NCBI GenBank assembly: GCA_030649345.1
Contig: JAUSKK010000012.1
Span: 1 to 16,541, forward strand
Reading direction: 5' to 3'
Origin: Candidatus Iainarchaeum sp.
GTDB lineage: Archaea > Iainarchaeota > Iainarchaeia > Iainarchaeales > 0-14-0-20-34-12
Length of the DNA stretch: 16,541 bases
Shown here: one piece after another, positions 1-16,541 of the stretch
How positions within the stretch are numbered: the first letter of the stretch is position 1
Layout of the letters: each line of letters opens with the position of its first letter
Notes under the pieces: model-generated
What the model saw: the letters and a program-made list of their open reading frames with translations, nothing else
Told to the model about the DNA's origin: nothing
Database searches by the model: none
Position numbers and translations under genes: made by a program

Positions 1-237
1 TTAAAACATATTAGTGAAAGTGCAGAAGCCATTGACTCCAGAAGCTTAGATATGATTACCAGTCTCCAAGTCGGAGAAGCTTTAATGATCGGAGAAGCTG
101 TACGTTTTCCTTTATTTTTTAGAGTCCGAAGAAAAAAATCACCGCAAGGAGACAATGAATTAACTTTAGAAGAGTCTGCGAAACAATTCGAAGAACTCAC
201 CGAAAAAGTAAATCAAGAAACTGAATCTTATCTTTAA
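1..237 (+). CDS. HerA/DUF87-family (COG0433-like) ATPase, C-terminal fragment; 5' end lies outside the window
   Basis: Frame +1 is open from base 1 to the TAA at 235-237. The segment LQVGEALMIGEAVRFPLFFRVRRKK followed by an acidic tail resembles the conserved C-terminal segment of archaeal HerA-type ATPases. Only about 78 aa are visible. Confidence 0.55.
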   Translation, partial: LKHISESAEAIDSRSLDMITSLQVGEALMIGEAVRFPLFFRVRRKKSPQGDNELTLEESAKQFEELTEKVNQETESYL

Positions 238-333
238 CTCTGTTGTTTGCCCTAATTAACTTGTTCTTAACCGGAAACACCGGAAATGCACACCTTCCCA
301 GCCTTTAAAAGCAACTGATTTTATCTAATTTTC

Positions 334-1584
334 ATGGCAACTCCCAACTCTAGCCTATACTGGCTAACCCACTTAGATTATAAACCGCATAAGCAATCCA
401 TGATTGTGGATTTTGAAAATTCTGAAAATAAAATTGTAAAAAAATATGCTTTTTTTCCTTTTTTTGATTTAATTATTTCCAAAGAAAAAATCCAGCCTGT
501 GCTTAAAGATTTATTATCCAGTATTTCCGGAAGCAAATATAGATTAAAATTTGAAGAACATTCTGTAAAAGTCTTAGCCAAAGATTTTAATGAACTTAAA
601 AAACTTCATTCTTTATTGGTCAGTTCTCTTCAAGTGCAACCCATTTTATTGAAACCAGAACAACAATTTTTATGCATGCAAGATTGGAGTTATTTTGATT
701 CCTTTGCATCTGAATTTGATGATTTAATCAAATTGGGATTAACCAGTTTTCCTTCTTTTTTAGACGCAAGTTTAGAATTTGAAAAAGTTTTTTCTTTGCT
801 GGCTCAAAATCATTTGCTTTCAGAAAAATTTTCCGAACATCTTTCTTTGTTTGAAATTTGGGACCAATTTTTGAATATAGTTGAATTCAAATATGCTTTC
901 CATTTTGAATCCATTCCATTTATTATCGTAAATTCCAATGCTTTGCATGCGGTTGAAAAATTTAATTTATCCAAGCAAACTTTGAATTGCCTGTGCTGTA
1001 AACCTAAATCCATTCAAGACATTAATTGTTTGCCGAGTTCTTTAATGGAAGTTGAATTTTTACAAGACGGCTTTTTTTTTGATTCCAATAATCGCGAATT
1101 TGCTTTACAATTTCATTTAAGTCAGCCTAGTTTTTTTTCTAGACTTAAACGCAAAAAAGAATTTGGTTTACTTCAGTATCCCATTGGTCCATTTTATCGA
1201 AATCAAAAAGCAATGATTCCGTTTTCAGATGCTTTGCGCTTAGCTGAAACCCATGAAGTTTCAGTGCATTGGACTCAGTTTCAACCAGTCTGGTTTTGTT
1301 TAATTCAAAAAAGTCCTTTGGTTTTAGGTTTAGAAGACTTATATGCCCGCAATCAATGGTTGACTCAGTCTCTGGAAACTCTTCAAGTTCAAGATTTACA
1401 AAAACAAGGCCTAAAAACTTACTTGAAACAAAATCAACCCATTGCTTTTCAAGGACTTCAAGTCTACAAAGACCTTATTAAACAGCTTTTAGTTGAGTTT
1501 CCAAGTTATTTGAATCATCCGTCCAGTAGTCATTTTTCAACTGATTTATCTCATCAATTGCGGTTTTTAACTAGTTTTGGCTAA
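334..1584 (+). CDS. Hypothetical protein, 416 aa. The N-terminus faintly resembles the N-terminal domain of family B DNA polymerases, but no catalytic motifs are recognisable.
   Basis: Long uninterrupted ORF; the only competitors are short antisense ORFs. A TATA-like TTTAAAA at 304-310 lies about 25 nt upstream of the ATG. The pattern YWLTHLDYKP..MIVDF....FFPFFDLII and a later PEQQFLCMQDW echo the PolB N-terminal pattern (DYI..G.P.IR.F ... F.PYFY ... EaDIpf..RyliD). I see no FDIET-like exonuclease motif or DTD polymerase motif. Confidence 0.6.
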   Translation: MATPNSSLYWLTHLDYKPHKQSMIVDFENSENKIVKKYAFFPFFDLIISKEKIQPVLKDLLSSISGSKYRLKFEEHSVKVLAKDFNELKKLHSLLVSSLQVQPILLKPEQQFLCMQDWSYFDSFASEFDDLIKLGLTSFPSFLDASLEFEKVFSLLAQNHLLSEKFSEHLSLFEIWDQFLNIVEFKYAFHFESIPFIIVNSNALHAVEKFNLSKQTLNCLCCKPKSIQDINCLPSSLMEVEFLQDGFFFDSNNREFALQFHLSQPSFFSRLKRKKEFGLLQYPIGPFYRNQKAMIPFSDALRLAETHEVSVHWTQFQPVWFCLIQKSPLVLGLEDLYARNQWLTQSLETLQVQDLQKQGLKTYLKQNQPIAFQGLQVYKDLIKQLLVEFPSYLNHPSSSHFSTDLSHQLRFLTSFG

Positions 1585-1632
1585 TTTTTTTTCACGGAGT
1601 TGCCTTTTTATTGGTTTTGTTTTATTTACTAG

Positions 1633-1641
1633 TTATATAAA
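1633..1641 (+). promoter_or_regulatory. TATA-box candidate (TTATATAAA) upstream of rpoK
   Basis: This is the only strong TATA-like element in the 1585-1661 spacer. Its centre lies about 25 nt before the GTG start at 1662. A GGTG at 1653-1656 could instead act as a ribosome-binding site. Confidence 0.4.
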
Positions 1642-1661
1642 GCCTGTTTTTAGGTGTATTT

Positions 1662-1868
1662 GTGTTAAAATTAACTCGTTTTGAAAAAGCAAGATTGATC
1701 AGTGCACGTTCGCTGCAATTATCTTTAGGCGCACCTCCGCTGGTTAAACCCAACGATGAATCTACTGCTTATAGTTTAGCGAAAGCAGAATTTGAAGAAA
1801 AATTAATTCCATTAATTGTTTTAAGAAAAATGCCAAACGGAGAAGTTTTAAGAATTCCAGCAAACTAA
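1662..1868 (+). CDS. rpoK: DNA-directed RNA polymerase subunit K (Rpo6)
   Basis: 68-aa ORF with a GTG start. LTRFEKARLISARSLQLSLGAPPLV matches the hallmark Rpo6/RpoK/omega-like motif (LTRFErArilgaRAlQismGAp). Confidence 0.85.
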   Translation: MLKLTRFEKARLISARSLQLSLGAPPLVKPNDESTAYSLAKAEFEEKLIPLIVLRKMPNGEVLRIPAN

Positions 1869-1877
1869 AAAAGGTGA

Positions 1878-2087
1878 ATGATTATGGGCAAAGCAATTCC
1901 AAAATATATTAAAATGAGAGCTAGAAAAATCTTAGAATTGGTTCCAGATAAATTTGGTCAAGATTTTGAAATCAACAAAGCTGAAGTTAAAGCTTTAAAC
2001 TTGCCAATCTCAAAAACTGAACGAAACCTAATTGCAGGTTATTTTGTTCGACTCAAAAAAGCTATTGCTGCTAAAGAAGCGATGTAA
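1878..2087 (+). CDS. rps17e: 30S ribosomal protein eS17 (S17e)
   Basis: MGKAIPKYIKMRARKILE...DFEINK...SKTERNLIAGY follows the eS17 pattern (MG.vr.k.vK..a..i.e.y...DF..NK......SK.lRN.IAGY). AAGGTGA at 1871-1877 favours the ATG at 1884 (MGKA...) over the ATG at 1878. Confidence 0.85.
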   Translation: MIMGKAIPKYIKMRARKILELVPDKFGQDFEINKAEVKALNLPISKTERNLIAGYFVRLKKAIAAKEAM

Positions 2088-2201
2088 ATCCAAACCCTTC
2101 CAGGGTTTCGATGCATCCGGGATGACGGATCTTCATTTCATTCGATCCATCTGTACTAAATTATTTCATCTTTTGCTGAATGGTCTTGACTTTTTTTATT
2201 G

Positions 2202-2228
2202 ATGATTTAAACTTTTTCATTAAATCAT
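2202..2228. terminator. 9-bp hairpin (ATGATTTAA / TTAAATCAT) between the convergent rps17e and dus genes; possible bidirectional terminator
   Basis: Perfect inverted repeat 2202-2210 / 2220-2228 with T-runs on both sides, lying 23 nt beyond the dus stop codon. The function is inferred. Confidence 0.3.
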
Positions 2229-2250
2229 GCGTACTTTTTTGGTTTTACAA

Positions 2251-2943
2251 TCAGTCTATTTTTAGTTCTTTAAAAATTTCAGGATGATGAATGGCAGCTC
2301 TTCCAATCATGGCTCCAAATAATCCTATTTGTTTTAGTTCTAGTATTTGTTTTTGGGTGCGAATATCTCCGTTGGCGACAATCTGTTTTCCAGTATCTAC
2401 ACATTTGGCGTAAACTGAAAAATCTGCGGGATCATCTGAATTTTGTTTAGCTGTTCTGGCGTGTACTGCAAAAAAAGAAGCGTCAATATTTTTAATCATA
2501 TTAAGATAAGTTCCTTTTTCTTTTTCGTAATTGTTTAATCCCAACCGAAGTTTAAGTGAGCACTCAAAACCATGTCGATTGATTACTTTAACAATTTCGT
2601 TAACTCGTGTTACTCGCTTGATCATAGCAGCTCCAATTCCTTGACGTATTAGATCTGGCGAAGGGCAGCCTAAATTTAAATTAAAGCCGCGAAAACCATT
2701 GCTGGGTTTAAAGTTAGCTAAAAATTTTTCGTAATCACTTATCTTAGATCCAGCCAATTGAATTTCTGCAGGTGTAGAATCTGGAATTTCAATTTTTTCC
2801 AATTCTCCTTTTTTTCCTTTAGCTAAGTTTGTAACTCGGACCATTTCCGTAAATGTTAAGTCTGCTCCTTGTTTGTAGCAAAGTGTACGAAATGCACTGT
2901 TGGTTACATCTTCCATAGGGGCAAGCATTATTTGAAATTTCAT
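2251..2943 (-). CDS. dus: tRNA-dihydrouridine synthase (short archaeal Dus family, TIM-barrel flavoenzyme)
   Basis: 230-aa ORF. The N-terminal LAPMEDVTNSAFRTLC...GADL.FTEMV and later NLGCP... are typical Dus-family motifs. Confidence 0.8.
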   Translation of the reverse strand: MKFQIMLAPMEDVTNSAFRTLCYKQGADLTFTEMVRVTNLAKGKKGELEKIEIPDSTPAEIQLAGSKISDYEKFLANFKPSNGFRGFNLNLGCPSPDLIRQGIGAAMIKRVTRVNEIVKVINRHGFECSLKLRLGLNNYEKEKGTYLNMIKNIDASFFAVHARTAKQNSDDPADFSVYAKCVDTGKQIVANGDIRTQKQILELKQIGLFGAMIGRAAIHHPEIFKELKID

Positions 2944-2952
2944 ATTTTTCGC

Positions 2953-3046
2953 CTATATTTTTTGCACTGGTTTCGTTGACCCATGTCAGAACCTTAGGTT
3001 CCGACACCTCCTGAGATCAACTCATATTTTTTGCACTGGCTTTGTT
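2953..3046. repeat. Direct duplication of the rad50 3' terminus (2953-2977 vs 3022-3046, offset 69 nt) bracketing a 44-nt hairpin-containing insert (2978-3021)
   Basis: ATATTTTTTGCACTGG is identical in both copies. Read on the minus strand, both copies encode TKPVQKI plus a stop (TAG distal, TGA proximal). The insert carries the hairpin TGTCAGAACC/GGTTCCGACA (2984-2993 / 2997-3006, one mismatch) and, on the minus strand, GGAGGTG (3005-3011). Confidence 0.8.
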
Positions 3047-5394
3047 ATTCCGTTATTGTCTTTGTCTCGTTCTAAAACATACAATGTTCCAGACGCAGCG
3101 TTTTCCATTTCTTTTTCATGGGTAATCAAAAACACTTGGTCTACCAATTCAGGCAAATGTTCTCGCATCATTAAACTTAATCTTGCAATAATATTGGAAT
3201 CTAAATTATGGGTTGGTTCGTCTAAAATTAACCAGCCTAAATTTCTGGCTAAAACAAACGAGAAAGCTATGCGGGTAATCAATGCCGCAGTACTTTTTTC
3301 GCCTCCGCTTAAAGTTCCTTCAATGGGAATCCATCCCAATCCAGCTTTTTTGACTTTTAAATCATAACTGTTATCTGAAATATCTAATTTAATGTCTGTA
3401 AAATCTTTGTACGGATAGATTCGTTCCCATAAATCTTGCATGGCTTGATTAATGGTTTCAATTAAATACAATCTTAATTCGGCTTGCGTTTGCCCTAAGA
3501 CATTCACGAAAATGCTTAATTGTTCTTGGCTGTGTTTTAATTCGTCGATGTGTTCTTTATATTTTTGAACTTCGTTTTGTTTGTTTTTAGTTTCGTATAT
3601 TTTGGCTTCCATTGTTTGACTGAGTTCTGTTAACATAGCAATTTCTTGTGTTATAAATTTTTCTTCTGCCTTGGTTTGTTCTAAGTGAGTCATACTTTCT
3701 TTGTATTCTTTTTCTGAAAAATTTAATGTATTTATTTTCTTTTGAATTTCCTGCAATACTTTTTCTGCGTTCTCTAATTCAGGTTGTTTTTGTTCCAATT
3801 CCAATGCTTGTTCCAGCTCTTTTAGGGTGTGTTCTTTTTCTTTAATTCTTTGTGCACTAAATTCTGTTGCTAATTTTACCATTATTTGCAGGTGTTCTTT
3901 TTCTTGCTCTTCTAAGACGTGCTGTTCTTTTTTTGATTTTTCCAATAATTCAAAGCTTTTTTCCAGCATTTCCAAGGTGTTGGATTGGTTTGCTTTCTTT
4001 TTTAACTCAATTCGCATTTTTTCAATTTCTTGTTTTTGATTGCGTATTGTTTCTTCCAGTAAAGCTATTTGTTCTTTGCATTGTTTTTTTTCATGAACAA
4101 TTTGTTCCAAGTTTTTGTTGGCATCGTCCATTACTTTTTGCATTTCATTTTGTTCTAGTTTTTTTCTGCACACTGGGCAATGCGCCCCGGCTTTTTTTAA
4201 AGAATTCAGGTTGTCATTTTCTTCGCTTTCTTTTCCTTCCAGTTTTCCAAAATTTTCTCTTCCTTGATTGAGTTCCTGGTGAATGTTTTGCAGGTTTTCA
4301 TCTATTCTTTTTAGGGTTTCTTCACTTTCTTCTATTTGTTTTTTTAGTTCTGTTTGTTTGGTGTACAATTCTTGTGTTGTTTTAATTCCTTGCGGAAGTT
4401 GATCTAAAATGGCGTGAATTTCTTTTTTTAATTTATTTAATCCTGCTTGAATTTGATGCTGTTTTTCTTCCAATACTGCTTTTTGTTTTTCTTGTTCTCG
4501 TATTTGTTTTAACTCTTGTGTGGTTTGTTTGATTTTTTCCTCCAGCTGCATCCGTGTTTCTTTCAGATATTTGCTGGTTTGAATTTCTTTTCGTAAATTT
4601 TCTATTTGAATTTGTGTGTGTGTTAGATTTTTTTGCAAGTTTAAAAATTCGGCTTGTTTTTCTTCCCATTTTCTTTGATTCAATACAAGCTTTTCTAGGT
4701 TGGCTGGAAATTCTTGTTTTTGCAAGTGTTTTTTTTGAATGTGTTCTTTAGTTTGCTGGGCTTTTTTTTCTAAATCCTGCAATTCAAGTACATTGATTTG
4801 TTGTTCCATTGCTTGCGCAAATTGTTCTCGTTCTTCAGCTAAAGTTTTGATTTTATTTTTGACTTTTACGGCTAAGCTTCGTGCAGTTTCGTATTTTTCT
4901 AAATCTAAAATAGAGTCAAATTTTTCTTTTCTTTGAGCTGCCGGCAGCCGCAGAAAATAATCGATATTATTTTGTTCGGAATAAATAGCCCGGGCAAATA
5001 AATCGTAATTAAATTCTAAAATATGCTCTAGTTTTTCAGTGACTTCTTTTACTTTTGGGCCTGCAATCAAGCGGTTGTTTTCAAGTAATTTGGCTTGCGG
5101 TGTTTTGTTTCTGTAAATCGTGCGTTCTAAAGAATACGTGTTTTGATTGTGTTTGAATTCGAGTTCAATTTTTGCATAATCTTGTAAATGCGGAGTATTC
5201 ATAATTAATTGTTCGATTTGAGTTTCTCTTCGTTGGATGGCCGGAAAGGTTCCAAACAAGCCATAACAAATAGCATCCATGACACTGGTTTTTCCTGAAC
5301 CGGAATTTCCAATCAATACATTGGTGCCTTGCGTGAATTCAAATTCTGAATCTTTGTGGGTCCGCCAGTTTTCTAGTTTGATTTTAGACAGCAT
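3022..5394 (-). CDS. rad50: DNA double-strand break repair ATPase Rad50
   Basis: 790 aa. It has an N-terminal Walker A (GNSGSGKTS), a long Glu/Lys/Gln-rich coiled coil with a central CxxC zinc hook (AHCPVCRKKL), a C-terminal ABC signature (LSGGEKS) and a Walker B (LILDEPTHNLD). Confidence 0.93.
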   Translation of the reverse strand: MLSKIKLENWRTHKDSEFEFTQGTNVLIGNSGSGKTSVMDAICYGLFGTFPAIQRRETQIEQLIMNTPHLQDYAKIELEFKHNQNTYSLERTIYRNKTPQAKLLENNRLIAGPKVKEVTEKLEHILEFNYDLFARAIYSEQNNIDYFLRLPAAQRKEKFDSILDLEKYETARSLAVKVKNKIKTLAEEREQFAQAMEQQINVLELQDLEKKAQQTKEHIQKKHLQKQEFPANLEKLVLNQRKWEEKQAEFLNLQKNLTHTQIQIENLRKEIQTSKYLKETRMQLEEKIKQTTQELKQIREQEKQKAVLEEKQHQIQAGLNKLKKEIHAILDQLPQGIKTTQELYTKQTELKKQIEESEETLKRIDENLQNIHQELNQGRENFGKLEGKESEENDNLNSLKKAGAHCPVCRKKLEQNEMQKVMDDANKNLEQIVHEKKQCKEQIALLEETIRNQKQEIEKMRIELKKKANQSNTLEMLEKSFELLEKSKKEQHVLEEQEKEHLQIMVKLATEFSAQRIKEKEHTLKELEQALELEQKQPELENAEKVLQEIQKKINTLNFSEKEYKESMTHLEQTKAEEKFITQEIAMLTELSQTMEAKIYETKNKQNEVQKYKEHIDELKHSQEQLSIFVNVLGQTQAELRLYLIETINQAMQDLWERIYPYKDFTDIKLDISDNSYDLKVKKAGLGWIPIEGTLSGGEKSTAALITRIAFSFVLARNLGWLILDEPTHNLDSNIIARLSLMMREHLPELVDQVFLITHEKEMENAASGTLYVLERDKDNNGITKPVQKI

Positions 5395-5442
5395 ATAGTG
5401 TTTGGGTTAGAAAAAGTGTAAAAACAGGTGCGCGAAATTTGC

Positions 5443-5646
5443 TTAGAGTAGACTCATTCCTTCAACTCGCGTGCGTAAATGAAACTTTGTTTCATTGCGC
5501 ATTAAAACCTTGCGGTTTTAATCGCGGGTTGGTAGCACGTGGTGCAGTTAAAATCAGCAGATTTTAACGCACATTAAAACTAATGAGTTTTAATTGTGCT
5601 TCCACTTCGTTTCAGTACCACTAAATTAGAGTAAACTCATTCCTTC
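5443..5646 (+). mobile_element. Expanded (162-nt core, 5464-5625) member of the GC-rich hairpin element family, flanked by a 21-24 nt duplication of the ef1b 3' end (5443-5463 vs 5626-5646)
   Basis: It contains the shared 19-mer GGTTGGTAGCACGTGGTGC at 5527-5545. The outer stem is CAACTCGCG (5463-5471) / CGCGGGTTG (5523-5531). The second stem is GTGGTGC (5539-5545) / GTACCAC (5615-5621). Four nested AT-rich hairpins lie at 5478-5496, 5501-5522, 5547-5568 and 5573-5594. The distal repeat encodes VEGMSLL plus TAA, against the real C-terminus IEGMSLL plus TAA. Confidence 0.6.
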
Positions 5647-5889
5647 GATTTCTACGTCAGCTATTCCTTTGATTTTGCGAAGTTCTGTGGCTAGAGTTTC
5701 AGCTAAACCTTCGTTTCCTTCAGGGACAATAACTCCCAAGCGAATAGCTACTAATCCAAAAGCCATGGGTTCAAATTTTAGGTCCATAAGTTGTCCGATT
5801 TTAATTTTTCGGATTTCAGTTTCAAGTGCTTTTTCAATCCCGGGTTCTTCGGGTGAAACTTTTAAAATAACAAAAGTATCTGCTGGCAT
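5626..5889 (-). CDS. ef1b: Translation elongation factor aEF-1 beta
   Basis: 87 aa, the typical size. EPMAFGLVAIRL and a C-terminal ...VEIEGMSLL match the aEF-1beta family pattern. It lies immediately downstream of a small Zn-ribbon gene, as is common in archaea. Confidence 0.85.
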   Translation of the reverse strand: MPADTFVILKVSPEEPGIEKALETEIRKIKIGQLMDLKFEPMAFGLVAIRLGVIVPEGNEGLAETLATELRKIKGIADVEIEGMSLL

Positions 5890-5904
5890 AAGCTTATTCC
5901 TGTT

Positions 5905-6066
5905 TTAGGGTCCCTTAAAGCCACAGTCTGAACAAGTGTATGGTGTGCTTTTGTTTTCGCAGTCCATACAGCGTAAAATTCGTGTTTTAAGACAAGCAGG
6001 GCACTTAAATTCAATGTAGTCTCGGATTATTTCTCGATTGCATGTTTGACACTTTTTAATTACCAT
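5905..6066 (-). CDS. Small zinc-ribbon protein (COG2888-like predicted RNA-binding Zn-ribbon protein usually linked to ef1b)
   Basis: The 53-aa product MVIKKCQTCNREI...FKCPAC...RCMDCENK...YTCSDCGF has four CxxC pairs. I trimmed the 101-aa track ORF to the ATG at 6064-6066 because the longer version runs into the tRNA gene. AGGTGG lies 8 nt upstream of this ATG. Confidence 0.7.
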   Translation of the reverse strand: MVIKKCQTCNREIIRDYIEFKCPACLKTRILRCMDCENKSTPYTCSDCGFKGP

Positions 6067-6129
6067 TAAAAACCACCTAAATATCTTCTTTAAAAAAAGA
6101 ATTGAATAACTATTAATTAATGAGAATGA

Positions 6130-6137
6130 TTTAAAAA
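6130..6137 (+). promoter_or_regulatory. TATA-box candidate (TTTAAAAA) for the tRNA-Arg gene
   Basis: It lies 23-30 nt upstream of tRNA position 1 (6160), the canonical archaeal TATA-to-start spacing. Confidence 0.45.
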
Positions 6138-6159
6138 GATAAGTTAAATCAGTCTCTTT

Positions 6160-6269
6160 GGGCCAGTGGCGCAACCTGGACAGCGCGTTCGGCTTCGGAA
6201 CGATTTTCATTTTATGTGAAATCGTGTGCAGTTACCGAAAGGTTGTGGGTTCGAATCCTGCCTGGCCCG
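6160..6269 (+). tRNA. tRNA-Arg: tRNA-Arg (anticodon UCG) with a 35-nt intron after position 37; no encoded CCA
   Basis: I folded it by hand. Acceptor stem GGGCCAG/CTGGCCC; D arm GCGC-AACCTGGACA-GCGC; anticodon stem TTCGG (6188-6192) / CCGAA (6235-6239); loop CT-TCG-G...A. The variable region is AGGTT, the T arm is GTGGG-TTCGAAT-CCTGC and the discriminator is G. The 3' end is followed by CTCC, so CCA must be added enzymatically. Confidence 0.8.
6199..6233 (+). other. tRNA intron at the canonical 37/38 position (boundaries ambiguous by 1 nt)
   Basis: 35 nt interrupt the anticodon loop. There is an internal hairpin CGATTTTCA / TGAAATCG. I could not confidently draw a bulge-helix-bulge motif by eye. 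Confidence 0.6.
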
Positions 6270-6274
6270 CTCCC

Positions 6275-6362
6275 CTTTTCTTTTTTCTAAAAAGAAAAGT
6301 GTAAGTTGTTTTCAAATTCCCAAGAATTTGAAAAATTATCAAAATTTGTAGATTTTGATAAT
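6275..6362. repeat. Three consecutive perfect 11-bp AT-rich hairpins between the tRNA 3' end and the cca 3' end
   Basis: Hairpin A is 6275-6285 / 6289-6299 (CTTTTCTTTTT/AAAAAGAAAAG). Hairpin B is 6309-6319 / 6324-6334 (TTTTCAAATTC/GAATTTGAAAA). Hairpin C is 6335-6345 / 6352-6362 (ATTATCAAAAT/ATTTTGATAAT). The T-run of hairpin A starts 6 nt after the tRNA end, which fits oligo-T termination. Confidence 0.75.
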
Positions 6363-6384
6363 TCCCAAAAGAAAAAACCGCAAA

Positions 6385-7758
6385 TTAGTAGTCTAAAAAT
6401 TCTTCCTTTCCTTTCAAGAATTGAGTGAAGTATTTTTTGAATTCAGAATTTTTCTTGCATAAAGCCAATATCTTTTTTTCGTTCAATAATTCGGACTTCT
6501 TTAATGCTTTTTTCAAAGGTTGTTTTTCAATATTATTTTTACATGCATGGACAATTAATTTTTCTACTTGATAAAATTTTCGTAATTTTTCAATCACCCA
6601 GCGTCCTTCTTCAATTCTGGGGCCTGCCAAGCTTTTTTTATGTGCTTTTAAAAACTTTTCAGAATTTTCTTTGTCCGTAACTTCTGGTCCGAAATGATTT
6701 TTTACTTGATCAATGGTTTTGCTATGCATGTCTATGATAATGGCCATGCATTGTTTTTCATCGCTCCAGTCGTCTAATCTATCTACGTTAAATCCATTTA
6801 GTTCTAGCTGAATTTTTAATTTTTTAGAAAATCTTCTTAACTGTCCATGAACAATGTCACTCACCATGTCTGAAGTGTACGGCATGGTTAAAACAATTAA
6901 GTTTTTCTCCGCAGAGTATTTTTTGATTTTATTTAATGGCCACGAATGTTTTTTATTTTCAAAAAAGAAATCCAAAGAAGGTTTTTTCAAATAGGCTCTA
7001 GCGGCGGCAATAAATCGTGCAAATTGATTGTAGGATAACGCACTGGCTACATTTCTATTTTTGTCGGTTGGGTCAACTACAATTAAGTGGTGCTGAAATT
7101 TTTTTCTAGTATCTGTTTCGGTTTCATATTGTTTTTCTAAATCAATGATTGTTTCTTTTTTCCAGATGCTGACTGCTTTTAAACATTTTTCAAAACTTCC
7201 GTATTGGACAATTAATAATTCGACCACATAACCCGGCATGCTGGATACTTTAATTTTAGCTCCATAACAATTAATTCCTTTTAAGAATGATTTCAGCAAG
7301 CGTACTTGGTCTTTCATTTCTTCGGTTAATTTTTTTTCCAGCCAAGCTTGATGAAACGGTGATCTGTCCACAGCACTTTGGAGTTGGTCGGCTTTTTCTA
7401 CTTTGTAACTGGGCACAATTTCAATTTCATATCCTTGAATATTTCCTCGAATATAGGGGTGTTCTGCAAATTGTTGTTTCCAAGTATGGTTTTTGAAGAC
7501 TGCTTTTCCTAATTTGAGTCCTTCTTTTTCAAATTCCACACGAGTTAATTCTTTAGGGTATTGGACAAAAATATCTATGTCTCGATCTTTGCGGACATGC
7601 GTATTTCGAGCTAGACTTCCGCACAATAAAACATTTACATGAGGCCCTTTCATTTTCTTGATTTCAGCCATTACTTTGCTGGCGATTTCCAGTTCTTGCT
7701 GGAGTTCATTCGGCGAAGGCTTGATTTTGCTGATTACTTTTTTTTCCAAGGCATTCAT
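6385..7758 (-). CDS. cca: CCA-adding enzyme (class I archaeal tRNA nucleotidyltransferase)
   Basis: The family pattern is present: an N-terminal helical region, then CGSLARNTHVRKDRDIDIF (the GS...DxD nucleotidyltransferase motif), then the AEHPY and SAVDRSPFH motifs typical of archaeal Cca. I set the start at the ATG at 7756-7758 (MNALEKKV...). The track start at 7806 is a TTG lying inside a promoter-region repeat. Confidence 0.87.
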   Translation of the reverse strand: MNALEKKVISKIKPSPNELQQELEIASKVMAEIKKMKGPHVNVLLCGSLARNTHVRKDRDIDIFVQYPKELTRVEFEKEGLKLGKAVFKNHTWKQQFAEHPYIRGNIQGYEIEIVPSYKVEKADQLQSAVDRSPFHQAWLEKKLTEEMKDQVRLLKSFLKGINCYGAKIKVSSMPGYVVELLIVQYGSFEKCLKAVSIWKKETIIDLEKQYETETDTRKKFQHHLIVVDPTDKNRNVASALSYNQFARFIAAARAYLKKPSLDFFFENKKHSWPLNKIKKYSAEKNLIVLTMPYTSDMVSDIVHGQLRRFSKKLKIQLELNGFNVDRLDDWSDEKQCMAIIIDMHSKTIDQVKNHFGPEVTDKENSEKFLKAHKKSLAGPRIEEGRWVIEKLRKFYQVEKLIVHACKNNIEKQPLKKALKKSELLNEKKILALCKKNSEFKKYFTQFLKGKEEFLDY

Positions 7759-7791
7759 GTATAAATTCAATGTGTTGAATAAATAAAAGAG

Positions 7792-7893
7792 TATCTTTGT
7801 TTCCAATTGAATGTCTTATTTAACACTCAATACTCCGGAACATGCAAAAAGATATTTTTGTTTCCAATGGGTGTCTTATTTAACACTCAACAC
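7792..7893. repeat. Imperfect direct repeat of about 42 nt (7792-7833 vs 7853-7893) in the divergent cca / ATPase promoter region
   Basis: TAT[C/T]TTTGTTTCCAAT, then 4-5 variable nt, then an identical 18-mer GTCTTATTTAACACTCAA, then [T/C]AC. The period is 60-61 nt. Each unit contains TGT-N10-ACA dyad symmetry around a TATTTAA core. Confidence 0.8.
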
Positions 7894-7946
7894 CTTGACT
7901 TAATCTTAAATAGGAGTTAATGAATAGTGTTACCTAGGAAGAGCGT

Positions 7947-9518
7947 GTGTATATGGGTTCGATTACAAAGTCTAATAAACTTTCAAAAAATGTATTGGAT
8001 GCGTATGACTTTATTGAAATTTTAGAAAGTTTTCCATTTAATGAATATCATTTTAACGGTTATTCTTTAAGTGCTGAAGATCAAAAAATCACAGATGGTT
8101 TGTCTGCTTTTTTTTCTAGAAAACTTTCTTTGGAAAAATTGCGTTCGATTTTAACGTTTTCTAAAAAAGAAGAATTTTTGCAGGAATTTAGCGTGATTGT
8201 GCAGTCCGTAGAAGCCGACCAATTATTGGACTTACTGCCTTTGCCGGAGAAAGTGGCTGCTTTAGAAAAATCACTGCAGGAAATTTTTTCTAAATATTTT
8301 GCCCAAAAATCCAATGCTCTTGTTTTAGCTCAAATGGTAGTAGACAATTCTGTTGGTTTTGGAGAACTAGCTCCTTTGCTGCGGGATGAACATTTAGAAG
8401 AAGTCATGGTAAACTCAGCCCAAAAACCAGTGTTTGTTTTTCATAAAAAATTCGGAATGTGTAAAACCAATATTGTAGCAACCCATGAACAAAATTTGCG
8501 TTCTTTAATTATTCGAATTGCCAAGCATAGCGGAAAAGCATTTGATGAAATTAATCCTTTATTGGATGCCCGCTTACCGGATGGCAGTCGTGTGAATGCT
8601 ACTTTGTCCACCATAACTCCTTCAGGCACTAGTTTGACTGTGCGAAAGTTTACTAAAATTCCTTTATCGATTGTGGATTTTTTAGAAAAAAAAACAATCA
8701 GTTACGACTTGGCAAGCTTTTTGTGGTTAATGGTAGAAGGCATGACAATTGAGCCTATGAATATTATTGTAACTGGAGGAACAGGCTCGGGCAAAACAAC
8801 TTTATTGAATGTACTAAGTACTTTTATTCGTCACTCAGATAGAATTGTTTCGATTGAAGATACTTTAGAGTTAGATTTGGGAACCCGGGAAAATTGGATT
8901 CAAATGGAAGCTAAGCCTAGCATTCATGGAAGTGTTCCTGTGACTATGGATGATTTATTAAAAAATTCTTTGCGTATGCGCCCAGATCGTTTGGTGGTTG
9001 GAGAAGTCAGAGGCGAAGAAGCGCAAACTATGTTTGCAGCCATGGATACAGGTCACAAAGGAATTTTGGGAACCTTGCATTCAAATTCTGCCCGTGAAAT
9101 GTTGGTTCGATTGAAAAGCAAACCTATGTCTGTTCCGAATAGTATGCTGCCTTTGCTGGATTTAACTGTAGTCATGTTTAAAATGTATGATCGAGAAATT
9201 GGTGTTCTGCGAAGAATCAAAGAAGTTTCTGAAGTTTCCCGAATGGAAGACAAAGTTTTGCTGAGCACTGTATTTGAATGGGATAAAGGAAAAGACGATA
9301 CCGGAAAAACCGATGTTCCCAGTCACTTGTTTGATTATTTAGCTGAAAAATCCAATATGACGAAAACTCAATTGCGTGCCGAACAATTGGTTCGTCAAAG
9401 AATTCTTCAATGGCTGGTGGAAAACAAAATTAAAGACAGCAGGCAAGTAGAAGAAGTCATTCAAGAATATTATATTCATCCAACCAATATTTTGGAAAAA
9501 ATATCTAAAGATTTGTAG
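7947..9518 (+). CDS. Type II/IV secretion-family ATPase (archaeal FlaI/ArlI / PilB / VirB11-like hexameric ATPase)
   Basis: Walker A is VTGGTGSGKTTLLN. It is followed by IVSIEDTLEL, RMRPDRLVVGEVRGEEA (Walker B/Asp box) and GHKGILGTLHSNS (His box), the canonical GspE/FlaI motif series. The track start is a GTG at 7947, with an alternative ATG at 7953. No adjacent FlaJ/PilC-type membrane partner is present. Confidence 0.85.
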   Translation: MYMGSITKSNKLSKNVLDAYDFIEILESFPFNEYHFNGYSLSAEDQKITDGLSAFFSRKLSLEKLRSILTFSKKEEFLQEFSVIVQSVEADQLLDLLPLPEKVAALEKSLQEIFSKYFAQKSNALVLAQMVVDNSVGFGELAPLLRDEHLEEVMVNSAQKPVFVFHKKFGMCKTNIVATHEQNLRSLIIRIAKHSGKAFDEINPLLDARLPDGSRVNATLSTITPSGTSLTVRKFTKIPLSIVDFLEKKTISYDLASFLWLMVEGMTIEPMNIIVTGGTGSGKTTLLNVLSTFIRHSDRIVSIEDTLELDLGTRENWIQMEAKPSIHGSVPVTMDDLLKNSLRMRPDRLVVGEVRGEEAQTMFAAMDTGHKGILGTLHSNSAREMLVRLKSKPMSVPNSMLPLLDLTVVMFKMYDREIGVLRRIKEVSEVSRMEDKVLLSTVFEWDKGKDDTGKTDVPSHLFDYLAEKSNMTKTQLRAEQLVRQRILQWLVENKIKDSRQVEEVIQEYYIHPTNILEKISKDL

Positions 9519-9523
9519 GATTT

Positions 9524-9659
9524 TTATTTCAAACTTTTTTTTATTTCTTTTTCCAGTCTTTCAACCGCGGTGGCGGTTGGTAGCACGTGGTGCTTTCGCT
9601 TTGCTACAGCACCACTTTCTTTATTTTAATGTTTTTTTTATTTCTTTTTCCAGTCTTTC
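9524..9659 (+). mobile_element. GC-rich two-hairpin element (58-nt core, 9563-9620) flanked by a 39-nt duplication of the taw3 3' end (9524-9562 vs 9621-9659)
   Basis: Stem 1 is CAACCGC (9562-9568) / GCGGTTG (9573-9579). The shared 19-mer lies at 9575-9593. Stem 2 is GTGGTGCT (9587-9594) / AGCACCAC (9608-9615). The distal repeat encodes ERLEKEIKKSLK plus TAA, against the real C-terminus ERLEKEIKKTLK plus TAA (36 of 39 nt identical). The distal copy starts 5 nt after the ATPase stop codon. Confidence 0.65.
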
Positions 9660-10229
9660 CAGTTGCCTCAAATTTTTTTCTAATTTTTGATTGGCAATCT
9701 CAACTACGTGTTTCAAATATTTTTGTTCAATCAAAATAGTATTTTTTTCTTTGACTGGCAGTGAAATGGTTTGCGTGCCTTGGAATTCAGTTAAAAATTT
9801 TCCTTCTTTTGCAACCATAATGCCACCTCTTTTGATTCCGGCTTTTTTCATGGATTGAATAATTTTTTCTGCATTTTCCAACGAGTCTGTTCCTAAGTGT
9901 AAAATAAAGGAATCCATTTTGAACCAAACTGTTCCTTGAGTTTTTTCATTTAAGGATTTCCATATTTCTTCAAATTGTACAAATTCATGTTTTTTGAAAT
10001 GAAATAAGCTTTCGCGTTTGTCTTTTTCGTTTCCTTGCATGTCCAATAAAATAATTCTTCCAGAACAACTGGAAGTAGTGTAGTAGTTGTTTGTTTTAGA
10101 AATGTATTCACATAAAGAAATAATCGGGGTGTCCATGCGTCCAATGTTTAAAGCATGCTGAAAACTTTCCGTATGCCTTGATTTAATCATGCCAAATCGT
10201 GTTTCTGCCGTGCTTTTATGGGGTTTCAT
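9621..10229 (-). CDS. taw3: tRNA wyosine-derivative methyltransferase Taw3 (TYW3 family)
   Basis: 202 aa. DTPIISLCEYISKTNNYYTTSSCSGRIILL contains the TYW3-family S-x-CSGR signature. Confidence 0.78.
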   Translation of the reverse strand: MKPHKSTAETRFGMIKSRHTESFQHALNIGRMDTPIISLCEYISKTNNYYTTSSCSGRIILLDMQGNEKDKRESLFHFKKHEFVQFEEIWKSLNEKTQGTVWFKMDSFILHLGTDSLENAEKIIQSMKKAGIKRGGIMVAKEGKFLTEFQGTQTISLPVKEKNTILIEQKYLKHVVEIANQKLEKNLRQLERLEKEIKKTLK

Positions 10230-10280
10230 GTATACGAATCCTTTTAATAGTTTATTCTAAGAATAGTACTAGGGGTTTAT

Positions 10281-11057
10281 TTGTTTAAATATTGGGTATT
10301 ATTTTTATTTTGCTTAATTTTAGCCGCAAGTACTTTAGCTACTGTTGAAATGGTTGAACCCAAGCCCAGCAATGTTTTAGCCAATACTACAATTACTTTG
10401 GGGTCAGCTCAGCCTGGAGAATCTGTTAAATTGGTTTTAACCCGCGGTTTAGGCAGAAACAAATGGCAAGATGTACGCATTGATGCACTGTCTTTGCCTT
10501 CAGGTTGGACGTACGAAAAACAAATTCAAGATCAATCGTTTATTGTTTGGATTAAAGTTCCAAGTACAGCTAACTTGGATTCATATAATTTGAAAGTAAT
10601 TGTTTCTTCTGAACTTTTAACTGAATCTTTTAATGCGTTGCTTTTAGTTAAAGACGATTTATTGACTGTGTCCATGACCGACTTATTGCAATCTACTCAA
10701 GTTGGAGAATCTGGAACATTCAAAGTTTCCTTCCAAAACAATAGTATTGCTGCGCATAATTTAAAAATTTCCAGTGATTTACCCAGCCAATGGTTTGCTG
10801 AACAAACCTTAGAAATTTTACCCGGAGAATTTAAACAAATTGAATTATCGGTAACCACCCGAAGTTATGGAACTCGAGATTTTTCATTCACTCTTGAATC
10901 TACTTTGAATAATTCAAAAAAAGTATTTCCTGCAACTTTAACTATCCATCCAACTTTGAAAAGCAAATTTTCTGCAGTATTTTACGGCTTTCCTTTTCTG
11001 TCTTTGAGTTTGCTGCCGTATTATTTGATCGATGGCTTTTTGTCTTTGGTTCAGTAA
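10281..11057 (+). CDS. Predicted secreted or membrane-anchored protein (N-terminal signal or anchor, beta-rich ectodomain, C-terminal TM helix)
   Basis: TTG start. The hydrophobic N-terminus is FKYWVLFLFCLILAASTLA. The body is Ser/Thr/Asn-rich and repetitive, with beta-sandwich-like character. The hydrophobic C-terminus is FYGFPFLSLSLLPYYLIDGFLSLV. I recognise no family confidently. Confidence 0.6.
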   Translation: MFKYWVLFLFCLILAASTLATVEMVEPKPSNVLANTTITLGSAQPGESVKLVLTRGLGRNKWQDVRIDALSLPSGWTYEKQIQDQSFIVWIKVPSTANLDSYNLKVIVSSELLTESFNALLLVKDDLLTVSMTDLLQSTQVGESGTFKVSFQNNSIAAHNLKISSDLPSQWFAEQTLEILPGEFKQIELSVTTRSYGTRDFSFTLESTLNNSKKVFPATLTIHPTLKSKFSAVFYGFPFLSLSLLPYYLIDGFLSLVQ

Positions 11058-11071
11058 AATAATTTAATTAA

Positions 11072-11206
11072 TTAGCCCAATTTTTTTCCAACACCAAACC
11101 GCGGGGCCATGCCCCTCAGTTTTAGGTTAATCCTGATCCCTGATTGCAGTTCTGTTGAACTGCAGTACTTTGAAATTTGTTTTTTTAGTCTAATTTTTTT
11201 CCAACA
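11072..11206 (+). mobile_element. Diverged member of the hairpin element family (91-nt core, 11094-11184) flanked by a 22-nt duplication of the elp3 3' end (11072-11093 vs 11185-11206)
   Basis: The left terminus CAAACCGCGGGGC compares with CAACCGCGGTGGC in the taw3 copy. The right terminus CTGCAGTACTTT compares with CAGCACCACTTT. Internal hairpins are GGGGC/GCCCC (11103-11107 / 11111-11115) and ATTGCAGTTC/GAACTGCAGT (11143-11152 / 11157-11166). The distal repeat encodes VGKKLG plus TAA, against the real VGKKLD plus TAA. Confidence 0.55.
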
Positions 11207-12987
11207 TATATTCCGTCTTTTTGATAACCTAACTTGTAATAATATTCTCTTGCACCTACACCTGCAATGACTAAAAGTTTTTTGCAGTCCAATTCTTCGC
11301 TGGCAATCTTTTCAGCTGTCTCTAGCAATTTTTTCCCCCATCCTTTGTGCTGCATGACTTGCTTTCCTAATAATTGAGTATCCAAAGGAACTGTGGTTCC
11401 AAATACATGGAGTTCTCGAATGCCTGCTGTTTTTGGAGTAATTTCCGGCCGGAATGGTTGTGACGGCAATCGCAAGCGTATGAATCCAAACAATAAATTG
11501 TTTTGTGTGTTTTCTAAAGAAATGAAATATTCTAGTCCTTGGCTGGAGTCATATTTTTCAATTATAATTTCTGCATTCTCTAATCCTGATTCAATTCCTT
11601 GCTTGTAAGAAGAAATTCCTGCTTCTCTACAGCGAATGCATTGGCAAACAATTTTTTTGTTTTTCAATTCTTCTTCCACCAATTGTCTTAAATTGTTTTT
11701 ATTAATTCCAGTGGACGCGAGTTTAACTGGAATGTCTCTTTGCACCCGATGAACTCTGCAGTATTTTTGAATATATTTTTTTCCTTCAGCAATAATTTCT
11801 GCAGCTGCTTCTGTTTCTAAAGGTGTGAATTCTCCGCGTTCCCATAATTTCTGTAAAGGAGTTCCAGGCATGACCATGCAAGGGTAAATTTTCAATCCAT
11901 CCGGCCGATAATTTGGATTGGCAAATAATTCTTGAAACATTTCAATATCTTGTGTTCGATTGCTTAATGGCTGGCCAGGCATAATGTGAAAAACAGTTTT
12001 CAAAAAACTATCCTTGGATAATTGCACAGCTTCCATGGTGTCTTGGATTGTATGGCCACGGTTGGTGTATTTTAATATTTTATCTTGCAGGCTTTGAACT
12101 CCAATTTCGACTCGCGTACAACCCAATTTTAGCATTTGATCTAAGTGTACTTGTTTGCACCAGTCTGGTTTGGTTTCAATGCATAAAGTAACACAACGAA
12201 TCTTCGCATGTTCATTTCGTTGATGTTCGTGTTCTAGATTTAAAATTCCTTTTTCGCTTAATAGTTTGTTTTTAATTTCTGTTCTAACTTTGGGATCGTG
12301 TTCATTTAAAGGCAAATTAAAATATTCTGAAAATTTTTCGAAGTCAATTTCTTGGGTTTCTGAATTGTAAAATTTTTCTCCAAAATCATTCATGGCTTTA
12401 AACGAACCCGTAATAAATTCTTCTTGATATCCTTTCGGGAAACTGGGGAATGTTCCGCCCATGACAATGAGTTCTACTTTGTCGGCTGTATGGCCTGTGG
12501 ATACGTATTGCGTTAATCGATTAATGGTTTGAAGATAGGCATCATAGTCATTCAAGATTGCGCGCATGCTAGCAGGTTCGTTTCCAGTATAACTTTTAGG
12601 AATGTCTCCAAAAAAACTATTTAAGCCACCTGGACAATAAATACAAGTTCCATGTTGGCAATTGATAGGCTTGGTCATAATGGCAACTGGCGTAACTCCG
12701 CTGAGAGTTCGCACTGGCTTAATGCCCAATATTTTGCTGAGTTGTTTAAAGTTTTTTCCAGTATATGCTAAAATATCAGGGTCTGAAGGCATTTCTGTTA
12801 AGTTTAATTCATGGCATAAATCCATTTTGAGTCTGTTAAGTTGTCGTTTGTTTTGAATTTGCCCAGAACCAATAGCTTCGACAATTGTCTGTGCAATTCT
12901 TCGTATTTTGTCTTGTTTCTCAACCGCGGTCTCGGTTGGTAGCACGTGGTGCTTAACAGCACCACTGTCTTTGTTTTGTTTCTGCAT
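11185..12987 (-). CDS. elp3: Elp3-family tRNA uridine(34) modification enzyme (radical SAM + GNAT acetyltransferase)
   Basis: 600 aa. It has the radical-SAM cysteine cluster CQHGTCIYCPGG, a conserved TIM-like core (VELIVMGGTF, RVEIGVQS) and a C-terminal GNAT region (QHKGWGKKLLETAEKIA). Residues about 5-25 are encoded by the inserted element at 12906-12983. Confidence 0.92.
   Translation of the reverse strand: MQKQNKDSGAVKHHVLPTETAVEKQDKIRRIAQTIVEAIGSGQIQNKRQLNRLKMDLCHELNLTEMPSDPDILAYTGKNFKQLSKILGIKPVRTLSGVTPVAIMTKPINCQHGTCIYCPGGLNSFFGDIPKSYTGNEPASMRAILNDYDAYLQTINRLTQYVSTGHTADKVELIVMGGTFPSFPKGYQEEFITGSFKAMNDFGEKFYNSETQEIDFEKFSEYFNLPLNEHDPKVRTEIKNKLLSEKGILNLEHEHQRNEHAKIRCVTLCIETKPDWCKQVHLDQMLKLGCTRVEIGVQSLQDKILKYTNRGHTIQDTMEAVQLSKDSFLKTVFHIMPGQPLSNRTQDIEMFQELFANPNYRPDGLKIYPCMVMPGTPLQKLWERGEFTPLETEAAAEIIAEGKKYIQKYCRVHRVQRDIPVKLASTGINKNNLRQLVEEELKNKKIVCQCIRCREAGISSYKQGIESGLENAEIIIEKYDSSQGLEYFISLENTQNNLLFGFIRLRLPSQPFRPEITPKTAGIRELHVFGTTVPLDTQLLGKQVMQHKGWGKKLLETAEKIASEELDCKKLLVIAGVGAREYYYKLGYQKDGIYVGKKLD
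12906..12983 (+). mobile_element. Compact member (48-nt core, 12921-12968) of the hairpin element family inserted in frame in the elp3 5' coding region, flanked by a 15-nt direct repeat (12906-12920 vs 12969-12983)
   Basis: Stem 1 is CAACCG (12921-12926) / CGGTTG (12933-12938). The shared 19-mer lies at 12934-12952. Stem 2 is GTGGTGCT (12946-12953) / AGCACCAC (12958-12965) with loop TAAC. The repeat offset is 63 nt, or 21 codons. The reading frame stays open across it (..MQKQ-NKDSGAVKHHVLPTETAVEKQ-DKIRR..). Confidence 0.65.
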
Positions 12988-13025
12988 ATATAATATAATA
13001 ATATAGGGAACATTTTATTTGTAGT
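12988..13025. promoter_or_regulatory. 38-nt divergent promoter spacer (ATATAATATAATAATATAGGG...TTTTATTT) between elp3 and the 13026 ORF
   Basis: It consists entirely of A/T-rich TATA-like sequence between two divergent ATG codons. The spacing implies very short or leaderless 5' UTRs. Confidence 0.4.
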
Positions 13026-13373
13026 ATGACCAAAAATCTAGTGGCTGTGGTTGGTGCTGGAAAAGGCACTTGGGGGCATTTAGCTCGATTAATTGATTCT
13101 GAATCTTTTGGAACAATTTTGCTGGTTAGCAATGATTTTGGAAAAGAAAACTTTAAGCCAGCCAAGCCAGTGGACTGGTTGTTGTTGAATTCTCGTTCTG
13201 GTTTTGAAGTTTTAAAAAATGCCATTAAAGAAAAATTGCCGGAAGGCGAATTAACTGTTTCTATTATTTCTGGCACAGGCAAAGAACACATGGCTTTATT
13301 GACTGCCATCAAAGAAGCTAAAGTCAAATTTGAATATGTGATCTTAACTGGCGACGGGACTAAATATTATTAA
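13026..13373 (+). CDS. Hypothetical small Rossmann-like protein, 115 aa
   Basis: Clean ATG-initiated ORF. It has an N-terminal beta-strand plus Gly-rich loop (LVAVVGAGKGTWGH) and a later ISGTGKEHMALLTAI, which weakly recalls the Gly-rich loop and [ST]xxx[KR] motif of CARF-like ligand-binding Rossmann domains. That resemblance is not secure. Confidence 0.55.
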   Translation: MTKNLVAVVGAGKGTWGHLARLIDSESFGTILLVSNDFGKENFKPAKPVDWLLLNSRSGFEVLKNAIKEKLPEGELTVSIISGTGKEHMALLTAIKEAKVKFEYVILTGDGTKYY

Positions 13374-13411
13374 TTTTTTGAATTCTTTTTTAAAAGTAGA
13401 TTGCTGTTAGT

Positions 13412-13834
13412 TTATTCTTTGGTTAAAGAAATTCCTTCAATAATTACATTGCCGGTTCCATCTTTGACTTTAACTTTGGGATGGTTTTCTTCTATTTCAA
13501 ACACGATTTTGTGTTGGGGCTGAACCAATGTTCTGTAGGCATTGTGATTGAATAAGCCTAAACACATAGTTTCTTTGCCTTTAACTTTGCATTTTCCTTC
13601 TTTGACTACATAGGTTTCAATTTTTCCTTTTCCTAAGCCTAAATTGAGAACACTATCTCCTTTTTCTGGTTTAACACTATACGTTCCTTCGGTTTGTTCT
13701 TCAGTAGTCATGTCAAATTCTTTCCAAAAACTAGTCCCGTGTCTGGAAAAACTTCCATTGTTTTTGAATTCAAAGTCTCGTTTATGATTTGGGCCTTGTT
13801 CAATCCATTTTCCAATAAATTCTGTGTTCGCCAT
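13412..13834 (-). CDS. Hypothetical protein, 140 aa, beta-rich (lipocalin-like feel); no family recognised
   Basis: ATG-initiated ORF with an AT-rich upstream region (TTTAAAAAG at about 13870). The Lys/Gly/Glu-rich alternating pattern suggests a beta-barrel. I recognise no motif. Confidence 0.55.
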   Translation of the reverse strand: MANTEFIGKWIEQGPNHKRDFEFKNNGSFSRHGTSFWKEFDMTTEEQTEGTYSVKPEKGDSVLNLGLGKGKIETYVVKEGKCKVKGKETMCLGLFNHNAYRTLVQPQHKIVFEIEENHPKVKVKDGTGNVIIEGISLTKE

Positions 13835-13883
13835 GTTTTTCCTTAATTTATTATTAGTTTAGTTTGTATTTAAAAAGCTAATT

Positions 13884-15467
13884 CTATGATCGCTCGTATG
13901 TTCTTTTTTCAATGGTTTGCTGAATGGGTGAATTTTCTTTTCGTTCTTCGAATGCAATTTGAATTAATTTTTCTCCAGCCGGTGTTGGATACTTTCCAGT
14001 CAAACAAGCAGTGCATAAGCTATTCTTGGGTTTTCCAATGGCTTCCACTAAATGATCTAAAGTTTGATATTGTAAAGAATCTGCTCCAATATAGTTTCGA
14101 ATGCGTTCCATAATTTCTTCGGATAATTCTTTTCCTGAAAATTCCTGTAATTCTTTTTTAGTCATAACATTGTTGGCAGTCAATTCATTCATGGTGCTCA
14201 TATCAATTCCATAAAAGCACGGAAATAATATAGGAGGGCAAACTACGCGCATATGCACTTCTAATGCTTTTCCTTCTGTGCGAATATAATTCACTAAAGT
14301 TTTAGCTGTAGTACCTCGAACAATACTGTCTTCGACCAAGATTACTTTTTTTCCACGCAATACTGCTTTATTTAATGTAAATTTGGCTTTGACTTTTTCC
14401 ATGCGTTTGTGTCCTTCAATAAACGTTCGGCCAATATATCGATTGCGAATTAATCCTTCTTGGCTGGGTAAACCCATCTGCAAAGCATACGCGTCTGCAG
14501 CTGGCTTGGCTGTATCTGGTACAGGAACTACAATTGTATTTCCGTCAAATTTTGTTTTTTCATTTTTAGCTAACAATTCACCTAATTTATAACGTGCATT
14601 GTAGACACTGGCTCCATCAAATTCACTGACTACGTTTGCAAAATAAACCCATTCAAACATGCAGTGCTTGAATTCTTTTTTGGGAGCAAATCGTTTTACT
14701 GTAATTGAACCATTTTCGATTTGAGCTAAATGTCCGGGTTCTAAAACTTTAATATCCTCTACATCCATGTTCGTTAATGCTGCAGTTTCACTGGCTGCAA
14801 AAACTACATCGTCTTTTTTTCCATACACTAAAGGCCGAAATCCAAATGGATCTCGAAATAAAGCAAGTCTTCCATCAGCGTCTACATAGGCTGAACTATA
14901 AGCACCGTCCCAGTCTTTGGATGCATTGCCTACAACTTCGCTTAAATCTTTTTTAATATCTCCAGCCATTTCGCGTGCAATAAAATGCATCATGACTTCA
15001 GTGTCTGTATCTGTAAACAAATGATAACCGTTTGAATTCAAATCTTTTTTTAATTCTGAAAAATTAGAAATCTGTCCATTGAATGCATAACTAAACCATT
15101 TCCATTTTCTTCCATGCATTCGTTCTATGGGCATGGCACTGCAAGTATCATTGGTTCCACAGGTTGCATAGCGTACACTTCCAATTCCTTTAATGCCGGA
15201 ATATTTTTGCATAATGCTTAAATGTTTTCCTTGATGGTGTGCACGAAAAGCAGTCGGCACAGTTCCTAAATCTTTAAAAGTATTCAATAATTCTTGTCGC
15301 TTTGGATTATAGGTTGTCAATCCAGCACTTAATTGTCCTCTATTTTGTTGTTGTAAAAGCAGGTTATAAATGTAAAAAGCAGCTCCGCCTACAGGATGTT
15401 TGTCTAATGAACTTTCCAGACTGACTGCAGCAATTCCGCAATTTTCGTTTAATTCTTCAGCAGTCAT
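13884..15467 (-). CDS. purF: Amidophosphoribosyltransferase (glutamine-PRPP amidotransferase, PurF family)
   Basis: An N-terminal propeptide precedes the catalytic Cys (NENCGIAAV), as in class II Ntn glutamine amidotransferases. The PRPP-binding PRTase loop is KKVILVEDSIVRGTT. C-terminal Cys residues (CTACLTGKYP) are typical of PurF. Confidence 0.9.
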   Translation of the reverse strand: MTAEELNENCGIAAVSLESSLDKHPVGGAAFYIYNLLLQQQNRGQLSAGLTTYNPKRQELLNTFKDLGTVPTAFRAHHQGKHLSIMQKYSGIKGIGSVRYATCGTNDTCSAMPIERMHGRKWKWFSYAFNGQISNFSELKKDLNSNGYHLFTDTDTEVMMHFIAREMAGDIKKDLSEVVGNASKDWDGAYSSAYVDADGRLALFRDPFGFRPLVYGKKDDVVFAASETAALTNMDVEDIKVLEPGHLAQIENGSITVKRFAPKKEFKHCMFEWVYFANVVSEFDGASVYNARYKLGELLAKNEKTKFDGNTIVVPVPDTAKPAADAYALQMGLPSQEGLIRNRYIGRTFIEGHKRMEKVKAKFTLNKAVLRGKKVILVEDSIVRGTTAKTLVNYIRTEGKALEVHMRVVCPPILFPCFYGIDMSTMNELTANNVMTKKELQEFSGKELSEEIMERIRNYIGADSLQYQTLDHLVEAIGKPKNSLCTACLTGKYPTPAGEKLIQIAFEERKENSPIQQTIEKRTYERS

Positions 15468-15506
15468 ACTGACTTATTTTCTAAACTGTTTATTAATTCG
15501 TCTATG

Positions 15507-16541
15507 CTATTCAACCCGATATCTTAGAATGGCAACCATTCCACCTAAGCCTAATAATTTTTTGCCGGGTTCGTTTTCTGTATTAAAAATATGGACTTTT
15601 CCGTTTCGTTTCTCGCATTGATTCATAATTTCTTCAATTTCGGTTTTGTTTTCAATCAATGTTTTATCTGCAATTAACAAAAAATCAATAGCCCCCAAAT
15701 TCAAAGCAGTCTTTACTTCTTGTAAACCATACGTAACCAAGCCAGTCTGGTTGCCCAATTCTTTTAAAGTTCGATCCATCAGCTGAGTTTCCACTGCTTG
15801 CTCTGTTTCTTTCAAAATAGACTGCATGCTTTTACTTTGCATGAGTTCTTCCAAACCAGTAACTCCTAAAGAAGAAATTCCTTCTCTATAAATTTTTCCA
15901 ACAAAACTTTTTTCCAAGAGTTTGTGCAAGTCTTCTTTTTCAAATCCTGGTCCTGAAATAATTAAAATTTTAGGATTCATTGTTTTGATTTTGGTTTCAA
16001 TTTCTGAAAAATATTTTTTTTGCCATTCTTCTTCTGCAAAATGTTTTCCTGTTTTTCCAGATTTAATGGTCAGCTTGTGTTCTGTTTTGAATTCTTTGAT
16101 TTCATAAAATTCTGCTTGCTCGTCATCTATCAATATTGCTAGTTTGCTTTCTTTGTGGACTGCTTCGACTGCTTTTTTTAATCGTTCTATTTGATAGTTT
16201 TTGATTTCTTTTTTTTGCAAAGTCAATGCTTGTCCTAATTCAATTTCTAATGAATGATGGCTTTGTTTGGGCGCTAAATCTTCGGGTTTTCCTGCCAAGA
16301 CAATTCCTTGAATTCGTAACAAATTTGAATGTTTGTCAAAGTCTGCTTTTTCAATTTGGAGTTCTAAATACAATTTTACTCTTCGGTCTTCTTGTCCTTC
16401 GTTTCCTTTAATTTTTCGAGTGGTACTTCCTTGAGCAATATCTCCTTTTTCAATAATTTGCATTAAATGCCATAAATCATCCAATACTTCTGGAACCAGA
16501 ATAATGACTTTTTCGTACTTGTTAATTTTAACAATTTTCAT
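15507..16541 (-). CDS. pelA: Pelota (aDom34) mRNA surveillance / ribosome rescue factor
   Basis: 344 aa. The N-terminal ...LVPEVLDDLWHLMQIIEKGD is the characteristic Pelota opening (e..dDlWhLyniI..GD). The C-terminal eRF1-like domain ends in ...GGMVAILRYRV. The ATG coincides with the last 3 bases of the window. Confidence 0.9.
   Translation of the reverse strand: MKIVKINKYEKVIILVPEVLDDLWHLMQIIEKGDIAQGSTTRKIKGNEGQEDRRVKLYLELQIEKADFDKHSNLLRIQGIVLAGKPEDLAPKQSHHSLEIELGQALTLQKKEIKNYQIERLKKAVEAVHKESKLAILIDDEQAEFYEIKEFKTEHKLTIKSGKTGKHFAEEEWQKKYFSEIETKIKTMNPKILIISGPGFEKEDLHKLLEKSFVGKIYREGISSLGVTGLEELMQSKSMQSILKETEQAVETQLMDRTLKELGNQTGLVTYGLQEVKTALNLGAIDFLLIADKTLIENKTEIEEIMNQCEKRNGKVHIFNTENEPGKKLLGLGGMVAILRYRVE

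Follow-up and report, generated by a model that had tools for sequence, protein, structure and literature searches.

The locus studied here raises the question of why the last codons of ef1b are found twice upstream of rad50, 183 nt apart from start to start, and of what lies between the two copies. In the window, i.e. the whole stretch of 16,541 nt that was analysed, a 21-nt direct repeat is present as TTAGAGTAGACTCATTCCTTC and, closer to ef1b, as TTAGAGTAAACTCATTCCTTC (20 of 21 positions matching), and its sole mismatch is a synonymous leucine change (TTA/CTA). The copy closer to ef1b is the true end (IEGMSLL*) of the ef1b ORF, which runs over 5626-5889 on the minus strand and corresponds to Pfam EF1_GNE. 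A sequence-only reading of this DNA had called the other copy, which spells VEGMSLL*, a ghost C-terminus, and had placed 162 nt with a shared 19-mer between the repeats; both statements were verified, coordinates and sequence included. With the ATG of rad50 at 5394, also on the minus strand, the ef1b-rad50 spacer measures 231 nt here; without the insert and one copy of the repeat it would measure 48 nt. The ghost C-terminus is a target-site duplication resulting from insertion, and the 162 nt bracketed by the two repeat copies (insert A, or copy A of its family) are in our judgement probably a small, non-coding and non-autonomous mobile element that entered the short ef1b-rad50 spacer of an uncultured, Iainarchaeota-like DPANN archaeon, the 21-nt ghost being its duplicated target.

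This interpretation was strengthened by the remainder of the window (Table 1). The 19-mer GGTTGGTAGCACGTGGTGC occurs three times, against none expected (200 shuffles, up to three mismatches allowed), and defines a family of three small, non-coding copies (A, B and C) of 49-162 nt within 16.5 kb, all on this one contig; some of their reading frames are open, yet none of the copies possesses an ORF of its own. The base element, inserted at least three times in the contig, is a G+C-rich double hairpin of about 50 nt with the ends (C)AACCGCGG...GGTTGGTAGCACGTGGTGC...GCACCACT plus three variable bases, AAA, TTC or GTC, which are found at one junction only. The folds of copies B and C comprise two stem-loops each, and copy B reaches 58% G+C versus 35% for the window. 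The repeats of copy B duplicate the 3' end of TYW3 together with its stop codon, and copy C resides in frame within the N-terminus of ELP3 (MQKQNKD-SGAVKHHVLPTETAVE-KQDKIRR); ELP3 homologues start where the downstream repeat of copy C stands, without the 22-residue N-terminal extension. The repeats of the related insert E duplicate the 3' end of ELP3 (true GKKLD*, ghost GKKLG*). In the unrelated insert D, the original TAG stop is kept by the ghost, and the real rad50 end is made of T from the repeat and GA from the insert. Copies A, B, C and E share one orientation. The duplications measure 14, 21 and 40 nt in the A/B/C family, with a different target each time, and 19, 23 and 33 nt in the related events. 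Mismatches in the ghost copies amount to 5-18%, which fits unconstrained duplicates of differing ages.

Table 1. Features of the window, with their coordinates, strand and main characteristics.
Feature	Position	Strand	Description
Hairpin insert D, unrelated	2955-3046		46 nt (2978-3023) at the rad50 3' end; 23-nt repeats, 21/23 identical
Native ef1b-rad50 spacer	5395-5442	-	Contains CTGTTTTTACAC, the TATA-like box of rad50; homologue of the 36-nt L007 spacer CTGTTTTTAGAC
Ghost copy of ef1b 3' end	5443-5463		Target-site duplication, promoter-proximal copy; the minus strand reads (V)EGMSLL*
Domain 1	5463-5531	+	Outer stem 1, CAACTCGCG (5463-5471) with CGCGGGTTG (5523-5531), 9 pairs, one G-U; encloses nested insert 1
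Composite double-hairpin element A	5464-5625	+	162 nt; apparent B-like base element with two nested inserts
Nested insert 1 (putative)	5472-5522	+	51 nt, AT-rich; CGCG on either flank
Family core 19-mer GGTTGGTAGCACGTGGTGC	5527-5545	+	Identical across copies A, B and C
Domain 2	5539-5621	+	Outer stem 2, GTGGTGC (5539-5545) with GTACCAC (5615-5621), one G-U; encloses nested insert 2
Nested insert 2 (putative)	5546-5599	-	54 nt; same type of unit as nested insert 1, inverted
True ef1b 3' end	5626-5646		EGMSLL and stop TAA (5626-5628); gene-proximal copy of the target-site duplication
Family copy B	9523-9659	+	57-nt element (9563-9619); 40-nt repeats 9523-9562 and 9620-9659, 37/40 identical
Related insert E	11061-11206	+	80 nt (11094-11173); 5' terminus AACCGCGG common to A, B and C; 33-nt repeats, 27/33 identical
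Family copy C	12907-12983	+	49-nt element (12921-12969); 14-nt repeats 12907-12920 and 12970-12983, 13/14 identical

Insert A is longer than the other family members, and its fold indicates how this may have come about. The orientation of the element was set by the shared 19-mer on the plus strand, which makes it antisense to both ef1b and rad50. RNAfold reproduced the layout drawn from the letters alone, i.e. two outer stems with one G-U pair each and four inner hairpins. As that reading had stated, insert A has the outer architecture of the other family members. The four inner hairpins are a GC-clamped hairpin around AATGAAAC/GTTTCATT (5478-5496) and ATTAAAACC/GGTTTTAAT (5501-5522) in nested insert 1, then GTTAAAATC/GATTTTAAC (5547-5568) and a GC-clamped hairpin around ATTAAAACT/AGTTTTAAT (5573-5594) in nested insert 2. 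C5463 may double as the first base of stem 1, leaving the boundary uncertain by 1 nt. Folding was strong both as RNA (-58.8 kcal/mol, z = -7.0) and as DNA (z = -9.1 for the plus strand, -8.4 for the minus strand). Perfect-hairpin matches with a stem of at least 8 bp numbered 20 in the window versus a mean of 2.1 in shuffles, several of the 20 being alternative registers of one hairpin, and insert A accounted for 7 of them.

The inner hairpins had been described as expansions of the loops; they are better read as nested insertions, with one AT-rich double-hairpin unit of about 50 nt per loop. Nested insert 2 is identical to the reverse complement of nested insert 1 at 39 of 56 positions, with an alignment score of 16 versus -4.4 +/- 3.4 in shuffles (maximum 8). 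GTGC stands before nested insert 2 and recurs as its last four bases, and a remnant of a B-like loop persists in domain 2 (5600-5614, 10 of 15 positions identical to the loop of copy B). Judged from these alignments, insert A appears to be a composite, made of a B-like base and of such units in opposite orientations in both loops, and it would be 162 nt long with four inner hairpins because a unit entered each of the two loops. The nested units could also derive from an internal inverted duplication, rather than from two separate insertions.

Relatives provide the empty state of these sites. It had been predicted that they would show a short, insert-free ef1b-rad50 spacer of about 48 nt, and the spacer is indeed 36 nt long in L007 and 61 nt in L009, two syntenic Iainarchaeota genomes; the TATA-like box of rad50 is conserved in the syntenic relatives. 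In L007, moreover, TYW3 and T2SSE abut, and ELP3 and its neighbour overlap by 8 nt. No empty allele of copy A itself turned up; these empty sites come from relatives in which ELP3 is only about 59% identical, the best value obtained for this protein, and the best ef1b relative among GTDB representatives is 35% identical. A closer comparison is offered by L007 and L006, which are about 99.99% identical over 21.7 kb, save for an 82-nt G+C-rich hairpin insert in L007. This insert lies in the 5' leader of ABCE1, with a perfect 19-nt duplication of the start of that gene, and a third assembly breaks exactly at its edge. The difference between L007 and L006 points to recent mobility of a similar kind in a relative. 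Comparable inserts were absent from the other Iainarchaeota-like genomes, L009-L013 (46% G+C) and L014-L021 (29% G+C), so the phenomenon is lineage-restricted.

Taken together, the ghost gene end, the differing duplicated flanks, the empty sites and the polymorphic insertion in a relative argue for a mobile element and not for a host RNA gene. The family apparently belongs to an undescribed group of tiny archaeal mobile elements with unusually long and variable target duplications. Against this reading, terminal inverted repeats are absent and the duplication length is not fixed, and we know of no characterised prokaryotic transposition mechanism that fits the family. No gene for a transposase, reverse transcriptase, Cas1, HUH enzyme, TnpA or RAYT was found within the 16.5-kb window.

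From a mechanistic point of view, we tentatively propose a scheme whose parts, taken jointly, we give somewhat less than an even chance. An enzyme whose gene lies at another place in the genome would move the elements in trans, recognising the folded hairpins or the conserved terminus and not terminal inverted repeats. The element would be joined to the target where its two strands are broken, 14-40 bp from each other, and the filling of the gaps would then produce a long and variable duplication. The hairpins would be kept for the needs of the mobility machinery and not for an RNA function in the host. In such a compact genome, only those insertions whose duplication restores a gene end, a stop codon or a promoter would survive, a filter that would explain why every copy lies exactly at a gene boundary. 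Insertion of A would be near-neutral for ef1b and rad50: the stop codon of ef1b is retained, and the 48 nt that natively precede rad50 are intact, TATA-like box included. An influence on the rad50 promoter, which had been suggested earlier, finds little room here: the core promoter CTGTTTTTACAC sits in the native spacer below the ghost, undisrupted by the insert, and effects on rad50 are therefore probably minor.

A broader proposition, which we regard as doubtful, is that Iainarchaeota-like DPANN archaea host a hitherto undescribed class of structure-defined, tiny double-hairpin elements that lack inverted terminal repeats and integrate by a mechanism new to prokaryotes. Among candidate routes, a small RNA might be copied by target-primed reverse transcription, which would make it an archaeal SINE, or a structure-specific nuclease/ligase might act where the nicks are widely staggered; either would yield variable target duplications of 14-40 nt. 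If this were true, it would be the long duplication itself that enables a parasite to settle in a genome nearly devoid of intergenic DNA, by restoring, on either side of the insert, whichever gene end, stop codon or promoter was interrupted.

DPANN archaea have genomes among the most compact of cellular organisms and, to our knowledge, very little is known of their transposable elements. The present case indicates that even genes that abut or overlap can be separated by a parasitic insertion, if the duplicated target completes the end of each neighbour. Long variable duplications combined with a lack of inverted repeats are unlike known prokaryotic transposases, which makes the family a concrete starting point in the search for a new insertion enzyme or pathway: the ends are defined, there are several copies, and one insertion is polymorphic in a marine population. 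Such elements also leave gene ends behind as ghosts, extend genes in frame (ELP3) and introduce mini-ORFs upstream of genes (ABCE1 in the relative), all of which mislead gene callers and break metagenome assemblies.

Among the alternatives, we consider it unlikely that the family consists of retroposed small RNAs, SINE-like, with a reverse transcriptase acting in trans to copy a structured transcript into a nicked target. Such retroposition is one particular form of the mobile-element interpretation. Eukaryotic SINEs move by target-primed reverse transcription, with target duplications varying from about 10 to 40 nt. Like them, the elements described here are short, structured, non-coding units with defined ends and variable target duplications, for which mobilisation in trans is proposed. 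The spread of duplication lengths (14, 19, 21, 23, 33 and 40 nt) would be accounted for by the spacing of the second nick, the three variable bases at one junction resemble non-templated addition, and the lack of inverted terminal repeats is in line with this route. Unlike SINEs, however, they bear no A-rich or simple-repeat tail, are unrelated to tRNA, 7SL and 5S RNA (Rfam negative), match no known small RNA, and have no partner reverse transcriptase within the 16.5 kb inspected; the G-U evidence on which strand was the RNA is, moreover, contradictory between element families.

It is rather improbable that no dedicated element exists, and that the inserts arose by template switching during replication or repair, or by ligation of structured flaps. 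A polymerase that copies a hairpin-forming donor and resumes upstream on the original template would duplicate the flank, with an irregular length, and a single step would yield perfect hairpins with coupled changes. The heterogeneity of the inserts fits as well, since neither D nor E nor the L007 insert is related in sequence to A/B/C. However, three independent insertions are exactly alike in their left end and in their right end (CACCACT plus 3 nt), and a fourth, insert E, carries the left terminus AACCGCGG. Such common ends across insertions argue for a defined mobile unit and not for random donor segments.

The sequence-only reading had seen in these hairpins the signature of selection on a folded RNA. 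We find it improbable that a host-selected structured RNA or cis-regulatory element (3'-UTR stabiliser, terminator/insulator or antisense small RNA), with helices conserved for a cellular function of the fold, is at work. The folding as RNA is indeed very strong, both outer-stem G-U pairs are tolerated on the plus strand only, and four of the five inserts in the window stand directly after stop codons. The compensatory changes invoked earlier do exist in the three inner 22-nt hairpins, where 3 of 9 pairs show two-sided changes and all 27 cells are paired; 19 of 500 shuffles did as well. By contrast, the outer family stems show no two-sided change among copies A, B and C, and the argument from compensation to RNA selection thus fails for both of them. 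Their G-U pairs arise from one-sided C-to-T changes, of which the alignment count shows one, the other falling in stem-1 columns that are gapped in B and C.

Position and distribution also speak against a host RNA: copy C lies within a coding region, the polymorphic L007 insert is in a 5' leader, syntenic relatives manage without the insert, and a host function would leave the duplicated flanks unexplained. The possibility that a known structured RNA is involved had been raised as a check, and Rfam 15 returned no match to the insert at the gathering score, with only chance-level matches at E up to 10; the best match over element A reached 17.5 bits versus a gathering score of 100, and only a tRNA at 6160-6269 passed the threshold in the window. 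A fragment of rRNA, tRNA, SRP or RNase P RNA was rejected on the same grounds, Rfam being negative even for the isolated segment. No intrinsic terminator was predicted by a simple hairpin-plus-T-run scan, and no U-tract follows the hairpins on either strand.

A derivative of an IS200/IS605-type single-strand transposon (palindrome-associated), or a REP-like element moved by a Y1 HUH transposase, is very unlikely. Subterminal hairpins without inverted terminal repeats would suit it, as would the single orientation of A, B, C and E, strand bias being known for such elements. However, IS200/IS605-type elements insert without target duplication, beside a fixed target of 4-5 nt; every copy here is flanked by duplications of 14-40 nt, and the window yielded neither TnpA nor RAYT. 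Finally, the contig arrangement at insert A is no assembler artefact: the SNP-like mismatches between ghost and real copies might evoke strain variants collapsed into a false tandem arrangement, which is hardly credible given that an independent Logan assembly (SRR13727527) is 100% identical across 5,048 nt including copies A and D, that the whole B structure (137 nt) probably falls below one read length, that the inserted hairpins would be left unexplained, and that the pattern recurs in an unrelated sample set.

Other candidates were rejected. For a diversity-generating retroelement, the mismatches are not adenine-specific (T/C in A; C/G, A/T and A/G in B, on the gene-sense strand), and the repeats are far shorter than typical variable regions. 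A bulge-helix-bulge intron does not fit, as the insert boundaries lack complementarity. Ectopic CRISPR spacer integration or a casposon would be expected to give a fixed duplication length, with inverted repeats in the case of the casposon, and the att sites of a site-specific integrase do not fit a flank that differs at each copy.

Further copies were sought in several collections. The exact 19-mer gave no match in genome contigs or viral contigs, and two in metagenome contigs, in high-G+C contexts and without the rest of the element; by a rough estimate this is about the number expected by chance, and we do not regard these two matches as genuine. Degenerate patterns of the family and of the L007 insert gave no match in viral contigs, and nothing matched the 162-nt element in phage or plasmid records. 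A six-frame concatenated peptide query returned nothing at E <= 10, being underpowered to the point of missing a known 16-residue identical match in ELP3. A sharpened protein profile gave one spurious match, to a repetitive protein (P0125), among 1.84 billion representatives, and no candidate in a word-indexed database.

Comparison with known systems helps to place the family. Double-hairpin elements of fungal mitochondria were reportedly described in Allomyces by Paquin, Laforest and Lang in 2000. Yeast mitochondrial GC clusters (PMC4478555) and the repetitive hairpin-forming elements of sponge mitochondria (PMC2800124) were also considered. Like these mitochondrial elements, the archaeal ones are G+C-rich units of tens of bases in an A+T-rich compact genome, are non-coding, form one or two stem-loops, are sporadically distributed, and are found in intergenic positions and occasionally within genes. 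Two stem-loops per unit, as in copies B and C, and nesting of units, as in copy A, are shared with the mitochondrial double-hairpin elements and GC clusters, a likeness that is a functional analogy only. The archaeal copies differ in lying among chromosomal genes and not in an organelle, in sharing no sequence similarity with the mitochondrial elements, and in having A+T-rich nested units. The flanking repeats of yeast GC clusters, moreover, are only 2-3 nt long (AG or ACT; PMC4478555), whereas duplications reach 14-40 nt here.

Long direct repeats have been surveyed for insertions of restriction-modification genes and IS, and these likewise measure tens of bases with a length varying per event. 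The restriction-modification cases involve no further mobile element, and the repeats often overlap the 3' end of the neighbouring gene. What is inserted in that survey is either kilobases of genes or a complete IS with transposase and inverted repeats, unlike the non-coding hairpin unit of 45-160 nt found here; no archaeal case passed the selection of that survey.

The elements further resemble MITEs and Rickettsia palindromic elements (PMC10969869) in being small, multicopy, non-autonomous and strongly structured, and the latter also reside in frame in genes (PMC10969869), as copy C does in ELP3. They are unlike MITEs in lacking terminal inverted repeats, a short duplication of fixed length and an identifiable parent IS. 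Indeed, the termini of B and C (CAACCGCGG... and ...GCACCACTNNN) do not complement each other and remain unpaired in the predicted folds; with such ends and an unfixed duplication length, the elements fall outside the classical definition of MITEs. Stem 1 starts at the first base and stem 2 stops 4 nt before the last, so that hairpins stand near the ends in place of inverted repeats, as in IS200/IS605-derived and REP/RAYT elements.

The 162-nt segment lying between ef1b and rad50 (copy A) is a mobile double-hairpin element, nested and non-autonomous, and the second, ghost end of ef1b is the 21-nt target-site duplication that goes with it. Copy A is bracketed by a direct repeat (TTAGAGTAGACTCATTCCTTC, 5443-5463, and TTAGAGTAAACTCATTCCTTC, 5626-5646; 20/21 identical), of which the upper one forms the genuine ef1b terminus (gene at 5626-5889, minus strand, ...IEGMSLL*) and the lower one encodes VEGMSLL*. 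Inside it lies the 19-mer GGTTGGTAGCACGTGGTGC (5527-5545), which occurs three times in the window, where none was expected. The fold proposed earlier, two outer stems with one G-U each and two hairpins within each, was recovered as the minimum-energy fold (-58.8 kcal/mol, z = -7.0) and, as DNA, the two strands fold about equally (z = -9.1 and -8.4). All statements of the sequence-only reading about the sequence of copy A were correct. Between the ghost stop and the rad50 ATG, the window has 48 nt carrying CTGTTTTTACAC, with a counterpart, CTGTTTTTAGAC, in the 36-nt ef1b-rad50 spacer of a relative, L007 (GCA_002687735.1); this spacer measures 61 nt in a more distant one, L009. The ghost and the 48 nt therefore represent the ancestral junction, to which 183 nt (162 + 21) were added. 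The ef1b gene kept its own stop codon despite the insert, and rad50 has an intact core promoter, its TATA-like box and some 15 nt upstream being native. Copy A could nevertheless stop transcription running on from ef1b or change contacts further upstream.

Copies B and C, which carry the same 19-mer, are short versions of this element, each bracketed by its own, different duplicated flank (see table), which for B comprises the last codons and stop of TYW3. The left end common to the three is (C)AACCGCGG (AACTCGCG in A) and the right end is GCACCACT (GTACCACT in A), followed by three variable bases (AAA, TTC, GTC) and then by the duplication. The ELP3 frame is open through copy C (MQKQNKD-SGAVKHHVLPTETAVE-KQDKIRR, window 12907-12983), an in-frame residence reminiscent of Rickettsia palindromic elements (PMC10969869); the first ~22 ELP3 residues are an addition, since most aligned homologues begin at the start of the downstream repeat. 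A GTG within copy C is a possible alternative ELP3 start codon. The conserved core can also form a competing mini-hairpin, AGCAC-GTG-GTGCT, around a CACGTG palindrome (5533-5549, 9581-9597, 12940-12956); since this hairpin and the 5' arm of stem 2 overlap, alternative pairings are possible, and a DNA-parameter fold of copy A pairs AGCAC with GTGCT at 5596-5600.

Inserts in the window and the blocks nested in copy A
Feature	Position	Length (nt)	Position with repeats	Flanking direct repeats	Location
Insert D (hairpin)	2978-3023	46	2955-3046	23 nt	rad50 stop
Copy A	5464-5625	162		21 nt	between ef1b and rad50
Block 1	5472-5522				extra material in loop 1 of A
Block 2	5546-5599				extra material in loop 2 of A
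Copy B	9563-9619	57		40 nt, 37/40 identical	TYW3 end
Insert E	11094-11173	80	11061-11206	33 nt	after ELP3 stop
Copy C	12921-12969	49		14 nt, 13/14 identical	within ELP3 start

A simple screen, which required direct repeats of 14 nt or more at a distance of 25-300 nt around a G+C-rich or strongly folding segment, separated five such insertion events (A to E) cleanly from background repeats in 16.5 kb. The repeats of insert E duplicate the ELP3 stop region; the insert begins with AACCGCGG, as A, B and C do, and is otherwise different in sequence, a single common terminus that hints at a larger superfamily in which one end is the defining feature. Insert D differs from A, B and C in sequence and has the same anatomy. 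Its insertion point falls within the original TAG stop of rad50, which the ghost retains, and the live stop is now TGA, made of the last T of the repeat and GA, the first two bases of the insert.

Alignment with B and C showed that the base element was retained in A, together with a 15-nt remnant (5600-5614) identical to the loop of B at 10/15 positions. What had been described as loop expansion is better read as two nested, A+T-rich double-hairpin blocks. Each comprises a plain 9-bp hairpin and a G+C-clamped hairpin, in opposite order, and block 2 aligned to the reverse complement of block 1 with 39/56 identity and a score of 16 (300 shuffles: -4.4 +/- 3.4, maximum 8). Copy A is therefore a composite, with either two inverted copies of an A+T-rich double-hairpin unit nested in its loops, or one insertion and an internal inverted duplication. 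CGCG is present on both sides of block 1, while GTGC stands just before block 2 and again as its last four bases; short duplications may account for these 4-nt repeats, and the CGCG repeat, being its own reverse complement, also lengthens stem 1.

The helices of copy A had been interpreted as a sign of selection on a folded RNA or single-stranded DNA. Among copies A, B and C, no two-sided change was found in comparable outer-stem pairs; the one change counted was one-sided, C to T giving a G-U, and the other G-U, that of stem 1, falls where the stem cannot be aligned without ambiguity. In the three inner 22-nt hairpins, all 27 of 27 positions are paired with two-sided changes at three of the nine pairs, so that structure was maintained in the nested units; for three sequences, such pairing was equalled by 19 of 500 shuffles. 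Single-step template switching or the needs of the mobility machinery explain this pairing equally well, and the G-U evidence on the folded strand is inconsistent, pointing to the plus strand for A and to the minus strand for D. The sequence-only observation was confirmed and its interpretation is right in part; the covariation evidence does not suffice to claim selection on a folded RNA. Rfam gave nothing above chance on any insert, including when the segment was searched alone.

Gene order is conserved in the Iainarchaeota relatives L005-L013. In L007, no nucleotide separates TYW3 from the T2SSE gene, and ELP3 and the gene converging on it share 8 nt. L007 differs from L006 (ERZ11848503) by three substitutions over 21.7 kb and contains an extra 82-nt G+C-rich insert (7098-7217; 7199-7217 in L006), which has two hairpins of 6-7 bp and is accompanied by a perfect 19-nt duplication of the region around the ABCE1 start codon. 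The difference shows directly that this lineage continues to gain short hairpin inserts with long duplications. A third assembly (TARA, L008) stops exactly at the edge of the 19-nt duplication; a break at that point would be expected from a site that is polymorphic in the sample. The promoter-proximal ghost ATG of L007 opens a 32-codon mini-ORF, whose TAG lies 2 nt before the real ABCE1 ATG. No such insert was found in L009-L021, two more distant groups. In L014 (29% G+C; 21288-21485), as in L015 and L016, direct repeats of 16 nt (88% identical) that include the start codon of the adjoining DUF3467 gene flank an intron-containing tRNA gene; these repeats may be due to chance in A+T-rich DNA.

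A defined unit was inserted, 14-40 nt of target were duplicated and units were nested, and survival is confined to gene boundaries, at which both adjoining genes stay intact thanks to the duplication. The main rival that involves no dedicated element is template switching; that three or four independent insertions have invariant termini speaks against it. From a mechanistic point of view, the mobile element may be mobilised in trans by an enzyme recognising its hairpins or the conserved AACCGCGG terminus, and would integrate at two nicks of wide and variable spacing, followed by fill-in; variable duplication length and three variable bases at one junction recall target-primed reverse transcription, although this contig, to which the search was confined, has no reverse transcriptase gene. 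The element had no match in phage, plasmid or viral collections, has no inverted terminal repeats, showed no terminator-like site in a simple scan, and does not qualify as a classical MITE, an IS200/IS605 derivative, a SINE or a member of any Rfam family; a diversity-generating retroelement was ruled out because mismatches between repeats are not adenine-specific.

This genomic parasite is of interest mainly for its unexplained long, variable duplications and for having succeeded where hardly any intergenic DNA is available. Long, variable target duplications are a trait of IS1634. Such duplication is described for restriction-modification gene units and Mycoplasma IS1630, in a survey where no archaeal case survived selection (PMC2853133); it is not known from tiny non-coding units. 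The nearest functional analogues, double-hairpin elements and GC clusters of fungal mitochondria and hairpin elements of sponge mitochondria, also nest and merge, but their flanking repeats are 2-3 nt long, versus 14-40 nt here (PMC4478555, PMC2800124). A limited literature search found no description of such elements in archaea.

The window is a complete contig of 16,541 nt from an uncultured archaeon. It has a G+C content of ~35%, 5,048 nt of the contig are matched exactly by the Logan assembly of run SRR13727527, and its ELP3 protein is the NCBI MAG entry MDO8427898.1, the nearest sequences to which are 59% identical and include Candidatus Iainarchaeum sp. (phylum Iainarchaeota, DPANN). Every gene that could be recognised is a housekeeping gene (ef1b, rad50, Dus, CCA-adding enzyme, T2SSE-type ATPase, TYW3, ELP3, eRF1/Pelota-like, S17e, Rpb6). 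Unlike in syntenic relatives, Dus (2251-2943) lies between S17e and rad50, and rad50 (3022-5394) has 790 residues versus 683; the repeats within the coiled-coil part of rad50 are background of low complexity. The only Rfam match over the window was a tRNA gene with a ~38-nt intron (6160-6269, 49.5 bits), missed by ARAGORN. Three consecutive perfect A+T-rich hairpins (6275-6363, stems 11-12 bp) occupy the gap from this tRNA to the end of the CCA-adding enzyme gene and resemble the nested units of copy A in style, not in sequence. A ~60-nt tandem duplication (7792-7890) covers the promoter and start region of the latter gene, with repeats of 19 nt (exact) and 16 nt (94%) and ~22 nt of differing sequence separating the units; it may stem from the insert-forming process, as an old or atypical case, or be a plain duplication.

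Follow-up and report, generated by a model that had tools for sequence, protein, structure and literature searches.

The window, the whole stretch of DNA that was analysed, is an entire NCBI MAG contig of 16,541 nt with 34.6% G+C. It carries archaeal housekeeping genes: Rpb6, S17e, Dus, Rad50, EF1-beta, a small zinc-finger ribosomal protein, an intron-containing tRNA, a CCA-adding enzyme, a T2SSE/FlaI-type ATPase, TYW3 (taw3), Elp3, an amidotransferase and an eRF1/Pelota-like protein. In a search of 5.8 billion proteins, the nearest relatives of the window's Elp3 (MDO8427898.1) came from Ca. Iainarchaeum-type DPANN MAGs and were just 59-60% identical; the lineage is therefore isolated. Rfam returned the tRNA at 6160-6269 and sub-threshold noise, nothing more, and no transposase, integrase or reverse transcriptase domains were found in the 16.5-kb window, in agreement with the initial annotation. 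That annotation had also raised the possibility of a strain-chimeric assembly. Two contigs of the independent Logan assembly of run SRR13727527 correspond to window positions 2089-7136 and 7109-15571 with 100% identity. Together they cover 2089-15571, so that all repeat and insert structures described here were reproduced by a second assembler, and misassembly is therefore very unlikely.

Between the convergent ATPase and taw3 genes lies a GC-rich insert, element A, bracketed by two copies of the taw3 3' end:

9523-9562, - strand: distal copy of a 40-nt duplication, a ghost taw3 C-terminus ERLEKEIKKSLK-stop (...KKSLK-stop)
9562-9619, + strand: element A, consisting of hairpin 1, linker, hairpin 2 and tail; about 57-58 nt, 58% G+C
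9562-9579: hairpin 1, stem CAACCGC (9562-9568) / GCGGTTG (9573-9579)
9580-9586: linker GTAGCAC
9587-9615: hairpin 2, stem GTGGTGCT (9587-9594) / AGCACCAC (9608-9615)
9616-9619: 4-nt tail TTTC
9620-9659, - strand: proximal copy of the 40-nt duplication, the real taw3 3' end ERLEKEIKKTLK-stop (...KKTLK-stop), stop codon 9621-9623

The initial annotation had described two GC-rich stems, a G+C count of 22/32 at the start of the element in an AT-rich window, a 19-mer recurring in three copies of the same orientation, and a 39-nt direct repeat with 36/39 identity that separates a real from a ghost taw3 end. All of this was reproduced. Both stems are present, and folding of either strand gives them as the minimum-free-energy structure (-23.3 and -23.6 kcal/mol; z = -2.3 and -3.5). 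Positions 9562-9593 contain 22 G+C in 32 nt. The 19-mer GGTTGGTAGCACGTGGTGC occurs exactly at 5527, 9575 and 12934, every copy on the + strand, and in none of 200 shuffles. The direct repeat (9523-9562 against 9620-9659) is one base longer than described, 40 nt with 37/40 matches, and the ghost stop codon (9524-9526) lies 5 nt past the ATPase stop codon (9516-9518). A 40-nt target has thus been duplicated; the gene-proximal copy keeps taw3 intact, and the ghost tail is non-functional and slowly decaying.

Three further inserts share sequence with element A. Element B is a member of the same family inside the 5' coding end of Elp3, element C is a longer member next to EF1-beta, and element D shares its left terminus only:

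12909-12920, - strand: proximal copy of the 12-14-nt duplication of B, in gene sense AGAAACAAGACA
12921-12965, + strand: element B, 45 nt, A family; 31/33 identical to A over its left part, with the same stem 2
12966-12983, - strand: distal copy of the duplication of B, adjoining the Elp3 ATG (12985-12987), with a 6-nt internal slippage expansion
5443-5465, - strand: ghost EF1-beta C-terminus VEGMSLL-stop, distal copy of the 21-23-nt duplication of C
5466-5625, + strand: element C, 160 nt, A/B family; it carries the 19-mer, and its 3' part is about 77% identical to that of A
5626-5648, - strand: real EF1-beta 3' end IEGMSLL-stop (stop codon 5626-5628), proximal copy of the duplication of C
11061-11093, - strand: ghost Elp3 C-terminus VGKKLG-stop, distal copy of the 22-33-nt duplication of D
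11094-11173, + strand: element D, 80-nt GC-rich multi-hairpin insert (z = -4.5)
11174-11206, - strand: real Elp3 3' end VGKKLD-stop (stop codon 11185-11187), proximal copy of the duplication of D

Elements A and B have a common left end CAACCGCGG, the 19-mer and a common right end CAGCACCAC, and differ in their loops only. The right end of C is CAGTACCAC, and the right terminus CAGYACCAC is common to A, B and C. The left terminus (C)AAACCGCGG of D is that of A and B, and its interior is different. What corresponds to the two loops of A is filled in C by four nested AT-rich hairpins, and the fold of C has z = -6. All family copies fold far better than shuffled sequence. G+C content is 58-59% in A and B and 39% in C, the range for A-D being 39-59% against 34.6% in the window. 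The 8-mer AACCGCGG occurs four times in the window where 0.12 are expected, and three of the four are left ends of repeat-flanked inserts; its occurrence at 10442, like that of CAGCACCAC at 7087, is in coding sequence without hairpins and was judged to be chance. The reading of B in frame on the - strand is SGAVKHHVLPTETAV, and the window Elp3 has about 21-23 additional N-terminal residues (...SGAVKHHVLPTETAVE...) that match B plus its duplication and are present in 0/10 homologs. The ghost Elp3 copy at 11061-11093 starts 3 nt past the stop of a convergent 258-aa gene.

Short-range direct repeats, with at least 19/21 matches and copies 30-250 nt apart, were sought in a blind scan. It detected five loci in the window against 0.045 expected from Markov simulations, with a simulation maximum of one. 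Two of the five were new relative to the initial annotation:

2953-2978, - strand: ghost Rad50 C-terminus TKPVQKI-stop, stop codon TAG, 9 nt from the Dus ATG
2979-3021, + strand: insert E6, 43 nt, 51% G+C, between the Rad50 stop and the Dus start
3022-3047, - strand: real Rad50 C-terminus TKPVQKI-stop, stop codon TGA
7796-7833 and 7856-7893: repeat pair flanking a 22-nt filler in the divergent promoter region of the CCA-adding enzyme and ATPase genes

E6 forms an 11-bp hairpin on the - strand (-15.3 kcal/mol) and is unrelated in sequence to A-D. The four copies originally counted are real, and the window holds more such structures than that total. Likewise, the variability of the duplications was correctly noted, and the limits of 15-39 nt given for them shift to about 12-40 nt, the lengths at the individual sites being about 12-14, 21-23, 22-33, 24-26 and 40 nt. 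Altogether there are ghosts of four gene 3' ends, each with its stop codon (Rad50, EF1-beta, taw3 and Elp3), one in-frame insertion (Elp3 5' end) and one promoter-region duplication, and the inserts fall in at least three mutually unrelated sequence groups.

The boundaries of these structures are polar. Of the four 3'-end duplications, three (A, C and E6) have their outer edge no more than 1 nt from the stop codon, a feature absent from the initial annotation, and the edge in D lies about 11 nt beyond it. Nothing obvious selects for a duplication boundary at a stop codon. Extra bases (TTTC in A, TAAA in C) are confined to the junction where the right end meets the duplication; D perhaps has an extra TTTGA at its right junction, where the boundary is ambiguous (CAGTA is alignable to the left flank). 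All family copies have one orientation, antisense to the gene whose end is duplicated, and in two convergent pairs the duplicated end is that of the - strand gene. Mismatches between ghost and real ends concentrate toward the stop-codon end. The ghosts have diverged by 7-18% against 100% conservation of the 19-mer core in its three copies. No terminal inverted repeats were found, the left end CAACCGCGG and the reverse complement of the right end GTGGTGCTG being dissimilar. The flanks have no common motif and none is shared 5' of the copies, the elements have no poly-A or U tail, and G-U wobble pairs favour neither strand consistently.

Homologs of the elements were not found in several searches. 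An exact scan with the 19-mer gave no match in genome contigs and none in viral contigs; two matches in metagenome contigs lie in GC-rich unrelated contexts and were taken as chance. The hairpin of D was absent from viral contigs, as was that of the insertion in a relative described below. Translations of the open frames of the elements gave no score against the protein database, the matches being too short to reach E <= 10, and the elements had no Rfam match at E <= 10. ARAGORN found nothing, and the elements are without tRNA similarity. Neither element C, compared with phages by BLAST, nor element A plus its flanking repeats, compared with plasmids, had a match, and BLAST of every insert against 13 loci of relatives detected no homologs. 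About 150 kb of related loci contain a single comparable structure. Look-ups of S17e and of the 416-aa ORF for an adjoining Logan contig returned no entry. Four known kinds of sequence were considered and rejected. A VR/TR pair of a DGR was set aside for the very small size, the housekeeping targets and the missing RT, a C/D box sRNA for the missing box C, and a BHB intron for flanks that are direct rather than complementary; a tRNA fragment was likewise dismissed. A limited literature search on DPANN and other archaea found no description of such elements; the initial annotation likewise knew of no described archaeal element with these properties.

The initial annotation had proposed that two convergent genes a few bases apart were the ancestral state and that an element was inserted there with a target duplication, and had suggested a search for empty sites in related genomes. 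Gene order is kept in Ca. Iainarchaeum (L005-L007) and in two further relatives (L021 and L026), and in these syntenic Iainarchaeum-like genomes the same gene pairs abut or overlap. In Ca. Iainarchaeum no base separates TYW3 from the T2SSE ATPase (0-nt gap, 13188/13189), which supports the proposed ancestral arrangement, and the window junction has 102 nt. Elp3 overlaps its convergent neighbor by 8 nt, compared with 127 nt at the window junction, and EF1-beta is 36 nt from Rad50, compared with 231 nt. Comparable junctions in the two further relatives have 6-84 nt. Subtraction of the insert and one repeat copy reduces the window junctions to 5 nt (taw3/ATPase), 14 nt (Elp3), 48 nt (EF1-beta/Rad50) and 9 nt (Rad50/Dus). 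The real C-termini align with the ends of the orthologs, and the ghosts are surplus. Since the relatives are distant (about 59% Elp3 identity), this is architectural evidence and does not represent a pre-insertion allele for A.

A filled site and its empty counterpart were found in the clade itself. L006 (GCA_002687735.1) carries a 101-nt insertion relative to L005 and L007, which are otherwise about 100% identical. The insertion is also missing from L004 (85% identical), so that the site is empty in three assemblies. It consists of an 82-nt GC-rich sequence (7117-7198) and a perfect 19-nt duplication, ATACTGCTATTCTTGCCAT, which starts exactly at the start codon of ABCE1. The surplus ghosts and this filled and empty pair support insertion with target duplication, and the pair shows directly that small GC-rich pieces with long duplications do insert at gene boundaries in this clade. 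A hairpin-pattern scan found one copy of the L006 insert among GTDB representative genomes; 12 other matches to the pattern, in GC-rich bacteria, were taken as chance. This single-copy insert shows that the inserted piece is not necessarily a high-copy repeat. The L006 junctions have no microhomology that would support a switch back. Among ten strains (L031-L040) of a relative with 29% G+C no polymorphic hairpin inserts were found, their differences being a toxin-antitoxin cassette, AT-rich deletions and scaffold gaps only. A TnpB-type insertion-sequence gene is present in one relative.

The explanation that we favor, with moderate confidence, is that element A is a copy of a small, non-coding, GC-rich hairpin insertion family (A, B and C, and D by its left terminus) that was copied into a tail-to-tail junction of about 5 nt in a compact, AT-rich DPANN-type genome. 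The coding strand of the host gene would be nicked at or just after the stop codon (TAA, with a presumed ancestral TAA for Rad50), and the freed 3' end would be extended by copying a small structured template, the + strand of the element, most likely as RNA. The conserved ...CAGYACCAC end of the element would then lie at the priming junction, where the extra TTTC and TAAA sit. A break of the opposite strand 12-40 nt deeper inside the gene, followed by fill-in of the overhang, would create a long duplication of variable length. The enzyme would be supplied in trans, not encoded in the window. Such insertions would be harmless because the duplication regenerates the gene end, and would therefore be the ones to persist where hardly any intergenic space exists, purifying selection removing events that are not anchored at a real gene end. 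This polar, primed copy-in accounts most simply for the length range of the duplications, the defined ends, the extra bases, the orientation, the strand of the duplicated genes and the boundary at the stop codon. Its logic is that of target-primed reverse transcription, and the template could equally be DNA.

A rather unlikely alternative does without a dedicated mobile element: the structures would have been left by replication template switching or by break repair, either MMBIR/FoSTeS-like or as filler captured at staggered breaks. A nascent or broken 3' end at a gene boundary would copy a short hairpin-prone stretch from another place and resume 12-40 nt back, giving the order repeat-insert-repeat in one step. 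The heterogeneity of the inserts (the A/B/C family, D, E6 and the 22-nt filler) is better fitted this way, and the uniqueness of the 82-nt insert in its genome, the wide variation in duplication length and the extra bases at one junction also agree with it; a single orientation is expected of a replication-linked process, and gene ends, the sites of collision between transcription and replication, are where the events concentrate. Random switching, however, would not give A and B identical left and right boundaries in different flanks, nor the same right boundary in C. Neither donor copies nor junction microhomology were found, with no supportive microhomology at L006, and the 19-mer core is fully conserved while the ghosts have decayed. 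Less probable again are MITE-like derivatives of a DNA transposon that makes widely and variably staggered target cuts, as do IS1634 and IS1549, for which long variable direct repeats are documented (PMC2266710). The conserved termini and variable interiors of A, B, C and D resemble those of MITE families, and the TnpB-type gene of the relative indicates that insertion sequences occur in the clade. Nevertheless, terminal inverted repeats (CAACCGCGG against GTGGTGCTG) and a transposase in the window are lacking, every copy has one orientation, and the same architecture surrounds unrelated inserts. The classical IS-derived MITE, which the initial annotation had already set aside, fails on terminal inverted repeats and on the short, fixed-length duplication, those of the window being long and variable and no mobility gene being present there.

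Resident functional hairpins, acting as terminators or insulators of convergent genes or as a small RNA gene, with repeats that arose by local duplication, are a very improbable explanation. It is suggested by the perfectly conserved core of the three copies, by a T-rich run after the terminal hairpin in the + orientation (A past the ATPase, D past the 258-aa gene) and by a generic terminator scan whose top two sites are the hairpins of B and D, with weaker ones in A and E5. However, relatives with the same gene order have no spacer at these sites, one copy (B) lies inside the Elp3 coding region, the overall count of terminator-like sites, 14 against an expected 11.9, shows no enrichment, and Rfam has no match. 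Transcription termination in archaea does not require hairpins, and plain tandem duplication would give the order repeat-element-repeat-element, not repeat-element-repeat. We give hardly any credence to an assembly artefact or strain chimera, or to the remnant of a site-specifically integrated element whose repeats are att sites. The window is indeed a MAG contig, and integrases acting at gene 3' ends likewise leave direct repeats around the insert. Yet the second assembler gave identical sequence, the repeat-element-repeat unit of A is 137 nt, shorter than a typical short read (150 nt assumed), with three differences between its two repeat copies. The repeat differs at each site, being taken from the local gene end with no common att core, the inserts measure just 43-160 nt with no integrase in the window, and the same family is present at three loci. 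An integrase-borne element fails on the same grounds, the site-to-site differences of the repeat and the missing integrase. Casposon or Cas1-type integration fails too, with no inverted repeats and a threefold variation in duplication length; duplications are of fixed size in casposons (14-15 bp) and for CRISPR spacers (the repeat length).

Among target-primed reverse transcription, repair capture and template switching, the evidence points decisively to none. The process may be generic rather than specific to the 19-mer family, because the unrelated inserts D, E6 and the 22-nt filler have the same duplication architecture, and the single-copy L006 insert and the heterogeneous inserts fit a generic repair or template switch as well as they fit a dedicated element. 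Tentatively, there could be an undescribed DPANN pathway in which small structured nucleic acids are copied in from a nick at the stop codon, with a second break 12-40 nt inside the gene and regeneration of the gene end; some of these nucleic acids would form a two-hairpin family that propagates itself and lacks inverted repeats. There is a substantial, though less than even, chance that the insertion pathway is new for archaea. The hairpins are probably selfish passengers, with a possible side effect on the transcript ends of the flanking genes, and function beyond selfish persistence is not indicated. The elements are best filed as small palindromic mobile repeats of a kind not found described for archaea.

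Several known systems share part of these properties. Rickettsia palindromic elements (RPEs) are, like the present elements, small, non-coding, hairpin-forming repeats of a reduced AT-rich genome with no associated transposase, and are tolerated as in-frame insertions in protein-coding genes (PMC10969869). Such tolerance is also seen for element B, which adds about 21 codons to Elp3 that are in 0/10 homologs. RPEs differ in being bacterial, about 100-150 bp long and of unrelated sequence; the elements have no Rfam match at E <= 10 and no match to phages (C) or plasmids (A). Furthermore, RPEs are not known for long duplications that regenerate gene ends, whereas the present copies lie mostly just outside an ORF beside a ghost terminus. 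Mitochondrial GC clusters and the double-hairpin elements of Allomyces are, like A-D, GC-rich units of one or two hairpins (about 30-80 nt) scattered over a compact genome that is AT-rich; their units may also merge or nest, as in element C. Their mobility was inferred from presence and absence, with the mechanism unknown, and yeast GC clusters are flanked by 2-3-nt repeats, AG or ACT (PMC4478555). In contrast to these organellar elements with 2-3-nt duplications or none, the present ones have 12-40 nt and reside in an archaeal chromosome (Rad50, Elp3, eRF1, TYW3). No sequence similarity to GC clusters or double-hairpin elements was found.

Likeness to SINEs and processed pseudogenes extends to target duplications of variable length, defined non-inverted ends, extra bases at one junction, and heterogeneous small structured inserts using one insertion route with the enzyme in trans. 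Variable-length duplications around a defined element were found here as well, including the perfect 19 nt in L006, but unlike in SINEs no A-rich tail or internal promoter was identified in the elements. We know of no report of target-primed reverse transcription of non-intron RNAs in archaea. The only prokaryotic transposable elements documented here with long variable direct repeats are IS1634 and IS1549, whose repeats measure 8-514 bp with no mechanistic model and whose family is frequent in Euryarchaeota (PMC2266710). These are 1.5-2 kb long with a DDE transposase and terminal inverted repeats, whereas the present inserts of 43-160 nt have neither. REP/REPIN sequences and IS200/IS605-derived palindromes are also GC-rich extragenic hairpins with asymmetric ends and orientation bias that are mobilised in trans. 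They make no target duplication and adjoin a short conserved tetra- or pentanucleotide, in contrast to the long duplications without a motif found here.

The genomes of DPANN archaea are tiny and leave almost no DNA between genes, and little is known of the mobile DNA of these archaea. In 16.5 kb of such a genome at least five insertions have survived, each rebuilding the gene end that it struck, so selfish or repair-derived DNA can spread in a genome otherwise without safe landing sites. Duplications that are long and variable, together with ends that lack inverted repeats, point towards an insertion chemistry undocumented in archaea, for which target-primed copying and template switching are the candidates; with an RNA template it would amount to target-primed retroposition of non-intron elements in an archaeon. 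The same puzzle is decades old for mitochondrial GC clusters and double-hairpin elements, and an archaeon would give a second, independent system. Ghost decay gives relative ages for frequent insertion events, and ghost gene ends are a simple searchable signature for such events in other compact genomes. For the organism itself, these insertions offer a route of origin for new 3' UTRs, spacers between convergent genes and N-terminal protein extensions.

The copies of the gene ends that flank the hairpin inserts do not differ evenly along their length. Where insert A duplicates the 3' end of taw3 and insert D that of Elp3, the mismatches between the ghost (the non-functional copy, distal to the gene) and the real end are concentrated towards the end of the duplication that carries the stop codon (9523-9534 against 9620-9631 for A, and 11061-11078 against 11174-11191 for D). 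All three mismatches of the A duplication fall within 5 nt, leaving the inner 28 nt perfect, and the inner 15 nt of the D duplication are free of mismatches. Uniform neutral decay would not be predicted to produce such clustering in the ghosts.

Further structures were found in the window, among them the following:
2979-3021, E6, a 43-nt hairpin insert between a ghost and the real Rad50 C-terminus
6160-6269, a tRNA gene interrupted by an intron of about 39 nt (Rfam match, 49.5 bits)
7796-7893, two direct copies of 38 nt with 79% identity, separated by a 22-nt filler (7834-7855)

With its flanks, E6 makes up a sixth repeat-insert-repeat structure (2953-3047), which the initial annotation did not list. 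The Rad50 C-terminus is present twice around it, as a ghost TKPVQKI* ending in TAG and as the real TKPVQKI* ending in TGA, with the start of Dus 9 nt away. The sequence of E6 is unrelated to the 19-mer family to which inserts A, B and C belong. Another candidate, E5 (2090-2157), is situated directly 3' of the S17e stop; it starts with CCAAACC, finishes with CTGTAC, folds weakly and is flanked by a repeat of only 5 nt (TAAAT). It is possibly a degenerate relative of D. That the independently assembled Logan contig L030 stops at window position 2089, 1 nt outside E5, suggests that the E5 junction coincides exactly with either a variant or the boundary of a repeat.

The direct repeat at 7796-7893 is located in the promoter region between the divergent CCA-adding enzyme and ATPase genes, which measures 194 nt in the window versus 66 nt in Iainarchaeum. 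Either a further duplication-with-insert event or a promoter duplication could explain it.

Element B, in the stretch 12921-12987, is transcribed with Elp3 and apparently also translated with it. The sole ATG start codon of Elp3 is upstream of B, and the sole alternative is a GTG inside it. The insert (45 nt), the duplication (12 nt) and slippage (6 nt) add 63 nt in total, and the Elp3 frame is therefore kept.

Nested in the loops of element C (5466-5625) are four AT-rich hairpins, three of which resemble one another (TTAAAAC...GTTTTAA); one 61-nt block among them has GTGC at both borders. More AT-rich hairpins occur 3' of the tRNA gene (6270-6384), a gene found by Rfam but missed by ARAGORN. 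These hairpins may be very small palindromic inserts of a second class.

Insertions were also detected in relatives:
L006 7098-7217 (GCA_002687735.1, Ca. Iainarchaeum), a GC-rich insertion of 82 nt, polymorphic and accompanied by a 19-nt target duplication without mismatches
L031 15148-16284 (also in L034 and L039), a 1137-nt ParE/HicA toxin-antitoxin cassette
L026 17236-18414, a TnpB (OrfB_IS605/Cas12f-like) gene

The 19-nt duplication begins at the ABCE1 ATG. The 82-nt insertion is absent from L004, L005 and L007, and a pattern scan of the genome collection yielded a single occurrence. The ParE/HicA cassette, carried by only some strains in the population of a relative with 29% G+C, sits between the copies of an imperfect direct repeat, about 46 nt long, that occurs singly in strains lacking the cassette; this is another insertion between long duplicates of its target. 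The TnpB gene occupies an insertion site between the genes for the CCA enzyme and aS21 in a relative with 51% G+C, and elements of the IS200/IS605 type are therefore present in the clade.

Follow-up and report, generated by a model that had tools for sequence, protein, structure and literature searches.

In a 16.5-kb contig of a Candidatus Iainarchaeum genome, two copies of the elp3 3' end are separated by a 91-nt insert. This insert belongs, as a regular member, to a repeat family here designated family B, and is no decayed copy of a second family, family A. The duplicated gene end is less like a target-site duplication made by insertion than like a displaced resident allele lying beside an imported replacement. 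We lean, with slightly more confidence than doubt, towards a reading in which the element arrived together with a replacement gene end, as prophage e14 did at icd, and without a gene of its own.

The window, i.e., the whole stretch of DNA analysed (16,541 nt), is the entire contig C36 of a 1.32-Mb genome (34.5% G+C, 94.6% complete, 55 contigs) whose tRNAs carry long introns and which contains a 16S-tRNA-Ala-23S operon, features that mark the organism as archaeal. Here, elp3 (11185..12987, minus strand; 600 aa; Pfam PF16199, PF04055, and PF23613), the homologues of which bear the name Elp3 in their sources, converges with a plus-strand gene of 258 aa (10281..11057) that has weak Ig-like Pfam matches only. 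The end of elp3 is duplicated. The copy in use, which encodes VGKKLD*, occupies 11185..11206 on the minus strand (TTAGTCTAATTTTTTTCCAACA), and a ghost copy, which encodes VGKKLG* and has kept its stop codon, occupies 11072..11093 on the same strand (TTAGCCCAATTTTTTTCCAACA) and adjoins the last base of the terminal helix of the insert (11094-11184). The two ends are identical at 20 of 22 nucleotides. One of the differences is synonymous (TTA/TTG), the other exchanges Asp and Gly, and both ends agree with the C-terminus of Elp3 homologues, ...GxYMxKKL. This repeat, already reported in the initial annotation as a 22-nt duplication bracketing 91 nt, is far above chance; its score was reached by none of 3,000 shuffles and by 8 of 4,000 random genomic sites of equal geometry. 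The stop codon of the convergent gene (11055-11057) sits 14 nt from that of the ghost, and the original intergenic gap was thus 14 nt, bearing out the very tight convergent junction that had been proposed. Among 40 related genomes, no Elp3 exceeds 55% identity across the C-terminal 199 aa, and the nearest in a library of 5.8 billion clustered proteins is 59% identical; with no close relative, there is therefore neither an empty site nor a donor for comparison.

The insert contains no ORF and consists of a private 44-nt spacer and a family B core in elp3-sense orientation. A genome search using the insert showed that its left two-thirds recur at three other places, and a scan for AACCGCGG revealed a clear family, approximately 19 of the 29 AACCGCGG sites lying within family A or family B elements. 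With an nhmmer profile, family B amounts to 15 copies in the genome, comprising 12 short copies and 3 long ones in which two AT-rich hairpins are nested inside the GC helix. The window copy scored an nhmmer E-value of 3e-11 and was aligned with 11 other genomic copies. Against a covariance model (R1) built on the 12 short copies of the genome, it scored 60.6 bits (E about 1e-13) over model positions 1-62, and its core was placed at 11094..11148 on the minus strand, with a shortened 5' purine tract. The membership in a multi-copy, insertion-like family that the initial annotation had assumed is thereby upheld, and further copies of this variant, the absence of which would have told against it, do exist. 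The proposed turnover of the interior is another matter: the match to R1 shows it to be the conserved core of a family of its own, and thus no turnover has taken place.

Taken in the direction of the upstream gene, the core (approximately 60 nt) begins with an unpaired purine tract, AAGGARGGGGRUCAGGA, followed by a helix, P1, that encloses a GC helix, P2. P1 has the family form CY-nn-RAACUG paired with CGGUUYRG. In the window copy, the two helices, which rest on the pair counts given below, span 11094..11126 (minus strand): P1 joins 11094-11101 with 11117-11122 and 11125-11126, leaving a 2-nt bulge at 11123-11124, and P2 joins 11103-11107 with 11111-11115 around a CAT loop. The former reads CC-TA-AAACTG / CGGTTTGG and the latter GGGGC/GCCCC, so that both the U·G pair of P1 and P2 are present; P2 is the GC hairpin (11103-11115) previously noticed near the left end of the insert. 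Next to the helices lies a conserved unpaired tract (11127..11140, minus strand), which reads GGGATCAGGATTAA on the sense strand against a family consensus of RGGGGRTCAGGA. In alignment A1, the columns G11, T13, G16, G17, and A18 are invariant and C14 nearly so. The full 5' purine tract of the family, AAGGARGGGG, is only partly present in the window copy, which lacks the first half and retains GGGATCAGGA.

Covariation supports this fold. Among the 12 copies, standard pairs fill 97.9% of pair cells and both sides have changed in 5 of the 12 pairs; none of 500 shuffles reached the structure score, and sliding the partners by a single column lowered pairing to 55-59%. With 40 copies from at least 8 genomes, 95.4% of cells are paired, 7 of the 12 pairs show compensatory changes, and the U·G pair is kept in 38 copies. 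Because U·G would become a C·A mismatch on the opposite strand, the fold belongs to the gene-sense strand, as RNA or single-stranded DNA. A search of Rfam returned nothing at the gathering threshold and only noise at a permissive E-value threshold of 5.

The private spacer, which runs from the real elp3 stop to the core (11141..11184, minus strand), includes a T-run on the plus strand (11174-11184) and a hairpin (11143-11152/11157-11166) located upstream of the remaining GGGATCAGGA tract. This hairpin had been described as perfect and as a compensatory counterpart of the family A stem GTGGTGCT/AGCACCAC. It is present, and appears in folds of both strands; strictly, it comprises 8 perfect pairs plus one G·T and one A-T. 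As a homologue of the family A stem it did not survive: the spacer has no second copy in the genome or in metagenome contigs, and several family B copies resume the repeat 0-2 nt past the core, which therefore leaves no room for a second stem. The right-terminal resemblance to other elements fared no better, since GCASYACTTT matches the genome 22 times against approximately 9 expected, with only the two copies in the window lying in elements and the other 20 falling in unrelated sequence. The right-terminus match and the "compensatory second stem" are thus private to the window copy. The possibility that the spacer is the transduced flank of another copy was rejected, as it has no other match in the genome, and a search for a donor by means of the private spacer/core junction gave 0 matches in metagenome contigs.

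At the left terminus, the resemblance is real, because families A and B have the terminal helix in common; CAAMCCGCGG matches the genome 6 times against 0.6 expected. This helix (AACYG/CGGTT) is all that the two families share, family A having CAACCGG/CCGGTTG and family B RAACYG/CGGTTY, and the window insert likewise carries AACCG.../...CGGTT next to the ghost. The family A block GGTTGGTAGCACGTGGTGC and the stem are absent from 11072-11206, in agreement with the earlier observation that the family A 19-mer is missing. Family A comprises at least 17 copies in the genome, with the typical start CAACCGGGGTTCCGGTTGG. One copy lies behind the TYW3 gene (9563..9619, minus strand), where a ghost (9523-9562) adjoins the AACCG end and the real gene end follows at 9620-9659. 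Another, which served for comparison, lies inside the elp3 5' end (12922..12968, minus strand). The latter copy sits in frame.

Family B obeys a layout rule, with one precise and one variable end. In ten of its genomic copies, repeat and core are 0-1 nt apart on the AACCGCGG side and 0-38 nt apart on the opposite side, where one long copy has 107 nt. Recognisable ghosts begin 0-6 nt past the last base of the terminal helix, the distance being 0 nt in the window copy, and repeat lengths range from 16 to 53 nt in the genome and reach 73 nt in metagenomes. The core is always located downstream of a co-oriented gene or tRNA, with the real gene on the variable side. Each of the ten copies by protein genes in this genome is preceded by a co-oriented ORF with its stop at -4 to +41 nt relative to the core, and in two copies the stop codon itself comes from the insert. 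Other genomic copies flank tRNAs or sit in the rRNA operon; where tRNAs are the targets, the ghost spans the T-loop to the 3' end. The initial annotation had suggested that both termini are recognised by a mobilisation machinery. One of them is indeed precise and common to neighbouring elements, namely the AAC..GTT helix by the ghost; the other is a variable spacer. Families A and C (CGGAACCTAAGGTTCTGA) follow the same rule, and most credible gene-end-duplicating inserts in the genome have a small AACC..GGTT-type hairpin at the ghost-side end. As a genome-wide signature, AACC..GGTT palindromes were considered and set aside: they are enriched (109 versus a median of 45 for similar arms), yet are not the top class.

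The layout recurs beyond this genome. The R1 core was found in 10 of 151 genomes sampled from the order, this genome (G000) included (9 of 150 others), in at least seven families, and was not found in the two same-family genomes searched. Related genomes show a 52-nt repeat (G027), an 18-nt repeat (G023), and tRNA 3' ends duplicated from the T-loop (G090 and G048). A scan with a degenerate core pattern detected the core in at least 120 metagenome contigs, from sources including lake sediment and groundwater. In two samples, it forms the 3' module of a composite repeat of approximately 345 nt, which is tandem in one contig. A ghost begins within 6 nt after the core in 25 of 104 metagenome copies versus 2 of 104 in a shifted control, and approximately nine of these 25 ghosts are tRNA ends.

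Similarity between real and ghost copies stops about -7 to +7 nt from the stop codon. The first 7 nt of the repeat are identical in the window pair and differ in several other pairs, which would tell against a classical integrase overlap at that edge. Microhomology at the joint of core and ghost amounts to at most 1-2 nt in most pairs, and one family A copy shares GGTTGA. No family B element was found near elp3 in 29 relatives. Moreover, of 46 copies from 8 genomes, 24 had a co-oriented ORF that could be scored; no homologous pair was detected among the genes upstream of these 24, and thus there is no direct sign that the same gene has been targeted repeatedly across genomes.

How the two gene ends of each pair differ bears directly on their origin. 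Real and ghost copies were compared codon by codon. In the C17 pair, both copies encode MALGKRSMENYIFEELI*, and the four differing codons are all synonymous, including Ser TCC/AGC, with the stops being TAG and TAA. The three differences of the C39 pair are also synonymous throughout, and in a G027 pair (L062), belonging to a ribosomal-protein-like gene that ends in MGFKKFD, 3-4 silent differences accompany the stops TAG and TGA. An unbiased scan of all ORF ends of the genome yielded approximately 18 credible pairs, with 22 synonymous versus 5 non-synonymous differences after curation by hand. When metagenome pairs were added, 30 of 39 codon differences (77%) proved synonymous versus 9 non-synonymous, giving P = 3e-6 against the 40% synonymous changes expected if the ghosts drift neutrally. 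As the differences are mostly synonymous, both copies appear to have evolved as working gene ends, i.e., in different genomes. Many real/ghost pairs are identical, and the window pair, having only two differences in total (one synonymous and one non-synonymous), cannot decide by itself.

On the reading that we favour, the entering unit would have consisted of the replacement elp3 end, the spacer, and the core, derived from a diverged relative. One side would have been anchored by homology in elp3; on the other, the base of the terminal helix would have become linked to a point 22 nt (possibly 33 nt) within or past the end of the resident gene. The displaced resident end would then persist as the ghost, while the real elp3 end at 11185..11206 is probably the imported replacement. 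Joining could proceed through site- or structure-specific recombination of a small circle, or through end-joining of a linear fragment with a hairpin-protected end. Orientation would be fixed because the replacement end must continue the gene, spacers would be unrelated because they would be the donor's own downstream sequence, and the repeat boundary would fall at the stop codon because only coding sequence is alignable between donor and recipient. Arrival with a replacement end also accounts for the preference for tRNA 3' halves. Against it, the identical pairs are just as compatible with plain target duplication, the element has no linked recombinase, and the reading does not account for how the element would acquire a new gene end. 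The genome encodes XerA and three Zn-ribbon tyrosine recombinases/integrases of approximately 415 aa. The Zn-ribbon family, present in 75 of the 151 genomes, went undetected in G016 and G023, both B-positive and rich in elements, and an association of the element with these integrases was accordingly rejected. Transposase Pfams PF01609, PF00665, PF02371, PF01797, and PF07282 gave no match in this 94.6%-complete genome. With more doubt than confidence, we further propose that families A, B, and C may constitute one undescribed class of non-autonomous archaeal elements, in which a short AAC..GTT-type hairpin module would spread between genomes on homologous housekeeping-gene or tRNA ends and be joined at the helix base by a host or other structure-specific activity.

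The identical pairs are what plain transposition would leave behind, wherein a trans-acting enzyme makes staggered cuts of 16-50 nt and inserts the spacer and core, fill-in duplicates the target, and, the genome being compact, survivors are those that keep a whole gene end. Long, variable target duplications in the absence of any other mobile element have been documented for restriction-modification genes (PMC2853133), and with a gap of 14 nt, tolerated insertions must fall near the stop codon. We nevertheless regard this origin as rather unlikely. The diverged pairs are 77% synonymous and keep their stops (P = 3e-6 versus neutral ghost decay), strict co-orientation with the upstream gene is not predicted, and spacers that are unrelated between copies would leave the element without a defined second end; moreover, no reverse transcriptase (PF00078), Y1, TnpB, DDE_Tnp_1, rve, IS110-type transposase, or Cas1 was found in the genome. 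The lack of PF00078 also weighs against retroposition, in which the RNA of the element would be copied at a nick by target priming. A precise 3' end, together with a 5' side that is variable or truncated and duplications of variable length, would suit such a process, but the tRNA cases have no CCA at their junctions and the synonymous signature is not accounted for, making it scarcely credible. Ligation to mature RNA 3' ends was likewise discarded, there being neither CCA at tRNA junctions nor a U-tract at spacer ends.

That a gene with a replacement end is followed by an insert and a ghost, and that tRNA ghosts run from the T-loop to the 3' end, is the classical signature of an integrase, and this genome has three integrases of approximately 415 aa. 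The copies could accordingly be scars of a larger integrated virus or plasmid, CIME-like attL-attR remains with a deleted interior, the core being a conserved arm by attP. We judge this quite improbable: all 15 genomic copies have shrunk to 55-215 nt, each has the same 60-nt core where it borders the ghost, a full-length element with the core was not seen, and no association with the integrase family was detected. An integrated element at tRNA-Asn was examined as a full-length relative and dismissed, as no tRNA-Asn ghost occurs by the C2 integrase within its contig. A different emphasis would make the core mainly a functional RNA module under selection, acting as a 3'-end protection or processing signal or as a flanking element of pre-rRNA and tRNA, with the duplications being a side effect. 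Covariation with a conserved U·G on the transcribed strand, invariable co-orientation with the upstream gene, and copies in rRNA operon spacers and adjoining tRNA ends all agree with such a role, and for C11, the copy in the rRNA spacer, pairing with the 16S 3' tail reaches -25.6 kcal/mol. In most copies, however, 16S complementarity is no better than in shuffled sequence, and a Shine-Dalgarno-like or 16S-tail pairing of the purine tract was rejected, being strong only in the C11 copy and the C2 copy. Neither the ghosts adjoining the helix base nor the patchy range (10 of 151 genomes, and not in the two same-family genomes searched) is explained by a functional RNA, and no Rfam family matches. 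We consider this explanation improbable as the main one; it can hold alongside mobility and does not compete with it.

The present analysis defines family B in terms of structure, strand, and range, establishes that one end is precise and the other variable, and contributes a statistical case for the ghosts being displaced functional alleles. DPANN genomes are tiny and tightly packed, and the routes by which they take up foreign DNA are poorly known; here, a single 1.3-Mb genome has a dozen or more housekeeping-gene and tRNA ends marked by these elements. If the elements do arrive with replacement ends, each would be a footprint of recombination between diverged lineages, and the elements would then serve as compact tracers of gene flow. 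A junction fixed so precisely where a conserved helix ends offers a concrete substrate for an enzyme search. For annotation, ghosts and in-frame inserts shift the calls of gene ends and gene starts, as in the 600-aa Elp3. To our knowledge, mobility with a replacement gene end has not been described in archaea for such a folded, gene-less repeat.

Archaeal integrons are known (Ghaly 2022; PMC9668308), and like an integron attC site, the family B core is a folded site of approximately 60 nt downstream of a co-oriented ORF, with AAC...GTT arms forming the terminal helix. In attC, R'' (RYYYAAC) pairs with R' (GTTRRRY); in family B, by contrast, AAC and GTT are invariant and paired, and the 3' arm is GTTYRG with a 2-nt bulge. 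Family B copies are, moreover, dispersed singletons behind housekeeping genes and tRNAs rather than cassette arrays, and attC recombination does not duplicate gene ends. The attC reading was rejected on the 3' arm, the bulge, and the lack of arrays.

Short, gene-less, structured, and multi-copy in compact genomes, the elements also resemble MITE-type and palindromic repeats, such as Rickettsia palindromic elements, REP/BIME, and Correia repeats. The family A copy lies in frame inside elp3 just as Rickettsia palindromic elements lie in host genes. Unlike MITEs and other IS-derived repeats, family B has no terminal inverted repeats, its ends being CCAAACCGCGG... and ...GAAATTTGTTTTT, with a right side that is not conserved between copies. 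Nor is there a short duplication of fixed length (16-53 nt in the genome and up to 73 nt in metagenomes); one boundary is variable, and no cognate transposase was found among the five Pfams searched.

Paquin, Laforest, and Lang are said to have described, in 1994 and 2000, double-hairpin elements in the mitochondria of Allomyces, as well as mobile ORFs of mitochondria that give rise to hybrid genes. The Allomyces elements are likewise small, dispersed, and hairpin-forming, with a fold conserved through compensatory changes, and the mobile ORFs similarly provide a foreign C-terminal segment that displaces the resident one, which persists downstream. Unlike family B, both are organellar rather than archaeal, and where hybrid genes are formed, an endonuclease ORF is present. 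Nobusato reportedly treated insertion with long target duplication in 2000. Inserts of this kind share with family B variable direct repeats of tens of base pairs, often over a gene 3' end, and the lack of a transposase; unlike family B, they are kilobase-sized restriction-modification units in bacteria with no shared sequence, whereas one junction in family B is defined by a common 60-nt structured core. For instance, restriction-modification genes have been found inserted with long target duplication, with 46-bp repeats overlapping gene 3' ends (Furuta 2010; PMC2853133).

Prophage e14 lies between icd and icdC, a C-terminal pseudogene, and its excision brings about synonymous changes in icd (PMC13626634). 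IMEs integrate in the 3' ends of tRNA and housekeeping genes, one direct repeat holding the gene end, and CIMEs are the gene-less remains of such integrative elements (PMC5704250). Family B differs from these systems in its size (approximately 55-215 nt), in carrying neither a gene nor a linked integrase, in a repeat edge without an invariant overlap, and in its many copies per genome, which share the 60-nt folded core, occupy different genes, and are each accompanied by a gene end of their own. No recombinase was found in the element or shown to act in trans, and the integrase family has no association with it. As with e14 and with IMEs and ICEs at tRNA and ribosomal-protein genes, the order is that of a gene with a new end, an insert, and the displaced old end. 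The gene end lies within one direct repeat and the target gene is intact, the two copies differ mostly synonymously (30 versus 9 over all pairs), and in tRNA targets the duplication extends from the T-loop as far as the 3' end. If arrival with replacement ends is the correct reading, family B would be the smallest known case of "bring your own gene end", an arrangement so far documented for kilobase-sized integrase elements only.

On the plus strand, positions 11143-11184 of the window, part of the spacer between the real elp3 stop and the family B core, carry a private hairpin (11143-11152/11157-11166) followed by TTTGAAATTTGTTTTTTT. This arrangement could act as a terminator for the convergent 258-aa gene (10281-11057, plus strand), which now reads through both the elp3 ghost, a duplicate of the elp3 end at 11072-11093, and the core of family B, the gene-less structured repeat (11094-11148, minus strand). 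A simple terminator scan flagged only the repeat's P2 hairpin.

At the opposite end of elp3 (11185-12987, minus strand), an insert of family A, the double-hairpin element, together with a duplicated start region (12922-12968), is translated in frame, and the residues MQKQNKDSGAVKHHVLPTETAV precede the N-terminus of Elp3 homologues (MxxKxxQF..II.AIE.G). The resulting extension relative to homologues is 22 aa, and no other start codon lies downstream of it. Family C (ATCAGGAGGTRTC ... CGGAACCTAAGGTTCTGA) is a third type of insert. It occupies the interval that separates the real end of rad50 from the rad50 ghost, at about 2975-3020 of the window; another copy lies near position 36514 of contig C49 in the same genome, again between a real gene end and a ghost. 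The real and ghost rad50 ends differ only synonymously.

In some metagenomes (L144, Ga0078972_1136014, and many Ga0272448 contigs, L082-L151), the family B core is the 3' module within a larger composite repeat, GC-rich and ~345 nt long, that contains several more hairpins; in L144, three units stand in tandem. Because many contig ends carry inward-pointing copies, this repeat is suggested to be high-copy and to break assembly.

The genome encodes three tyrosine recombinases of ~415 aa (C38:4586-5839, C2:3826-5061 and C44:5973-7226), each with a zinc ribbon (CxxC...CxxC) at its C-terminus. Of the 151 genomes sampled from the order, 75 have the C38/C2 type, and the C2 gene lies 54 nt from a tRNA-Asn.

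Family B is also present in the rRNA operon, where a copy (C11:45156-45217; locus L051, 1501-1562) between the 16S 3' end and tRNA-Ala(UGC) directly adjoins the first base of the tRNA. The 16S 3' tail is computed to be able to pair with the purine tract of this copy at -25.6 kcal/mol, against a shuffled mean of -12.4. In another genome of the order (G023), the copy is placed differently, between tRNA-Ala and 23S. In the genome of the window, the tRNA-Ala(UGC) of the rRNA operon was missed by ARAGORN and found by Rfam; with introns allowed, ARAGORN recovered only ~25 tRNAs genome-wide, many with hairpin-rich introns of 35-200 nt. For this Candidatus Iainarchaeum lineage, tRNA counts that depend on the tool will be unreliable.

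At the tRNA-Lys locus (C20:25812-26085), a long family B copy lies just 3' of the gene, and with it the tRNA 3' end recurs as a 16-nt ghost. The 200-nt "intron" of this tRNA comprises a family A-like element and then a stretch whose motif order, GTGATGA ... CTGA ... TGATGA ... CTGA, looks like that of a C/D-box sRNA.

Follow-up and report, generated by a model that had tools for sequence, protein, structure and literature searches.

A double-hairpin repeat in frame within an archaeal elp3 gene, and other inserts at gene ends

The elp3 gene and its 48-nucleotide insert

The window, by which we mean the whole 16,541-nt stretch analysed (contig JAUSKK010000012.1 of a Candidatus Iainarchaeum genome, with protein accession MDO8427898.1), carries on its minus strand an elp3 coding sequence (11185..12987, with the ATG at 12985-12987) for a 600-residue protein with ELP3_N, radical SAM and GNAT domains. 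The open reading frame translates without a stop to MQKQNKDSGAVKHHVLPTETAVEKQDKIRRIAQ..., the protein matches solved Elp3 structures with E = 3e-154, and Pfam ELP3_N begins at residue 30. Four codons into this gene lies a GC-rich double-hairpin element of 48 nt (12921..12968, plus strand CAACCGCGGTCTCGGTTGGTAGCACGTGGTGCTTAACAGCACCACTGT), here called copy C, which encodes predicted Elp3 residues about 7-22; the protein stretch that spans the insert reads MQKQNKDSGAVKHHVLPTETAVEK. Copy C has a GC content of about 55-60%, against about 34% for the contig.

Minimum-energy and centroid folds both give two hairpins, one at 12921..12938 (+), in which CAACCG pairs with CGGTTG across a 6-nt loop, and one at 12946..12965 (+), in which GTGGTGCT pairs with AGCACCAC across the loop TAAC. 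The stems of 6 and 8 bp both fold, with z = -4.4 relative to shuffled sequences. Between them runs the invariant linker GTAGCAC (12939..12945, +), which includes the tetranucleotide GTAG and whose reverse complement holds an in-frame GTG, codon 15 of elp3 (V15, 12943-12945). The two-stem core and the in-frame GTG are as the initial annotation described them, with the minor correction that the boundary is uncertain by 1 nt (a C at either 12921 or 12969). The ends of the element are asymmetric and lack terminal inverted repeats.

Copy C is flanked by two 15-nt direct repeats. The first (12906..12920, TTTTGTCTTGTTTCT) is contiguous with the rest of elp3 and reads (E)KQDK(I) on the minus strand, and the second (12969..12983, CTTTGTTTTGTTTCT) ends 1-2 nt from the elp3 ATG and reads (Q)KQNK(D). 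They are identical at 13/15 positions, and their starts are separated by 63 nt; in the window, 3.8e-5 is the background rate at which a 13/15 match turns up for a set position and spacing. The repeat bears out the earlier proposal of an insertion with target duplication. The core plus one repeat amounts to 63 nt, adding 21 amino acids, and contains no stop in the elp3 frame, as was also originally noted, so the gene is intact. Read in the sense orientation, the element is open in two of its three frames, from which roughly one insertion in five would be both in frame and stop-free; chance is thus sufficient to explain the open frame.

The 27 closest Elp3 orthologues all lack the insert segment, most of them starting at window residue 24 (alignment A1). 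In tblastn searches of 80 genomes residues 5-16 were never matched, and in the closest genomes (about 54-59% identity) the matches begin at residues 25-31. These comparisons support a lineage-specific insertion rather than an ancestral segment, as had been predicted from the sequence; a homologous N-terminal segment in orthologues, which had been named as a danger to that view, was found in none of them, so the insertion stands.

The contig is metagenome-assembled and has no close relatives (the best Elp3 identity is 59%), so that one might think of an assembly or binning artefact, or of elp3 as a decaying pseudogene. We consider this scarcely credible. Logan contigs (SRR13727527) are 100% identical to window positions 7109-15571 and 2089-7136, both assemblies possibly deriving from the same reads; as the two are identical across all inserts, these are not the artefact of one assembler. 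The Logan assemblies re-covered the window and gave no extension of the contig. The elp3 reading frame is complete and retains every column that is invariant in the 28-sequence family alignment, and the AlphaFold model is confident (mean pLDDT 86), which argues against a pseudogene.

Other inserts at gene ends

The 16.5 kb contain the 19-mer GGTTGGTAGCACGTGGTGC at three places (5527, 9575 and 12934), none being expected by chance, and three or more matches with up to 3 mismatches were found in 0/200 shuffles. This common 19-mer places copy C in one repeat family with the copies beside the taw3 and EF1-beta genes, in agreement with the initial annotation. The sequence shared with the taw3 copy (copy B) extends over 21/21 nt, the 21-mer CGGTTGGTAGCACGTGGTGCT recurring unchanged at 9574-9594 as had been reported, and that shared with the EF1-beta copy (copy A) over 19/19 nt. 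The contig holds at least three or four copies of the double-hairpin repeat, and the family can be described by the pattern AACCGCGG...GGTTGGTAGCACGTGGTGC...CAGCACCAC.

Copy B (9563..9619, +) is 57 nt long and lies 1 nt downstream of the taw3 stop, between 40-nt repeats (9523-9562 and 9620-9659) that are 93% identical and each encode ERLEKEIKK(S/T)LK*. Copy A (5464..5625, +) follows directly after the EF1-beta stop and has the same core with nested AT-rich hairpins, for a length of 162 nt and a folding z = -8.1; its 21-nt flanking repeats (5443-5463 and 5626-5646) each encode EGMSLL*. The alignment of copy A to copies B and C is ambiguous.

A fourth insert, D (11094..11173, +), which had been missed earlier together with the long and variable gene-end duplications, measures 80 nt and sits at the 3' end of elp3, between 33-nt repeats (11061-11093 and 11174-11206) that encode VGKKL(G/D)*. 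Its termini, AACCGCGG on the 5' side and CAGTAC..TTT on the 3' side, are shared with copies A-C, and its interior is different. Two further inserts, E (41-43 nt) and F (22 nt), are unrelated sequences. Altogether the contig has six short inserts that stand between 15-40-nt duplications of gene ends and lack terminal inverted repeats, with the core present only in A-C. The ends of A-D are defined, being AACCGCGG or AACTCGCG on the 5' side and CAGYAC..T.. on the 3' side, and copies A-C all join their target after YTTC. The duplications vary in length, from 15 nt at C to 21 nt at A and 40 nt at B. In 4/5 cases that involve terminal codons (A, B, C and E) the repeat boundary falls at the coding boundary or within 1-2 nt of it, which on the boldest reading might even hint at a mechanism tied to the ends of coding sequences. 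The paired repeats differ from each other by about 7 silent and 3 replacement changes; we attach no weight to the excess of silent changes, since the same is expected from one constrained and one free copy.

In a genome whose spacers measure 5-50 nt, at least six short inserts have survived, each carrying a 15-40-nt copy of the gene end that it interrupted, and it is because of this copy that they survive. The two copies of each repeat seem to share out between them the overlapping functions of the original, one keeping the coding end and the other the promoter or terminator of the neighbouring gene.

Beyond the contig, the exact 19-mer gave 0 matches in species-representative genomes, 0 in viral contigs and 2 in JGI metagenomes, both in unrelated GC-rich contexts and judged to be chance. 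With up to 4 mismatches allowed, the core had 0 matches in the 1.2 Mb of sequence that surrounds elp3 in 80 related genomes, and neither copy A against plasmids nor copy B against phages produced a blastn match. At the protein level, a six-frame concatenated peptide query of 5.8 billion proteins returned nothing at E <= 10, and a two-sequence profile returned nothing from 1.84 billion representatives, both searches being insensitive for a 17-residue motif, so that these blanks count for little.

Promoter, start codon and the extra residues

A TATA-like box, AAATAAAA (13013..13020, minus strand), lies at -33..-26 of the elp3 ATG. This AATAAAA box recurs in the four nearest relatives at an identical or almost identical distance (-33..-26 in L004 and L077, -32..-25 in L005 and -30..-23 in L006), and similar boxes stand about 27 nt upstream of several other window genes. 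Between the insert and M55 there is no in-frame ATG, GTG or TTG. The conserved distance from box to ATG, together with this lack of an in-frame start as far as codon 55, suggests that the insert lies inside the transcribed and translated gene, with ATG 12987 as the start site presumably used. The initial annotation had worried that transcription might begin downstream of the insert, which would then be mere leader or promoter DNA; with the conserved promoter box lying 26-33 nt before ATG 12987, the start instead precedes the insert.

A second A/T-rich box, TATATTATTATATTATAT at -19..-1, is also TATA-like and could drive transcription from about 15 nt inside elp3. With this tract upstream of the old ATG as promoter, the insertion would have occurred as described and Elp3 would start at the GTG of codon 15, leaving about 11 extra residues (VLPTETAVEKQ). 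The GTG is in frame, and GTG and TTG starts are predicted for other genes of the window. We nevertheless think such an internal start quite unlikely, as the AATAAAA box has been kept at its conserved distance from ATG 12987 and the A/T tract is more simply explained as serving the divergent gene at 13026, for which it would supply a promoter box at about -36..-21. In the mRNA, moreover, the GTG would come directly after the 3' arm of hairpin 2, and no Shine-Dalgarno-like sequence is seen upstream of it.

It is very improbable that the 63 nt are absent from mature Elp3, whether through ribosome hopping between the duplicated AAA and CAA codons, RNA excision or DNA deletion between the repeats. 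Byps, the GC-rich inserts to which copy C was likened at the outset, break the reading frame and are skipped, whereas here the elp3 frame is open and 63 nt is a multiple of 3 with no in-frame stop. In archaeal bulge-helix-bulge introns the exon-intron junctions form a helix interrupted by two 3-nt bulges; the flanks of copy C are A-rich and direct rather than complementary, and it forms two independent hairpins with no junction helix and no bulge-helix-bulge motif. Rfam 15 at E <= 1 gave as its sole match in the window an intron-containing tRNA at 6160-6269, and no ribozyme or intron family. This tRNA was missed by ARAGORN. In favor of skipping, the AAA CAA triplets do recur 63 nt downstream, as take-off and landing codons would, a stable hairpin begins 8 nt beyond the first CAA, and bypassed GC-rich inserts in AT-rich mitochondrial genes are similar in kind (PMC8211752). 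The matching triplets, however, follow automatically from the duplication. In hop elements a stop and a hairpin come after the take-off codon, and by these criteria, with no stop after the take-off codon and the frame unbroken, hopping in elp3 is neither signalled nor needed; the examples of bypassing cited there come from phage T4 and yeast mitochondria only (PMC8211752). The analogy with byps is accordingly dropped.

Among the three outcomes first envisaged for the insert, namely tolerance of the 21 residues, restart at the GTG, and bypass or removal, tolerance is by far the best supported, and bypass is not signalled. In the AlphaFold model residues 1-20 are coil of low confidence (pLDDT 40-53) and the first helix, that of ELP3_N, spans 21-40, so that the 21 extra residues probably form a disordered N-terminal tail, presumably a harmless one. 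For Elp3 itself little is changed, and it is most likely functional with its disordered tail of 21 residues.

Origin of the inserts and comparison with known elements

We suggest, with a probability of about 0.65, that copy C is a non-autonomous mobile repeat that inserted into elp3 and is read through as a tolerated, disordered N-terminal tail. The ancestral gene would have read ATG CAG AAA CAA GAC AAA ATA... (MQKQDKIRR...). The element, with its two GC-rich hairpins and GTAGCAC linker, would have entered codons 2-6 and duplicated 15 bp of target. Transcription would still proceed from the ancestral promoter, beginning at ATG 12987 or very shortly before it, so that the transcript would be all but leaderless, and translation from this ATG would read through the element, placing 21 extra residues before the first ELP3_N helix. 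That the element is mobile is suggested by its anatomy. Against a mobile repeat, the window contains no gene for a transposase, RAYT or TnpA/TnpB, the searches beyond the contig yielded no copy of the core, and the duplications of 15, 21 and 40 nt (C, A and B) are far longer and more variable than those made by ordinary transposases.

Bacteria offer well-documented examples of such in-frame repeats (PMC3733652, PMC10969869), and with the ordinary outcome being the best supported, the finding carries less weight than it was originally given: the in-frame insertion in elp3 is a known kind of event and is unusual mainly for the long, variable duplications that rebuild gene ends. Rickettsia palindromic elements (RPEs) lie between genes and also in frame in housekeeping genes, where the added peptide is tolerated (PMC10969869, PMC3733652), and they resemble the present element as short, structured, non-coding repeats with in-frame behaviour. 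RPEs, however, are bacterial, about 100-150 bp long and have a Rickettsia-specific consensus, with no long target duplications described, whereas the element here is archaeal, 48-57 nt long (162 nt where nested hairpins are included) and bordered by duplications of 15-40 nt; it is set apart from RPEs by description. REPs of the GTAG type are imperfect palindromes of 20-40 bp with this tetranucleotide at one end, and they occur also in open reading frames, including N- and C-termini, encoding 20-30 residues (PMC3733652). Our element is likewise a GC-rich imperfect palindrome preceded by GTAG, which is invariant in 3/3 copies (A-C), but it stands 3 nt upstream of the 8-bp stem rather than at the stem foot as in REPs, and copies A-C are single and co-oriented, whereas REPs are often inverted dimers, present in high copy and accompanied by a RAYT gene. 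To our knowledge, REPs create no target duplications.

Fungal mitochondrial GC clusters, double-hairpins and byps are similar to the element as GC-rich hairpins of 30-60 nt in a compact, AT-rich genome, some of them in coding sequences. In GC clusters, as in the element, stems are conserved more than loops, but yeast GC42 duplicates only 2 nt (AG), against 15-40 nt here (PMC4478555). The only prokaryotic elements documented to make long, variable direct repeats (8-514 bp) on insertion are IS1549 and IS1634, which do so through an unexplained mechanism; archaea harbour a diversity of IS1634-family members (PMC2266710). Both are complete insertion sequences that encode a DDE transposase and carry terminal inverted repeats, whereas here there are no inverted termini and no transposase in the window.

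Elements derived from IS200/IS605 have a hairpin at each of two asymmetric ends, recognised subterminally by the HUH transposase TnpA, have no inverted termini, and insert beside a short specific sequence in uniform orientation. The asymmetric hairpin ends of A-C, their lack of inverted termini, their junction after YTTC and their uniform orientation are all reminiscent of this family. We know of no target duplication made by it, however, and clear duplications flank every copy here; no transposase, RAYT or TnpA/TnpB gene was seen in the window, nor any Y1 transposase domain among the proteins of the 16.5-kb contig. Classical MITEs, derived from DDE-transposase elements, have terminal inverted repeats of about 4-30 bp (PMC10969869). 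Here the 5' end AACCGCGGT.. does not match the 3' reverse complement GA(A/C)AGTGGTGC.., and the repeat search of the window returned no inverted pairs at element termini. MITE families also have flanking direct repeats from target duplication, of one length per family; direct repeats are present here too, and measure 15, 21 and 40 nt for C, A and B of one family.

The wide variation in duplication length and the absence of terminal inverted repeats would also be expected if the inserts were by-products of break repair or template switching, a structured donor having been copied into a staggered break with duplication of a 15-40-nt flank. The common core would then be a favoured donor sequence, and the outcome for Elp3 would be unchanged. 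Such an origin accommodates the occurrence of six inserts with the same duplicated gene-end signature, of which A-C alone have the core, D matches them at its termini only, and E and F bear no relation. We regard it as rather unlikely all the same, as the defined ends of A-D and the junction of A-C after YTTC fit end recognition better than random copying, there is no consistent microhomology across the insert junctions, and insert E has no visible donor, none of its 9-mers occurring elsewhere in the window.

Returning to mobile repeats, a bolder version, possible though still on the unlikely side, is that this DPANN-like archaeon harbours a new kind of mobile DNA, consisting of tiny double-hairpins with asymmetric ends that make long (15-40 bp) and variable duplications. 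If so, the duplications would rebuild a split stop codon, start region, promoter or terminator and so permit colonisation of an ultra-compact genome, the elp3 copy being one visible outcome of a genome-wide process. Should the complete genome prove to hold numerous copies whose ends are defined, the inserts would represent a novel route by which selfish DNA maintains itself in reduced archaeal genomes, and a second, independent case of unexplained long variable duplications beside IS1549 and IS1634. For annotators, it is a warning that in metagenome-assembled genomes of this kind an N-terminal extension can be encoded by a repeat.

Several other identities were considered and set aside. Neither strand of copies A-C was found, on reading the sequence, to contain the C or D boxes of a C/D-box sRNA. 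A tRNA-like element was suggested by GGTTGGTAG, which resembles a D-loop, and Rfam gave no tRNA signal at the insert sites. CRISPR off-target integration and casposons do not suit inserts and duplications of varying size with one sequence inserted repeatedly. Finally, CAGCACCACTT in the cca gene (7085-7095), examined as a possible remnant of the element, codes for the QHHL of QHHLIVVDPTD and reads as native cca.

An in-frame insertion near the start of elp3

The elp3 open reading frame (11185–12987, minus strand; translation begins MQKQNKDSGAVKHHVLPTETAVEKQDKIRR) carries copy C, a double-hairpin element at 12921–12968. Folding gives two hairpins, CAACCG/CGGTTG and GTGGTGCT/AGCACCAC, linked by GTAGCAC, with an energy of -13.7 kcal/mol (z = -4.4 versus shuffles). 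The flanks, TTTTGTCTTGTTTCT and CTTTGTTTTGTTTCT (12906–12920 and 12969–12983), are 13/15 identical at a spacing of 63 nt, or 21 codons; in this window, the background frequency of a 13/15 match at a set distance is 3.8e-5. A 19-mer, GGTTGGTAGCACGTGGTGC, occurs at 5527, 9575, and 12934, and three matches were reached in no window shuffle, even with three mismatches permitted. The hairpins, flanking repeats, open frame, and shared core described in the initial annotation were all present on re-examination, and the common 19-mer bears out its assignment of copy C to the same family as the taw3 copy.

Alignments indicate that the extra N-terminal segment of Elp3 is an insertion and not an ancestral feature. 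The majority of the 27 closest orthologues begin at window residue 24, with starts two or three residues ahead of the conserved K-x-x-x-F/Y...I-I-x-A-I-E-x-G helix, and none of the 27 has a counterpart of residues 5–23, in agreement with the earlier proposal that the 21-residue segment is lineage-specific. In tblastn searches of 80 genomes, residues 5–16 were never matched and matches in the closest genomes start at residues 25–31; Pfam ELP3_N starts at residue 30. Removing the element and one repeat in silico leaves MQKQDKIRRIAQTIVEAI, the typical N-terminus that had been anticipated. The insert structure is not the product of one assembler, since two Logan contigs (run SRR13727527) are identical at every base to window positions 2089–7136 and 7109–15571.

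Translation start and fate of the inserted codons

No in-frame ATG, GTG, or TTG lies between the insert and Met55, so that an intact ELP3_N requires a start at ATG 12987 or at a GTG within the element. A AAATAAAA box lies at 13013–13020, -33 to -26 of the ATG, and AATAAAA(A) is found in the four closest relatives at -33 to -26 (loci L004 and L077), -32 to -25 (L005), and -30 to -23 (L006), a distance that is the same or nearly so although Elp3 identity is only 54–59%. In several other window genes, an A/T box precedes the start codon by about 27 nt, as expected for leaderless archaeal mRNAs. Copy C lies 12 nt downstream of the ATG, and because the box keeps its position relative to the ATG in relatives, the comparison suggests that copy C sits inside expressed elp3 with the ancestral promoter-to-ATG geometry untouched, which argues against the insert being 5′ leader below an unused ATG. 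A minority possibility is that transcription starts inside elp3 from a second A/T tract immediately 5′ of the ATG, with translation from the GTG at codon 15. The intergenic region between elp3 and the divergent gene starting at 13026 is 38 nt in all (12988–13025), the box of each gene adjoins the start of the other, and the second tract is probably the promoter of the gene at 13026. The GTG, suggested earlier as a restart site, stands as a candidate start codon, but the retained box-to-ATG geometry speaks against it as the preferred one.

Ribosome bypass or excision of the 63 nt, raised in the initial annotation by analogy with byp elements, left no signs. Hop elements are recognized by a take-off codon with a stop and a hairpin behind it (PMC8211752). 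AAA/CAA triplets match on both sides of the insert as a by-product of target duplication, but no stop follows them and the reading frame is continuous. A bulge-helix-bulge splice motif is not formable at the junctions, because the flanks are direct repeats and not complementary, and an Rfam scan of the window returned no ribozyme and no intron family.

Most probably, the insertion is a tolerated N-terminal tail, an ordinary outcome and the favored one among those proposed. The frame retains every invariant column of the 28-sequence family alignment, and the protein has solved Elp3 structures of archaea and eukaryotes among its matches (best E = 3e-154). The structure model is confident (mean pLDDT 86, pTM 0.86); residues 1–20 are modeled as coil (pLDDT 40–53) and the first helix spans 21–40, so copy C is predicted to encode a disordered tail and the opening turn of this helix. 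Such an outcome requires no special design: copy C has two open frames out of three in the sense orientation, and a length divisible by three is a one-in-three chance, so that about one in five insertions at a tolerant site would likewise be in frame and stop-free.

The element family and the duplicated gene ends

Copy B (9563–9619, 57 nt) differs from copy C by three substitutions and a longer hairpin 2 loop. Copy A (5464–5625, 162 nt) has the core, the long-loop sequence of B (TTYCRCTTYGYTWCAGYACCACT), and both outer stems; one stem has gained a T-G pair, and its counterpart shows a G-C to G-T change. Nested within the loops of this GC-rich element are three similar AT-rich hairpins (ATTAAAAC..GTTTTAAT), individually ATTAAAACC..GGTTTTAAT, GTTAAAATC..GATTTTAAC, and ATTAAAACT..GTTTTAAT, a type found nowhere else in the window; copy A folds very strongly (z = -8.1). 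Insert D (11094–11173, 80 nt) has the 5′ terminus AACCGCGG and the CAGTAC..TTT 3′ terminus common to the family, its 3′ end reading CAGTACTTTGA; the interior differs, with two other hairpins. As D sits at the 3′ end of elp3 and C near the 5′ end, this gene has inserts at both ends. A–D share one orientation (4/4) and have asymmetric ends with no terminal inverted repeats, and the target junction of A–C follows YTTC. A near-palindrome, TTTTAACCCGCGGTTTAGG (10434–10455), within the coding sequence of a 258-aa hypothetical protein, has the 10-mer AAACCGCGGG in common with the 5′ end of D on the opposite strand; being without flanking repeats, this likeness is probably chance.

The repeats of A–E copy the terminal codons of a gene. 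They comprise 21 nt of the EF1-beta 3′ end at A (EGMSLL and stop in both copies), 40 nt of the taw3 3′ end at B (ERLEKEIKKTLK and ERLEKEIKKSLK, each with stop), 15 nt covering elp3 codons 2–6 at C ((Q)KQNK(D) and (E)KQDK(I)), 33 nt of the elp3 3′ end at D (11061–11206; VGKKLD and VGKKLG, C-terminus with stop), and about 25 nt of the rad50 3′ end at E (2950–3046), where TKPVQKI is followed by TGA in one copy and TAG in the other and all further differences are silent. At F (7796–7893), a 38-nt repeat, 79% identical, takes in the promoter of cca and the opening codons of this gene (TTG GAA ACA AA), and the upstream copy of the repeat opens a 15-codon mini-ORF. Insert E (about 2978–3018/3020; 41–43 nt by repeat extension, with a weak hairpin) and the 22-nt filler F (7834–7855) are unrelated in sequence, yet bear the same duplication signature.

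Once each insert and one repeat are subtracted, the ancestral spacers measure only about 5–80 nt, and therefore nearly any surviving insertion must restore a gene end. Distal copies plausibly persist through also serving the neighboring gene: at E the dus start (2943) is preceded by a AAAAATATA box lying in the distal copy, and at B and D the distal copy includes the oligo-T tract that follows the convergent gene. In A (5626), B (9620–9623), and E (3021–3024), the gene-proximal repeat begins at the stop codon or 1 nt past it, and in C the repeat ends 1–2 nt after the elp3 ATG (12983–12987). This regularity (n = 4–5) might reflect the shortest duplication able to rescue the gene, subsequent loss of spacer that served no purpose, or a mechanism linked to the ends of coding sequences. 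Under one uniform filter, repeat-flanked GC-rich inserts number 0.24 per kb in the window versus a median of 0.046 per kb in 80 related loci (about fivefold). One related Woesearchaeota locus (L015) gave 16 matches to the filter, which we guess to be a CRISPR or tandem array.

Known mobile elements and genomic context

No transposase-like domain is encoded within the window. REP/RAYT and IS200/IS605 systems are not known to make duplications, a difference from the window elements, which are flanked by them. The asymmetric hairpin ends and GTAG motif do recall the substrates of those systems (PMC3733652). Long, variable duplications (8–514 bp), by a mechanism that is unexplained, have one documented precedent in IS1549/IS1634 (PMC2266710), which the window inserts resemble in this respect. 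Origin by repair or template switch is a live rival and does not change the reading of Elp3. In behavior, copy C matches bacterial in-frame insertions of REP and of RPE, the latter a precedent named in the initial annotation (PMC3733652, PMC10969869), as well as GC-rich hairpin elements found in mitochondrial genomes that are AT-rich (PMC4478555), but it belongs to none of these families by sequence or defining features. The feature that merits follow-up is the set of long duplications restoring gene ends in a reduced archaeal genome.

The family is known only from this contig, since the core was absent from 185,579 species-representative genomes, from viral contigs, plasmids, and phages, from 1.2 Mb around elp3 of related genomes (up to 4 mismatches), and, but for two chance matches, from JGI metagenomes. 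Peptide-based searches, an insensitive method, returned no other in-frame copies.

The contig is AT-rich (about 34% GC) and very compact, and encodes rad50, EF1-beta, an intron-containing tRNA, cca, a FlaI-like ATPase, taw3, elp3, purF, and aRF1. Its Elp3 is NCBI MAG protein MDO8427898.1; the nearest homologues, only 59% identical, come from Iainarchaeum/Diapherotrites-type DPANN genomes. The tRNA gene (6160–6269, 38-nt intron) was detected by Rfam (49.5 bits) and missed by ARAGORN. A zinc-finger ORF (5905–6210; Pfam match at residues 54–97) overlaps it on the opposite strand, and its true start is therefore probably further downstream. Two short ORFs in an otherwise "empty" 666-nt stretch, at 1662–1868 and 1878–2087, may encode RNA polymerase subunit K/Rpo6 and ribosomal protein S17e, respectively, as their motifs suggest.
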